Source of the DNA: Squalus acanthias
Lineage: Eukaryota
Length of the DNA: 64,000 nt
Reading direction: 5' to 3'
Assembly (NCBI GenBank): GCA_030390025.1
Contig: CM059431.1
Coordinates: 103,170,001 to 103,234,000 of the forward strand
Positions 1-64,000 of the stretch are shown here, in pieces (position 1 is the first letter of the stretch; each line of letters begins with the position of its first letter). Both the position numbers and the translations under genes were made by a program. Below the pieces are notes generated by a model. The model was not told the origin of the DNA, searched no databases, and worked only from the letters and a program-made list of their open reading frames with translations.

Positions 1-526
1 TAATTTCAGCTCCCTCATTATTTTTTGTGCGCAACTGTTTCTCAAACACCGAATTGTTTGCTTCTGACTTTCCCCCGTCTATTTGAGTTTCTTCTTGATA
101 GGACAAGATCATTACAGCTTAATCAAGATATCCTCGCTGAGCTGTCACTGCACTCTGCTGAAGGCTGTTGAAACTCTATGAAGCTGCTGAATGTTGTGAG
201 ATGTTTACCAAGATTGGACTGAATGTCACATCAGACACTACATACGCACTGCCTGTAGTACAGGATATTGGAGCCCTGTGTCAAAACAGCATCACACGTG
301 GATCGCTGCAGTATATTAGTGAACTAAAGAAATCCAGCTTATACCAATCTCACAAAAAATATTAAACAATTTTAGGCTTGTTTGTTGAGCTATAACAATA
401 AACTGAAACTGCTATTGAAAATATGATAATCGGAAATAACTACATGTGCACAGAAAAGGACTCAGCAGATTGGGATTGTTTCACATTAGCAAATCTGTCA
501 TTTTTGTTTTGTTTTATTGTGTATTT

Positions 527-987
527 GTCAGCCGTGGCTCAGTGGGTAGCCCTCTCGCCTCTGAGTCAGAAGGTTGTGGGTTCTAGGTCCCGCTCCAGGG
601 ACTTCAGCACATATTCAAGGCTGGCGCTCCCAGTGCCAATGCTGAGGGAGCGCCGCACTGTCGGAGGTGCCGTCTTTTGGATGAGACCTTAAACCGAGGC
701 CCCCGTCTGCTCTCTCAGGTGGACGTAAAAGATCCCACGGGCATGATTTTGAAGAAGAGCAGGGGAGTTATCCCCGGTGTCCTGGGGCCAATATTTATCC
801 CTCAACCAACATCACTAAAACAGATTATCCGGTCACTGTCACATTTCTGTTTGTGGGATCTTGCTATGCACCAATTGGCTGCCGCATTTCCTACATTACA
901 ACAGTGACTTCGCTTCAAAAGTGGCTGGAAAGCACCTTGGGATGTCCTGAGATCAAGAAAGACACTATATAAATGCAAGTTCTTTCT
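527..987 (+). mobile_element. tRNA-derived Deu-domain SINE (SacSINE1/DeuSINE-like), full length
   Basis: tRNA-like head with A-box TGGCTCAGTGG and B-box-like GGTTCTAGGTCC; central GGAGGTGCCGTCTTT..GATGAGAC..TAAACCGAGGCCCCGTCTGC domain; L2-like tail ..CTATATAAATGCAAGT; about 10 homologous copies in the window. Confidence 0.85.
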
Positions 988-1424
988 GAACTAGCACATT
1001 CCACATTGCTAACTTTTAAAGTAATGTTTATTAAGTTCCTGCTTTATCGAGGGGGGCTAAGGGTGTTGTTCTCAGACTCTCTGGCCTTCTATCCTCAGTC
1101 TTCATTCCTATGAGTCATATTCATTATGCCATCCTATTAGGATTACCTAAATCATGCAGACACCATAGTCAGATTGTTCAAACAAGAAGTGAATTGGACC
1201 ATGTAACTGATCAGAATGGATAATTGCTTGATTCTGGAAAAGTCATTAGTTTAATGTCATTGGATCCATAACACTTGGTAAACTTGTGAACAGCAGGTTG
1301 CACGAGATACTGAGAAGGAATTTTCACATTGCCACATGCTCATAGCGTTCCCACATTGTGTAACAACCAGATGCCTTAATGGGTGACATCTTGAAAGCTG
1401 CCTCCTTTTTGCAGAGTGTGTGTC

Positions 1425-2160
1425 ACATAGAATTACATAGGATATACGGCACAGAAACAGGCCATCGATCCAACCAGTCCATGCATTTATGCTCCACTCG
1501 AACCTGCTCCAATCCTTCCTCATCTAACTCTATCAGCATAGCCCTCTACTCCTTTCTCCCTCATATGCTTATCTGGCCTCCCCTTAAATGCATCTACACT
1601 ATTTGCTTCAACCACTCCCTGTGGTAGCGAGTTCCACATTCTCACCACTCTCTGGGTAAAAAAGTTTCTTCTGAATTCCCTATTTGATTTCTTGGTGACT
1701 ATCTTATATTGATGGCCTTTAGTTTTGCTCTTCCCCACAAGTGGAAATACTCTCTCTGTATCTACTTTATCAAAACCTTTCATAATTTTAAAGACCTCTA
1801 TTAGGTCACCCCTCAGCCTTCTCTATTCAAGAGAAAAGAGACCCAGCCTGTTCATCTTTTCCTGATAGGTATAACCTCGCATTTCTGGTATCATCCTTGT
1901 AAATCTTTTTTGCACCCTCTCCAGTGCCTCTATATCCTTTTTTTAATATGACAACCAGAACTGTACGCAGTACTCCAAGTGTGGTCTAACCAAGGTTCAA
2001 TGCAAGTTTAGCATAACTCTACTTTTCAGTTCAATCCCTCTAGAAATAAACCCTAGTGCTAGTTTTGCTATTGTTATGGCCTTCTTAAAGTACGTCGCTA
2101 CTTTTAGTGAATTGTGTATTCGTATTCCCAGATCCCTTTGCTCATCTACCCCATCTCAAT
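1425..2160 (-). mobile_element. CR1 LINE 3' fragment
   Basis: Encodes ORF2 C-terminus (FRRNFFTQRVVRMWNSLPQGVVEA); 3' tail repeats near 1425. Confidence 0.9.
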
Positions 2161-3271
2161 TCTTATTTTCCACCAATGAGTTGGAGGCGGGGCGGGACTT
2201 ATGGCAAGACTTATAGCAAGCTGTCTATTTACTCAGCAAACAGCAAAGCAAACAAATCCTATTCACTCAGCAAACAAAGTTTACTTAAACAACGCACTAC
2301 AACAAACAGTCTACAGAGTCTATTTGAAAAGAGTCTCTATGAACGAGAGCAAACAGAACTCATGATCGAAACTACAGCAAAGTCTCCCGATAAAAGAGGG
2401 GTGATTTCTCCAGCAAAATGCAGTGAGTGGAGGATAGTTACAGAATATAAATGATGTGCCTAAAATCAATCCCAGTCACTCGCGGCGGTGCGGTCTCCAG
2501 GCGTGATTGACGGGGAAATTACCCAATCATCTCCATTCTGGCCAGCAATAATAGTGCCACCATATGCAGCCCCCTTTTTGTCTGGCTTTATCTGTGTTTT
2601 TTTTGTCTTGTCTGTTTCCCTTACACTTTGTGTATGTCTTTAATTCCACAGGGCTGAATTTCCACATTCTTGCTTTCTTGCGTCTGCAACTTCAGTTGTC
2701 CTACTTTGCCATTGTCACCCGACGTGCCAAAAACAAATTGTCTGTCTGATGTGCAATCATCCCACCAGCAGACGCCTGAGCATTAGCTCAATCACCTCGG
2801 CTTTCCGCTGCAGCCGCAGCAGCTGTTACCGCTGTCACTGCACCGTGTTACATCAATTCACAACTTTACTCTTTATTCTTGCAGTGATTGAGAGGACCAC
2901 AAAATAACTAACCAGATTGCTGTTTTGCATTACTTACACTGAGATAGGTTTTCAAGCCAATTGTTTTATACACAACATGGAAGTTATTTGTCACCCTTAC
3001 AGACACGATGATTCATAGATTGAGTAACGCAGCAGGGGGGCTCCTTTCAGGCTTCGCTAAGTAAAAAAAGAATGTATAATGATGGAGCTCTCGGTGTTCA
3101 ATGAACTCAAATTAAATCTGCTATTTCACCTTAGTCAAATCACTCAAGAAGGCAAAACTCCACCACATTTTTCTGATAGACGTTGAACATTTTTCTTTCT
3201 AAGACAATGAATACCATATGGACTATAACAATAGTGCCGGCTTCAAGTTAATCATTTAAAACCCTTTTTTC

Positions 3272-3405
3272 CACAACAACTTGCATTTACATAGCGCCTT
3301 TAATGTAGTGAAACGTCCCAAGGCGCTTCACAGGAGCGATTCTCAAACAAAATTTGACACCGAGCCACAGAAGGAGATATTAGGACAGGTGACCAGAAGC
3401 TTGGT
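3272..3405 (-). mobile_element. L2-clade LINE 3' end fragment
   Basis: ACAACAACTTGCATTTACATAGCGCC..GACACCGAGCCACA..GGAGATATTAGGACAGG, same as the longer copies at 9553 and 59066. Confidence 0.75.
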
Positions 3406-3659
3406 TGATAAACCTATGGACCCACAGTGGAATCCATTCAACGAGGTAAATAATAAAAGAATCACATATCCTTGAAAATCAAATGATGTACTTCTACATG
3501 AAGCAACCATGGTCTGTAAGAGTGATTAGGACTAAACGAAAGGAAAGGGTGATGTAAGGGTAAAAATTTGCAGCGAGAATGAGGACTGGGAGGATTATAG
3601 AAAGCAACAAAAGGAGAACTAGAAAATAATGAGGGCAGAGAGTGACATGAGAAAAAAGG

Positions 3660-4075
3660 CATATGATTTCTCCTTAGAGCAGAGAAGGTTAAGCAGAGAT
3701 TTAATCGAGGTGTTCAAAATTATGAGGGGTTTTGACAGAGTAAATAAGGAGAAACTGTTTCCACTGGTAGGAGGGTCGGTAACCAGAGGACACAGATTTA
3801 AGGTAATTGGCAAAAGAACCAGAGGGGGAGAGGAGGAGAAAATATTTTACTCAGCGAGTTGTTGTGATCTGGAGTGCGCTGCCTGAAAGTGCAGTGGAAG
3901 CAGATTCAATAATAACTTTCAAAAGGGAATTGGATAAATACTGAAAAGGAAAAATTTGCAGGGCTATGGGGAAAGAGCAGGGGGGAGTGAGACTAATTGG
4001 AGAGCTCTTTCAAAGAGCCGGCACAGGCACGATGGGCCAAATGGCCTCCTTCTGTGCTGTATGATTCTATGATTT
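3660..4075 (+). mobile_element. CR1 LINE 3' fragment
   Basis: FSLEQRRLSRDLIEVFKIMRGFDRV; ends in ATGATTCTATGAT tail. Confidence 0.9.
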
Positions 4076-4564
4076 CTAAGGAAATAGCAAAGCTTTATAA
4101 ATGCATCAAGAGAGTGGGAAAGGATAAGTTGGACCTATTAAACCCAAACTTCAGTAGGGCAATAGGAGAGAATGAGGCTATGGTTGAATTGCACAATTAA
4201 TATTTCACTTTGGTCTTTAAAGCGGGGAAGATGGATTCAATACCAAGATACATGGAAGGCTAAAGATCACCGTCTGAAACTGATTTCAGATAAAATCGCG
4301 AGAGTCAGCAGAGAAAAGCAACTTTTGTATCACTGATCCTGGCTGAATTCAAACTGAGGTCCCCAAAGTGGAAAGGGCAGTGTGTTCATCCATGGTAACA
4401 ACTGTTCTCATTCTAAACACATCTTGTTATGCTCATCAAATCGAATGATAACAAACTGGAATATTTTGTTGCTTTGCATTGATTAACCGCAACAAGATTA
4501 GACACAGCTCAAGACAGATACAAATGTAAAGCTTGCCCTGTACAACTTTGCCAATATATATATA

Positions 4565-4742
4565 TACATTTAAGGGGAAGCTATGTAAGTACATGAGGGA
4601 GAAAGGAATAGAAGGGATATGCTGACAGGGTGAGATGAAGAGGGGTGGGAGGAGGCTGGTGTGGAGCATAAACACCGGCACGGACCAGTTGGGCCGAACG
4701 GCCTGTTTCTGTGCTGTAGTCGCGATGTAATTCTGTGTAATA
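4565..4742 (+). mobile_element. CR1 LINE extreme 3' end
   Basis: CATTTAAGGGGAAGCT..GGCCGAACGGCCTGTTTCTGTGCTGTA, homologous to the other CR1 ends. Confidence 0.8.
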
Positions 4743-5773
4743 TGCCTAAACCTCAATTACGGAAGTGCAATCCTTGGTAAGTTGGTGTGAATTGGACTGT
4801 TCCAAGTGAGACTCATGAAGAGATGCCAATCCTGACAAGTCGTGAGTGTATTTTTGTCCCGGTGAGTATTTTCCCTAGTGGGAAGTGAATTGAAACTGTG
4901 CAAACAGACTTGCAATCTGTCAGTGGGAGATTGTAAAGCCAGGTTACCAGGGGAAATACGTCTCCGTTGTCATAGATATGGGTTGGGAAATTCCTCCGAG
5001 GTGCTCCCATTCAAATGCCGCGACTTCTTCGAAAACCCCTTTTGCAGCGTGAGCGGAATTTCCAACGCACGTCCGGCCAAGTATCGCCAGCGGAGCAGGA
5101 TCGGCTGCGAGGAACCTCCCGACCACGAAAGCCACAACTTTGAAAAGCCACCTTTACAAGGCATTTTTGAAATGCGCGGGCAAAAAATTAGATTCTTCGA
5201 ATCGGCTATATTTTCATGCAACCGGTTTGCAAAATCTAGATGAACGCATGGAAACTGATGACAGCCAGTTGGGGAAACACACCAATATCTGCCGAGCGTG
5301 GTTCACAGATGCTCGCGATGCTCACCACCATGTTTGAAAGGCATTGCAGCCAAATTTAATGCAAACTGAATGCAAATGTGTCCCAGGAGCAGGATAAACA
5401 ATGCTATCTCAATTTAAAACAGGGGAAAATTGTCAGTCTATAAGTGATAGCAAGCAAAGCAATTGAGTAACTGGGCAGACAATAACACAGCTACCAAAAT
5501 GGCAATAAAAAGTGACAAACCTTCGTATTACAAATATCCAATAATCATAATTCAGATGTAGGGTGGTCAAAAAATTGCATTTATATAGCACCTCATCATA
5601 TTCTCAGGATGGCACTTTACAACCAACAGATTATTCTTAAAAGTGTGATGTAGGCAGTCTATTTACATACACCAACTAAATGGATGCTCTTCTTTAATAG
5701 TGCCATGGGACCTTTTGTGTTCATCTGAGCGGGCAGACAGGGCCTCAGTTTAAAATCTCATCAGAAAGACATA

Positions 5774-6666
5774 GGGGGAAAAATTCAGTATCGCCCCGTT
5801 TGGGGCGCAATTATCGGCCGGGCGCAAAGATTAGCGCCTGACGCTAATTATCGCCTCCGACTGCAAACTTGACTTTTATTGCCCCTGGAGGTGATTGGAG
5901 CGCTAAATCAAGCGCTTCACACCTGTCTTAAAGCGCAAAGGCCGAGGAGCGAGGCGCTACCTCAGAGCGCTGGCGAAGCTCATGTAATGTCAGTCAGCAA
6001 TGGAACACACACACAATGGCACGGGCCAGTTCTTAAAGGGGATGGTTAATCTTGCTTTCCATCCACATCCTGTTCATTGCAGCCTTGAATCTCGGCCTGG
6101 AGAGACTTGCACATCAAATGTGCTGGAAAGAACAATGGAGAGTACCAGGCAAAGAGCTCAGAGTGCAGCCCCCACAGTCTCTTCTAAATCGATACAAGGA
6201 AGGGCAAATCAAAATGAACCTGCAAGGTGCTGCTCAGTACCCAAAACTCCTTCACACAGCGTTGAATCTCTCCAGAAGTCTCTCTCTCTCTCTCTCAGAA
6301 TGCAGGGTTCAAAAATGTCACCAACAATAAGAGGCAGGAAGCAGTCGCCTTTAAATAGCGCTCCCCCAGTCCCTTCCTGACTGCAAAATGCTCCCCTCAA
6401 CCTGTCGTTGCTAGCTGCAGGCGGTAAGGCAGGGGGCGCCACTCAATATCTGCTCCGGGGCGATACCGAGGCGTTGCGCACTCGACTGACGTCACGATCT
6501 GCCGGCGCAGGAGATCGTGGCGGTAGTGTTTAGTGCCGCCGCAAAATGTCTAGTTAATTTCACGAGCGGCGCAAACATTGCTGCGCCCGGGCGCTAGATG
6601 CTTTGCGCCCCATTAGCGCCCTCTTAAGGCGCTAACGGGAGGCGCAACCAACTGAATTTTCCCCTC
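5774..6666. mobile_element. Non-autonomous Harbinger element (MITE) related to the 23547/49664 family
   Basis: TIRs GGGGGAAAAATT / AATTTTCCCCTC with ATA TSD (5771-5773, 6667-6669); ends homologous to both ends of 23547-27761; keeps the start of the Myb/SANT gene (MESTRQRAQ); near-identical copy at 48759-49652. Confidence 0.9.
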
Positions 6667-6719
6667 ATAATTTCCAATGTTGTAAACCCATCCACCTTCT
6701 CTCCCAGCAGCAGCACATA

Positions 6720-8215
6720 CCGATAGAGGTATTTAATAATATGAAGAGATTTCGATAGGGTAGACATAGAGAACATGTTTCAACTTACGGGGCAGACCAA
6801 AACTAGGGACCATCAATGTAAGATAGTCACTAATACATCCAATAGGGAATTCAGGAGAAACTTCTTTACCCCGAGAGTGGTGAGAATGTGGAACTCGCTA
6901 CCACAGGGAGTAGTTGAGGCGAATAGCATAGATACATTTAAGGGGCAGCTAGATAAACACACGAGGGTGAAAGTGTGAAGGAATAAGCCATATAACCTAT
7001 TCAGAAAAATACACCATTCGATGAAAGAATTCTGGCCTTATTAAAACATGTCAAACTGGGTTTGGAAATCTAGAAACCCAACTTTAGAGATAAGATAGTT
7101 ATTGACACTGAATCAATAACCTTATTGAAACAAAAGGTTAAAGGCTCCCAACAGGCTGACCTTTGGGAATAAAACAATGGTTCACCCTGGACAAGGTGTT
7201 TTAATTTACACCTCGTAAAGAAGCACAAACATCTGCCTTCGTAAAAATGACATCAAGTAAAACACACCTGCCGTTATACCGTTCTTGATGGTAAACTTAG
7301 AACACCTAGAGAAGAGACATAATTCTGTAATGCTACCAGCTGAGGTGACTGTAAGAATTGCAGGGGTCAGCAGAAAAATGACTAGAGATAATTAGCTTAC
7401 ATCAGCAGGAAACCTTAAATGAAATACCACTGGAAAAGGGTATAAATATTGAACTCTCAAATGGGATAGTAGACTCGCTTTAAAGGGGCAAAGCGATTCT
7501 CGGCTTCAGAGGCGGCTCTGTAAGTCTCCAACTCTTTGTACCTCGGTGATCAAAGGTATTTGATTTTGGTGGATATCCTGTAGAAAACTAAGAACTGTAA
7601 AACTGTAGTGAAGTTAAGATTTGAGAGTAAGGTTCTCTGATAATAGAATTGTAAGCTTTCCCTTTTTGGAACTGTTAATGTTGCGATTGACTCACCAACT
7701 GTAAATTACATGTCAGTTCTTTAATAAATCTATATATTTTTAGAATAGTCTCACATAAGACTTCTGTATCAAACTCGCGAACTCAATCTCTGTACACTCT
7801 TTGGTGAGGAGTTGCAGAATTCTGGGGGAGTTTTCTGGACCCTCATAATATCCGGAACGTTACAGTCTTGCTAAACTTATTAAAAGTGCTATCTGGAGGA
7901 CGGTAACATTTTCAGGTTGTTCCTTTCCTTTAGGGAGAGATAGTCCGGACCTTTAGACCCAATTAAGCTTCTTTAGGATTCGGCTACCTCAAACTTTAGT
8001 TGAAAGTGAACGTCTGAGGAATGCGCCTGATCCGGGTAGCCCTAAAGGGGCTAGGACTAGTAGTTATCCCTTCAAAAGGAATAGAATGATATGTTGATGG
8101 GGTGATATGAAGAGGGGTGGGAGGAGGCTCGTGGGGATCATAATCACCGGCATGGACCTGTTGGGTCAAATGGCCTGTTTCTAAGCTGTGCATTCGATGT
8201 AATTCTATGTAATAT
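6720..8215 (+). mobile_element. CR1 3' fragment interrupted by a solo LTR
   Basis: CR1 sequence ..CACGAGGGTGAAAG resumes as GAATAGAA.. after the 6974-8074 insert. Confidence 0.85.
6974..8074 (+). mobile_element. Solo LTR (ERV/Gypsy-type), about 1.1 kb
   Basis: TGTGAAGG...CCCTTCA termini, 4-bp TSD AAAG (6970-6973, 8075-8078), TATA box near 7441, AATAAA near 7723; homologues at 63602 and 45322-46910. Confidence 0.85.
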
Positions 8216-8516
8216 TGGGAAATCAAAGGAAGGCTCCACCCACTTTCCTTCCATTAAAATGAATCTGCTCTCCGACCATGCTTTCTCCCCAGGAACACAT
8301 ACTGAGGGTTAAAGCATATGTTGCTCATGATTTTCCATTAATCTTAAAAGGGTGGAAAATTTCAGGAGGTGCCCGACTGAAATGCGCAGAGGATGGGCGA
8401 GACACCTTGTTGGGAGCGCAGGTTTGTAAAGTTACCCGTATGTTGTAACACCTCACGTGTTGTTACTCCTGCTGCCACTACATGTTAGGAGATATCAACC
8501 CCAGATATTTCACAGT

Positions 8517-8983
8517 GTCAGCTGTGTCTCAGTGGGCAGCACCCTCGCCTCTGAGTCAGTAAGGGTTGTTGGTTGAAGTCCCACTCCTGAGACTTGTAGA
8601 ACATAAATCTAGGCTGACACTCGCAGTGCTGAGGGAGCGCTGCACTGTCAGAGGTGCCGTCTTTCAGATGAGATGTTAAACTGAGGCCCCGTCTGCTCTC
8701 TCAGGTGGACATTAAAAGATCCCACGGCACTATTTCGAAGAAGAGCAGGGGAATTCTCCCTGGTGTCCTGGGCCAATATTTATCCCTCAACCAACATAAC
8801 AAAAACAGATTATCTGGTCATTATCACATCGGTGTTTGTGGGAGCTTGCTGTGCACAAATTGGCTGCCGTGTTTCCCACATTACAACAGTGACTCCACTT
8901 CAAACAGTACTTCATTGACTGTAAAGTGCTTTGAGACGTCCGGTGGTCGTGAAAGGCGCTACATAAATGTAAGCCTTCTTCTT
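8517..8983 (+). mobile_element. Deu-domain tRNA SINE
   Basis: Full-length homologue of 527-987. Confidence 0.85.
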
Positions 8984-9552
8984 CCGACGTTCTGCTGCCC
9001 GTGTCCTAACTTGCACCAAGTCCCATTCACCCTTCACCCCTGTGCTCACTTGACCTACATTGGCTCACGGTCTGGCAATGACTCGAGTTTAAAATCCCAA
9101 CTCTGGCATATCATTCACTTCCTTCAGAAATGGTGATTCTCCAATGCTTTGGGCATGAGGGCTTGAACAGCAACAACATCTTACACTGACATAGCCCCTT
9201 TAATTGATGTCTATGCAAAAAAAACTTTTGAACGAAAGCTGGGCCAGTGAGGATAAAACAAACACATGGAGCAACTTCCATGTAGCTTCAGATTTAGCGC
9301 AACTGTCATCAGATCCATGAATGAATTTTGGAATAAAGAAACCTTTTATTTTATTTATTAGTTATCAACTCTTATGAAAAGAATCCCTGGAGGCCTAGAT
9401 ATTTAACTAATTCTAGGGGGAAACGAATCATATTCATACTTCATTTGGAGAAAGTCATATGAAGGGACAGAGTAATTGACAGCAAAAGTAAGTGGTGGGC
9501 GAACAAACTTGCATCCAAACCAAACAGATCTAAAGTGGAATATAGGTGCCAT

Positions 9553-9901
9553 TAACAACAATTTGCATTTATATAGCCCCTTTAATGTAGTAAAATGTCC
9601 CATGGCGCTTCACAGGAGCGTTATCAGGCTAAATTTGACATCGAGCCACATAAGGAGATATTAGGACAGGTGACCAAAAGCTTGGTCAAAGAGGTAGGTT
9701 TTAAGGAGCGTCTTAAAGGAGGAGAGAGAGGTAGAGAGGCGGAGAGATTTAGGGAGGGAATTCCAAAGCTCAGGGCCCAGGCAGCTGAAGGCACGGCCAC
9801 CAGTGGTGGAGCGATGGAACTCGGTGATTGCGCAAGAGGCCAGAATTGGAGGAGCGCAGAGATCTTGGAGGTTGTAGGGCTGGAGGAGATTACAGAGATA
9901 G
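9553..9901 (-). mobile_element. L2-clade LINE 3' fragment
   Basis: Encodes GGRAFSCLGPELWNSLP..LSSFKTLLKTYLF (L2 ORF2 C-terminus). Confidence 0.85.
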
Positions 9902-10305
9902 CGATAATTCAACGTTCACTGTACAGTGAAAGATATAGTGCTTTTTTTAATTAACTATACACTTGCTAACTTGTCTCAGATTTATGGCAGTGTAGCTTTA
10001 GATATGCTCTTTGAGTTCTGAGGCTTAATTAGATAATTACATATTCAGTGAGTCTGTCTGTAGTTACAGATTAGAACAGACGTTGTAACACATGATACTG
10101 GTTCTATTATCTTCCATTTATCGTTCTGCCGAAGCTGAACATTTGATTCATCACATTGCTGCAGCTTCAATTTCTGCGATGATGAATATCATTTCGGTAT
10201 TTTACAATTTTTTTTTTTATCATGCTACTTTCACAACTGCAAAAATATTTAGCTCTGAATGTTTTTAGGTTCAAAATCCACATTTTTCCGATTTTGTAAT
10301 TTATT

Positions 10306-11044
10306 GGGTCAGAAATTCGGGTCTCCACGGGTGAGTACGCGCTGTGTACTCACCCGTAGACCCAACGAAAGTGCCGGTTTCCTGCATGCACTGCGCATGC
10401 GCTGGAAACCGGAACTTCCGTTCCCCTGAAGGAAGGGGTTCAGAGGTCGAACGCGTGCGCCGGAGAGGCAGCGTGCACGCAGCGAACTTCGTTTTTTTTT
10501 TCAGGTTTCTCCGTGAGGGTAAGTACGGAGAAGCTGCGCAGGAAAAAAGGAGGCGCAAGGCCTGCTTTTAACAAGGTAAGTGGTGAATTAAGTACAATTT
10601 AAACATTTTTTTAACAGATTTATCTTTTTTACATACTTTAAAGAAAGGTAAGTTTATTTTTAGCACCGTTAAAAAGTGTAATTAATTTTTTCAAATTTTT
10701 TTATTTTTGTTTAAAGTAGTTAATTTATGTAATTTATAGTTATTTTAAAAATGTGATTTAAAAAAAAAATTATTTGAAGTTTTAGTGTGGTTTTGGGGCC
10801 GATCTCTATTCATAGATTTGACAGGTCTTCCTGTCAAAATCTATGAATGGAGATTCCCACGTGATCCCAGGGGACGCTTCGAACTAACTGCACTCCTGGG
10901 ATATGCAAGCACTGCGCGCCGGCAGCTGCAGGAGGCCCAGGAGCCGAAGTCCACGCGGGCCCGAAGCACAATGCCAGGCGCGGTAGGTAAGTACGCGTGC
11001 GATTCTTGTACGTGCAGGAAGCCGGAGAGCCGAATTTCTGGCCC
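10306..11044. mobile_element. Harbinger-type MITE (family also at 60976-61958)
   Basis: TIRs GGGTCAGAAATTCGG / CCGAATTTCTGGCCC; flanks ATT/AAT; GC-rich arms around an AT-rich core; shares AAGGCCTGCTTTTA and CCACGTGATCCCAGGG with 60976-61958. Confidence 0.75.
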
Positions 11045-11180
11045 AATATAATATTTTAGTTGCGATTTTTTTGTTTTGGCATTTGTTTGTTTGCTATCAG
11101 ATCTCCCACATTACTGCTCCTGGTGAACCGGAGGTTTTATAAGAACAGGGCCATTATGCGCAGCTGTATTATCAAGGACG

Positions 11181-11273
11181 CTGTTCCATTGGGACGGACT
11201 TCACTTGGCCAGTGCTGGGACTAATGTCCTGGCGAATCGAATAACTAGGGCTGTGGAGAGGGCTTTAAACTAA
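11181..11273 (+). pseudogene. C-terminus of CR1 ORF1 SGNH-esterase domain
   Basis: LFHWDGLHLASAGTNVLANRITRAVERALN*; DGLH is the DxxH motif. Confidence 0.75.
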
Positions 11274-11311
11274 TTAGTGGGGGGGAGGTTTCAAGAGAGC
11301 AAAAAATAAAA

Positions 11312-14300
11312 ATGACAACAGAGAGGGTCATAGACATAGGTAGCAGTAGGGGAATCACAAATCAGAGTGTGGCAGGAAGGGACAGAGTGTGTGGAGTAAA
11401 AGGTAAAGTGGTAAAAAGTGAAAAAGCAGGAACTAAGTGCCACAAAGCATATTTGAAAGTTCTCTATCTGAATGCACGTAGCATTCGTAACAAAATAGAC
11501 GAGTTAATGGCACAAATAACTACATATGGTTATGATATTGTGGCCATTACAGAAACATGGCTGCAGGGTGACAATGCCTGGGAATTAAACATACCAGGTT
11601 ATTTAACGATCAGGAAGGACAGGCAGGAAGGAAGGGGAGGTGGGGTGGCTATGTTAATAAAGGAAGGAATCACTGTAATACAGAGTAATGATATTGGGTC
11701 AAAAAATCATGATAATGAAACAGTTTGGGTGGAGATAAGGAATAATAAGGGGAAAAAAACACTAGTGGGCGTAGTCTATAGGCCTCCGAACAGTTGCAAC
11801 TCTGTTGGACGGAGTATCAATCAGGAAATAGTTGAGGCATGTAATAAGGGAACATCTATAATTATGGGGGATTTTAACTATCATATTAATTGGACAAATC
11901 AAATGGGGCAGGGCTGCCTTGAGGATGAGTTCATTGAGTGTATTAGGGATGGGTTTCTTGAGCAGTATGTAACTGAACCGACCAGGGGGCAAGCAACCTT
12001 AGATCTGGTCCTGTGTAACGAGACAGGATTAATTAAAAATGTCCTAGTAAAGGATCCCCTTGGAATAAGTGACCATAACATGGTTGAATTCCATATTCAA
12101 TTAGAGGGTGAGAAGGTTGGATCTCAAACAAGCGTGCTAAGCTTGAATAAAGGAGACTATGAAGGTATGCGAGCGGAATTGAGTAGAGTGGATTGGGAAA
12201 ATAGATTAAAGGGTAAGACGACACATGATCAGTGGTGTACATTCAAGGAGTTATTTTACAACTTCCAAAAAAAATATATTCCACTGAAAAGAAAAGGGTG
12301 TAAAAGAAAGGACAGTCATCCGTGGCTAAGTAAAGAAATTAAGGATAGTATTCGACTAAAAACAAGGGCATATAAGGTAGCGAAATCTAGTGGGAGGACA
12401 GAGGATTGGGAAAACTTTAAAAGGCAGCAAAAAATAACAAAAAGATTGATTAAGAAAGGGAAGATAGATTATGAAAGTAAATTAGCAAAAAATATAAAAA
12501 CAGATAGTAAGAGTTTTTATAGTTATATAAAAAGAAAAAGGGTGGCTAAAGTAAATGTTGGTCCCTTAGAGGATGAGACCGGGAAATTAATGGTGGGAAA
12601 TATGGAGATGGCAAAAACACTGAATGAATATTTTGTATCAGTCTTTACAGTAGAGGACACTAAGAATATCCCAACACTGGACAAACAGGGGGCTATAGGG
12701 GGAGAGGAGCTAAACACGATCAAAATCACTAAGGAAGTGGTACTCGGTAAAATAATGGGACTCAAGGCAGATAAATCACCTGGACCTGATGGCTTACATC
12801 CTAGAGTCTTGAAGGAAGTGGCGGTAGGGATTGTAGATGCATTGGTAATNNNNNNNNNNNNNNNNNNNNNNNNNNNNNNNNNNNNNNNNNNNNNNNNNNN
12901 NNNNNNNNNNNNNNNNNNNNNNNNNNNNNNNNNNNNNNNNNNNNNNNNNNNNNNNNNNNNNNNNNNNNNNNNNNNNNNNNNNNNNNNNNNNNNNNNNNNN
13001 NNNNNNNNNNNNNNNNNNNNNNNNNNNNNNNNNNNNNNNNNNNNNNNNNAATTTTTCAAAACTCCCTGGATTCCGCTAAGGTCCCGGCAGACTGGAAAAC
13101 TGCTAATGTAACACCCTTATTTAAAAAGGGCAGTAGACAGAAGGCTGGTAACTATAGACCGGTTAGCCTAACATCTGTGGTAGGTAAAATTTTGGAGTCC
13201 ATTATTAAGGAAACAGTAACAGGACATTTGGAAAATCATAATTTAATAGGACAAAGTCAGCATGGTTTTACGAAGGGGAAGTCATGTTTGACAAATTTGC
13301 TGGAGTTCTTTGAGGAAGTAACATATAGAGTGGATAAAGGGGAACCAGTGGACGTAGTGTATTTAGACTTCCAAAAGGCATTTGACAAGGTGCCACACAA
13401 AAGATTATTGCTTAAGGTAAAAAATCACGGGATTGGGGGTAATATTCTGGCATGGATAGAGGATTGGCTATCTAACAGAAAGCAAAGAGTTGGGATAAAT
13501 GGTTCATTCTCAGACTGGCAATCAGTAACTAGTGGTGTTCCACAGGGGTCAGTGCTGGGTCCCCAACTCTTTACAATCTATATTAACGATTTGGAGGAGG
13601 GGACCAAGTGTAACATATCAAAATTTGCAGATGATACAAAGATGGGAGGGAAAGTAGTGAGTGAGGAGGACATAAAAAACCTGCAAGGGGACATAGACAG
13701 GCTAAGTAAGTGGGCAGAGATTTGGCAGATGGAATACAACACTGGAAAGTGTGAGGTGATGCACTTTGGCAGGAAAAATCCTAGAGCAATTTATTATCTT
13801 AATGGCAAGAAACTGGAGAGTACTGAAGTGCAAAGGGCTCTGGGGGTCCTGGTGCACGAAACTCAAAAGGTTAGTATGCAGGTGCAGCAAGTGATTAAGA
13901 AGGCAAATGGAATGTTGGCTTTCATTGCTAGGGGATAGAATATAAAAATAGGGAGGTATTGCTTCAGTTGTACAAGGTATTGGTGAGACCGCACCTGGAA
14001 TACTGCATACAGTTTTGGTGTCCTTACTTAAGGAAAGACATCCTTGCTCTCGAGGCAGTGCAAAAAAGGTTCACTCGGTTAATCCCGGGGATGAGGGGGT
14101 GGTCATATGAGGAGAGGTTGGGTAGATTGGGACTCTACTCATTGGAGTTCAGAAGAATGAGAGGCGATCTTATTGAAACATATAAGATTGTGAAGGGGTT
14201 GGATCGGGTGGATGCGGGGAGGATGTTCCCGATGACGGGTGAGACTAGAACTAGGGGACATAGTCTTAGAATAAGGGGCTGCTCTTTCAAAACTGAGATG

Positions 14301-14462
14301 AGGAGGAACTACTTCACTCAGAGGGTGGTAGGTCCATGGAATATGCTGCCACAAAAAGCTGTAGAAGCTACATCATTAAATAAATTTAAAACAGAAATAG
14401 ACAGTTTCCTAGAAGTAAAGGGCATTAAGGGTTACGGGGAGCGGGCAGGAATTTGGACATGA
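11312..14462 (+). pseudogene. CR1 ORF2 (APE endonuclease + reverse transcriptase), one apparent frameshift
   Basis: LYLNARS, ITETW, GDFN and SDH endonuclease motifs; KSPGPDG, LDFQKAFD, GVPQGSVLGP and FADD RT motifs; frame continuous if the Ns are removed; 1-nt frameshift in the G run at about 13931-13934. Confidence 0.9.
12850..13049. other. Assembly gap (200 N)
   Basis: Run of N. Confidence 1.
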
Positions 14463-14817
14463 GTCTAGGTTCGGATCGGTCATGGCCCTGTGGGTAGTGG
14501 AGCGGGCCCAGGGACCGTGTAGCCTGATTCTGCTCCTATTTCGTGTGTGCAATTCTGTTAGATGCAGGAGATGGTTCTGTGATAGTAGATTGGCGGTTAG
14601 GATCAGATCAGCCATGATCTTATTGAATGGCGGAGCAGGCTCGAGGGGCCGATTGGCCTACTCCTGCTCCTATTTCTTATGTTCTTATGTTCTTATCAGC
14701 ACTATAGGGGTGGCCCTGGGAGCTGGCAGTGTTAGGATGGGGTCTTAGGGTCTAGCAATATTTTAAGGTGCGCTCCCAGAGATCCTCAGCACTGGAAGCC
14801 CCCTGGGTTTCCAGGAA

Positions 14818-15060
14818 GGAAGAAAGGAAGAAAATAAAGAACTGGCATTTACATAAGGAAAGAAAGACTCGCATTTCTCCAGCGCCTTTCACGACCTCAG
14901 GACGTCCCAAAGCGCTTCTCAGCCCAATGAAGTACATTTTTTGACGTGTAGTCACTGTTGTAATGCAGGAAAAGCGGCAGCCCATTTGCGCACAGCAAGC
15001 TCCCACAAACAGCAATCCTTTCACAGCTTCAGGACGTCCCACAGCGTTTCTGAGCCATTA
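14818..15060 (-). mobile_element. Deu-domain SINE 3' fragments
   Basis: AGCGCCTTTCACGACCTCAGGACGTCCC..GCACAGCAAGCTCCCACAAACAGCAAT. Confidence 0.75.
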
Positions 15061-15735
15061 AAGTACCATTAAATCAGACCACGTTGGTACTGGTGTGCTA
15101 CGTATCTCAAGAACTTGCAAGGACAACCTATTCTTTCAGTTTCCTCTCAAGACCTGTCTCAGAGCGGAACACCTCTTGTTGTTTCTCTCTGCTTACCACT
15201 TAGTTGGAATCCTGCCACAGTTTTATTCGTTGGATCTTTGTCCTTTAGGACATTGGCCTCATTGATTCTATTTTCTACAGTGGCTTCTTTCATTTTTTCT
15301 CTAAACAGAAGGGCATCAGCCACTTTATTCTTCATAGCCGTGCCCTTTTACTTTTAATTCTCCTGAGCACATCTGCTCCTCTTTTTTGTGCAGTACGAGC
15401 AACAGCATTGTATTGGAATAAATTTTGACAGTAAAAATTATGAATGCGCCCTTGTTTGTTCACCCGTGTGAATCCTGTACATGTGCAGTTAAATAAGCAG
15501 AACTGTAAGATGTTACATTGTTCTAAAGGATGTTGCCATTATCCGTTACTTATGGAAGGGACTTCTGAAGGACTACGAACTGGGCATGTTTTAATCTGTA
15601 TACATTAGCAATTACAAAAAGAAGCAATCATCGACCTTTCACATTTTGTTCTATTAGAGACAAGCTACATTATTGACAGAATGTTGAAACAGTTTATGAA
15701 CTCCATATTGATTTAGTGTTCTGACTGAATCCTAT

Positions 15736-16143
15736 GGGGGAAAAATTGTGTGGCCCCCCCTTTTGGGGCGCTAACCCGAAAAAGTTGGCGCCCCTCCGCC
15801 AGAAATTCAGTAGTAGCGTCCCAAGCGGGAGGTGGGGCGCTACTACTGAAGTTCGTGGCGGTGCGTGCAACAGCGCCAAATAAAATGGCCGCCCGACACC
15901 TGCCCTTTAAGTAGCGCCACCGCCAAACCGCCCCCCTGATCCTGTCGCACATATCGCCCGGCGCTAGGTCAGGGGGCGCAAGGGAAGTTTGCGGCTGGGG
16001 CGCTGCGCATGCTGATGATGTCATCGCCAGCGGCGCAGCACCACGGGGCCCTACCGGCTACCGCCGCCGCTAACCTCCCGCTGAATTTCACAGGAGGTGT
16101 TATTGGTGCTGCGCCCGGGCGCTAGTGGATTTGTGCCCCGTTA
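15736..16143. mobile_element. Harbinger MITE, one end lost (related to 35768-36430)
   Basis: Starts TAT-GGGGGAAAAATT; internal blocks shared with 35768-36430; no right TIR. Confidence 0.75.
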
Positions 16144-16315
16144 GAAAGCTGTCTGTTTATTGCTGAATCCACAGTTCTAACTAGTGTATATTTCCTGTAC
16201 ATAAGACCTATGTACGAGAGAACCTGACCAGCAACAGAACATAAAAGGGATGATAAAAACAGAAAACGCTGGAAAGACTCAGCAGGTCAGGCAGCATCTG
16301 TGGAGAGAGAAACAG

Positions 16316-16353
16316 AGTTAAACATTTCAGGTCTGCGACCCTTCATCAGAACT
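16316..16353 (-). ncRNA. Minimal type I hammerhead ribozyme (degenerate)
   Basis: AGTT-CTGATGA-AGGGTC-GCA-GACCT-GAAA-TGTTT-AACT; stem III altered. Confidence 0.6.
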
Positions 16354-16712
16354 GGAAAAAGTTAGAGATGGAACAGGTTTTAAGCAGGTGCAGAGGCTGG
16401 GAAAGGGGGGAGGGGAGGAAAGAACAAAAGGGACAGTCCGTGATAGGGTTTAATTCACGGCCACTTCTCTTCCAGGAATGCCCACCTTGAAGAAGTTCTG
16501 CTCTTCTCTCCGACGGGAATTCCATTTGTCTCTTTTACCTTGTTCACCTTGAGTGCTTTCTGTTTCGTTTCTCGTGTTTGATCAGGGTAGCTACCAAAAC
16601 TCGTTTTCACAGCCACCCTATCACAGACCGTCCCTTTTGTTCTTTCCTCCCCTCCCCCCTCTTTCCCTGCCCCTGCACCTGGTTAAAACCTGTTACATCT
16701 CTAACATCGTCC

Positions 16713-16749
16713 AGTTCTGACGAAGGGACACAGACCTGAAACGTTAACT
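16713..16749 (+). ncRNA. Minimal type I hammerhead ribozyme
   Basis: AGTT-CTGACGA-AGGGAC-ACA-GACCT-GAAA-CG-TT-AACT; palindromic AACGTT stem III; one stem II mismatch. Confidence 0.7.
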
Positions 16750-17077
16750 CTGTTTCTCTCTCCCCGGATGCTGCCTGACCTGCCGAGTATTTCCAGCATT
16801 TTCTGTGTTTTGTTTCGGATTCCAGCATCGTGCAGGGTTTTGCTATTGTGTTATAAAAGGGATGATACTGAGCGTCGGGGCTTTTTGCCGACATCATTTA
16901 CTTGTTCTGTTCTCGATTATTCTCTTTCATTTTGAACTGAAGGACGGTAAATGCGGCAAGAATTTATTTTTTCTGGAGTTCTTGAAGTACTAATGGAAGA
17001 GCTGAAAAAGGGAAATAACAACAGAAAACGCTGGAAACACTCAGCAGGTCAGGCAGCATCTGTGAAGAGAGAAACAG

Positions 17078-17114
17078 AGTCAACGTTTCAGGTCGGTGAC
17101 CCTTCGTCAGAACT
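17078..17114 (-). ncRNA. Minimal type I hammerhead ribozyme
   Basis: AGTT-CTGACGA-AGGGTC-ACC-GACCT-GAAA-CG-TT-GACT; intact core and stems. Confidence 0.75.
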
Positions 17115-17131
17115 GGAAAAAGTTGGAGATG

Positions 17132-18843
17132 TGTAGAATTCGCAATATATCGCGATTTTATAAATAAGGAGAAAACACATAGTTTCGTTCAAACAGCTTT
17201 ATTTCAGCAGAATGCTGTCAGGTTTTCAAAGTGGACACAAGCAGCCTGTAAAATGGCCACCACGCCTCGTGGCGGAACATTCTAGACTTTTCGACAAGCA
17301 GACAAGATGGCGTTCCAATAAACATTTGTGCAAGATCGATCAAGACTAAGCACATTTAAGATAATACACGAGACATCATGGGTTTGCAGTATACACATAA
17401 ATACTGAAATCGGTCTCCCAGGTGCGAATAAGGGCTATTGTACCAAATAATCAAGAACCCATCCAAAGACATTAATATGCAAAATCCCAACGACTCTACG
17501 ATGAGAGAGCCGTTAGCGGGTAGTTACAGAAAACATTTGGGAGCCCCAAAACCCCTCCAGGGAGAACACCGACCGATTAAACAATGAGAGAAATATTAAC
17601 AGGTACTCAGACTGTTACGAGTATCCCCGAAACCCATTTAAAACGGAGATCACCCTATACAAGAAATTTGAGCGCCAAACCCTAACAAAAGAAAAGGACA
17701 TTAAGGTTGGGTGGGAAAAGGAAGAGTTTTGCACTATAACTGCAAGCTCCAACCGTCCATCTTTCTCTTATCTTGCTGGCGTTTATCCTCGTGGCTGCTT
17801 CTGTGCTCTTATCCTTTCGACTCGTGCCGCTTGCCTCGTGTCTCTGCCTCTTGCAGCTTTAAAGACTGTTGAACTTTACGATCCGCCAGGATCTGCCTCG
17901 TGGCTTGCCGCGAAGATCTGTGTGGAACTGGGCTGTGAAGCCTTGAAACGGGCGCACCATCCCGAGAAGTCGGTAAACGGTGTTGGAACCGAAGGCCCGA
18001 GATGAGATGAGATGAGATGAGATGAGATGAGAAGAGAAGAAGACCATACGTATCGCCACGGTCAGTAAGCTCCGACCGCGCCTGTAGGTCGAATAGACAC
18101 CTTCCTTGCCCAGGAAGACCATCTTTGAATTTTACAGAACAGCCAGGAAGACTATTCTTCGAATTTTATCGCATCAGTGCGAGGGCACAGGAAGACTCTT
18201 TTTTTGAGTAGAGTCGGAACTCCGAGGACAACACAGATCTTCATGACAGCAGACATGCCAGCCTGCTAGCCGGAGCAGAAACGAGTAAATAAGTGGGGTA
18301 CAGAGACCCCTGATCAACACGTGGGTGGTCAGGTGCTGCGGTGGAAAAACATCCGATCAGAGTTTTCGGAATTCTCCGAGTTATCACGAGTGGTGAGCAT
18401 GAGTCTCGATCCTACAAGTCTAGTTTAGAGCAGGTATTGATAGGGGAGGGTTTAAGTTTTAAGGATAACTGTAATGTGTGCCCCCATTTACGATGTGTCG
18501 TTCGTTCCTCGTTTCCCTGAAATTAGTAACATGACTGCGTGTAAGATTGTACTGTCATTAATCTGTGCTTATGACATGTATTTCGTAATCTTGAATAATA
18601 TGCAATAAAGATTTTCCATTTCGTACCATTCAACCGGGTCTACCTGAGTTTTCTCTCCATTACTGCTCTCGCATCTAAGTCCAGTGTCAGAACCGTAAGG
18701 GCGAGTGGGTCGAACCACTCACAGGTGTCTAGTGCTCCCAGACTGGCTGGAGACCAGAACAGGCAACAAGGCCTAAACTCGCACTAGCATCCAGGCTGCA
18801 CAGAGCCACACGAATCTCACAGGTTCAGAGAGAAACCCTTACA
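17132..18843 (+). mobile_element. Solo LTR, about 1.7 kb
   Basis: TGTA...TACA termini, 4-bp TSD GATG (17128-17131, 18844-18847), AATAAA near 18604, internal (GATGA)n at 18001-18030. Confidence 0.8.
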
Positions 18844-19274
18844 GATGTAACAGGTTTTAAGCAGGTGCAGAGGCAGGGAAAGGGGGGAGGGGGAGGAGGA
18901 GGGGAGGAAGGAATTGAAGGGATGATCTGTGCTAGGATTGAACTCAGGAGAGGATTAAATATTGCAAATGGAGACGGCAGAATCATCAACAGTTGAAAAA
19001 GGGAACTCGGTTGGCTGGACGAGAAGTCGCCTGGTCCAGAATCTGGCTTTAACCCGATGAGTGCACACCTGAATCCAAAGTCAGAAGGTGAATTTCTCAG
19101 GGTTCTAGGTGATGGACATGAGCCCGAGCCAAACCCAAAATAGAAACGGCATTTGTCCTGTCAGCCTTTAATCATCTTAAACACCTCAATTAGATTACCC
19201 GTTAATCTTCCATACTCAAAGGGAATACAAGCTTAGTCTATGCAACCTGTTCTTATAATTTAACACTTTAGCAC

Positions 19275-20215
19275 CTTATGCAGAAGAGATGGACAATGTG
19301 GAGCGCTCTTTGAAAGGCATCTTGAAGGGGTACACCAGACCGGTCCAGAAAACTGAACCTCTGCTTCATCATCCCTATAGAAGCATAGAAGATAGGAGCA
19401 GGAGTAGGCCATTCGGCCCCTCGAGCCTGCTCCACCACTTAATGAGATCATGGCTGATCATCCAAATTCAGTACCCTGTCCCTGCTTTCTCCCCATATCC
19501 CTTGATCCCTTTAGCCTTAAGAAATATATCTATCTCCTTCTTGAATATATTTAATGAATTGGCCTCAACTGCCTTCTGTGGTAGAGAATTCCACAGGTTC
19601 ACCACTCTCTGGATGAAGAAATTCCTCCTCATCTCAGTCCTAAATGGCTTACCCCTTATCCTTAGACTGTGACCTCTGGTTCTGGACTCCCTCGCCATCG
19701 GGAACATCCTTCCTGCATCTAGTCTGTCTAGTCCTGTTAGAATTTTATAAGTTTCAATGAGATCCCCTCTCATTCTTCTAAACTCTAGCGAATACAAGCC
19801 TAATCGACCCAATCTCTCTTCATACGTCATTCCTGCCATCCCAGGTATCAGTCTGGTAAATCTTCGCTGCACTCCCTCCATGGCAAGAACATCCTTCCTC
19901 AGATAAGGCGACCAAAACTGCAAACAATACTCAAGGTGTGGTCTCACCAAGGCCTTGTACAACTGCAGCAAGACATCCTTGCTCCTGTACTCGAATCCTC
20001 TCGCTATGAAGGCCATGGTGTGCTCAATAATGATCCTGGTGGTCCCCTGGCTTTAATTAGAGATGGGTTAATCAGGCGAACTGGGGTTGCGGAGGAGGGT
20101 GTCACGAGCCAAGTCCGTGGGGGCACCCCTTATTCCCCCATCAGCAGTCGTGCAAGGTTTCTGGGAGGGTCTAATATTGGAAGAATGGGACAATCTCGCA
20201 TGATAAATGCCCTCC
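19275..20215 (-). pseudogene. Fossil Harbinger transposase fragment interrupted by CR1
   Basis: Minus strand gives ..LLMGE*GVPPRTWLVTP..TTRIIIEH (20018-20150) and IGMMKQRFSFLDRSGVPLQ (19320-19378), matching WLLGDKGYPLSTWLMTP..ATRNIIER and IGVLKQRFRCLDHSGGALQ. Confidence 0.65.
19380..20016 (-). mobile_element. CR1 LINE 3' fragment
   Basis: 182-aa ORF2 C-terminus (LYKALVRPHLEYC..WNSLP). Confidence 0.92.
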
Positions 20216-20231
20216 AAAAACCTGAACATAG

Positions 20232-20688
20232 GGCATTCACTAGAATGGTACCAGGGATGAGGGTCTTCAGTTATGTGGAGAGACTGGAGAAACTGGGATT
20301 GTTCTCCTTAGAGTGGAGAAGCTTAAGAGGAGACTTAATAGAGGTGTTCAAAATCATGAAGGGTTTTGATAAAGTAAATGAGGAGAAACTGTTTCCACTG
20401 GCAGACGGGTCAGTGATTTCTGGTTATTGGCAAACAACAAGAGGCGACATGAGGAATTTTAACGCAGCGAGTTGTTGTGATCTGGAATGCGCTGCCTGAA
20501 AGGGCGGTGGAAGCAGATTCAATAGTAACTTTCAAAGGGCATTGGATTAATACCTGAAGGGGAAAAAGTTTCAGGGCTATGGGGAAAGAGCAGGGGGAGT
20601 GGGATTAATTGGATCGCTCTTTCATAGGAATGATGGGCCGAATGGCCTCCTTCTGTGCTGTATCATTCTCTGATTCTCTGATTCTATG
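20232..20688 (+). mobile_element. CR1 LINE 3' fragment
   Basis: ERLEKLGLFSLE..DLIEVFKIM; 8-bp ATTCTCTG/ATTCTATG tail. Confidence 0.88.
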
Positions 20689-20989
20689 ACAGTGTAAAGA
20701 ACCCAATAAAGTAAGCAATTTAATGTCCTGCAAAATGAAAGCTAACCTGCTTTAAACAGTTTCATGATAGTCGAGAAATTATTCATTCGCTTTTTCCATT
20801 TTTCTCTTCCTCTGTTGGGATCGCCCAATTCTTAGACTGCTATAGAATTTTTCTCACCAAAGGTTCCACATTTAAACTGCCAACACAAACCCCTTCAAGT
20901 TTCAATCATTATGACGGTCCACATGGTAAGTTAATGCTAATCAGAACCTTCTAAATGTTCTTCAAGCAGGTTTTCTTATTCTGCTATAG

Positions 20990-21478
20990 AAGCACTGGAG
21001 TAAGAGCAAAAAAGATTTACAAGGATGATACCAGAAATGAAAGGGTACAACTATCAGGAAAGATTGAACAGGCTGGGGCTCTAGAAAAGAGAAGGTGGAG
21101 GGGTGACCTGATAGAGGTCTTTAAAATTAAGAATGGGTTTGATAGGGTAGACGCAGAGAAGATGTTTCCACTTGTGGGGGAGACCAGAACGAGAGCCATA
21201 AATATAAGATAGTCACTAATAAATCCAATAGGGAATTCAGGAGAAACTTCTTTAACCAGAGAGTGGTGAGAATGTGGAACTCGCTACCAAAGGGAGTGGT
21301 TAAGGCGATTTGCATAGACGCATTTAAGGGGAAGCTAGATATGAGGGAGAAAGGAATAGAGGGTTATGCTGATAGGGTGAGATGAAGTAAGGTGGGAGGA
21401 GGCTCATGTGGAGCTTAAACTCCGGCATGGACCAGTTGGGCTGAATGGCCTGTTTCCGTGCTGTACATACGATGTAAT
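20990..21478 (+). mobile_element. CR1 LINE 3' fragment
   Basis: GDLIEVFKI..FDRVD and CR1 3' UTR. Confidence 0.88.
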
Positions 21479-21654
21479 TATTCTGCTAACTTTCGATGCC
21501 ATGATTTGGCGCACTGAATTGCCCGACCCCTCCATTAAATTCCAGTGCATTGTATCGCATGGGTCCTAAAACTGCAGCTACAGTTGAATGACCCCTTCTT
21601 CTAATGGACTGCACTTGCCCAGACACCAAAGCCCCAATTTGTTTCATTAAAAAA

Positions 21655-21990
21655 CATAATAAGTTGCATTTCTACAGCGCCTTTCACGACCTCAGGACGT
21701 CCCAAAGCGCTTTACTGCCAATGAAGTGCTTTTTGAAGTGTAGTTACTGTTGTAATGTAGGAAACACGGCAGCCAATTTGTGCACAGCAAGCTCCCACAA
21801 ACAGCAATGTGATAATGACCAGATAATCTGTTTTTTTTCAGTGATGTTGGCTGCGGGATAAAGATCGGCCCCAGGACACCGGGGAGGACTCTCTCCTGCT
21901 CTTCTTCGAAATAGCGGCCGTGGGATCTTTTACGTTCAACTGAGAGAGCAGACGGGGGCCTCGGTTTAACGCCTCATCCGAAAGACAGCA
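21655..21990 (-). mobile_element. Deu-domain SINE, 5' truncated
   Basis: Reverse-complement homology to 527-987. Confidence 0.8.
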
Positions 21991-23718
21991 TTGGAATGAC
22001 GCATGAGTTTGGTAATTGCTACTAATTTCGTAATGAAAAATTGGTATGGCGGGGGGTGGGGGGGGGGGGGGGGGGGGGGGGTTGGCGTGACCACAGCACA
22101 ATACGGAACTGTTCATATAAAGCAAAAAGATAATAACGCAGCTAAGAGGCGGAACATTTTGTTTGAGCAATGAGCCAACAGACAGCAAAATTCTGACAAC
22201 AGTTCGTTACAACAAAGTCCTCTTTGCAATTTATACTATGTTGTTTACTCGCAGACAATTTCCTCCCATTAAAATTGTAGTTACGGCCCTGGAATTACAC
22301 AGGTGGAACATTCAGGTAGATACGGAAGAGATAAGAAGCTTTCCAATGAAAGGAAAATGACAGGGCTAAAATTAATGTATCAAACACACTCCAGAATAAA
22401 GGGGACAAAAGGAACCTTGAGCTGTTTTTGACGTTAATTATTTGCACAATATTAAAAATGCTATCTCCTGCTCTGAGTCTTTGCTTTTTTTTGAGATATC
22501 CACGCTAGATACCAGTAAGGTCTTGTGCTCCTCCAATCTTTTTTCCCTTTCCTGAAGACTTGGTGAATTGTGTTGCCGCTTAAATTCAACCACACCGACA
22601 GCTCTCTGTTACTTTTGCCATCTGACTACTCCTAATTTGTATACTGTGTGTGTGTGTGTGTATTCAACAATGGGATAAGAACATAAGAACATAAGAAATA
22701 GGAGCAGGATGAGGCCATTTGGCCCCTCGAGCCTGCTCCGCCATTCAATAAGATCATGGCTGATCTGATCTTGGCCTCAACTCCACTTCCCTGCCCGCTC
22801 CCCATAACCCTTGACTCCCCTGTTTTTCAAAAATCTGTCTATCTCCACCTTGAATATATTCAATGACCCAGCCTCCACAGCTCTCTGGGGTAGAGAATTC
22901 CAAAGATTCACGACCCTCTGAGAGAAGAAATTCCTCCTCATCTCTGTTTTAAATGGGCGACCCCATATTCTGAAACGATGCCCCCTAGTTCTAGATTCCC
23001 CCACGAGGGGAAACATCCTCTCTGCATCTACCCTGTCACGCCCCCTCAGAATCTTATATGTTTCAATAAGATCACCTCTCATTCTTCTAAACTCCAATGA
23101 GCCTGCTCAACCTTTCCTCATAAGAAAACCCCTTCAACTCAGGAATCAATCTAGTGAACGTTCTCTCAACTGCCTCCAATGAAAGTATATCCTTCCTTAA
23201 ATAAGGAGACCAAAACTGTACGCAGTACTCCAGGCATGGTCTCACCAACAGTTGTAGCAAGACATCCCCACTTTTATACTCCATCCCCCTTGCAATAAAG
23301 GCCAATATTCCATTTACCTTCCTAATTACTTGATGTACCTGCATGCTAACTTTTTGTGTTTCGTGTACAAGGACACCCAGTTCCCTCTCTACCGCAGCAT
23401 TCTGTAGTCTCTCTCCATTTAAATAATATTTTGCTTTTTTATTGTTCCTACCAAAGTGGATAACCTCACATTTTCCCACATTATACTCCATCTGCCAAAT
23501 TTTTGCCCACTCACTTAACCTATCTATATCCCTTTGCAGACTCTTTGGGGTAAAAATTCAGTTGGTTGCGCCTCCCGTTAGCGCCTTAAGAGGGCGCTAA
23601 TGGGGCGCAAAGCCGCTAGCGCCCGGGCGCAGCGATGTTTGCGCCGCTCGGGAACTTAACTAGACATTGTGCGGCGGCGCTAAACTTTACCGCTGCGACC
23701 ACCTGCGCGCGCAGATTG

Positions 23719-23863
23719 TGACGTCATTCCATGGTGCAACGCCCTTGTGGCGCCCCGGAGCGGAAATTGAGTGGCGCCCCCTGCCTTACCGCCTGGCGCA
23801 TCCAACGACCGGAAGACTGGAACGCTATCAATCGCTGTGGGGCTGGGGGGGGCGCTATTTAAA
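23719..23863 (+). promoter_or_regulatory. Putative transposase promoter: CRE palindrome plus TATA
   Basis: TGACGTCA at 23719-23726, TATTTAAA at 23856-23863; same layout at 56530/56657 and inverted in the MITEs. Confidence 0.55.
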
Positions 23864-24057
23864 GGGGGCCTCTTCCTGTCTTTTTCTGTGGTTGACATTT
23901 TTGCACCACTCGTTCTGAGAGAGAGAGAGAGATTCGGAGAGAGAGAAAGAGAGACTTCTGCATTGAGTCAACGCTTTGTGAGGTAGTTTTGCCTACTGAT
24001 CCTAACTTCGCTGGTACTTTGATTGCTGTCCTTCATAACTTTGCTTGCAAAGAGACT

Positions 24058-25218
24058 ATGGGGGCTGCACTGATTGGGGGCGTCATCCTGCTCCAGCTGA
24101 ATCGGAGGACACAGAGACGCAGAGAGAGAGTGGCAATGATGGCCAGACGGAGGAGGGCCAACAGGCGTATGTACAGGAGAGCTTACCCTCCCACGGTATA
24201 TCGTGAACAGCTCTCCTACATTCATATGTCTGAGGAGCTGTGTTTGCGAAGGCTGCGATTCAGCAAGGAGGTGGTCACTGAGCTCTGCCACCTGCTGCAG
24301 CCAGATCTGCAGCCTCAACTGAGGTCCAGGATGTCTCTGTCGGGGGCAGTGAAGGTCACAGTGGCTCTCAACTTCTATGCTACTGGCTCATTTCAAGCTG
24401 CTGCTGGGGACCTCGCCAATATCTCCCAGTTCGCGGTGCATTGCTGCATCCGTCAGGTCACAAATGCCCTCTTTAAAAGGAGACGAGAGTTCATCTCTTT
24501 CCCCATGACCCTAGACAAGCAGCGTGACCGCGCTCTGGGCTTTGCGAGGATAGCGGGCTTCCCCATGGTGCAGGGCGCCATTGACTGCACGCATGTGGCT
24601 TTGCGTGCTCCACATGAGAATGCCGAGGATTTCCGGAACAGAAAGGGGTTCCATTCCTTGAATGTTCAGTTGGTCTGTGACCACAGACAGCTGATACTCG
24701 CTGTCAATGCCCACTATCCTGGCAGCTGCCACGATGCTTTCATCCTGCGCCAGACTACTGTGGGAGAACTTTTCGAGGTACCGCATCAGCCAGTTGGTTG
24801 GCTTCTCGGGGACAAGGGGTATCCACTGAGCACCTGGCTGATGACACCGCTCCGTACGCCCAACACCCCTGCTGAGCTGCGGTACAACGAGAGCCATCAA
24901 GCTACCAGGAACATCATTGAGCGCACAATCGGCGTGCTGAAGCAACGGTTCCGCTGTCTCGACCATTCTGGAGGAGCCCTGCAGTACTCGCCTGAGCGAG
25001 TATCCAACTTCGTAGTTGTGTGCTGCATGTTGCCTAACATGGCAATCGTCAGGACCCAGCCAATGCCACCAGGCCTTGGAGCACCACCAGAGGAGGAGGA
25101 GGAAGAGGAGGAAGAGGACGAGGAGGATGATCATCAGCAGCACCAAGGCGGGATGGCGGCCCACAATGGTGAAGCTGCAAGGGCCGTCCGTCAACGGCTG
25201 ATAGCAAGCCGCTTCTAG
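24058..25218 (+). CDS. Harbinger DDE transposase (HARBI1-like), 386 aa
   Basis: GAIDCTH, RKGFHSLNVQ, HDAFIL, LLGDKGY, NIIERTIGVLKQRFRCL; acidic tail; CCMLPN where sister copies have CCMLHN. Confidence 0.93.
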   Translation: MGAALIGGVILLQLNRRTQRRRERVAMMARRRRANRRMYRRAYPPTVYREQLSYIHMSEELCLRRLRFSKEVVTELCHLLQPDLQPQLRSRMSLSGAVKVTVALNFYATGSFQAAAGDLANISQFAVHCCIRQVTNALFKRRREFISFPMTLDKQRDRALGFARIAGFPMVQGAIDCTHVALRAPHENAEDFRNRKGFHSLNVQLVCDHRQLILAVNAHYPGSCHDAFILRQTTVGELFEVPHQPVGWLLGDKGYPLSTWLMTPLRTPNTPAELRYNESHQATRNIIERTIGVLKQRFRCLDHSGGALQYSPERVSNFVVVCCMLPNMAIVRTQPMPPGLGAPPEEEEEEEEEDEEDDHQQHQGGMAAHNGEAARAVRQRLIASRF

Positions 25219-25530
25219 GGCCCCTGCTGTGGAAATGGCTTCTGCCATTGCTAACAACATCAATGAACCCAGCACGCAACCCCTAAGCCGGCCAAGGCAC
25301 CAATGATTCCAAACACCAAACATGTATATTTTGAATACAAAAACTTATTTATTTTACAAACTCTGTGTGTGTCATTTCCTCATGACAAACTCATAGAAAT
25401 AAACACAAAAAAACAGTCATTAATATAACTGGTTCTCACAACCTGGAGATAATGTCCAAAACACTAGACAAAAGTTGGACCACGAACCTCGGCCTTTAAT
25501 AAAAAAATGACCAGCATTTTGTCACACCTC

Positions 25531-27404
25531 CTACTTTTTGCCCTTCGAGGGTGATCTCCTTCCCTTGCGCACTTCCCCCCTTCTAACCCTACTGCTCCTC
25601 CGTAATGGGACCTCAGTGGCTGCAGCAAGGCTGGTGGAAGGCTGCTGATTGTCAGACCCTGACACTGCAGATGCCCCTGAAGGACGGCCTCGACCAGTTC
25701 TGGGCCTGGAGGGCCCGGCTGCAGACTGCACCAACTCTGCATGGGCAGCAGCAGTCTGTCCTACAGGCGGTGGCAAGTGCAGTGGAGAAGTGACAGTGTT
25801 GGCAGCAGGAATGCTGTCATCGTGAGAGATGACAGCAACTCCCTGCTCGACCGACACACTGGCACTCCCATGGGGCAGCACTTCAGCATCCGGAGCAATC
25901 TGCTGGAGCACAGATTGCTGGCCTGCTGCGGCGCGGTGAGAGCCCCGGGGACATGTGAACGAACCATCGAGGTTGGCAGCAGTCAGTGCTCGCGTGGCCT
26001 CAATCTGAGTCTGCATGAGAGCAGTCAGAGATGGGATCACGGCAGTCAGTGACTGAATTGCAGCACTAAGCTTTAGTGTGGCATCCGCCTGTGCTACAGC
26101 AAAGTGCTCCACACTCCTTGCCAGTGACTCAATGCATTCGGGCACCCTTCCCACTGCACCCATGAGCTCAGTGTGCATGCCCACCGCCTGGGTGTTCATT
26201 TCTGCGATCAGCCGCTCCTCCTCTGCGTCCATTGCAGTAGGAGTCTCTGGCATACTCTCCCTCTGGGGAGAAGGCCCCCGTTCTTCCCTACCCCCATGGC
26301 GTTGCTGCAGCCCGCTGGGTCCTGGAGCTTCACCCTCATCAGACCCTTCCCCCCTGCTCCCCTCCAGGGAAGGCGTGTTCCCAGTGTGGGCATGGGCTTC
26401 CTCGGGAGAGGGTGGCACTGATGCTCCGGCTTCCTCTTCCTCCTCGGCTGCAGCTTCACTCCCACTGGCAGCTTCAGGGCCCGTCTCCTCAGCTGGTGAA
26501 TCACCATCTGAAAGCAGGGAGGTACAAGAGTGGCTTTAGCGTGAGGACAGGGTGGCAGTAAGGGAGGAATAAGTGCAGCGAGTTAGCAAGTTGGATTGAA
26601 AGTGTCAAAGGCTGGTGTTGTGAGGGACAAGTGGAAGGACAGAGGACAAAAAGGTGATGACCTTACCATTGCTGTCCAGAACGGGGTCGGCGTCTCCAGT
26701 GGCGACGGGACCGATCACCCGGCTTGCCACAATCCTGTGGATGCGCTCCTCAAGATCGCTGAGGGGTTGCAGCTGAGGCTGCCCTCCACCTGTCCGTTGC
26801 TGCTGTCTCCTATTATGCGCCAGCTTGGCCTGCAAGAAAAAGGACAGCATCTGAGTAAATATACAGCCATGGTCTTGCCTGATGTGCCTCCCATAGGTGA
26901 ATAGCCCTTACTGTATACAGCCATGGTCTTGCCTGATGTGCCTCCCATAGGTGAATAGCCCTTACTGTATACAGTCATGGTCTTGCCTGATGTGCCTCCC
27001 ATAGGTGAATAGCCCTTACTGTATGCAAAGTGTGGAATGTGTGTGTGTGTTTCATGAAAGGGCCATAGGTGTTGGATGAGTGTTGTGCATTGCGGTTTTA
27101 AGACCCTCTGGCCATAGAGTGAGGTTGAGATGGAGGGATGGAGAGGTATTGAGAAAAAGCCACTCACCCTGACGACCCGAGTGAGGTCGTTGAACTTTTT
27201 GCGGCATTGAACATGGGTCCTGGGCACCATGCTCCTGGAGGAGACGCTCTGAGCCACCTCCCTCCACACTCTTCTGTACTCGCGTGGCAAAGGCCTCCTG
27301 CCACTCTCAGGGAAGAGTATGGATCTTCTGCGCTCCACCGCGCCAACCAGAGCATCCAAGGCCCGCTCGGTGAAGCGCTGAGCTCGTTCTCTCACCCTCT
27401 CCAT
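25531..27404 (-). CDS. Harbinger Myb/SANT-like DNA-binding protein, 3 exons (27404-27168, 26829-26667, 26507-25531), 458 aa
   Basis: RFTERALDALV..WREVA..RTHVQCRKKFNDL trihelix motif; GT-AG introns join in frame (237+163+977 nt); basic C-terminus. Confidence 0.85.
26860..27022. repeat. 54-bp tandem repeat x3 in intron 1 of the Myb/SANT gene
   Basis: Unit ATACAGCCATGGTCTTGCCTGATGTGCCTCCCATAGGTGAATAGCCCTTACTGT. Confidence 0.95.
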
Positions 27405-28983
27405 CCTTGGCTGCAAAATGGATTCACAGGTCTCTCCAGGCCGAGATTCAAGGCTGCAATGAGCAGGGTGTGGCTGGGGAGCAAGTTGGCCCCCCCCTTT
27501 ATGAACTGGCCGGCGCCAGTGTGTCTGTGTTCCCTCGCTAACTGGCAGCACCTGCGCTGCACTCGCGCGCTGAGTTAGCGCCTCACTGCTTGGCCTTTGC
27601 GCCTTAAGACAGGTGTGCAGCGCCTGATTTAGCGCTCCACTCACTTCCCGGGGCGGTAAAAGTGAAGTTTCCAGTCAGTGGCGATAATTAGCGCCAGGCG
27701 CTAATTTTTGCGTCCAGACGATATTTGCGCCCCAAACGGGGCGCAACCTAATTTTTCCCCCTTTGTGTCCTCCTCACAACTTGCTTTCCCACCTAACTTT
27801 GTATCGTCAGCAAATTTGGCTACAGTACACTCGGTCCCTTCATCCAAGTCATTAATATAGATTGTAACTAGTTGAGTCCCCAGCACTGATCCCTGTGGCA
27901 CCCCACTAGTTACAGTTTGCCAACCGGAAAATGACCCATTTATTCCGACTCTCTGTTTTCTGTCAGTCAGCCAATCCTCTATCCAGTCTAATATATTACC
28001 CCCAACCCCGTGCGCTCTTATCTTGTGCAGTAACCTTTTATGCGGCACCTTATCGAATGCCTTGTGGAAGTCCAAATAAACCACATTTTGCATCACAAGC
28101 AAGCTCGATCATGTCCCTATTGTATACTTGCACATGTAAATTAGCAGCAAGTGTCACGGAATAGTAATCAGGAGCAGGAACTCTGGTTCATTTTATTCCA
28201 CGCCCTCCATCACCATCCTGAAAACCAAGAGATGGGGTGGGGGGCGGGGGGGGGGGGGTGCATTCTGTCTTCCTGATGTATGTGTCTCTATAATAACGCC
28301 ATTGACCCACGGAGCCACTGCAGCAGGCAAATCGTCATACCCCACACAGTTAATTTTACAGGGGATGGTATACTTGGCACAGGATTTGTGCAGCGCTGTT
28401 TATGCAAATTAATAAAAGCACAGTTTGTTATATTTGTGTATCAGTCTGTTTCATTGCGGTTTGTAAATCGACCCACTTTTGCAGGAAGTTGCTGAGTGTA
28501 AACGAAGGCAAGTGTTGGATCAAAACGGTCTACGTTTTGCTCCAACGCATGGAGATAGTTGGGGAACATTTCACACTTAGGTTCACACCTAGCGACTTAA
28601 TTATCTGCCTGGCTGAGCAATGAGAGTGGGGAAGCATTTTGGTAGAACGTACGCTCAGATTAAATTTGGATTACTTCGGAATGAATTAGCGTTTCATGCA
28701 CGCCGGCTGCTACCCTATCCACGAGCATTGCAATTTAAAAAAAACATTCATTCTCGGGATGTGGGTGCCGCTGGCAATGCCAGCATTTATTGCCCCCTCC
28801 CCAATGGCCCTCGAGAAGGTGGTCTTGAACCGCTGCAGTCCGTGAAATGCGTGCATTGTTTATAAAATAAAAGGCATGGTAAATAAAAACCAAGACCGGC
28901 TTAGTGACCAGCACCAATGCCACACCTTGTAGCCATGTGAAGTTAAAGCCAAGTTTGGAAGTTATTCATTGCATCCTTTATTT

Positions 28984-29979
28984 TTCTCTCTTAGGCAGTC
29001 CCTCGGAACCGAGGATGGCTTGCTTCCACATTAAAAATGAGTTCTCGGGTGACTGATGAGTCCAATGCGGGACCTACAGTCTCTGTCACAGGTGGGGCAG
29101 ACGGTGGTTGAAGGGGTGGGTGGGTGGGGTGCTTGGGTTGACGTGCGCTCCTTGCGCTGCCTGCGCTTGGCTTCCGCTTGCTCCCGGCGAAGAGACTCGA
29201 GGTGTTCGGCGCCTTCCCGGATGCTTCTCCTCCACTTTGTGCTCTTGGTCTTGGGCCAGGGATTCCCAGGTGTCGGTGGGGATGTTGCACTTTTTCAAGG
29301 AGGCTTTGAGGGTGTCCTTGAAGTGTTTCCTCTACCCACCTGGGGCTCTCCTGCCGTGCCGGAGCTCCGAGTAGAGCGCTTGTTTTGGGATTCTCGTATC
29401 GGGCATGCAGACGATGTGACTCGTCCATTGGAGCTGATCGAGCGTGGTCAAAGCTTCGATGCTGGGGATGTTGGCCTGAGCGAGAACACTGACGTTGGTG
29501 CGCCTATCCTGCCAATGGATTTGCAGGATCTTGTGGAGGCAGCGTTGGTGGTACCTCTCCAGTGCTTTGAGGTGCCTGCTGTACATGGTCCATGTCTCTG
29601 AGGCATACAGCAGGGCGGGTATCACTGCTGCTCTGTAGACCATGAGCTTAGTGCCGGGTTTGAGGTACTGGTCTTCAAACACTCTCTTCCTCAGGCGACC
29701 GAAGGCTGCACTGGCACACTGAAAGCGGTGTTGGACTTCGTCATCGACGTCTGCCCTTGTTGACAGTAGGCTCCCAAGGTATGGAAAGTGGTCCACGTTG
29801 TCCAAGGCCTTGTCGTGGATTTTGATAATTGGGGGGCAGTACTGTGTGGCGGGGGCAGGTTGGTAGAGGACCTTTGTCTTACGGATGTTCAGTGTAAGGC
29901 CCATGCTCTCGTACGCTTTGGTGAAGGTGCTGACGATGGTTTGGAGTTCGACCTCCGAGTGAGCGCAGACGCAAGCGTC
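28984..29979 (-). mobile_element. RTE-clade LINE 3' fragment with 47-bp TSD
   Basis: GLTLNIRKTKVL..FPYLGS..LLYASETW..RIPKQALYSEL; identical 47-mers at 28937-28983 and 29980-30026. Confidence 0.9.
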
Positions 29980-30550
29980 GTGAAGTTAAAGCCAAGTTTG
30001 GAAGTTATTCATTGCATCCTTTATTTAATAGCTACCTCACTGCTCTCTACCCATGCGATGAAGATAGGTGAGTCTTAAGGTGGTAATTTTAACCTAACTC
30101 CTTAATCTTCTTTACTCGAGGGAATAAAAGCCTAGTTTATGCAACCTGTCCTCATAATGTAATCCTTTCAGCCCCGGTTAGTTCTGGTGAAACTGCGCTG
30201 CACCCCCACCATGGCCAATATATCCTTCCTGGGCTTACCGGGCGGGAATCTGAAGGGATCAGGTGGCACCCTAGTTTTACACCCTGCCCAATTTTACTCT
30301 CCGTTCAAGTAATTGGAGAGCAATATTGGGTGGTGGTGTAAAATCAGTGGTCCACCCGATTCCGTGGGATTCCCGCCCGGTCAGTTCGGGTTAAATTGCC
30401 CCCAAGCAGAAAAGGCTAAGTTTTGAACTGATTAGAGTGTGACACACTGCAGATACAGGGGTCCTTTTTCACTTGTATTGCCTGGTGTTAACGGAGACCA
30501 AATAAGGACAGAGGTCTTACCGCCCCGTTAACACCGGTGGGCGACATTTG

Positions 30551-31013
30551 AAAGAAAAACTTGCATTTATACAGCGCCTTTCACGACCTCAGCACATCCC
30601 AAATGCTTTACAGCAAATGGACAATGAAGTACTTTTTTGGAGTGTGGTCACTGTTGTAATGTAGGAAGCGTGGGAGCCAATTTACGCACAGCAAGCTCCC
30701 ACAAATAGCAATGTGATAATGGCCGGATAATCTGTATTTTAGTGAGGGGTAAATATTGGCCAGGACACAGGGAGAACTCCCCTGCTCTTCTTCAAAATAG
30801 TGCCTCGGGATCTTTTGCGTCCACCTGAGAGGACGCAAAAGTCTAAAGTTTAACGTCTCATCTGAAAGACGGCACCTCCAACAGTGCAGCGCTCCCTCAG
30901 CACTGCACTGGGAGTGTCAGCCTAGATTTTGTGCTCAAGTCTCTGGAGTGGGACTTGAACCCACAACCTTCTGACTCACAAGCAACAGCGCTGCCCACTG
31001 AGCCACGGCTGAC
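30551..31013 (-). mobile_element. Deu-domain tRNA SINE, full length
   Basis: Reverse-complement homologue of 527-987. Confidence 0.88.
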
Positions 31014-31094
31014 ATCTGTTGACGAAAAGTTCCTACTGCTGGGTGCCTAGAGCACGCGCCTGTCTCAGGCAGTAGGCCTCATTTAACATTTAGC

Positions 31095-31637
31095 GTACTG
31101 TGTTCAGTTCTGGGCACCACACCTCAGGAAGAATATGTTAGCCTCGGAGGGGGTGCAGCGCAGATTCGCCAGAGCAATACTGGGGCTGAAAGGATTACAT
31201 TATGAGGACAGGTAGCATAGACTAGGCTTGTATTCCCTCGAGTGTAGAAGATTAAGGGGTGATCGAATCGAGCTGTTTAAGATGATTAAAGGATTCAATA
31301 GGGTCGATAGAGAGAAACTATTTCCTCTGGTGGGGGGAGTCCAGAACAAGGGGGCACAACCTTAAAATTAGAGCCAGGCCGTTCAGGGGTGATGTCAGGA
31401 AGCACTTCTTCACACAAAGGGTGGTGGAAATCTGGAACTCTCTCCCCCAAAAAGCTGTTGAGGCTGGGGGTCAATTGAAAATTTCCAAACTGAGATTGAT
31501 AGATTTTTGTTGGGCAAGGGTATTAAGGGTTACGGAACCAAGTCGGGTAGATGGAGATAAGATACAGATCAGCCGTGATCTGATTGAATGGCGGGACAGG
31601 TTCGAGGGGCTGAATGGCCTCCTCCTCTTCCTATGTA
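31095..31637 (+). mobile_element. CR1 LINE 3' fragment
   Basis: YCVQFW start, EIWNSLPQKAVEA, CR1 3' UTR. Confidence 0.85.
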
Positions 31638-32859
31638 AATTCTGGCGTAATATCGGCATAAGTTGGATCGAGGAAATTCCGAGTCATTTGCTTTACCTCC
31701 AAAGAAAAAGAGAAGCTTCCGAAAATACACTCAAAGCATCTCCAAGTAGGTCATTAGGATGCATTTGAAATAATAAAAAGTCCTTTTGCCATAAGAAATT
31801 TGATTCCTTTTAGCAATTCATAAATCATATTAAAACCACAGACTTCTATACCAATTGTTTGGTTGAAGTAAAATATATATCATTAAATTACTCACATTGA
31901 CCAACAGGAACTTAAGATATGGTCCAACCCTTGTCTTTAACGAATGTTCACATCAGTTGTTAATGTAAGCATGCCAGCTTCAAATCAGTGATGCGAACCT
32001 AATATTGTCATACTCGGGGCATAAAAGCTAGTTTTACATGATAACTTTCAGTCCCCCCCGCCCCCCCCGCACACACACACACACAGACAGACAGAACTCC
32101 TGGGGAGCTGGTGTGACTGAATTATTCACAACATTCGCAGTGCAGTTCCCGCTTATCTCAAGCGAATTATCTTCAATACATATTTATTTACTCTCAGAGC
32201 GTCCGGTGCTCTCTGAAGGACGGCCATTGTGCTGATTGTGTTACGTGAGGTCCACTGGGAATTTGCTAAACAGTAGCTGGGGACACCCGAGCACCAAATA
32301 CCAGATGTCATTTGAGGATACAGGAAAAAACAGCAAGCTGTAAATCCATCTGTTCAGGATGCATGCAGGTTTATGAATCCCTTAAGCTTTATGTCTCAAT
32401 CCTGATAACAAATATCAACAAAGAAGACCGAGAATTTCTTACTTTTCGCTCCAGATTTTTGAATTCGATAATGCACCGTGCATTTAATGAAAATCTCTGT
32501 GTGCCATTTGTCAAAAACCATACAGGAGACATAGGTCATTCATGCAACTGCTCTGCCCGGCTGAGATGCTGGGTGAGGGGTGGAGCGGTGACGTCTTGAG
32601 AGTTGAGTGTGGGCCAACTCTTTGATTGTTTTCTCTCAGCCGCCCCTTGGACGCGCCCTTAGTAACAGCGTGAGAGGCGCATCGTAAGATAGGATGTAAT
32701 CAGGTGTAATAGGACTGAATGCATGGTCAGGGAAGCTAAACAAAACAGTCAAAGAGCCATACTTCAGTCACAGAAGTAGGGAGTGATAGGCTGCTTATGG
32801 TACAGAAAGCTTAAGAACTTGTGCCTGTTGGAGGCATTGGACAACGGATCGGAGCACAA

Positions 32860-33498
32860 ACCAAGCACTAGGATTTATTTCTAGAGGGATTGAATTGAAA
32901 AGTAGAGAAGTTATGCTAAACTTGTATCAAACCTTGGTTAGACCACACTTGGAGTACTGTGTACAGTTCTGGTCGCGATATTATAAAAAGGATATAGAGG
33001 CACTGGAGAGGGTGCAGAGAAGATTTACAAGGACAATACCAGAAATGCGAGGGTATACATATCAGGAAAGGATTAACAGGCTGGGTCTCTTTACTCTTGA
33101 AAAGAGAAGGCTGAGGGGGTGACCTAATAGAGGTCTTTAAAATTATGAAAGGTTTTGATAGAGTGGATACAGAGAGAATGTTTCCACTTGTGGGGAAGAG
33201 CAAAACTAGAGGCCATCAATATAAGATAGTCACCAAGAAATCCAGTAGGGAATTCAGAAGAAACTTCTTTACCCAGAGAGCGGTGAGAATGTGGAACTCG
33301 CTACCACAGGGAGTGGTTGAGGCGAATAGTATAGATGCATTTAAGGGGAGGCTGGACAAGCATATGAGGGAGAAGGGAATAGAGGGTTATGCTGATAGAG
33401 TTAGATGAGGAAAGACGGGAGGAGGCTCGAGTGGAGCACAAACGCCGGCATGGACTGGTTGGGTCGAATGGCCTGTTTCTGTTCTATATTCTATGTAA
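32860..33498 (+). mobile_element. CR1 LINE 3' fragment (same subfamily as 1425-2160)
   Basis: LYQTLVRPHLEYCVQFW..WNSLPQGVVEA. Confidence 0.9.
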
Positions 33499-33519
33499 CC
33501 CATGGCGGCATTCAGACTG

Positions 33520-34100
33520 TGACCATTGGGTCTCGGGGGTGTTCAGGATCGGAGAGCTGCCATTAGACCAGCCAGCCCGCTGGCCAGGCGGAGCCACAGA
33601 TCCAGGGCCCAGCAGAATGACGATGTCTGAAGCCCACCTGCTTCATGTCTGAGGACTCATTAACTGCATCCACGGGCTTCTTCAGAGCAGATCGCAACTT
33701 TAATGAATTGCAAAGGATTCCACTCCAGTAACGTGCAACCACCAGCAATGCATCACGCAGGTCTGTACCTGCTTTCCTGGCAGCGTCCACGATGCATTTA
33801 TATTGCGGTAATACTCCATCCCCCGCCCCCCCGCCCCCCCCCACTCTTTGCAGCTGCTTGGAGACAAGGGCTATCCCCTGCACAACCTTGGCTGACGAGT
33901 CCTCTCAGGAGCCCGCACTCAGCAGCCGAACTACAATCACATCCACAGGTCAACTCATGAGCTGACAGTTGGAGTCCTGAAGCAACGGCTCCCCTGCCTG
34001 GACGGGTCTGGTGACTTCGTCCATCAGAGACCACAAAGAGTGTCCTGTATGATAGCGATTTGCTGCCAGCTGCGTAACTTTCTCTGCAACACATGGAGCC
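33520..34100 (+). pseudogene. Fossil Harbinger transposase
   Basis: Remnants KGFHSSNVQ, HDAFILR, LLGDKGYPL, GVLKQR..CLD with frameshifts. Confidence 0.75.
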
Positions 34101-34299
34101 ATCGTTGGATGAGAACCTTCAGCAAGCTGAGTTAGACGACACTGGTGACATGGAGTCATAACGGCACAGAAGGAGGCCACTCAGCCCATCGAGTCCATGC
34201 CAGCTCTCTGTACAGCAATCCAGTCAGTACTGTTCCCCGCTCTATCCCCGTAGCCCTGCAAGTTTATTTCCCTCCACTGGACCCAACTTTTGTTTCTTT

Positions 34300-34897
34300 A
34301 CCCTCCCCCCAGCACCAGCCCACTCCCCCCCTCCCCCACCCCCAACCCACTCCCCCCCTCCCCCACCCCACTCCCCCCCCACCCCCACCCCCAGCCCACT
34401 CCCCCCCACCCCCAGCACCAGCCCACTCCCCCTCTCCCCCACCCCCAGCCCACTCCCCCCCTCCCCCACCCCCAGCCCACTCCCCCACCCCCCCACCCCC
34501 AGCCCACTCCCCCCCTCCTCCACCCCCAGCCCACTCCCCCCCATCCCCACCCCCAGCTCACTCCCCCCACCCCCACCCCCAGCCCACTCCCCCCCACCCC
34601 CAGCACCGGCCCACTCCCCCCCCACCCCCAGCCCCCCCCCTCCCCCCCCACCCCCACCCCCAGCCCACACCCCCCCCTCCCCCAGCACCAGCCCACAACC
34701 CCCTCCCCCCGCACCAGCCCACTCCCCCCCTCCCCCAGCACCAGCCCACTCCCCCCTCCCCCAGCACCAGCCCACTCCCCCCCACCCCCACCCCCAGCCC
34801 ACTCCCCCCCACCCCCACCCCCAGCCCACTCCCCCCCACCCCCACCCCCAGCCCACTCCCCCCCTCCCCCAGCACCAGCCCACTCCCCCCCTCCCCC
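34300..34897. repeat. C-rich minisatellite, about 21-bp unit CCCCCACCCCCAGCCCACTCC
   Basis: Roughly 25-30 imperfect tandem units; source of the Pro/Gly-rich ORFs. Confidence 0.95.
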
Positions 34898-35767
34898 AGT
34901 GGCTGTGGTGTAGCCATCCTCTATTACTAGCACCTGCCATCTTTGAGAAAATGGGTGTGGTGGTTAAGATCGAAAGTTATTAAACAATGTTAAGGTGGGA
35001 AAGCTGTAAAGTGCCTGGCACCACACAACAGTAAATCTTCCCTGCTTACATAAACAAAGAAATTAATTATAATCACTGCAGGAACAGTTATGGAACTGAT
35101 AGTCGATGGATCAAAAGCTTGAAGATTTGCTGAGCAGTCGCAGGGTCCTTTCTGAACACAATTAATAGAAGCAAGACGAAGTCACGCAGACAGCAGGGGG
35201 AACATTTGCTTCGGCCATTAAGTATATTAATTTATTCGTGGTATTTACATAATTATTCCAGTGAATATTCATCTCCTTGTATAACACATGGCGACGGCCT
35301 GGGTAACTGATTGTTATCACTTAGTTGCAATGTGCTGGTGCTTGCTTCTTGTTTATATTCCGACAGCTCTGTGGTTACATTATTGGTCCCACACTGTATG
35401 ATGAAGTGCAGGAATTACAGATATGCAAAATATTAGTCCTGCAGTCACTGGCGTTAGCTTAAATTACTGAAGCCTAATATTTCATTGGACCCCTACACAT
35501 TAAGGAAAGCCTATGAGAGATGAATGGTTTTTTTTTTGGTTGGATCCTTGTTTGCCTTTCACACTGACTGCACCACTGCAATTTGGCAGCCAGTTGCTCA
35601 CTGGTATGTTGTAATTAAGGGTTGGCGGACGGGAGTGCTGAAAGGTCAGACCAGCGAGGGATATCTCAGTAGCAGTTCGCGTTTTCTCCAGATCTTAGAA
35701 AGTAACTGCGATGCGACCGGTATCACAGTGCATTTGGGATTAGGCTAAAGAAAGACTTAGAAACTTA

Positions 35768-36430
35768 GGGGGAAAAATTGGCTCGCGCCCCCTTTGGGGC
35801 GCTAACTTCGCCGGGGCGCTACTTTTAGCACCCCGAAAAAGTTAGCCCCCCCGCGCCGGAAATTGCACTGTAGCGCCCCAAGCAGGAGGCGGGTCGCTAC
35901 TGGAGGCGCTCCCCCTCCCTCTTGGGGCGCTCCCATTGAATATCGCGGCGCTACGTGCAGCAGCGCCACACGCGCATCTGCGCGTAGCGCTGCGGTACTG
36001 CAGGCCTCCCTCCCCTGATTAAAGGGGAGGGGCCCTGGGGCCCTGCTGGATCATCGGGGAGCGGCGTGCCGGCATAAGAGTCTGGCACTCCTCTTGATCG
36101 CGGCCGGCACCCCGCAGCGGGAGGCCAGAGGGGGCAGGTGCTGGCAGGCAGCCCCCCCAAAAAATGGCCGCCCGGCACCAGCCATTTAATTTGCGCCGCC
36201 CCGGCTGTGAAAACACACCCCTGACCCTGTCGGACATAGCGTCCGGCGGCAGGTCAGGGGGCGCGAGACAAGTTTGCGGCCGGGGCGCGAGTGGGGTGCT
36301 GGGCACGTTGATGACGTCATCGCCGGAGGCGCAGCATTGCGGGGCGCTACCGGCTACCGCCGCCGCTAAACTCCCGCTGAGTTTTGCGCGGGCGCTAATG
36401 GGAGACGCAAAGCAACCAAATTTTTCCCCT
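35768..36430. mobile_element. Harbinger MITE
   Basis: TIRs GGGGGAAAAATT / AATTTTTCCCCT; GGCGCTAA subterminal motifs; TGACGTCA at 36312; TSD not clean. Confidence 0.8.
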
Positions 36431-36874
36431 GTGTTTTCTAAAGTGTTTTTAGACACAGAATTCATTTGCTCCCTGCACTTGCTTTTCAAAAAGTCCCTTT
36501 ACAAAATTGGCGGCTCGATGATTTTACTCATAGCCAGAACAAAGGCCTCTTATGACAGCAATTTCTAAGTGTCAAACAATACCTTTCATGCCATTTTCTA
36601 GCCACGCAAAATGTGCCCAAAAATTGGACAAAGGAAATCCCCTCACATCGTACAAAAAATAATAGAAAGTCTAGAAAGGAACTTCCTTGAAGCCTTGCTC
36701 CAGTTATCCTGCTGTTAGTGCCCAGTGTTATTTGGGAGACTTTTAGTTTCTTTAAATATATGTATATTTTTTTTAAGTCACGGTGATTTCAACTTCCAGT
36801 TTGTACAGGTAATAGGAATGGGTGATCCAATGGAAATCCAATTGTGCCATTCACATTCCTTCAGGTACTGTGGA

Positions 36875-37520
36875 TAGGCACCTGAAGGAAAGAAATTTGC
36901 AGGGCTACGGGGAAAGGGCGGGGAGTGGGACTAGCTGAAGTGCTCTCGCAGAGAGCCGGCACGGGCTCCTTCCGTGCTGTAACCATGTTACGATTCTATG
37001 ATTCACATCATTAAGACTTTATTTTAATATTAATATGGCAAAAGGGTAAACTTTAAAAGGTAGTGCCTCACTGGAAATAGCAAACATTTGGTTACAGGCA
37101 GTTTATTCTCACATAATGAGGGGAGGTTGAGTAGAGTGGGCCTATATTCTCTAGAGTTTAGAAGAATGAGAGGTGATCTCATTGAAACGTGTAAAATTCT
37201 TAGCGGGCTTGACAGGATAGATGCTGAGAGGATGTTTCCCGTGGCTGGAGAGTCTAGAACCAGGGGTCAAAGTCTCAGGATAAGGGGTCGGCCATTTAGG
37301 ACTGAGATGAGGAGGAATTTCTTCACTCAGAGAGCTGTGAATTCTCAGTCGATTAATATATTAAAGGCTGAGATCGGTAGATTTGTGGGCACTAAGGGAA
37401 TCAAAGGATATGGGGTTCGGGCAGGAAAGTGGAGTTGATGTAGAAGATCAGCCATGATCTTATTGAATGGCGGAGCAGGCTCGAGGGGACGTATGGCCGA
37501 CTCCTGCTCCTATTTCTTAG
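36875..37520 (+). mobile_element. Two CR1 3' fragments (36875-37002, 37108-37520)
   Basis: GLYSLEFRRMRGDLIE; CR1 3' UTRs. Confidence 0.85.
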
Positions 37521-37619
37521 TAAAATGTTTTAAATACTATAAAGCATAAATACCTCACATCTGGTTTTAAAAAACAAGGATAGGTTAGTGGACAGACAAT
37601 GCACAAGCTAATAAATATA

Positions 37620-38460
37620 CCCTGGCCAACATTTATCCATCAATCAACATCACTAAAACAGATTATCTGGTCATTATCACATTGCTGTTTGTGGGAGCTT
37701 GCTGTGCGTGAATTGGCTGCCGTATTTGCCTACATTACAACAATGACTACACTTCAAAAAGTACTTCATTGGCTGTAAAGCGCTTTGGGAGAGCCTGTGA
37801 TAGCAAAATAAATGTAAGTCTTCCAATTTTTGAAGCATTGGTGCACTTCCAGTGAACCTGGAGATTTGCACAGTGGCTTTTATGAGCTAGAAAATGAAGA
37901 CAATAACCTGAAATATTTAGAGTGCAATGCCGCAAAGAACAAAATATAAGTTCTATCCTCTATGTTTAATGCCCATGTTACCCAAATGGAGCAATGAAAA
38001 TCAGGGGTGCACAAGAGGCCAGAATTGGAGGAGCCTTACCTTTATTTCGCTACTTCAGGCTCTCCCAAAGTTCTTTACAGTCAATGAGTTACTTTTGAAG
38101 TGTAGTCACTGTTGTAATGTGGGAAACGCAGCAGCCAATTTGCGCACAGCAAGCTCCCACAAACAGCAATGTGATAATGATCAGATAATCTGTTTTTCAG
38201 TGATATTGATGGAGGGATAAATGTTGGCCAGGGACACCGGGGAGAACTCCTCTTTCTTTTTCCAATAGTGGCCGTGAGATATTTTACGCCTTCATCTGAG
38301 AGGGCAGACAAGGCCTCGATTTAACATCTCATGCGAAAGACGGCACTTCCGACAGTGCAGCGCTCCCTCAGTACTGACACTGGGAGAGACAGCCTGGATT
38401 CTGTGCTCAACTCTCTGGAGCACAGTCTTGTGACCCAGAGGTGAGAGTGCTAACAACTGA
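37620..38460. mobile_element. Two Deu-domain SINE copies in opposite orientation (37620-37822 +, 38050-38460 -)
   Basis: Homology to 527-987. Confidence 0.8.
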
Positions 38461-38754
38461 TTCAACCATACAGAATGTGCAGCTCCCAGTACATATAAGC
38501 TCTTTTACCTGAACAGCATAACGATACTGTGCAACATCAAACACTGAGACCATCCTGATTGGCAGCAATATAAAGCACAGGGGCAACTGAGGAATGAGGT
38601 CCTAAAAAACCAAACGGAGACACTTTGATGCCTATGCTGTGCTATGGCTTTTATAGAAATATTATTGAAATAACTCTCCTTTAATATCTGGCTGCCCACC
38701 TATCAAAGCGTTCCAGCTTTTTTGGCCAATGCTGCAGCACACCTTTTATTAAAG

Positions 38755-39064
38755 CCTCCTTGAAAAAGTGCAACACCCCCACCGACACCTGGGAATCCCT
38801 GGCCCAAGACCGCACAAAGTGGAGGAGAAGCATCCGGGAAGGCGCCGAACACCGCGAGTCTCTTCGCCGGGAGCAAGCGGAAGCCAAGCGCAAGGAGCGG
38901 AAGGAGCGCACGTCAACCCAAGCACCCCACCCCCCCCCCCGCCCCTTCAACCCCCGTCTGCCCCACCTGTGACAGAGACTGTAGGTCCCGCATTGGACTC
39001 ATCAGTCACCTGAGAACTCATTTTTAGTGTGGAAGCAAGTCATCCTCGGTTCCGAGGGACTGCC

Positions 39065-39095
<31 letters not shown>

Positions 39096-39096
39096 G
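38755..39096 (+). mobile_element. RTE LINE 3' fragment with (GAA)n tail
   Basis: Same family as 28984-29979; TSD ACCTTTTATTAAAG at 38741-38754 and 39097-39110. Confidence 0.9.
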
Positions 39097-39867
39097 ACCT
39101 TTTATTAAAGTAGGGCAATGAACCAGTGCCAGTACATAGCTGTTTGACAGGCATGTGGTATTTCACAGCACTTGTTAATTTGCTTGATCCCAGCTCAGAT
39201 TAAGTTTGCTTCTATCGACTGGTAGAGACGGAATGAAAGTCCAATGTGCTGGCTTTCTGCTTGAGCTGCTTCCAATCAACTCTGTCATGGAGCCAGACCT
39301 CGCGCTTGGTGCTCCTTTCAAGGTAGTAATGAACATGCCGCTTGGCTGAAGTCCATGTGGTGCTCAAACAGACCAGTTGGCGCTTTGTTCTGTGCTTTCA
39401 TTAGCTCGGGGGAGTCCGCCAATGTGAAGTCTAAGCTTGTTTCCGATCTAACCCTCATGCTGCTAGTTGAGGCCATCGATCAGGAGAGCGGTACATCGAG
39501 TGGTGGATAATCAAATCTGATCCATTTGACTGATGGGCAACAATGGAATCATTAGTGGATGGTGGATAGCAAACTTTAGCCAAAGGATATTCCTCCTCTT
39601 CATGAGAACTTCTGTTCAAAGGACTTTGAAGGTACTTTCGATTGCCAATCTTACCCAGGGGAGGTTGCTAACCCATGCTTAGAATAGTGAGTATCTCTAG
39701 CACCATCTGTGCCACAGTCTGCCAAACAACTTGCTGCCAAGGGTCACCAATGTAGAATTCTTTGCAAATAATGATGTCTGTTTGGGGCACATTCTCTGCA
39801 AGAAGATAGAAGTATGTCAGCAAGGGTACAGATTAGGTTTTAGTATCACCTTAGAATCTATCTCAAT

Positions 39868-40860
39868 GTCAATCGCTGCAGGAGTTCCTCAGGGCAGTGT
39901 CCTAGGCCCAACCATCTTCAGCTGCTTCATCAATGACCTTCCCTCCAACATAAGGTCAGAAATGGGGATGTTCGCTGATGACTGCACAGTGTTCAGTGCC
40001 ATTCACAACTCCTCAGATAATGAAGCAGTCCATGCCCGCATGTAACAAGACCAGGACGACGTTCAGCCTTGGGCTGATAAGTGGCAGGTAACATTCGCGC
40101 CACAGAAGTGCCAGGCAATGACTATCTCTAACAAGTAAGTCTCTAACCACTGCCCCTTGACATTCAACAGCATTACCATCGCCGAATCCGCCACCATCAA
40201 CATCCTGGGGGGTCACCATTGACCAGAAACTTAACTGGACCAGCCACATAAATACTGTGGCAACAAGAGCAGGTCAGAGGCTAGGTATTCTGTGGAGAGT
40301 GTCTCACCTCCTGACTCCACAAAGCCTTTCCACCATCTACAAGGCACAAGTCAGGAGTGTGATGGAATACTCTCCACTTGCCTGGATGAGTGCAGCTCCA
40401 ACAACACTCAAGAAGCTCAACACCATCCAGGACAAAGCAGCCTGCTTGATTGGCACTCCATCCACCACCTTAAACATTCACTCCCTCCACCACCGGCGCA
40501 CCGTGGCTGCAGTGTGTACCATCTACAAAATGCACTGCAGCAACTCGCCAAGGCTTCTTTGGCAGCACCTCCCAAACCCGCAACCTCTTCCACCTAGAAG
40601 GACAAGGGCAGCAGACGCATGGGAACACCACCACCTCCAAGTTCCCCTCCAAGTCACACACCATCCTGACTTAGAAGTATATCGCCAATCCTTCATCTTC
40701 GCTGGGTCAAAATCCTGGAACTCCCTCCCTAACAGCACTGTGGGAGTGCCTTCACCACACGGACTGCAGCGGTTCAAGAAGATGGCTCACCAGCACCTTC
40801 TCAAGGGCAATTAGGAATGGGCAATAAATGCTGGCCTTGCCAGCGATGCCCACATCCTAT
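39868..40860 (+). mobile_element. Second CR1/L2-group LINE family, RT-to-3' fragment
   Basis: AGVPQGSVLGP..FADD; YKAQVRSVMEY; SWNSLP; relatives at 53975-54432 and about 28736-28845 (-). Confidence 0.85.
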
Positions 40861-41058
40861 AAACAAATTTTTAAAAATGATTACAGGGCACATATCTGTC
40901 AGTAACAGAAACTGAATGTGAAGCTAATTGATAGAAATAAGGCAGTATGTGAGAGGCAGTGATAACTCAGTTACCACAGATGGCAGGAATGATATACCCT
41001 GGCATTTCTAGAACAGCTGCCACAGTTTGCACAATGGGAAACTGCATAAACCTTCCCA

Positions 41059-41430
41059 AACAACAACAACAAATTGTATTTATTTAGCACCTTTAACGTA
41101 GAATTTTAAAATTGAGGCGTTGCTTAACCGGGAGCCAATGTAGGTCAGCGAGCACAGGGGTGATGGGTGATGGTGCGAGTTAGGACACGGGCAGCAGAAT
41201 TTCGGATGACCTCAAGTTTACGTAGGGTGGAATGTGGGAGGCCAGCCAGGAGTGCATTGGAATAGTCAAGTCTAGAGGTAACAAAGGCATGGATGAGGGT
41301 TTCAGTAGCAAATGAGCTAAGGCAAGAGAGGAGTCGGGTGATGTTACGGAGGTGCAAATAGACGGTCTAGTGATGGTGCAGATATATGGTCGGAAGCTCA
41401 TCTCGGGGTCAAAAATATGACACCAAGGTT
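41059..41430 (-). mobile_element. L2 LINE fragment
   Basis: ETLIHAFVTSRLDYSNALLAGLP. Confidence 0.85.
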
Positions 41431-42100
41431 GCTGGACTCTCTGGACTCCCTCCTATTGTCTCCTCTCCTCTCCTCTCCTAAAACAGCATCTGTATAAATT
41501 CTGTGCTTAAAAGTTGTCTCATTGCTACCTCATGGTCTGTCGTGCACAGCTTGAGAGGAATTTGCGGTCAACGGCGAAGCAACAGTGCTCGCCGCTGATC
41601 TCGAAGAAAGCTGCCCACAAAGATCTAGCGATCTCTGTGGCGTCGTTTTCAGCTCTCCCGACCTTTGTTTGAATCTGGTGCCAAATCGAGCGAATCTCCA
41701 GCATCTAGCAACAGTGATCTTATCAAGCAGGCTGAGCAGCCAATCACATTGAAGAATTCTTCACAGACAGCAAACCAGGAAGAAAAAGGCGAGGATTCTA
41801 ATTTACTTTTTATAAATTTTACAGAGCGTGAAATAAAGATTGGGACACACACATAGGATTAAGGTAGAAGCTGAAATATCATAAACAAACTTTAAAAAAA
41901 AATATTTTAAAAACCATGTCATTCTTAAGCATGTTAATGGAAAAATTTGAATTTCCTTTCAAATTAGTTTTTCAGGGCCAGAACGGTTGTTCAGCAGTCA
42001 ATAGGCTGTTAAAAACCCAGTTACACCTCTTTGAACAAGGCTTAACTTTTTGGCAGGCCGTGGGTTTGGGGATGGGGGCGCGGTTAACATGATATTCCAG

Positions 42101-43688
42101 TGTAATAGGGGAAGTTTCCGTCCTTATATGTGATTTCAATTGATTGCTGGCTCTGGGGAGTATAAAATCCCAGAGGCACCCAGGTTCCAAATGATTCGAG
42201 GTTGACCCGTATTGGTGACAGTGATTTAACTTTATTTAGCACAAGCAAGACTGAATACGTTACAGTTTACAGAGAATAATTGAGACTTATATTACCACTT
42301 ATACGCTGGGTAGAAGCCGCAACCGTGAGTAAGTTGCACCCTGTGTCTCTTGTCTCTCATCTCTCCTCGTCTCCCAGGAGTCTCTTTGATTCTTCCTGAA
42401 ATCTTCTACTCCTGAAATCTTCTACTCCTGAAATCTTCTACAATTTGTGGCTGTTAAGACCCCTTTCTTATACCCTTACTCTTATTCAAAACCAATGGAG
42501 TTCTCCTGAACCAATCACTGGCTGACACCCAAACCCAAAATCCAATCATAAGGATGCCATGTCCGTAGCACTCCGGCTTACGCAGGTTTTTGGTCTGATG
42601 ACACTCTCACATCACCTGTTTCTGACCATCAAGACTCAGATCTGGGGTAGTTATGGCAACACAAAGGAATATTTCTCCACGGGTTGAGATATGGCCCCTG
42701 CTGTTGGCCTTTGTTTTTATAATTCACTGCGGATGTTATAAAAAAGAAAGAAATACTTGCATTTATGTAGCGCTTTTCACGACCACCGGATGACTCAAAG
42801 TGCTTTACAGCCAATGAAGTGCTTTTGAAGTGGGAAACGCAGCAGCCAATTTGTGCACAGCAAGCTTCCACAAACAGCAATGTGATAATGACCAGATAAT
42901 CTGTTTTAGTGATGTTGAGTGAGGGATAAATATTGGCCAGGACACCGGGGGATAACTCACCTGCTCTTCTTCGAAATAGTGCCTTGGGATCTTTTGCATC
43001 CACCCGAGAGAGCAGACGGGGCCTCGGTTTAACGTCTCATCCAAAAGACGGCACCACCGACAGTGCAGCACTCGCTCAGCACTGCACTGGAGTGTCAGCC
43101 TGGCTTTATGTGCTCAAGTTCCTGGAGTGGGACTGTGAACCCACAACCTTCATGACTCAGAGGCGAGTGTGCTACCCACTGAGCCACGGCTGACGCTATA
43201 CACTCCCAGCACAATTCTAACTGCACCTGACCTTGGTTCCCAGGCTAGCTGCAGTCTATTCGACCTTGGCAATGTCTTCCTCACCCCAGGCTGTCTGGTT
43301 ACAGCTTCCTCACAGACTTTTAATTATAAGCAAAAAGGGTTACATGTCATATATAATTCAGGTTATCATTGCATGCAGTTGATGATTACAGACTTTTATA
43401 TTTAATTCTTACACACAATTATAAATCTATTGCTGATATTGTATCACTAAAGATAGAAAACAGGTATTCAAAAAACCAACTAACATGTAATTCATAACAA
43501 TCTTACGGTCCCTGCCTCTTATCTCAGTCTCTGGAATTCCATTAACTCTTTCAGCTTTTCTCACAGACTGACTGTCGCTTTGCTAACGAGGCTTGTTGGA
43601 GTTGGCACTTGTAATATTTGGTCAAGTAGGCCCAACGCCTCTGTCTTCCATTTTAAAATCTAACCGGGTCTACCCAAGGCATATTACA
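42101..43688 (-). mobile_element. Solo LTR containing a SINE
   Basis: TGTAATA...TATTACA termini; flanks CCAG/CTAG (one mismatch); TTTATT at 42231; 3x short repeat at about 42393-42440. Confidence 0.65.
42741..43194 (-). mobile_element. Deu-domain tRNA SINE, full length
   Basis: Reverse-complement homologue of 527-987. Confidence 0.88.
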
Positions 43689-44168
43689 CTAGTTTAAAAG
43701 CATGATTATTCAGGAATCGGCATGCATTGACCAACAGTTACATAACACAAACTTAAACCTGCAACTAATGATGCTTATTTCGTTTCATCCATGTTAGTTA
43801 GTGGGAATCTGAAATGGAGATTTCTCAGGATTCTTACAGAGCAACCTGTGGTGGAGCACTGAATGATTGACCGCAACAGTGACTCTGTGGGCTGGATTTT
43901 GCCATTGGGGGCGGGCTGGGGTGTGTCAGGTGGTTTTCATGTCAGGAGCCCGACTCCGATGTGAAGTGGGAAAAAAGTGCGATTTTGCCCTAATTGGGCG
44001 CTTGATTTCCAGCGTGTGGAAACCCCTGGCCCAATGAGTCTTTTCATACAGAAAGTCGCCTCTGATGACGTCATCAATGTTGCTGGATTTAAGGCCTGCA
44101 AGCAGCCTTGCTTCTTCTGGAGACTTTAAACTTTGTGCCCATTGTTGTGATCGCTTCATTCAGCAACT

Positions 44169-47100
44169 ATGTCCAGCAGTAGGCCAACATGTGCTCCAAG
44201 GTTCGATGAGGCCTCCCTCCAAGCTCTGGTGGAGGGAGCAAGATCAAATAAGGAGGTGCTCTTCCCTTCCTCAGGGAGGAAAGAGTCTCCCCAGCAGACT
44301 AAAGCTGTGTGGATGCAAGTGGCCCAGGAGGTCAACTCAATCTCTATGTGCCGCAGAACCTGGCTGCAGTGCAGGAAGAGGTTTCATGACCTCCGCACAG
44401 GAAAAGTGAGTATGACTTTCCCATCACCCTCAATCTGATCCCCATCACCTCTCCTCACCAGCATTCTGCTTTGCCAACCTCTTCCTCCACATCCCACTTG
44501 ACACTTGACATCCCTGCACCCTTACCCATTCCCTCTCTCTCTATGGTCACATTCACTTAACTATTCGACCATGCAGCCCTCACACTCCCTATCACTGTGA
44601 TGCAATGACAACAACTTACAACACACAGGGAGGGCCCTTGGTCTTGGGACATCACTCCATCTTTGTTTCCTTCTAAGCATCTATGCTATGGATTCTCTAC
44701 ACTCACACCTTCATTCTCACTCAAACTCCACTTGTGTCCCTCATTGCAGGAAAAGAGAGCCCACAATAAGAGGGAAAGAGCGAGGACAGGAGGAGGGCCA
44801 CCCTCAGTAGCCCAGCTCACCACCTCGGAGGAGGCGGCCCTGGAAATCGCTGGTGTCGAGGACGATGTGCAAGTGGGGGACGGACAGACGGGTGCATCAC
44901 AGCAAGCTGGTGACAGAATAGTTTGGCATCTCTCTGACATTGCATGAGTAACTGGTAATGATTCTGATGCTCTAACAGATTGACTTATGATCATCTGCAC
45001 AATTCAATGTGCATGCAACCTTTACCTCACATCTCTAACTCTTTCCTTTATTCCCCACAGGACCATCGACAGCCCCCGTCCCCACTGTCCAGGAGGAACA
45101 GCCTGAGCCTCAAGACTCCTCAGAGGAAGCTGCAACCTCTGAGGGCCCAGCCTCAGCAGAATTCAGCGTACCCAGCACCAGCACAGACACTCACACCTCG
45201 GTGGCACCTTCGCGAGATAGAGTAGTATTGTCACCTGGTGTATCACAGCTCACAAGTGAGCATCAGCAGATGGTGGAGACAGGGACAGCAGTGGAGAGTC
45301 CTCATTGGAGGGCGCAGGACTTGAAGGGATAATTACAAGTCCTAGCCCTTTCAGACTACCCCAGGCGTATTCCCCAGACGTTTACCTTCAACTAAAGTTA
45401 GCGGTAGCCGGATCCCATAAGACGCTTAATTGGGTCTAAAGGTCAGACTACCTCTCCCTAAAGGAAAGAAACGGTCTAAAGATGTTTCCGTGCTCCGGAT
45501 AGTACTTTTAATAAGTTTAACTAAACTGTAACCTTCCGGATATTATGAGGGTCCGGAATACCCCCAGAATTCTGCAACTCCTTTGAGTGTACAGGAATTG
45601 AGTTCGCAAGATGATACAGAAATACTCTTTGAGATAATTCTAAAAATATATAGATTTATTAAAGAACCGACATTTAGATAACATTTATTATGGCAATCAC
45701 TACTTTAACCGTTCAAAATACAAATAGCTTACATTTCTTATCAGAGATCCTTATTCTCAAATCTTAACTTCATTACATTTCCACTCTTCCACTTATTTCT
45801 TAATCCAGAATATCCACCAAAATCAAATACCTTGATTACCCGAGACTCAAAATTGAAAACTTACAGAGAGTGTCTGTGAAGTTGAGAAACACTTGTCTTC
45901 CCAGCGACTTCTGACTTTCTGTTTGAAAAGGTCTATTTTTATATCTTTTTTGGGTGGTTTATTCTTTGAAGTTTCTGTGGCTGTAAGCTAATTGTCTTTA
46001 TTGATATCTCTGTTGAATGCTTTCTGTCTTTACTGTCAATTTAGCCATTGCATGCATAATTATGTCTCTACTTTAGATGTTTCAAAAACCATCATAAACA
46101 CAATGACAGCAATGGTTTCTGTTTGATGCAATTCTTATCGAAGTCTTTCTATTGAATTTCTAATATTACTTTAACTGGTTATTATCAGACATTGGTATTC
46201 CAAGTTCAATACAAGAACAATGTAATTGCTTGGTGCATCCATTGAAGTAATATTTTCAAAGTCGTCTTGTTTGTGTACCTTTTACAACTTGTAAATACTT
46301 CATCTAGGGTGTTCCATACATTTCTTATTTACTTCAATTGGTTTTTATCAGACCTCGGGACTCAAGCTTAACATTAAAACTATTTGTTCAGCAGGCGTTT
46401 CTTTTACTTGATGTCATTTCTTCAAAGCCTTCTGTAGGTATCATATTTACAATATGTAAATTGAAAACACTTTAACTCAGTGCTTACTTGTTTTCTAGCT
46501 ATCTCAATTGGTTGCATATTTAATCGTGTTTCCTGTCTTATTTGATGTTATATTATGAAGGCTTATGGTTGTTTAATATTCTAAGTTTCTGTTTGCATCA
46601 GTGTTAGCTTTTGACACTTTAAACTGGGTGATTCCATTGTTCTTCTCCCAAACTCTAGACACTCTGGAAGCAATCCTTTGCTTTATCAATGGGGCTTGTT
46701 TCTTGGTCAATATCCCATTCCCATTTCAAAGCTTGTGGTGTTTTACAACTTTGTTTAACAACTGATCTTTATCTCAGAAGCCTGTATTGTGCCTGCAGCC
46801 TGTGTCTGCTAAGGCTTATGTCTTTTAAACCCAGTATGTCATTTATTAATCATTTCAGAAATCTGTTCTTAGTATCGTGTATTTTTCTGAATTCTGGCTA
46901 TTCCTTCACAGACTCTCCCAGCTCGGCTCAGCTGCATGTCGACCCTGTGCCTCTGGGTCCATCCAGAAGGAGAGCGGTGCTGGAACTCCAGGAACAGGTG
47001 CAGGAGTCTCTAGCAGGTTTTGTCTCCAGGGTCGCTGCGAGTGTGGAGCGAATAGAGGAGTCCATCGCTAACATGAGCAGAGCCTTTGTGGAGGCGTTGG

Positions 47101-47741
47101 CGCATGAACGCATCACCACGGAAAGGATGGCAACCTCCATGGAAAGGATGGCTACGGTAGAGGAAAGGATGGCTACGGTAGAGGAGAGGATGGCTACGGC
47201 CATGGAGGAGCTAAGTCGATAAAGTGTTGAAAACATGGTCATTGTTCAGAATAGACTGACATCTCTTGAGGAGCAATGGTCAGCTATTGAGCATAGAAAC
47301 CAGACCTTCATGGAAGTCCTCTGGAGTAGGACTTCCAGTGCAGAAACGGGTCCTCATGGCCCCCCTGAAGTGCAGCAAGGTACTGTCAAGCCACTTGCTA
47401 GCTCTGAAGTGGGGCTGACCCATGAGAGGGATGTTGGTGGCAGACAACAAGGAAGTGGGGGCTCCTCTCCAATCGCTCACACGACCATGCCATTGCAAAG
47501 CCCTCGGTCAGAGCCCCACCAGAGTCCTCAACCAACTGAGATGGGCGTCTCAGCCCCTGCACAGCCGCAGGAGCAGCAGACTGTTGTCGAGCCCTCACAG
47601 GCTCGCAGCCCCAGAGGACGGCCGCCAAAGGTGTCGAGACAGGAGCAGCAAGAAAGTGAGCAAGGGGCCTCCACATCTGCTGAAGCCACAGGGGAAGCAC
47701 CACGTAGGAGCACGCGTAAGAGGAAGATAAAGCACAAGTAG
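44169..47741 (+). pseudogene. Myb/SANT-like gene of element D (exons 44169-44405, 44750-44909, 45061-47741), disrupted by LTR and an in-frame TAA
   Basis: APRFDEASLQALV..WMQVA..RTWLQCRKRFHDL; AHNKRERARTGGGPP; exon 3 rejoins in frame across the LTR; TAA at 47220-47222. Confidence 0.82.
45322..46910 (-). mobile_element. Solo LTR, about 1.6 kb, related to 6974-8074
   Basis: TGAAGGGAT...CCTTCACA, 4-bp TSD GACT (45318-45321, 46911-46914); reverse-complement homology to the 6974 LTR. Confidence 0.88.
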
Positions 47742-48758
47742 TCACAAGGGTAGTCACTTGTGTGTTCTGTTGTATTGTTTTTTGACAAGCCATCCTTGTA
47801 ATGCGATGATAAACAGATTTGATGGCAAACTGTTGAAGTTGTGGCCTGTGTCATCTCGCAAATGCGACTTCCACATTGAGGGCTTAGGGCGACTTGCAAT
47901 TGTCAGTATGGTGGTCAGAGTGAAAGGAATTCGTAGGTTCTTGTCCATTGTCGATGCTCTGATAAGAAGGTGCGAGGCAAAAGTGTTTGATTGTGCAGGC
48001 TAAGCAAATCTGGCCAACATGAGTGCGTCCCTTGCATCGTGGGCAGCAATGTGGTCGCGCGCTGGCGCCTTCTGACCTATGCAATTTCAGGTGGGTGAGC
48101 AGCAGCTTGGCGCTCCTGTTGTTGCTGCTGCTGTTGGTGCTGCTGTTGTTAATGTTTCTGCTGCTGCCGCGGCTGGTCTTCGTCCGAATCTGATGTCCAG
48201 GTGGGAAGGAAATAAATGATTCTCATATATGCCTCAGTTGAGGAAGCGCTCAGTCAAGGTGGGGAGAGGGGTTTCCCAGGAGGTCACACTGGAGATGGGT
48301 GTCAAGCTCCAAACTTCCACAACAATGAGTATGCCTGCTGAAAGTTCCCCTAGACCTGAGACAACAAAGTTCTGCCACCTACAAATGATCATCGGTGAAA
48401 ACTCCTTTGTAATGGTGGAGCTGCAGCTGTTAGTAAGCAATCCACTTGTGAGGCTGCCAGGATTAACTGGCGTGTTCCAGAGGAGACGTGCAGGATGGGG
48501 GAAATGTGTTAAAATCAGAAAGGCCTCTCAAAATGGGATTATAGAGGCAATTAACTGGTTGTTAAGGGCCTTAAGGGCCTATCCCGCCACTTGGAGGCGG
48601 GATGGAAACGGGGTCTGAAACCCTGATTCTGGGAAAATTGCTCAGAGGCGGGATGGAGGCGGGATCGGAGCCGCCCGCCATTTTTTGCGATTTTAATATC
48701 TCATACACCTCCAATCCCGCCTCCTCAGCCCTGGCAAAATCGAGCCCTATGACTCTTT

Positions 48759-49652
48759 GGGGGAGAAATTCAGTATCGCCCCATTTGGGGCGCAATTATC
48801 GGCCGGGCGCAAAGATTATCGCCTGGCGCTAATTATCGCCACCGACTGCAAACTTGACTTTTATCGCCCCTGGAGGTGATTGCAGCACTAAATCAGGCGC
48901 TTCACACCTGTCTTAAGGCGCAAAGGCCGAGGAGCGAGGCACTACCTCAGAGCGCTGGCGAAGCTCATGTAATGTCAGTCAGCAATGGAGCCCACACACA
49001 ATGGCACGGGCCAGTTCTTAAAGGGGATGGTTAATCTTGCTTTCCATCCACATCCTGCTCATTGCAGCCTTGAATCTCGGCCTGGAGAGACCTGCACATC
49101 AAATCTGCTGGAAAGAACAATGGAGAGTACCAGGCAAAGAGCTCAGAGTGCAGCCCCCAAAGTCTCTTCTAAATCGATACAAGGAATGGCAAATCAAAAT
49201 GAACCTGCAAAGTGCTGCTCAGTACCCAAAACTCCTTCACACAACGTTGAAGCTCTCCAGAAGTCTCTCCCTCTCTCTCTCAGAATACGTAGTTCAAAAA
49301 TGGCACCAACAATAAAAGGCAGGAAGCGGTCACCTTTAAATAGCGCTCCCCCTTTCCCTTCATGACTGCAGAACGCTCCCCTCAACCTGTCGTTGCTAGC
49401 GTCAGGCGGTAAGGCAGGGGGCGCCACTCAATATCCGCTCCGAGGCGATACCGGGGCGTTGCGCACTCGACTGACGTCACGATCTGCCGGTGCAGGAGAT
49501 CGTGGCGGTAGTGTTTAGCGCCGCCGCAAAATGTCTAGTTAATTTCACGAGCAGCGCAAACTTCGCCGCGCCTGGGCGGCAGATGCTTTGCGCCCCATTA
49601 GCGCCCTCTTAAGGCGCTAACGGGAGGCGCAAACCAACTGAATTTTTCCCCC
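48759..49652. mobile_element. Harbinger MITE, sister of 5774-6666
   Basis: TIRs GGGGGAGAAATT / AATTTTTCCCCC, TSD TTT (48756-48758, 49653-49655). Confidence 0.92.
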
Positions 49653-50020
49653 TTTGACTCTATGGGGTAGAAATTAGGTCGCGCCCCATTTGGGGCGCAA
49701 ATATCGTCCGCGCGCAAATATTAGCGCCTGGCGCTAATTATCGGCACTGACAGGAAACTTCACTTTTACCGCCCCGGGAGGTGAGTGGAGCGCTAAATTA
49801 GGCGCTGCACACCTCTCTTAAGGCGCAAAGGCCTAGGAGTGAGGCGCTAACTCAGCGCACGAGCGCAGCGCAGCTGCTGCCAGTTAGCGAGGGAGCACAG
49901 ACACACTGGCGCCGGACACTTCTTAAAGCGGGGGGGGCCACTTGCTCCCCAGCCACACCCTGCTCATTGCAGCCTTGAATCTCAGCCTGGAGAGACCTGT
50001 AATCCATTTTGCTGCCAAGA

Positions 50021-52032
50021 ATGGAGAGGGTGAGAGAACGCGCTCATCGCTTCACCGAGCGGGCCTTGGATGCTCTGGTTGACGCAGTGGAGCGCAGACG
50101 ATGCATGCTGTTCCCAGAGAGTGGCAGGAGGCCTTTGCCACGCGAGTTCAGAAGAGTGTGGAGGGAGGTGGCTCAGAGCGTCTCCTCCAGGAGCATGGTG
50201 CCCAGGACCCATGTCCAGTGCCGCAAGAAGTTCAACGACCTCACTCGGGTCGTCAGGGTGAGTGGCTTTTTCTCAATACCTCTCCATCCCTCCATCTCAA
50301 CCTCACTCTATGGCCAGAGGGTCTTAAAACCCCAATGCACAACACTCATCCAACACCTATGGCCCTTTCATCAAACACACACACACATTCCACACTTTGC
50401 ATACAGTAAGGGCTATTCACCTATGGGAGGCACATCAGGCAAGACCATGGCTGCATATTGTAAGGGCTATTCACCTATGGGAGGCACATCAGGCAAGACC
50501 ATGGCTGCATATTGTAAGGGCTATTCACCTATGGGAGGCACATCAGGCAAGACCATGGCTGCATATTGTAAGGGCTATTCACCTATGGGAGGCACATCAG
50601 GCAAGACCATGGCTGTATATTGACTCAGATGCTGTCCTTTTTCTTGCAGGCTAAGCTGGCTCATAATCGGAGACAGCAGCAACGGACGGGTGGAGGGCGG
50701 CTTCAGCTGCAACCCCTCAGCGATCTGGAGGAGCGCGTCCACAGGATTGTGGCAAGCCGGGTGATCGGTCCCGTCGCCACTGGAGACGCCGACCCCGTTG
50801 TGGACAGCAATGGTAAGGTCATCACCTTTTTGTCCTCTGTCCTTCCACTTGTCCCTCACAATACCAGCCTTTGACACTTTCAATCCAACTTGCTAACTCG
50901 CTGCACTTATTCCTCCCTTACTGCCACCCTGTCCTCACGCTAAAGCCACTCTTGTACCTCCCTGCTTTCAGATGGTGATTCACCAGCTGAGGAGATGGTC
51001 CCTGAAGCTGCCACTGGGAGTGATGCTGCAGCTGAGGAGGAAGCCGGAGCATCAGTGCCACCCTCTCCCGAGGAAGCCCATGGCCACACTGGGAACACGC
51101 CTTCCCCGGAGGGGAGCAGGGGGGAAGGGGCTGATGATGGTGAAGTTCCAGGACCCAGCGGGCTGCAGCAACGCCATGGGGGGGGGAGGGAAGAACGGGG
51201 GAGCAGGGGGGAAGGGGCTGATGATGGTGAAGTTCCAGGACCCAGCGGGCTGCAGCAACGCCATGGGGGGGGGAGGGAAGAACGGGAGCCTTCTCCCCAG
51301 AGGGAGAGTATGCCAGACACTCCTAATGCAATGGACGCAGAGGAGGAGCGGATGATTGCAGAAATGAACAGCCAGGCGGTGGTCATGCACACTGAGCTCA
51401 TGGGTGCAGTGGGAAGGGTGCCCGAATGCATTGAGGCACTGGCAAGGAGTGTGGAGCACTTCGCTGTAGCACAGGCGGATGCCACACTAAAGCTTACTGC
51501 TGCAATTCAGTCACTGGCTGCCAGGAACCTATCTGAGCCTGCTCTCATGCAGACTCAGATTGAGGCCACGCGAGCACTGACTGCTGCCATCCTCGATGGT
51601 TCGTGCACATGTCCCCGGGGCTGTCACCGCGCCGCAGCAGGCCAGCAATCTGTTCTCAGGCAAATTGCTCCGGATGCTGAAGTGCTGCCCCGTGGGAGTG
51701 CCAGTGTGTCGGGCGAGCAGGGAGTTGCTGTCCTCTCTCACGATGACAGCATTCCTGCTGCCAACACTGTCACTTCTCCACTGCACTTGCCACCGCCTGT
51801 AGGACAGACTGCTGCCGCCCATGCAGAGTTGGTGCAGTCTGCAGCCGGGCCCTCCAGGCCCAGAAGTGGTCGAGGCCGGCCTTCAGGGGCATCTGCAGTG
51901 TCAGGGTCTGACAAGCAGCAGCCTTCCACCAGCCTTGCTGCAGCCACTGAGGTCCCATTACGGAGGAGCAGTAGGGTTAGAAGGGGGGAAGTGCGCAAGG
52001 GAAGGAGATCACCCTCGAAGGGCAAAAAGTAG
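50021..52032 (+). CDS. Harbinger Myb/SANT-like protein, 3 exons (50021-50257, 50650-50812, 50972-52032), 486 aa
   Basis: GTGAGT/GCAG and GTAAGG/TCAG introns; joined 237+163+1061 nt open frame. Confidence 0.87.
50400..50617. repeat. 54-bp tandem repeat x4 in intron 1
   Basis: Same unit as 26860-27022, one extra copy. Confidence 0.95.
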
Positions 52033-52326
52033 GATGTGTGCCAAAATGCTGGTCATTTTTTTATTAAAGGCCGAGGTTCATGGCCCAACTTTTGTTTAGT
52101 GTTTTGGACATTATCTCCAGGTTGTGAGAACCAGTTATGTTATTGACTGTTTTTTGGTGTTTATTTCTATGAGTTTCTCATGAGGAATTGACACACACAG
52201 AGTTTGTACAATAAATAAGTTTCTGTATTCAAAATATACATGGCTGGTGGTTGGAATTATTGGTGCCTTGGCCGGCTTAGGGGTTGCGTGCTGGGTTGAT
52301 TCGTGTTTGTAGCACTGGCAGGGGTC

Positions 52327-53487
52327 CTAGAAGCGGCTTGCTATTAGTCGTTGACGGACGGCCCTTGCAGTTTGACCATTGTGGGCCGCCCTCCTGCCTT
52401 GGTGCTGCTGCTGATCATCGTCCTCGGCCTGTTCCTCCTCTTCCTCCTCCTCCTCTTGTGGTGCTGCAAGGCCTGGTGGCATTGGCTGCGTCCTGAGGAT
52501 TGCCATGTTGTGCAACATGCAGCACACCACTACGAATTTGGAAACTTGCTCAGGCGAGTACTGCAGGGCTCCTCCGGAATGGTCCAGACAGCGGAATCGT
52601 TGTTTGAGCACGCCGATTGTGCGCTCAATAATGTTCCTCGTTGCTTGTTGGCTTTCCTGGTACCGCAGCTCAGCAGGGGTGTTTGGCGCACGGAGCGGTG
52701 TCATCAGCCAGGTGCTCAATGCGTACCCCTTGTCCCCCAGAAGCCAACCAACTGGCTGATGCGGTGCCTCGAAAATTTCTGCCACAGTACTCTGGCGCAG
52801 GATGAAAGCATCGTGGCAGCTGCCCGGATAGTGGGCATTGACAGCGAGAATCACCTGTCTGTGGTCACAGACCAACTGCACATTCAAGGAATGGAACCCC
52901 TTTCTGTTCCGGAACTCCTCTGCATTCTCTCGCGGAGCACGCAAAGCCACATGCGTGCAGTCAATGGCGCCCTGCACCATGGGGAAGCCCGCTACCCTCG
53001 CAAAGCCCATAGCACGGTCATGCTGCTTGTCTGGGGTCATAGGGAAGGAGATGAAGTCTCGTCTCCTTGTGAAGAGGGCATTGGTGACCTGCCGGATGCA
53101 GCGATGCACCGCAAACTGGGAGATATTGGCGAGGTCCCCAACAGCAGCTTGGAATGAGCCAGTGGCGTAGAAGTTCAAGGCCACTGTGACCTTCACTGCC
53201 ACCGACAGAGACGTCCTGGACCTCAGCTGAGGCTGCAGATCTGGCTGCAGCAGGTGGCAGAGCTCAGTGACCACCTCCTTGCTGAATCGCAGCCTTCGCA
53301 AACACAGCTCCTCGGACATGTGGATGTAGGAGAGCTGTTCACGATATACCCTGGGAGGGTAAGCTCTCCTGTACATGCGCCTGATGGGCCTCCTCCGTCT
53401 GGCCATCATTGCCACTCTCTGTCTGCGTCTCACTCTGCTCCGATTGAGCTGGAGCAGGACGACGCCCCCAATCATTGCAGCCCCCAT
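52327..53487 (-). CDS. Harbinger DDE transposase, 386 aa, intact
   Basis: GAIDCTH, LLGDKGY, NIIERTIG, CCMLHN all present. Confidence 0.94.
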   Translation of the reverse strand: MGAAMIGGVVLLQLNRSRVRRRQRVAMMARRRRPIRRMYRRAYPPRVYREQLSYIHMSEELCLRRLRFSKEVVTELCHLLQPDLQPQLRSRTSLSVAVKVTVALNFYATGSFQAAVGDLANISQFAVHRCIRQVTNALFTRRRDFISFPMTPDKQHDRAMGFARVAGFPMVQGAIDCTHVALRAPRENAEEFRNRKGFHSLNVQLVCDHRQVILAVNAHYPGSCHDAFILRQSTVAEIFEAPHQPVGWLLGDKGYALSTWLMTPLRAPNTPAELRYQESQQATRNIIERTIGVLKQRFRCLDHSGGALQYSPEQVSKFVVVCCMLHNMAILRTQPMPPGLAAPQEEEEEEEEQAEDDDQQQHQGRRAAHNGQTARAVRQRLIASRF

Positions 53488-53974
53488 CTTCTCTTTGCCA
53501 GAAAAGTAATGAGGTACAGCAACGAAAGTAGCAGCAAAGTTAGGATGAACTAGGCAAAACTACCTCACAAAGCTATAACTTGAGGATTTCCACGTTTAAC
53601 TGCGCATGCGCTGACTCCAGAAGTTGCGGTCAGTTTCAGAGGGGTGATGACAGAGAACGCTGGCAGTTTCGCCGTCATTACCGCTGCAAAATCCGAGCCA
53701 ATAGGTGAAAAAGAGCATGTTCAACCAAGGAGCACACTGCTTATAATTTATACTTTCTGTCACTGGTGGTCGTTCGAATATCAAACTTGAAGAAACAAAT
53801 ATTATTTTTGCCCTGTTCTCTGAAAGTAAATGATCTATCTGCCTTGGGGGTGAGGGAATGAGTGGGGGGGGGGGGAGGCGATGGGATGGGGGTTGTGGGC
53901 GAGGTAGGTGGGGTCTCTTTGGCATTAGGTTAGCTCCAAGATGACACAACTGGCAACGGAAGAGTGCAAGTGAG

Positions 53975-54432
53975 TGAGTGCCTGGATGAGTGCAGCTCCA
54001 ACAACACTCAAGAAGCTCGACACCATCCAGGACAAAGCAGCCCGCTTGATTGGCACCCCATCCACCACCTTAAACATTCACTCCCTCCACCACTGGCGTA
54101 CCGTGGCTGCAGTGTGTACCATCTACAAGATGCACTGCAGCAACTCGCCAAGGCTTCTTCAGCAGCACCTCCCAAACCCGCGACCTCTTCCACCTAGAAG
54201 GACAAGGGCAGCAGGCGCATGGGAACACCACCACCTCCAAGTTCCCCTCCAAGTCACACACCATCCAGACAAATATATCGGCCGTTCCTTCATCATCACT
54301 GGGTCAAAATCCTGGAACTCCCTCCCTAACAGCACTGTGGGAGCAACTTCACCACACGGACTGCAGCGGTTCAAGTAGGCGGCTGACCACCACCTTCTCA
54401 AGGGCAATTAGGGATGGGCAATAAATGCTGGC
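53975..54432 (+). mobile_element. LINE 3' fragment, same family as 39868-40860
   Basis: WMSAAPTTLKKLDTIQDKAARLIG..SWNSLP. Confidence 0.85.
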
Positions 54433-54629
54433 CACGCGATCATCAGTGGCAGACTCGGAATTCTGATACTTCAGTCAGCCAGGCCTGTGGTGTTGTCTTA
54501 ACTTTAATGACAAGGATTGGGGGGGATGTTGGTTCAATAAAGTAGGACCTCCTGTTGAGAGCCCTGTTGCCCCTCCTCCCTCTGGCTACATTTTGCAATC
54601 TTTCTCTCTGCCTCTGCTACTTGAGCACA

Positions 54630-55007
54630 TTCCATGCAGTGCTGAGGAAGTGCTGTACTGTCGGAGGTGCTGTCTTTCGGATGAGACGTTAAACCGAGGC
54701 CCCGTCTGCCCTCACAGGTGGACGTAAAGATCCCATGGCCACTATTTCGAAGAAGAGCAGGGGAATTATCCCCAGTGTCCTGGCAAATATTTTTCCCTCA
54801 ACCAACATAACAAAAACAGATTATCTGGTCATTATCACATTGCTGTTTGTGGGACCTTGCTGTGCGCAAATTGGCTGCCGCGTTTCCCACATTACAACAG
54901 TGACTCCACTTCAAAGGTACTTCATTGGCTGTAACGCGCTTTGAGACGTCCGGTGGTCGTGAAAGGCGCTATATAAATGCAAGTCTTTCTTTCTTTCTTT
55001 CTTTCTC
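54630..55007 (+). mobile_element. Deu-domain SINE, 5' truncated
   Basis: Deu domain and (TTTC)n tail. Confidence 0.85.
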
Positions 55008-55009
55008 CG

Positions 55010-55440
55010 ACGTTGACGCTGGAGGGTGAGGTCCAGTGCCAGTACAGCCCCCAGTAAAGTATGGAAATGTTGCACTTGGAAATCTCACCTAACTGAAACT
55101 GAATAATATTTCTGAGCCAGAAGACTCCTTCAAGTGGAAAACGCTGAAGTCGCTGAAAACGCCTGTTTGCCTATGTCAAACTGACAAGGCAACATTCTTT
55201 GGCGACTAAATATAAACCGGATGTTGACGCCTTTATATAGCGCTGCTCCAGCGCTCATCCGACTGCAAACCGCCTCCTCTACCTGTCGGTGCTAACGGCA
55301 GGCGCTCAGGCAGGGGGCGAGGGTGAATTCCCGAGTCGGGGCGCTGCGCAGCCGGATGATGTCACGATCTCCGGGCGCAGGGTTAGCGCCGCCGCCGCAA
55401 GCCTCCACCTCGATTTTGCTGGCGTCGGTACTATCGCCGA
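55010..55440 (-). mobile_element. Fragment of Harbinger family C (promoter plus transposase start)
   Basis: Reverse complement of about 56440-56888. Confidence 0.85.
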
Positions 55441-56353
55441 TATCAGGAGTTGAAAAGAAGACGGCGATCAGTGATCCTCAAAGCTCATCAGCTGGTTTCC
55501 GTGCCCTGGGCCTTGCTGTGCTGCCGAAAACCGAGCTGAATAATGGAAACTACAAACGCCAGCGGGCCAAGTTATTAAAGTGCCTGCAACGTTCTTCAAT
55601 GAAGGGCCCGGCCAGAAATGGGCCCGATTTTAACTGCACCAGCTCGGTGGAAACCTGGGTGGAGGGGAGCAGATAAAATAACGGCAGTCAGTTACCCCTT
55701 CCGATCCCGTTGCCTGTCCGCCGTGTCCCGTTATTAACCTGCTCCTTTGAGCAGGCGAGCGGGACACCCGCAGGAAGGAAGCGGAGGTCCTACTTTAAAC
55801 ATGGCGATAGCGTCCGATGATATAATCAGGACCCATAATCTGGAGATTCAAGCGGAGCCCTGAGCAGGATGGAGGGGGGGGTGGAATTGGCGGGGGGGGG
55901 CGGAGGTGGGGGGACAGTTACGGCTCCCCCAGTCAGGACAAACCTGCCGGGAGCCGGATCCTGGGCCAGGAGAGGTCCCAGATGGCCCCGTTGCCCTTGC
56001 CGCACCATCACCAGCTCGCACTGCCAGCGAGTTACGGAGCAAACATTCTTAGAGCCGAAGGGCCAGGGAAAAAGCCTAACTCCCGGGGGGCGAGATGTCC
56101 CACTCCAGCAAGATCTGGGCCAATGTGTTTGAAACATCCGCGAAACTGACAGACCAGGCAGGTTGCCTGTGAAAAGCCCTGAAGAATGGTGTCCATTAGC
56201 AGAGAGAAGGAAGCAGTCATTCAAAGACGCGAAGCCAACATCATTGCAGCAAGCTTAACAGTTGCTATGAGCGCAACTTCCAGACCGTACCATACTTCTA
56301 CCGCAAGTGATTGGCAGACAGCGGGGAGGAGGGAGGAATTTAGCCGCAACTTA

Positions 56354-58975
56354 GGGGGAGAAATTCGGTACCTCAGCGCCTCCCGTTAGCGCCTCCGGGG
56401 ACGCGATAACGGGGGCGCTACCGGCTTTGCGACCGGGCGGGGCGATAGTAACCGGCGCCCGCGAAATTGAGGTGGAGGTTTGCGGCGGCGGTAACCACGA
56501 GCGCCACGCTCTCCTGCGCCCGGAGATCGTGACGTCATCCGGCTGCGCAGCGCCCCGGCTCAGAAATTCACCCTTGCCCCCCCTGCCCGAGCACCTGCCG
56601 TTAGCAACGACAGGTAGAGGAGGCGGATCGCAGTCGGATGCGCGCTGGAGGAGCGCTATATAAAGGCGTCAACGTCCGGTTTATTTTTAGTCGGCAAAGA
56701 ATGCTGCCTTGTCAGTTTGACATAGGCAAACAGGAGGTGTGAGCGATTTCAGCGTTTTTCACTTGAAGGAGTCTTCTGGCTCAGAAAAATTATTCAGTTT
56801 CAGTTAGGTGAGATTTGAAAGTGCAACATTTCCATACTTTAATGGGGGCTGTACTGGCACTGGACCTCGCCCTCCAGCATCAACGTCAGAGGCAGCGGAG
56901 GGAAAGAGAGAGATTGCAAAATGTGGCCAGAGGGAGGAGGGCCAACAGGGCTCTCAACAGGAGGCCTTACCCTCCCAGGGTATTCCGGCAGCATTTCTCC
57001 TACATCAATTTCACTGAGGAACAGTGTGTTAGAAGGCTCCGCTTCACCAAGGAAGTGGTCAGAGAGCTCTGCCACTTCCTGCAGCCAGACCTCGAGCCTC
57101 ACATCAGGAGCACCAGGGCTCTCTCAGTGGCAGCCAAGGTCACCGGCGCCCTCAATTTCTACGCCAGTGTGCAACAGGAGACATAGCTAACATCTCGCAG
57201 TTCACCCTCCATTGCTGCATCCGCGAGGTCACAGATGCTCTTTACAGTAGGAGAAGGGACTACATTTCCTTCCCTAAGACCAGAGAGAAGTAGCGCGAGC
57301 GTGCATGTGGCTTTGCCAGGATAGCGGGCTTCCCCATGGTGCAGGGCGCCATTGACTGCACCCACGTCGCTTTGTGGGCACCGCATAACAATCCTGAGAT
57401 ATTCCGTAACCGCAAAGGCTACCACTCACTTAATGTGCAGTTGGTGTGCGACCACACACAGCGAATCCTCACCGTCAATGCCCGCTATCCTGGCAGCAGC
57501 CACGATGCCTTCATCCTGTGCCAGACCGGTGTGCCAGCTCTGTTCCAGCCACCACGTCAAGCTCACGGTTGGCTGCTGGGAGACAAGGGCTATCCGCTCT
57601 CCACCTGGCTCATGACTCCCCTCTGCAACCCCAGCACTCGTGCCCAGCACTCATACATTGAGAGCCATGCTGCCACCAGGAACATCATTGAGCAGACCAT
57701 CGGAGTGCTCAAGCAACGTCTCCACTGCCTTGACCACTCGGGAGGAGCCCTCCAGTACTCGGCTGAGTGGGTGTCCCTTTTAGTCGTCGTCTGCTGCATG
57801 TTGCACAACCTGGCCATCATGAGGGCGCAGCCATTGCCACCAGGCATAGCCGCACCACCTCAGGAGGTCGAAGACGAGGAGGTCGAGGACGAGGAGGAGG
57901 AGGACGAGGAGGAGGATGAGGAGGAGGAGGATGAGGAGGAGGAGGACAAGGAGGAGGAGGAGGATGAGGAGGAGGAGGAGCACGAACAGCAGCGACGGAG
58001 GAGCCAGCCACTCCATCGGCCTTGTGGAAGGGCGGTCCGTGACCGCCTCATCAGGCTTCAGTTCCAATGAATTCGAGGCCATTTCCCAGTTGCCCAGCCC
58101 GTCCCCATCATTTCATCAATTTCTCATTCCATGCCACGCCCCAAAGCTGAAATGAGACACATCACCATTTCTGCAACATTCCAAAAATAAATTTATCCAA
58201 ATTCAGTAACCATATATATACAGCAACAATATTAACTAATCACCCTTGTGCAAACTCCTACTTGCCCTCTTTACAGTGTCTTTCCCTAATCTACTGCTCC
58301 TATGTAGTGTCTTCCCAGTGGCTGCAGCAGGGCTGGTGGAAGGCTGCTGAGTGTCCGTGCCAGAGACTGCAGATGGCCTTGAAGGACGCCCTCGACCAGC
58401 TCTGGGCCTGGAGCTGGGCTGTAGACTGCACTACCTCAGGCTGGGCGGCGGCAGTCTGGGCTGGCTGGATGACAGGCAGCGACAAGGACAATGGCTGAGT
58501 GGCAGTGGTGGGATCAGGAATGCTGTCACCCTGAGAGAAGACAGCAGGTTCCTGCTCCACTGACCCACTGCCACTCCCCCGGGGCAGCACCTCAGCATCC
58601 CTATCAATCTGCTGGAGCACAGATTGCTGGCCTGTTGCGACCCCATGAGATCCCCGGAGGACTGTGGTAGACCCAGCGACGATGGCAGCAGTCAGAGCTT
58701 GCGTCGCATTAAGCTGAGACTGCATGAGAGCCGTCTGAGACTCGATGGCACCAAGCATAGACTGCATTACAGCACTAAGACGTTGCGTCGCTTCCGCCTG
58801 TGCTGCAATGGAAGCTGCCACATCGCCCATGACACGCGGCATGAGGTCTGGATCCACACGGTCTCTCTGGGAGTCCACCATTCTCTACAGAGTGGAAATG
58901 ATGGGCTCCATGATGTGCGCAGAGCCTTGTGCAATGTTGGAGGCGGACTCCTCCACGCTCCTTCAGTGCAGCTTG
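56354..58975 (+). mobile_element. Harbinger element C, truncated in the Myb/SANT gene
   Basis: TTA-GGGGGAGAAATT TIR; TGACGTCA 56530, TATATAAA 56657; transposase on +, accessory gene 3' part on - (about 58240-58975). Confidence 0.88.
56842..58070 (+). pseudogene. Harbinger transposase pseudogene
   Basis: MGAVLAL..RRLRFTKEVV; deletion/frameshift at about 57167-57186, TAG at about 57291; DDE core 57336-58070; expanded acidic (GAG)n tract. Confidence 0.88.
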
Positions 58976-59065
58976 TATTTGTGTAATAATACAAAATAAT
59001 GCACGTACGGCACTTCCTCAAATCAGCTGGTCATCTTGTTTGACTTAAATAACTTCTGATCTCCA

Positions 59066-59460
59066 TCAACAATAACAACTTGCATTTATATAATGCTTTT
59101 AAAATGTCCCAAGGAGCTTCAGAGGAGTGTAATCAAACAAAGTTTGACACCGAGCCACATAAGGAGATATTCGGGCAGGTGAGCAAAAGCTGGGTCAAAG
59201 AGGTGGGTTTTAAGGAGCGTCAAAGGAGGAGAGAGAGGCGGAGAGACGGAGAGGGTTAGGGAGGGAATTCCAGAGCTCAGGGCCAAGACGACTGAAGGCA
59301 CGGCCACCAATGGTGGAGCGATGAAAATCGGGGATGGGCAAGAGGCCAGAATTGGAGGAGCGCAGAGATCTCGGAGGGTTGTAGGGCTGGAGGAGGATAC
59401 AGAGATAGGGCGGGCCGAGGCCCTCGAGGGATTTGAAAACAAGGATGAGAATTTTAAAAT
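59066..59460 (-). mobile_element. L2 LINE 3' fragment
   Basis: Homologous to 9553-9901. Confidence 0.85.
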
Positions 59461-60138
59461 TTCCTGCATCATGACCTTCTGAGTCTTCTGGACGAGAGGC
59501 TGCCCTAGGAAAATTTTTGTTTAGAAACCTGCCAGTGTGTGTTCCTGTCCATGTTTCTTCCTCCTTTTGTGCCCAGCCAGGGGAGGCGAGCCTGTTTCAG
59601 ACAAACCTCCACCCAGTGCCTGGGACCAGATACCTCTCAGCACAATGGGGGTTATATTGGGCCGGGTAGCGCCCGTTCTTCAGGTGCTACGCGGACTCCT
59701 AAGGCACCAAAAACGGCGGGCAGGACGCGCTTGCACTCACTTCCGAACGGAGGTGCGCCGCCCGCCATATTGGATATGGACAAATGAGCAGCGTCCTGCA
59801 CCCACGCCTTAAGCAGACGTTATCCCCTTTGCTTAAGCAAACAAGGGGTCTAACCCTGCTGTAACATGGGTTTGCCCCGAGGCAGTCCCACGGTCCAACA
59901 GTTACAGTGGGTAGAAATGGCAAATTATGCATCGATAATGCGGTGTTGACATTATGGCCACATGCCAAGCAAGCGATTCACCAGCACTAAACAGAGGGGC
60001 TGATCCTGCAGTGATTATACTTAAACTTGCAGAACACAGAAGACCTTTTATTAATAGTTAATCTGGCTTCCTCATTACCCAATAACTTGCTCTACATCTT
60101 TCACTCCTTGTCTACAAATAGAGCCATTAAAACACTTG

Positions 60139-60774
60139 GGGCTGGATTTTGATACTGGGTCGGGTTGGGGTCGTGTTATCCACCCGACTGCAATTGGATG
60201 TGGGAGATTGATGCGATTTTCACCCTATTGGGCAATTGAGTTCCAGCATGTGGGAACCCATGACCCAATCAGTGTTTTCAGTTTGAAAGTCGCCTCTGAT
60301 GATGTCATCATTGCTGCTGCATTGAAGGTCTGCAAAGACTGCCTGGCCTTTGCTGTGAGAGGACCTGAAGGCAAAATGAGCAGCAGCAGTCCTAAGTCTG
60401 CTCCCAGATATTTTTCCTACTACTACTTCTCCATTGTAATAGTGGACCTGCAGCTGATAGTCAGCTTTCGAAATGTGCTCCCGCCAGGTTTCACAATCGT
60501 GGTTCAGAACAGGCGTGCTTCACGTAGAACAAGGGTTAAAATCACAACGGCCTTTCAAAATGGCATTATAGAGCCAATTTAGTGCTTGTTAAGGGCCTTA
60601 ACAGCCTATCCTGCCTCTTAAAGGCGGGACGGAGTCGGGACCAGCAGACACGATTTAATGAAAATTGCGTGGAGGCGGGATGGAGGTGGACTTGTGCCCG
60701 CCCGCCAGTTTTCGCAATTTTAACCCCCCACACGCCTCCAAACCCGCCTCCATGAGTCAATGAAAATCCAGCCC
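60139..60774. mobile_element. Harbinger MITE related to family D
   Basis: TIRs GGGCTGGATTTT / AAAATCCAGCCC, TSD TTG (60136-60138, 60775-60777); GAAAGTCGCCTCTGATGA and GTTAAGGGCCTTAA shared with 43889-48747. Confidence 0.88.
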
Positions 60775-61247
60775 TTGATGTCTCCTTAGAAAAGCTATAA
60801 GTTTCCTCTTCCCCCAGAATAAATCTGGACATTTACAACACACTACTACTGGGAGAAACATCATAAGATTACAAAGAGCACAGAAACAGGCCATTCGGCC
60901 CAACTGGTCCGTGCCGGTGTTTATGCTCCAGACCAGCCTCCTCCCACCCCTACTTCATCTCACCCCATCTACATAGGCCCGTATTTTCCGGGCTCTGCCT
61001 ATGCACCTGTAAGGGCCCCCGCAGAACTTGCGATCTGCCAAAAGAATCCTCTTGACAGATCGTAGCCATCCCCGGGAAATGGACATCCGCGGGCGGAGAG
61101 TCGGGCTATTTGCCCAACTACTGCCCAGCTTTTGGTCCGTGAAATTCTTACACCTGGTGAAAGCAAGAGTAAGGCCTGCTTTTACCCGCGTAAGAGTTTA
61201 AATGAATAAAAACATTTATTTAAACATATAAACACCTGTAAAATAAG

Positions 61248-61517
61248 CCATGATGTGGAGATGCCGGTGTTGGACTGGGGTGGACAAATGTGAGAAATCG
61301 CACAACACCAGGTTATAGTCCAACAGCTTTATTTGAAATCACAAGCTTTCGGAGCGCTGCTCCTTCGTCAGGTGAAGTGAAGAGATGCATATAGGCACAG
61401 CATATATAGTCAGAGAACACTGCCAGATGATTACAGTTAATCTTTCTAACTGCCCTTTATCACACCTCGGCAGAGAGTTAATCACGGCAATCAAAGGTGT
61501 GGATGGTGTCCAAACAG
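61248..61517 (-). mobile_element. Penelope-like fragment with 10-bp TSD
   Basis: GTAAAATAAG at 61238-61247 and 61518-61527; carries a hammerhead. Confidence 0.7.
61339..61375 (-). ncRNA. Minimal type I hammerhead ribozyme
   Basis: TCAC-CTGACGA-A-GGAGC-AGC-GCTCC-GAAA-GC-TT-GTGA; perfect stems I and II, palindromic AAGCTT. Confidence 0.78.
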
Positions 61518-62050
61518 GTAAAATAAGGTAAGGTTATTTTTAGCCCCTTTAAAACGTTTACATTTATTTTTCAAAAAATTAAACTTTTGTTTTAAATGTT
61601 TAGTTAAATGGAATTTTAATTAATTTTAAATATTTAATTTTTTAAAAAATGTATTTGGTTTGTAAATGTGTTTTTTATGTGATCCCCATTCATGCTTATG
61701 GGGTTTCTGTATGCATGGAATCCCCATAAGCATGAATGGGGATCCCCCTTCTTTCACTGGTTGGGTCGGTCCACGTGATCCCAGGGCACGCTCACGAACT
61801 GCCTGCACCCTGGGATACCTGGGCCTCTACACATGTCTACGTGCAGAGGCCCAGGACCGCGAGTCTCTGTGGGTCCCGAGGCACCAGGTAGGCGCGGATT
61901 TTATTTGTGCATCGGAGGCATTTCCTCGTGGGAACCTTCCGACCGCAAATTCAGGCCCATAATCTTCTATTCCTTTCTCCCTCGCGTGTTTATCAAGCTT
62001 CCCCTTAAAATGCATCGATGCTACTCGCCTCAACCACTCCCTGTGGTAGC

Positions 62051-62366
62051 AGAATCCCCACAGTGCAGATAGAGGCCATTTCGGCCCATCGAGCCTGCAC
62101 CGACACATATCCCACCCTATCCCCGTAACCCCCACGTATTTAATCCCCCTAACACTAAGGGTCAATTTATCATAGCGACCAACCATCAAACCAAATCAAC
62201 CTAACCTGCACATCTTTGGACTGTGGGAGGAAACCGGAGCACCCGGAGGAAACCCACGCAGACACGGGGAGAATGTGCAAACTCCACACAGACAGTCACC
62301 CGAGGCTGGATTCGAACCCGGGTCCCTGGCGCTGTGAGGCAACAGTGCTAACCACTATGCCACCGT
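62051..62366 (-). mobile_element. HE1-like tRNA-derived V-SINE
   Basis: Minus strand CACGGTGGCATAGTGGTTAGC (A-box), GGTTCGAATCC (B-box), V-domain GTGTGGAGTTTGCACATTCTCCCCGTGTCTGCGTGGGTTTCCTCCGGG, CR1-like tail; TSD GTAGC. Confidence 0.85.
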
Positions 62367-62888
62367 GTAGCGAGTTCCACATTCTCACCACTCTCTGGGT
62401 AAAGAAGTTTCTCCTGAATTCCTTATTGGATTTATTAGTGACTATCTTATATTTCTCTGTCTGCCACATCAAACCCCTTTCATAATTTGTAAAGACCTCG
62501 ATCAGGTCACCTCTCTGTCTTCACTTTTCTAGAGAAAAGATCCCCAGCCTGCTCAGTCTTTTCTGACAGTTGTTATCCTATTTCTCAAAAATGTAACATT
62601 TGCATTGTTTACCCCACTGAGAGTTGAGCTGTCCCATCAGTCTATATCCTTTCTTCCCTCTGGCATTAGTACTGTCTGGGTTCCTTTTCATTTCTGTCTG
62701 GTTTTCAAGCAGCCCCAGGATACTAGCTGAATGAGGGAGAGTTCTGATGCTTTGTCTTCAATCCTATGTGTATTAATATTAGGTGGTATGTTGTACCTTC
62801 TTCAGCAAGTTGCCACATGCGTATCAAATTTCTTTTGGGTTACTGCTACAACAAACTCTCTACTCCATTCAAACCAGAACCGAGTGGG

Positions 62889-63601
62889 TAGAATAGAATC
62901 ATAGAATGGTTACAGCACGGAAGAAGGCCATTCGGCCCCTCGAGCCCGTGCCGGCTCTCTGCAAGAGCACTTCAGCTAGTCCCACTCCCCCATCCTTTCC
63001 CCGTAGCCCTGCGAATTTTTTCCTTCAGGTACTTATCCAATTCCCTTTTGAAAGCCACGATTGAATCTGCCTCCACCACCCTTTCAGGCAGTGCATTCCA
63101 GATCTTAACCACTCGCTGCATAAAAAAGTTTTTTCTTATGTCGCCTTTGGTTCTTCTGCCAATCACCTTAAATCTGTGTCCTCTGGTTCTCGACCCTTCT
63201 GCCAATGGGAACAGTTTCACTCTATCTACTCTGTACAACTATAAGCAAAGATTGAACAGGCTGGGGCTCTTTTCTCTAGACAAGAGAAGTCTGAGGGGGT
63301 GACCTGATAGAGGTCTTTAAGTATATGAAAGGGTCTGATAGGGTAGAAGATGTTTCCACTTGTAGGGGGAGACCAAAACTAGGTGCCATAAATATCAGAT
63401 AGTCACTAATAAATCCAATAGGGAATTCAGGAGAAACTTCTTTACCCAGAGAGTGGTGAGAATGTGGAACTCGCTACCACAGGGAGTGGTTGAGGCGAAT
63501 CGCATAGATACATTTAAGGGGAAGCTGGATAAGCACATGAGGGTGAAAGGAATAGAAGGTTATGCTGATAGGGTGAAATGAAGAGGGCTGGGAGGAGGCT
63601 C
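62889..63601. mobile_element. Two abutting CR1 3' fragments (62889-63231 -, 63235-63601 +)
   Basis: RVVKIWNALP on -; RLGLFSL..WNSLP on +. Confidence 0.85.
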
Positions 63602-64000
63602 TGTGAAGGAATAAGCCATATAAGCTATTCAGAAAAATACACCATTCTATGAAAGAATTCTGGCCTTATTAAAACATGACAAACTGGGTCTGGAAATCTA
63701 GAAACCTAACTGAAAAAGCTATGATAGCATTCTGGCTATAGAGATAAGATAGTTGTTGACACTGAATCAATAACCTTATTGAAACAGAAGGTTAAAGGCT
63801 CCCACAGTCTGAATCTTTGGGAACAAACAATGGTTCACCCTGTACAAGGTGTTCTAATTTACACTTTGTAAAGAAGCACAAACATCTGCCTTCATATAAA
63901 TGACATCAAATAAAATGCACCTGCTGTTACACCGTTTTTTATGGTAAACTTAGAACACCTAGAGGAGAGACACGATTCTGTAATGCTACCAGCTGAGGTG
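63602..64000 (+). mobile_element. LTR of the 6974-8074 family, cut by window end
   Basis: TGTGAAGGAATAAGCCATATAA.. collinear with 6974 onward. Confidence 0.88.

Follow-up and report, generated by a model that had tools for sequence, protein, structure and literature searches.

A full-length two-gene PIF/Harbinger transposon in an elasmobranch, probably a decayed copy of an abundant chondrichthyan family

Introduction

Zebrafish Harbinger3_DR, as reconstructed by Sinzelle et al. (2008), transposes in human cells and has a 15-bp target, according to the accessible parts of PMC2836001, PMC3016246, PMC8151067 and PMC9392472. In the available accounts of this element and of rice Ping/Pong it is established that a Myb protein binds both the ends and the transposase, that both proteins are required and that excision is precise. 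Ping/Pong, together with mPing, are plant elements of demonstrated current activity, with two proteins, a 3-bp A/T target-site duplication (TSD), a 9-bp target preference and non-autonomous derivatives that keep the ends (PMC2836001, in part). Harbinger-Snek of sea kraits is described, in the available portion of the report, as a large marine-vertebrate expansion that came by horizontal transfer and includes two-gene and single-gene elements as well as short non-autonomous ones (PMC8437027), while HARBI1 and NAIF1 are conserved host genes, one derived from a transposase and the other from a Myb gene (excerpts of PMC9392472). For cartilaginous fishes, the accessible text of a 2022 survey reports no full-length two-gene Harbingers in elephant shark, other species being left to be checked (PMC9179366), and that of a later genome paper ranks Tourist/Harbinger first among DNA transposons, from repeat annotation only (PMC12498223). 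A search of papers outside subscription journals and repeat databases listed no description of a full-length shark Harbinger family, and the word Harbinger is absent from the main texts of the Greenland shark and Squalomix preprints, whose supplements may list repeat families.

Here we analyse element A, a 4,215-bp PIF/Harbinger transposon at 23547-27761 of a 64-kb stretch of elasmobranch DNA (the window). Going by the available descriptions, it resembles Harbinger3_DR and Harbinger3N_DR in being a vertebrate PIF/Harbinger with a DDE transposase, a separate Myb-like gene and a 3-bp TSD, and shares with Harbinger3_DR an extended palindromic target with a C directly before the TSD. The same descriptions also set the two apart: Harbinger3_DR goes into AAACACCWGGTCTTT, whose core is CWG, whereas A's family has an all-A/T core and a G-A-N-W-C half-site; A's partner protein has 458 aa and its gene two introns; and Harbinger3_DR is active in human cells, whereas A's family is known here from sequence alone. 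The two proteins, A/T TSD and end-keeping derivatives of Ping/Pong recur here, the MITEs of the window being similar, and the expansion recalls that of Harbinger-Snek, although A's nearest homologues are all chondrichthyan. Unlike the HARBI1/NAIF1 pair, which it resembles in composition, A has terminal inverted repeats (TIRs), a TSD, many copies and private changes that look unselected.

Structure of element A

The analysis confirms that element A is a "cut-and-paste" Harbinger transposon of full length, with both genes (Table 1). Its left end reads GGGGTAAAAATT and its right end, in reverse complement, GGGGGAAAAATT, 12 bp with one mismatch, and beyond this core both ends carry the 9-bp block GGTTGCGCC, offset by a 4-nt indel. 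The TIRs, about 22-26 bp in all, are of the kind found in the superfamily, for which the accessible text of PMC9179366 gives a usual length of 25-50 bp; they were read directly, and are absent from the 25 longest of 34 inverted pairs listed. The TTT/TTT flanks form the 3-bp TSD of PIF/Harbinger elements. When A and one TTT are deleted, the open reverse-transcriptase frame of the host repeat, which we take from its RT-like translation to be a CR1-type LINE, is restored, and a joint skipping 4,218 bp (element plus 3) is present in the contigs of all four runs (X1, X3, X10, X15). This joint was considered as a polymorphism of the locus and rejected, since the LINE around A is a high-copy repeat in its own right; its depth of 500-600 in X1 and X3 is as expected of paralogous LINE copies. 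Among the pieces listed none spans the junctions of A, and no locus-specific empty allele was seen.

Table 1. Positions in the window of element A, its host repeat and related copies
Feature	Position	Strand	Remarks
Non-autonomous derivative MITE 1	5774..6666	-	77-81% to A ends; TSD ATA
Host CR1-type LINE (presumed), left of A	22690..23543	-	
Left TSD, TTT	23544..23546	.	Read directly; LINE frame restored at empty site
Left TIR	23547..23572	+	12-bp core plus GGTTGCGCC block
Left subterminal region, CpG-rich	23564..23860	.	10 GGCGC(A/T) copies; candidate Myb-partner binding sites
DDE transposase gene	24058..25218	+	386 aa; PF13359, E 6.3e-39
Codon 326	25033..25035	+	CCT (Pro), family majority CAT (His); depth in four runs' contigs
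A/T-rich spacer between convergent genes	25219..25530	.	AATAAA on + at 25398, 25498; on - at 25348
Myb partner exon 3	25531..26507	-	Low-complexity linker, helix-like block, basic C-terminal tail; without Pfam match
Intron 2	26508..26666	-	159 nt, GT-AG, phase 1; splice signals also in copy B
Myb partner exon 2	26667..26829	-	Homologue P0010 gap-free across exon 1/2 junction
Intron 1	26830..27167	-	338 nt, GT-AG, phase 0; contains 54-bp tandem repeat, 3.1 copies
Myb partner exon 1	27168..27404	-	Myb/SANT-like trihelix domain; PF13873, E 1e-10, 41.8 bits (cut-off 21.7)
Right subterminal region	27574..27748	.	7 GGCGC(A/T) copies
Right TIR	27740..27761	-	
Right TSD, TTT	27762..27764	.	
Host CR1-type LINE (presumed), right of A	27765..28084	-	
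Non-autonomous derivative MITE 2	48759..49652	-	TSD TTT; 11 bp from end of copy B
Copy B	49664..53573	-	About 92% identical to A; genes open (386, 486 aa); His326; left end missing; mosaic
Copy C	56354..58884	+	About 75% identical; broken transposase, partial partner gene

The motif GGCGC(A/T), picked after inspection, has 16 matches within the 300 bp at either end of the element, compared with a shuffle mean of 2.5 and maximum of 7 (500 shuffles). The ends look intact, and A could still be mobilised in trans.

The transposase is of the DDE_Tnp_4 type characteristic of PIF/Harbinger and retains D176, D226, D252 and E288, of which D176, D252 and E288 presumably make up the acidic triad, D226 being listed beside them. 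A structure model of copy B's transposase (pLDDT 86.8) matches two DDE transposases, piggyBac with Z 9.4 over 234 aligned residues (rmsd 5.2) and Tn5 with Z 8.7 over 245 (rmsd 6.0). Solved homologues were found neither by sequence at E < 0.1 nor by Foldseek at E 0.001 or better, and a wide fold search returned general DDE/integrase folds only, the role of His326 being shown by no solved structure. The second gene, with the trihelix domain that also marks PIF/Harbinger elements, fits a splice model of three exons and two introns encoding 458 aa. Homologue searches gave one longer protein among 298 candidates for exon 1 and none among 356 for the exon-3 block, and a complex predicted without alignments from residues 1-340 of B's transposase and the helical part of exon 3 in A's partner scored 0.03, which counts neither for nor against binding. 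No run listed as carrying the family is given as RNA. Run X10, guessed to be RNA, speaks neither for nor against expression: its contigs cover both introns and the element ends, and 0 of the 15 joints listed, with 191 more beyond the listing, match an intron.

The initial annotation's structurally complete two-gene Harbinger, with both TIRs and an exact TSD, an uninterrupted 386-aa transposase and a Myb/SANT partner of 458 aa once spliced, is borne out by the directly read ends, the TTT flanks, the LINE frame restored at the empty site, the two Pfam matches and the GT-AG introns.

Target site and proposed mechanism

Ten ends from several related families were compared, 1 of 11 being left out as its flank bases are common with another end. 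A C stands directly before the TSD (-1) in 9/10 (p 2e-5), an A at -4 in 9/10 (p 5e-5) and a G at -5 in 7/10 (p 0.003), all p values uncorrected, and 29 of the 30 TSD bases are A/T. The target is thus a G-A-N-W-C half-site around an all-A/T core (TTT, TAT, TTA, ATA), an extended palindromic preference as in other PIF/Harbinger elements.

By analogy with Harbinger3_DR and Ping/Pong, the convergent genes would each be transcribed separately, and the Myb/SANT protein would bind the repeated subterminal GGCGC(A/T) motifs as well as the transposase, carrying the latter into the nucleus. The DDE transposase would then cut the element out and insert it at a palindrome close to G-A-N-W-C/WWW/G-W-N-T-C, the central three A/T bases being duplicated. 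What the sequence itself shows is that one such insertion split the LINE at TTT and that A took on its private substitutions afterwards.

Abundance, relatives and age of the family

Contigs at least 99% alike to the compared stretch, which takes in 1.6 kb of LINE flank, number 20,489 of 64,021 in X1 and 29,675 of 95,620 in X3, all of them short contigs. The family is common to seven organism labels at about 98%, the six others carrying 52-65% of its 31-mers. In organism E the family sequence lies 1.5% from A (36/2,364 bases in the 8 pieces listed), and the flanking LINE is present there too at 95% or more, which fits descent among related species; horizontal transfer as the cause of the sharing is for this reason not favoured, as far as organism E goes.

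The nearest homologues are chondrichthyan proteins of Pristiophorus japonicus (P0001, P0002), Narcine (P0004), Mobula (P0005) and Heptranchias (P0006), all bearing the automatic database name 'putative nuclease HARBI1', which does not make them HARBI1 orthologues. Their identity is 55-70%, and A and B group with them inside a chondrichthyan clade (95/98 support); as none exceeds 70%, A's own family is absent from the searched protein set.

A diverges by 0.36-1.1% from the family majority, as read from contigs of the public runs X1 and X3, where depths are not copy numbers. At the rate measured in the epaulette shark, a species other than the source, this corresponds to 2.6-16 million generations. 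CpG-rich elements mutate faster. A's insertion could also be younger than its divergence suggests, if a minor lineage, mobilised in trans, already carried these changes. Near-identical family sequence is abundant in X1 and X3 and in other organism labels, in support of the first reading; its "recently active" family is favoured by the low per-cent divergence, but the unselected-looking private changes, the wide sharing and the span of generations weaken it.

Continued mobility through other, intact master copies, with new insertions occurring and segregating and A as a damaged or passenger member, is a reading we consider rather unlikely. It would account for the large share of X1 and X3 contigs at least 99% alike, for the open frames of both near-complete copies (A, B), for the B-type majority residues at all eight changed transposase codons (see below) and for a lineage that evolved under purifying selection. 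Against these stand the changes at conserved columns in A and B alike (B has Q277 and Q280 where N and H are conserved), the 51 of 893 sites at which the two MITEs differ, the failure to see a locus-specific empty allele and the small distance of organism E from A in the pieces listed, which fits a burst predating several speciations.

Private changes of element A

Of the 28 listed sites scored, 14 have a letter other than that of element A in 89% or more of the depth, in X1 and X3 alike, and copy B sides with the majority at 13 of these 14 A-private sites. A carries about 14 private substitutions, among which 10 alter an amino acid and 1 is synonymous; as 46 further difference rows lie beyond the listing, synonymous private changes may be hidden. 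In the transposase, the eight codons changed among the sites listed (I10, T46, M92, G96, L152, G236, V241, P326 in A) are all non-synonymous, whereas the remaining A/B differences comprise 40 non-synonymous and 42 synonymous (Fisher p 0.006), with an A/B dN/dS of 0.34 overall, falling to 0.22 for the core. The private changes look unselected, in the pattern that neutral decay would leave.

Three of them hit columns that are otherwise conserved, with T46 in place of R, G96 in place of V and P326 in place of H. The CCMLPN of A against the CCMLHN of B and C was correctly read at the outset, though P326 does not stand as the only suspicious change, given the eight codons that depart from the majority. 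The His letter takes 4820.2 of 4840.2 depth in X1, 99273.9 of 99283.6 in X3 and the entire depth in X10 and X15. Its column, third most conserved, has His in 187/201 aligned homologues (93%) and Pro in 1, the acidic columns being less conserved (D176 204/244, D252 203/238, E288 185/240), and His is kept in 39/40 other rows among homologues without acidic residues. In the model of B's protein it lies within helix 312-331 (pLDDT 98), so that His326Pro most likely inactivates A's transposase; as a literature search listed no experiment on this histidine, the inactivity of A is something we only infer. Proteins free of disabling changes, as expected of an active element, are not what A appears to encode (His326Pro, Arg46Thr, Val96Gly).

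That A is itself autonomous and working, Pro326 and the other changes being tolerated, is very improbable. The acidic triad, both open frames, the splice signals, the ends and the TSD are all intact and argue for this and against a dead copy; a proline inside a core helix where 93% of homologues have His, the further changes T46 and G96 at columns that are also conserved, and the neutral pattern argue the other way. Both frames are still open because A is only 0.4-1.1% diverged: a neutral copy at 0.36-1.1% would keep both with probability 0.39-0.06 (assumed indel ratio 1:10).

Early domestication by the host, in the manner of HARBI1/NAIF1, with selection for a host function keeping the frames open, would agree with the tail-to-tail open transposase and Myb genes and with elasmobranch relatives that look domesticated (short-branched clades without acidic residues). 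A does not show the single copy, lost ends and purifying selection on the locus of a domesticated pair: it sits inside a LINE with both ends and TSD, belongs to a many-copy family and has private changes rich in non-synonymous ones, not purged, and a copy so little diverged is expected to have its frames open. We hold domestication to be extremely improbable.

Next to no weight is given to the idea that some private letters, Pro326 included, arose in assembly and that the true copy lies nearer the majority. The window does contain an N gap, and A's letter has zero depth at 24764 and 25424 (X3) and at 24194 and 24779 (X1). The run contigs lose rare variants, however, so that a missing A letter there carries no weight, the changes are scattered single substitutions without frameshift, and residual depth remains at 25034 in X1 (20) and X3 (about 10).

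We therefore read A as a full-length member of an abundant chondrichthyan PIF/Harbinger family that has probably decayed neutrally since insertion and is quite probably dead.

Implications

As a two-component, target-selective tool, which had been proposed for this locus, the family is favoured by the extended target motif common to the ends compared, but the kind is not new, a two-protein, target-selective Harbinger3_DR vector being described in the available literature. In the suggested assay, both choices of protein, A's and B's, may be damaged, B having Q277 and Q280, a mosaic look and no left end. That the family has working master copies in living sharks, which would make it a naturally active vertebrate Harbinger in no need of reconstruction, and that the majority His326 proteins, acting on ends like those of A, would carry cargo in vertebrate cells to the ~13-bp G-A-N-W-C/WWW/G-W-N-T-C palindrome, unlike the target of Harbinger3_DR, seems decidedly unlikely.

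Element A documents full-length two-gene Harbingers in an elasmobranch, which, as things stand, matters little. It is also a warning that in slow-clock sharks open frames and about 99% identity do not mean recent. The family is young enough for its ancestral proteins to be read almost directly, so that a second Harbinger system for vertebrates, differing in its target motif, could readily be built from it. Should live master copies exist, mechanistic and structural studies would have in this family a natural Harbinger of vertebrates to work with.

Structure and insertion site of element A

Element A, the Harbinger copy under study, is a genuine and structurally complete Harbinger, in which all PIF/Harbinger features open to testing are present (see table). 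Its termini share a 12-bp core with 1 mismatch and a 9-bp block beyond a 4-nt indel, and a fold search with the predicted model of the copy B protein gives the transposase an RNase H-like DDE fold. The splice signals of its partner, the Myb/SANT gene, are identical in copy B. The homologue P0010 aligns without gaps to partner residues 2-113, spanning the first exon junction; the second junction is predicted from splice signals. A breaks the reverse-transcriptase-like frame of a LINE that we take to be of CR1 type; the frame is rejoined once A and one TTT are taken out in silico, and this rejoined arrangement, shorter by 4,218 bp, is present in all four public runs compared with A as contigs (X1, X3, X10 and X15, the last labelled organism E). 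Inward-facing words that we presume to be TATA-like, and possibly internal promoters, each followed by a G run, lie ~200 and ~95 bp 5' of the transposase and partner start codons, respectively; copy C has TATATAAAGG at the place equivalent to A's word.

Features of element A and of related sequences in the window
Feature	Position	Strand	Description
Element A	23547-27761		4,215 bp; TTT flanks each side
A transposase gene	24058-25218	+	386 aa; PF13359, E 6.3e-39
Codon 326	25033-25035	+	Pro in A, His in family majority
A partner gene		-	three exons, two GT-AG introns, predicted 458 aa; PF13873 in exon 1
TATA-like words, then G run	23855-23866	+	facing inward
TATA-like words, then G run	27496-27507	-	facing inward
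54-bp tandem repeat, A intron 1	26860-27024		3.1 copies, 98-99% matches
54-bp tandem repeat, B intron 1	50398-50622		4.2 copies, 98-99% matches
Copy B	49664-53573	-	near-complete copy
MITE 1	5774-6666		~893 bp
MITE 2	48759-49652		~893 bp
MITE 2/copy B junction	48751-49663		ends 11 bp apart
Harbinger remnant	15736-16150		lone end
Harbinger remnant	33673-34081		transposase fragment
Harbinger remnant	35768-36429		short element, both ends
Harbinger remnant	44193-44393		Myb fragment
Harbinger remnant	46659-47741		partner-like C-terminus, by eye only
Harbinger remnant	56354-58884	+	copy C
Long CR1-type LINE	11249-14462		endonuclease-like and RT-like frames; N assembly gap near 12850-13050

The family across runs and organisms

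A belongs to a many-copy family. Of the 24 runs listed, 18 contain 52-85% of the sampled 31-mers; they come from 9 studies and carry 7 organism labels, with one sample bearing no label. One of the richest runs may be the window's own source. Contigs matching at >=95% number 64,021 in X1 and 95,620 in X3, counts that cover a stretch including 1.6 kb of repeated LINE flank and give no copy number; individual sites within A are covered by 6-41 distinct contigs each. Among the 8 pieces listed for each run, 17 of 1,548 bases differ from A in X10 (1.1%) and 36 of 2,364 in X15 (1.5%). Organism E sequence covers the LINE flank of A as well, so that relatedness of the species fits this sharing better than horizontal transfer does.

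The best 79 of 120 listed transposase homologues all come from sharks and rays, the closest among those listed at 70%, and a 41-row tree, for which 38 rows were chosen from these 120, nests A and B in a chondrichthyan clade; the host is accordingly taken to be an elasmobranch. Harbinger transposase-like proteins also form five clades with short branches and good support, each drawn from different shark or ray genera (P0006 of Heptranchias, P0013, P0016, P0017, P0018, P0022 and P0089; P0025, P0026 and P0068; P0004 of Narcine and P0005 of Mobula; P0011 and P0012; P0038 and P0042). Their members have mostly altered acidic residues and retain the CCxLHN motif; they look like elasmobranch-specific domesticated transposases, and HARBI1 itself could be one of the five.

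Private changes of A and the conserved His326

The comparison of runs with A showed 40 differences, with 46 more hidden; 38 of those shown lie inside A, and 28 of these sites were scored, the other 10 being excluded because they did not approach fixation in X1 and X3 alike. Of the scored sites, 14 show a letter other than A's at >=89% of depth in each of the two runs, and B carries the family-majority letter at 13 of them. Eight fall in the transposase and all are non-synonymous (I10, T46, M92, G96, L152, G236, V241 and P326); three fall in the partner, two non-synonymous and one synonymous. Purifying selection is evident between A and B, with dN/dS at 0.34 overall, 0.22 in the core and 0.18 over the first 110 codons of the partner. 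The non-synonymous to synonymous ratio is 8:0 for A-private changes versus 40:42 for the remaining transposase A/B differences (Fisher p 0.006), a contrast that the hidden rows could soften. Together, the low dN/dS and the 8:0 split suggest a lineage selected while moving, with A's own changes unselected.

The initial annotation gave CCMLPN for A and CCMLHN for copies B and C, and the sequences bear this out. At 326 the His letter accounts for all depth in X10 and X15, and for >99.5% in each of X1 and X3. Of 250 homologues examined, 201 align here, 187 with His and 1 with Pro, and the column ranks third in conservation, above the catalytic acidic residues. In the predicted model of the B protein (mean pLDDT 86.8) His326 lies within helix 312-331 (pLDDT 98). 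It is retained in 39 of the 40 other tree-set rows, including proteins in which the catalytic acidic residues are lost, which suggests a structural role; our literature search found no direct test of this His. Pro326 most likely disables the A transposase. It had been taken as the sole suspicious change, a view that does not hold, since T46 and G96 also occupy conserved columns (Arg in 74/88 and Val in 133/216 homologues) and apparently increase the damaging load. A is probably dead as an autonomous unit.

Open frames and age

Both near-complete copies in the window, A and B, have both frames open. A's divergence lies between 0.36%, from the 14 sites plus one at 0.69/1.0 (15 near-fixed positions over 4,215 bp), and an upper figure of 1.1%. 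On the assumption of one indel for every ten substitutions, the chance that a neutral copy retains both frames and its splice sites is 0.39-0.06 over this range; a large family is expected to include many neutral copies with open frames. With the epaulette shark rate of 7e-10 per generation (upper limit 14.1e-10; PMC10587355), this divergence equals 2.6-16 million generations; the figure gives only the order of magnitude, because the rate was measured in a different species and CpG sites mutate faster. This age agrees with the family sharing across organisms. Other copies of the family may still be active at present.

Copy B, MITEs and remnants

Copy B lacks the first 426 bp of A, and its transposase has Gln277 and Gln280 where homologues have Asn (104/115) and His (97/117); its partner carries an in-frame duplication of 87 bp. 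Relative to A, 1 of 159 sites differs in intron 2 versus 90 of 1,161 in the transposase (p 1.6e-4), and divergence over 49664-53573 runs from 0.6% and 3.0% in the introns to 7.8% in the transposase and 15% in the 5' leader. B is apparently a mosaic, and is no clean stand-in for A. Past 53573 it continues as an unrelated GC-rich, element-like stretch to near 53699, with no matching TSD there.

The two MITEs, non-autonomous derivatives with 51 differences between them, join the left end, to about the transposase start, to the right end from about the partner start. In X1, X3 and X10, this MITE sequence is found on loose ends at positions 27426-27427. The five bases between the TSDs of MITE 2 and B are the target half-site of both, and the junction is a putative small insertion hot spot. 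At least six further Harbinger remnants lie within the 64-kb window.

Proposed mechanism and significance

The Harbinger ends analysed here are flanked by 3-bp A/T target-site duplications. In a half-site count that pools several families, one non-independent end removed, C adjoins the TSD at 9/10 ends, with A at -4 in 9/10 and G at -5 in 7/10. The motif GGCGC(A/T), picked after inspecting the sequence, occurs 16 times in the terminal 300-bp stretches of A versus 2.5 expected; these repeats are candidate partner binding sites. In known elements, according to PMC9392472 and PMC2836001, the ends are bound by the Myb protein, which also binds the transposase N-terminus and imports the transposase into the nucleus; both proteins are needed and excision is precise. 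By analogy, the partner of the A family would do likewise. A and the MITEs would be mobile solely in trans.

The reconstructed zebrafish Harbinger3_DR works in human cells with the target AAACACCWGGTCTTT (PMC8151067, PMC2836001 and PMC3016246). For cartilaginous fishes, PMC9179366 reports a failure to find Harbingers in elephant shark and urges a check of others, and PMC12498223 names them as common DNA transposons in grey reef shark; our literature search found no account of a full-length shark Harbinger family. That live master copies exist, and that the family would yield a vertebrate Harbinger vector of natural origin with a target distinct to it, is a long shot.

What the first reader, a model, noticed from the sequence alone, without database searches (positions are those of the whole stretch)
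43881..53573. Three Harbinger elements docked in consecutive units of an 8-bp repeat: sequence-targeted transposon array
Seen: GACTC-TGT-[D 43889-48747]-TAT-GACTC-TTT-[MITE 48759-49652]-TTT-GACTC-TAT-[B 49664..]. Removing the elements leaves (GACTCTNT)3 with one insertion per unit at the same register. Element A, 20 kb away, sits independently in GACTC-TTT-GTGTC and the family D MITE in AACAC-TTG-ATGTC, suggesting a quasi-palindromic RACWC-NNN-RWGTY target. Two TIR families with divergent SANT proteins share it. Established: zebrafish Harbinger3_DR prefers AAACACCWGGTCTTT, and CR1 tails in this window are 8-bp repeats such as GATTCTAT. Inference: these Harbingers home to CR1-tail-like octamer repeats as a safe haven and build tandem arrays whose outer ends could move as a composite. 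Caveats: D's TSD has one mismatch, B's second TSD is lost, and some MITEs (5774, 15736) fit the motif poorly.
Basis: partly seen in the sequence, partly recalled or inferred. Interest (0 to 1): 0.82.

Follow-up and report, generated by a model that had tools for sequence, protein, structure and literature searches.

The report
Harbinger train in orphan octamer repeat
Three separate cut-and-paste Harbinger transposons sit 11 letters apart in a tiny 8-letter repeat of a shark-like genome, likely because each repeat unit happens to spell the landing sequence that these transposons also prefer at ordinary sites, not because they seek a safe haven.

Summary
Elements D, M and B are joined by 11-bp spacers (3-bp duplication, GACTC, 3-bp duplication). 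B's second TAT is present after all (53574-76); only its right 426 bp are gone.

Flanks of hundreds of copies in relatives' contigs give half-sites AGACAC/AGAGAC and GTGTTT, which match zebrafish Harbinger3_DR's known 15-bp target apart from the central triplet. All 4 dispersed window copies with two flanks fit this consensus (9-11 of 12 positions), and none lies in an octamer repeat. A GACTCTAT repeat fits at one register (9 of 12). Its 8-bp period (3 + a shared 5-bp half-site) leaves neighbouring sites intact after each insertion, which likely explains the train.

New here: no CR1 body precedes the repeat. It is a 27-bp insert flanked by AAC inside a multicopy host element whose other copies lack it, likely a tail-only CR1. 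Safe-haven homing and movement of the whole array are unsupported; the share of insertions in such repeats could not be measured. The scan noted the same pattern before on other DNA of this genome (e.g. e1-8154118). Precedents in print include pineapple microsatellite-MITE clusters.

The parts
43200..43838 (.). Unidentified multicopy repeat (U) abutting the host element; left limit not determined
   Evidence: Covered by many diverged contigs in all 4 runs; listed pieces stop at 43834-43839; mixed flanks behind 43838 in X16 (14 contigs) and X15 (24)
43839..43877 (+). Left piece of host element E (multicopy), ending CGCAAC
   Evidence: Depth about 1800-2800 in 4 runs; 23 contigs of X16 leave the window at 43877 and continue with sequence matching 53580 onward
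43878..43888 (+). Start of the 27-bp octamer insert: first unit plus D's left duplication TGT
43889..48747 (+). Element D: non-autonomous Harbinger, TIR GGGCTSGATTTTGCC, Myb/SANT exon at 44169-44405, no transposase hit, 1.6-kb insert at 45318-46911
   Evidence: TIRs; PF13873 E 8e-12; tblastn with B's transposase gives no hit in D; contigs skip about 45317-46911 in all 4 runs
48748..48758 (+). Spacer TAT-GACTC-TTT (D's right duplication, shared half-site, M's left duplication)
48759..49652 (+). Element M: 894-bp non-coding derivative of the A/B TIR family
   Evidence: TIRs and 94% identity to copy 5774-6666; ends match those of A and B; hundreds of copies in relatives
49653..49663 (+). Spacer TTT-GACTC-TAT
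49664..53573 (+). Element B: two-gene Harbinger lacking its right 426 bp; Myb/SANT exon 50024-50257 (+); open 386-aa DDE transposase 52330-53487 (-)
   Evidence: PF13873 and PF13359; 94% identical to element A over aligned columns; motifs AIDCTH, LGDKGY, IERTIG; best relatives are cartilaginous-fish proteins named putative nuclease HARBI1, up to about 65% identity
53574..53579 (+). TAT (matches B's left duplication) then AAC (matches the last 3 bases of E's left piece)
53580..53699 (+). Right piece of host element E, ending in a D-like terminal repeat
   Evidence: 26 of 30 letters match the X16 continuation (by eye); its last 27 letters hit once in the window, at 53583, with 3 mismatches, 0 hits in 100 shuffles; end sequence
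23547..27761 (-). Comparator: element A, full-length relative of B, in AGACTC-TTT-GTGTCC inside a CR1 RT reading frame
60139..60774 (+). Comparator: D-family MITE in AAACAC-TTG-ATGTCT (11 of 12)
5774..6666 (+). Comparator: M-family copy in AAAGAC-ATA-ATTTCC (9 of 12)

Best explanation
Three Harbinger elements of two families sit one per unit in a 27-bp octamer repeat, likely because they inserted there independently under the ordinary 15-bp target preference of vertebrate Harbingers, which this repeat happens to spell once every 8 bases. Steps: (1, shown in paralogous copies from one run) host element E has no octamer at this point. (2, inferred) A 27-bp (TGACTCTN)3-type piece entered E with an AAC duplication, most likely a CR1 insertion truncated down to its tail (about 60%), otherwise repair filler. 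(3, shown) Both TIR families have flanks of the form ARASAC-WWW-GTSTYT. (4, computed) The repeat fits this at one register, with each GACTC acting as right half of one site and left half of the next; because the period is 3 + 5 and the triplet is duplicated, filling one unit would leave its neighbours' 15-bp sites intact. (5, inferred) D, M and B arrived separately in unknown order; one base of D's duplication changed later. (6, inferred) B later lost its right end by a cut exactly at its terminus, sparing the TAT.
For: Flank consensus in relatives' contigs: behind M's right end AAA/ATA-GTGTTT in 549, 674 and 333 contigs of X15, X16, X1; before D's left end AGACAC-WTA in 24/42/59/60 contigs and AGASAC-AWT in 35/56/85/68 contigs of X1/X2/X16/X15. 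Harbinger3_DR's AAACAC-CWG-GTCTTT (PMC3016246, passage) fits all 12 flank positions of that consensus. Window sites, which were not used to build it: 4 of 4 dispersed copies with two flanks score 9, 10, 9, 11 of 12; array sites 9, 9, 7; 0.33% of window positions reach 9 (0.045% with a WWW centre). In the rebuilt empty site the two registers used by D and M are the only ones with 9 of 12 and a WWW centre. M and B duplications are exact (TTT/TTT, TAT/TAT), as a 3-bp model predicts. Elements are of different families and structure (D and B SANT domains 49% identical), so not a tandem duplication. The host continues across the array.
Against: The loose-end rows give a plurality consensus only (agreement 0.37-0.44 over 30 letters), and rows at the exact boundary exclude flanks that match the window's spacer, so they cannot give the share of copies in octamer repeats. 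The plurality left of M in X16 (534 contigs) reads AAAGAT, with T where the consensus has C. I symmetrised the consensus myself. B's site scores only 7 of 12, and two copies with one known flank (15736, 56354) score 3 of 6. Three hits in 27 bp at a site that scores no better than dispersed sites is more than the score alone predicts, so local hopping, chromatin or an unmodelled bias may contribute. The host's empty state comes from 23 contigs of 1 of 4 runs among the 24 rows shown (338 not shown) and is paralogous, from a relative, not an orthologous allele. No tandem GACTCTAT tail on a CR1 body was seen in this window.
Confidence: 0.74

Rival explanations
1. Evolved homing: these Harbingers' target preference has been tuned by selection to CR1-tail octamers as a harmless, self-renewing landing pad.
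For: Three insertions within 27 bp at one register; the repeat is one transition from GATTCTAT tails seen in the window and from the amniote ATTCTRTG tail (PMC8665684, passage). Unchecked earlier notes report frequent tail hits in this genome.
Against: The consensus already matches zebrafish Harbinger3_DR, so no tuning is needed. The plurality half-sites (AGACAC, AGAGAC, GTGTTT) fit the repeat worse than they fit ordinary sites. The GATTCTAT-type tail scores only 7 of 12. 0 of 6 dispersed window copies lie in an octamer repeat, and A sits in a CR1 coding frame.
Confidence: 0.12
2. The train formed in a real CR1 tail elsewhere and moved into E as a composite, bounded by a since-excised element on the left and B on the right.
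For: The first spacer is exactly 11 bp from E's junction, like the others. E's left flank CGCAAC is also the left flank of element C at 56354, so this point of E may itself be a Harbinger target. It would explain the missing CR1 body.
Against: It leaves two exact 3-bp matches as coincidences: TAT after B and AAC on both sides of the insert. It needs two further events (excision of an unseen element and loss of B's end). In pineapple no identical MITE clusters were found at two places (PMC8449440, passage).
Confidence: 0.07
3. The octamer units were made by the insertions themselves, each new element duplicating 11 bp next to the last one and so regenerating its target, as in a spacer-acquisition array.
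For: All three spacers are 11 bp and alike (8 of 11 and 9 of 11). Target regeneration drives P-element dimers (bioRxiv 10.1101/158386, passages).
Against: The last 3 bases of one spacer equal the first 3 of the next (TTT/TTT), which a 3-bp duplication explains with one later change in total, against five differences for an 11-bp model. Three of four dispersed copies show exact 3-bp duplications and nothing longer.
Confidence: 0.05

Closest known systems
Harbinger3_DR / Harbinger3N_DR of zebrafish (Sinzelle et al. 2008; paper not held; seen as passages in PMC3016246 and PMC2836001)
   Same: Two genes (DDE transposase, Myb/SANT protein), 3-bp duplication, 15-bp quasi-palindromic target; its flanks AAACAC and GTCTTT fit all 12 positions of the consensus found here.
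   Different: Central triplet is AT-rich here (ATA, TTA, TTT, TAT) rather than CWG; host is a cartilaginous fish by protein relatives; trains in an octamer repeat are not mentioned in the passages read.
Microsatellite-targeting MITEs of pineapple, Ac-mMITE-1/2 (PMC8449440, passages)
   Same: DNA elements of more than one family form non-nested clusters by independent adjacent insertions into a simple repeat; whole clusters do not appear to move.
   Different: Mutator-derived, target (TA)n with variable spacing, and about 74% of copies are in the repeat; here spacing is fixed at 11 bp by an 8-bp unit and most window copies lie outside repeats.
P-element and hobo dimers by double insertion (McGurk and Barbash, bioRxiv 10.1101/158386, passages)
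   Same: Target preference alone yields tandem elements, because an insertion does not consume the target.
   Different: There the spacer is the duplication itself (8 bp); here it is two different duplications plus a shared 5-bp half-site, and the elements belong to different families.
Dada transposons (PMC3706591, passages)
   Same: DNA transposons found in tandem at a preferred multicopy sequence.
   Different: Dada is strictly specific for small RNA genes; these Harbingers use degenerate sites in unrelated sequence.
NuwaII group of the PHIS superfamily (PMC4482050, passages and section 7)
   Same: Conserved C before and G after the 3-bp duplication, GG-starting TIRs, two ORFs.
   Different: NuwaII's triplet is TNA; most triplets here are not (TGT/TAT, TTT, TAT, TTG, ATA). 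That paper found no PHIS elements in sharks.

Membership tests
PIF/Harbinger (PHIS superfamily) | DDE_Tnp_4 transposase with catalytic triad | tested here: met
   B: PF13359 E 5e-38; motifs at residues 174, 250, 287. D and M carry none (non-autonomous).
PIF/Harbinger (PHIS superfamily) | Second gene with Myb/SANT domain | tested here: met
   PF13873 in B (E 1e-9) and D (E 8e-12)
PIF/Harbinger (PHIS superfamily) | Short TIRs starting with G and a 3-bp duplication | tested here: met
   exact triplets for M, B, A, 5774, 60139; one mismatch for D; two for 35768
PIF/Harbinger (PHIS superfamily) | Extended target preference (15 bp in vertebrates; PMC2836001) | tested here: met
   Plurality flanks; window test
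PIF/Harbinger (PHIS superfamily) | Two-protein transposition with precise excision | not testable with these tools
   Needs a cell assay
NuwaI group (CWG duplication) | CWG triplet | tested here: not met
   0 of 7 sites with two flanks
NuwaII group (C|TNA|G) | C before, G after, triplet TNA | tested here: inconclusive
   C before in 7 of 7, G after in 4 of 7; triplet TNA only on one side of 35768; TTA is the plurality in one row. No tree was built.
Strictly target-specific DNA transposon (Dada-like) | Copies confined to one multicopy target | tested here: not met
   Flanks beyond 6 bp are mixed (agreement about 0.4); 6 of 9 window copies lie outside the repeat
Composite transposon | Compatible outer TIRs and a shared outer duplication | tested here: not met
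   B lacks its right TIR; D and B TIRs differ; outer triplets belong to D and B separately
CR1 3' tail | Octamer microsatellite of ATTCTRTG type | tested here: inconclusive
   One transition from GATTCTAT; no tandem GACTCTAT tail on a CR1 body among 13 LINE ends of the window
CR1 3' tail | CR1 3' UTR hairpin directly upstream | tested here: not met
   Upstream is host element E up to 43877; only 2 bases lie between E and the first unit

The most novel reading that the evidence does not exclude
CR1 retrotransposition keeps seeding fresh Harbinger landing pads: even a tail-only 27-bp insertion creates a row of overlapping targets, Harbinger target choice in this lineage is biased towards the C-type tail beyond what the shared consensus predicts, and the resulting trains are remodelled by cuts that pair ends of different elements (B's right end lost exactly to its duplication, at an internal NNN-GACTC site).
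Probability: 0.15. Interest if true: 0.68.

Novelty: new variant of a known kind. Interest (0 to 1): 0.4.

Why it matters
It shows how a known target preference plus simple geometry (period = duplication + one shared half-site) can build in-register trains of unrelated DNA transposons, and how one transposon class (LINE tails) may create hot spots for another. It gives a testable rule: GACTCTAT-type tails should be filled and GATTCTAT-type tails mostly spared. A vertebrate transposase with a 15-bp preference that can load several cargos into a short repeat is of some interest for genome engineering; B's transposase frame is open. It does not show a new targeting mechanism.

Tried and rejected
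No whole genome is held, so no genome-wide logo, tail enrichment or array count. Metagenome scans with TIR patterns: 0 hits, then 1 hit that matches only the 21-base pattern and is taken as chance. Search for a paralogue of the left flank within the window (18.4-19.3 kb, 4.3-4.9 kb, 41.5-41.9 kb): alignment scores no higher than shuffles. A 12-bp match of the left junction to a SINE at 8884 was not pursued: the SINE continues differently. Depth left over at 43878-81 as a measure of octamer-flanked D ends: -147, 121, -1412, 5220 in the four runs, too crude to use. Absence of free near-consensus sites in the window (0 hits): fewer than one is expected by a hand estimate, so it is uninformative. 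The D-MITE score (8) was mis-indexed and is corrected (11). A first Pfam scan of D's SANT exon used the wrong frame, corrected. No contig listed or 23 spans an orthologous empty allele. Look-ups of earlier findings by sequence gave nothing. Literature: no paper held 4 of 5 terms; searches listed none on Harbingers in CR1 tails; Sinzelle 2008 is not held; no supplements were read, and those of PMC4482050 and the Repbase-type sources could list flank logos that bear on novelty.
Full report
1. Observation. The junctions are as described. D (43889-48747), M (48759-49652) and B (from 49664) are separated by 11-bp spacers of the form triplet-GACTC-triplet, and an 11-bp stretch of the same form precedes D. 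D and M have terminal inverted repeats matching at 15 of 16 bases. B encodes an open 386-aa DDE_Tnp_4 transposase and a Myb/SANT exon; its best relatives are cartilaginous-fish proteins named putative nuclease HARBI1 (120 of 247 hits listed). D has a SANT exon 49% identical to B's, no tblastn hit to the transposase and a later 1.6-kb insert. M is a non-coding derivative of the A/B family. One correction: B's homology to its full-length relative A ends at 53573 and is followed directly by TAT, so its second duplication is present and only the right 426 bp are missing.

2. The empty site. No genome is held, so I laid contigs of public runs on the region; their shares of words were about 0.5, so they are treated as relatives. 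In run X16, 23 contigs leave the window at 43877 and continue, with agreement 0.77, with sequence that matches 53580 onward at 26 of 30 letters; its last 27 letters hit the window once, at 53583, and never in 100 shuffles. This row appeared for 1 of 4 runs among 24 rows shown, with 338 not shown. So the array lies inside a multicopy element E whose other copies have no octamer. With D, M and B removed, the window has a 27-bp insert of three TGACTCTN units, flanked on both sides by AAC. No CR1 3' end lies upstream: the flank has no significant match in the window and none of 13 LINE ends found is there. Amniote CR1 tails are ATTCTRTG octamers and most CR1 copies are heavily 5'-truncated (PMC8665684 and PMC4316615, passages); window tails include GATTCTAT units. 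A tail-only CR1 insertion is therefore the likeliest source (inference, about 60%); repair filler is the main alternative.

3. Target preference. Loose ends at element termini give plurality flanks over many loci. Behind M's right end they read AAA- or ATA-GTGTTT (549, 674, 333 contigs in X15, X16, X1; no such row shown for X18), and before its left end AAAGAT-ATA (534 contigs, X16). Before D's left end they read AGACAC-WTA (24, 42, 59, 60 contigs) and AGASAC-AWT (35, 56, 85, 68) in X1, X2, X16, X15. I symmetrised these to ARASAC-WWW-GTSTYT; the T at -1 in the X16 row does not fit. Harbinger3_DR's target AAACAC-CWG-GTCTTT (PMC3016246, passage; 15 bp in vertebrates, PMC2836001, passage) fits all 12 flank positions. 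Window sites are an independent test: the 4 dispersed copies with both flanks score 9, 10, 9 and 11 of 12, the array sites 9, 9 and 7, and two copies with one flank 3 of 6 each. Only 0.33% of window positions reach 9. None of the 6 dispersed copies is in an octamer repeat, and A lies within a CR1 coding frame. Limits: agreement over the 30 letters is only 0.37-0.44, and rows at the exact boundary exclude flanks like the window's own spacer, so the share of copies in octamer repeats is not measured; a depth-based attempt was too crude.

4. Mechanism. A GACTCTAT repeat scores 9 of 12 with a WWW centre at exactly one register, the one used; a GATTCTAT repeat scores 7. GACTC is nearly self-complementary and serves as right half of one site and left half of the next. 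The period is 3 + 5, and insertion duplicates the triplet, so each filled unit would leave the neighbouring 15-bp sites unchanged (computed from the sequence; not shown by experiment). Independent insertions by two families then give a train with 11-bp spacers (inferred). The 3-bp model needs one later change (D's TGT/TAT); an 11-bp duplication model needs five. B's site is weaker (7 of 12), and three hits in 27 bp exceed what the score alone suggests, so other factors may add. B's right end was likely removed by a cut at its terminus, since TAT and AAC are spared; in A the break point is followed by GTT-GACTC, a hint of a second, target-like cut.

5. Rivals. Evolved homing to tails (0.12) is not needed, since the consensus is shared with zebrafish and fits non-repeat sites as well or better, but genome-wide enrichment is untested here. 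Arrival as a composite (0.07) would explain the absent CR1 body but leaves TAT and AAC as coincidences. Duplication by insertion (0.05) fits the triplets worse. Present-day composite movement by D's left and B's right end is impossible as the locus stands, because B has no right inverted repeat.

6. Known systems. The elements pass the PIF/Harbinger tests that could be run; they are not NuwaI (no CWG) and NuwaII is undecided (PMC4482050, passages and section 7; no tree built). Clusters of adjacent independent insertions in a simple repeat are described for pineapple MITEs in (TA)n (PMC8449440, passages), and tandems from target preference for P elements (bioRxiv 10.1101/158386, passages). Strict targeting as in Dada (PMC3706591, passages) is not met. 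Searches listed no paper on Harbinger trains in CR1-type octamers; passages of PMC9179366 and PMC13668399 hold no mention of tandem insertion; Sinzelle 2008 is not held; no supplements were read.

7. Earlier notes. I stated my reading before the first look-up. Several unchecked notes on other DNA of this genome reach the same view, one describing 11-bp-spaced trains in LINE tails seen hundreds of times. I could test the target logic but not those counts, and they are not used as support. They gave the leads to PMC4482050 and the P-element preprint.

8. Verdict. Real, well explained by a known preference and a simple geometric rule; a new variant of a known kind. What this locus adds is an octamer without a CR1 body, shown to be foreign to its host element, and a precisely clipped B end. 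Interest 0.4; most novel reading 15% likely, interest 0.68 if true.

Noticed in passing
window 53560-53579 against 23955-23984: B's break falls where the intact relative A reads GTT-GACTC next, the same triplet-plus-half-site as in the spacers, and the deletion ends exactly at B's terminus, sparing TAT. It may record a transposase cut pairing B's right end with a nested element or an internal site. A stands in for B's lost sequence.
   Followed up: partly
window 45318-46911: 1.6-kb non-coding insert in D with a short (about 4-bp) duplication, absent from other D copies in all 4 runs; related in reverse to 6974-8075 and 63587-63689. Family not identified.
   Followed up: partly
window 56345-56356 and 43869-43877: Element C's left flank (CCGCAAC-TTA) resembles host E at the point of the octamer insert (CCGCAAC-TTC); this motif may be a second recurrent Harbinger site.
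   Followed up: no
window 55005-55438 and 56441-56891: A 92% inverted duplication of element C's left part lies about 1 kb upstream of it, without a terminal repeat.
   Followed up: no
window 23547-27761: Element A interrupts a CR1 reverse-transcriptase frame cleanly, with a TTT duplication.
   Followed up: yes
whole window: At least nine Harbinger-type copies and a further transposase remnant at 33673-34140 in 64 kb of a cartilaginous-fish-like genome, although PMC4482050 and PMC9179366 (passages) found none in the shark genomes they examined; the latter asked for more species.
   Followed up: partly
window 35768-36429: MITE with discordant triplets (TTA, TGT) in a good flank match (9 of 12); may be another case of a replaced duplication as in unchecked note e1-8639894.
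   Followed up: no
window 43200-43838: Multicopy repeat with no match elsewhere in the window and no long open frame; it replaces E's left end.
   Followed up: partly
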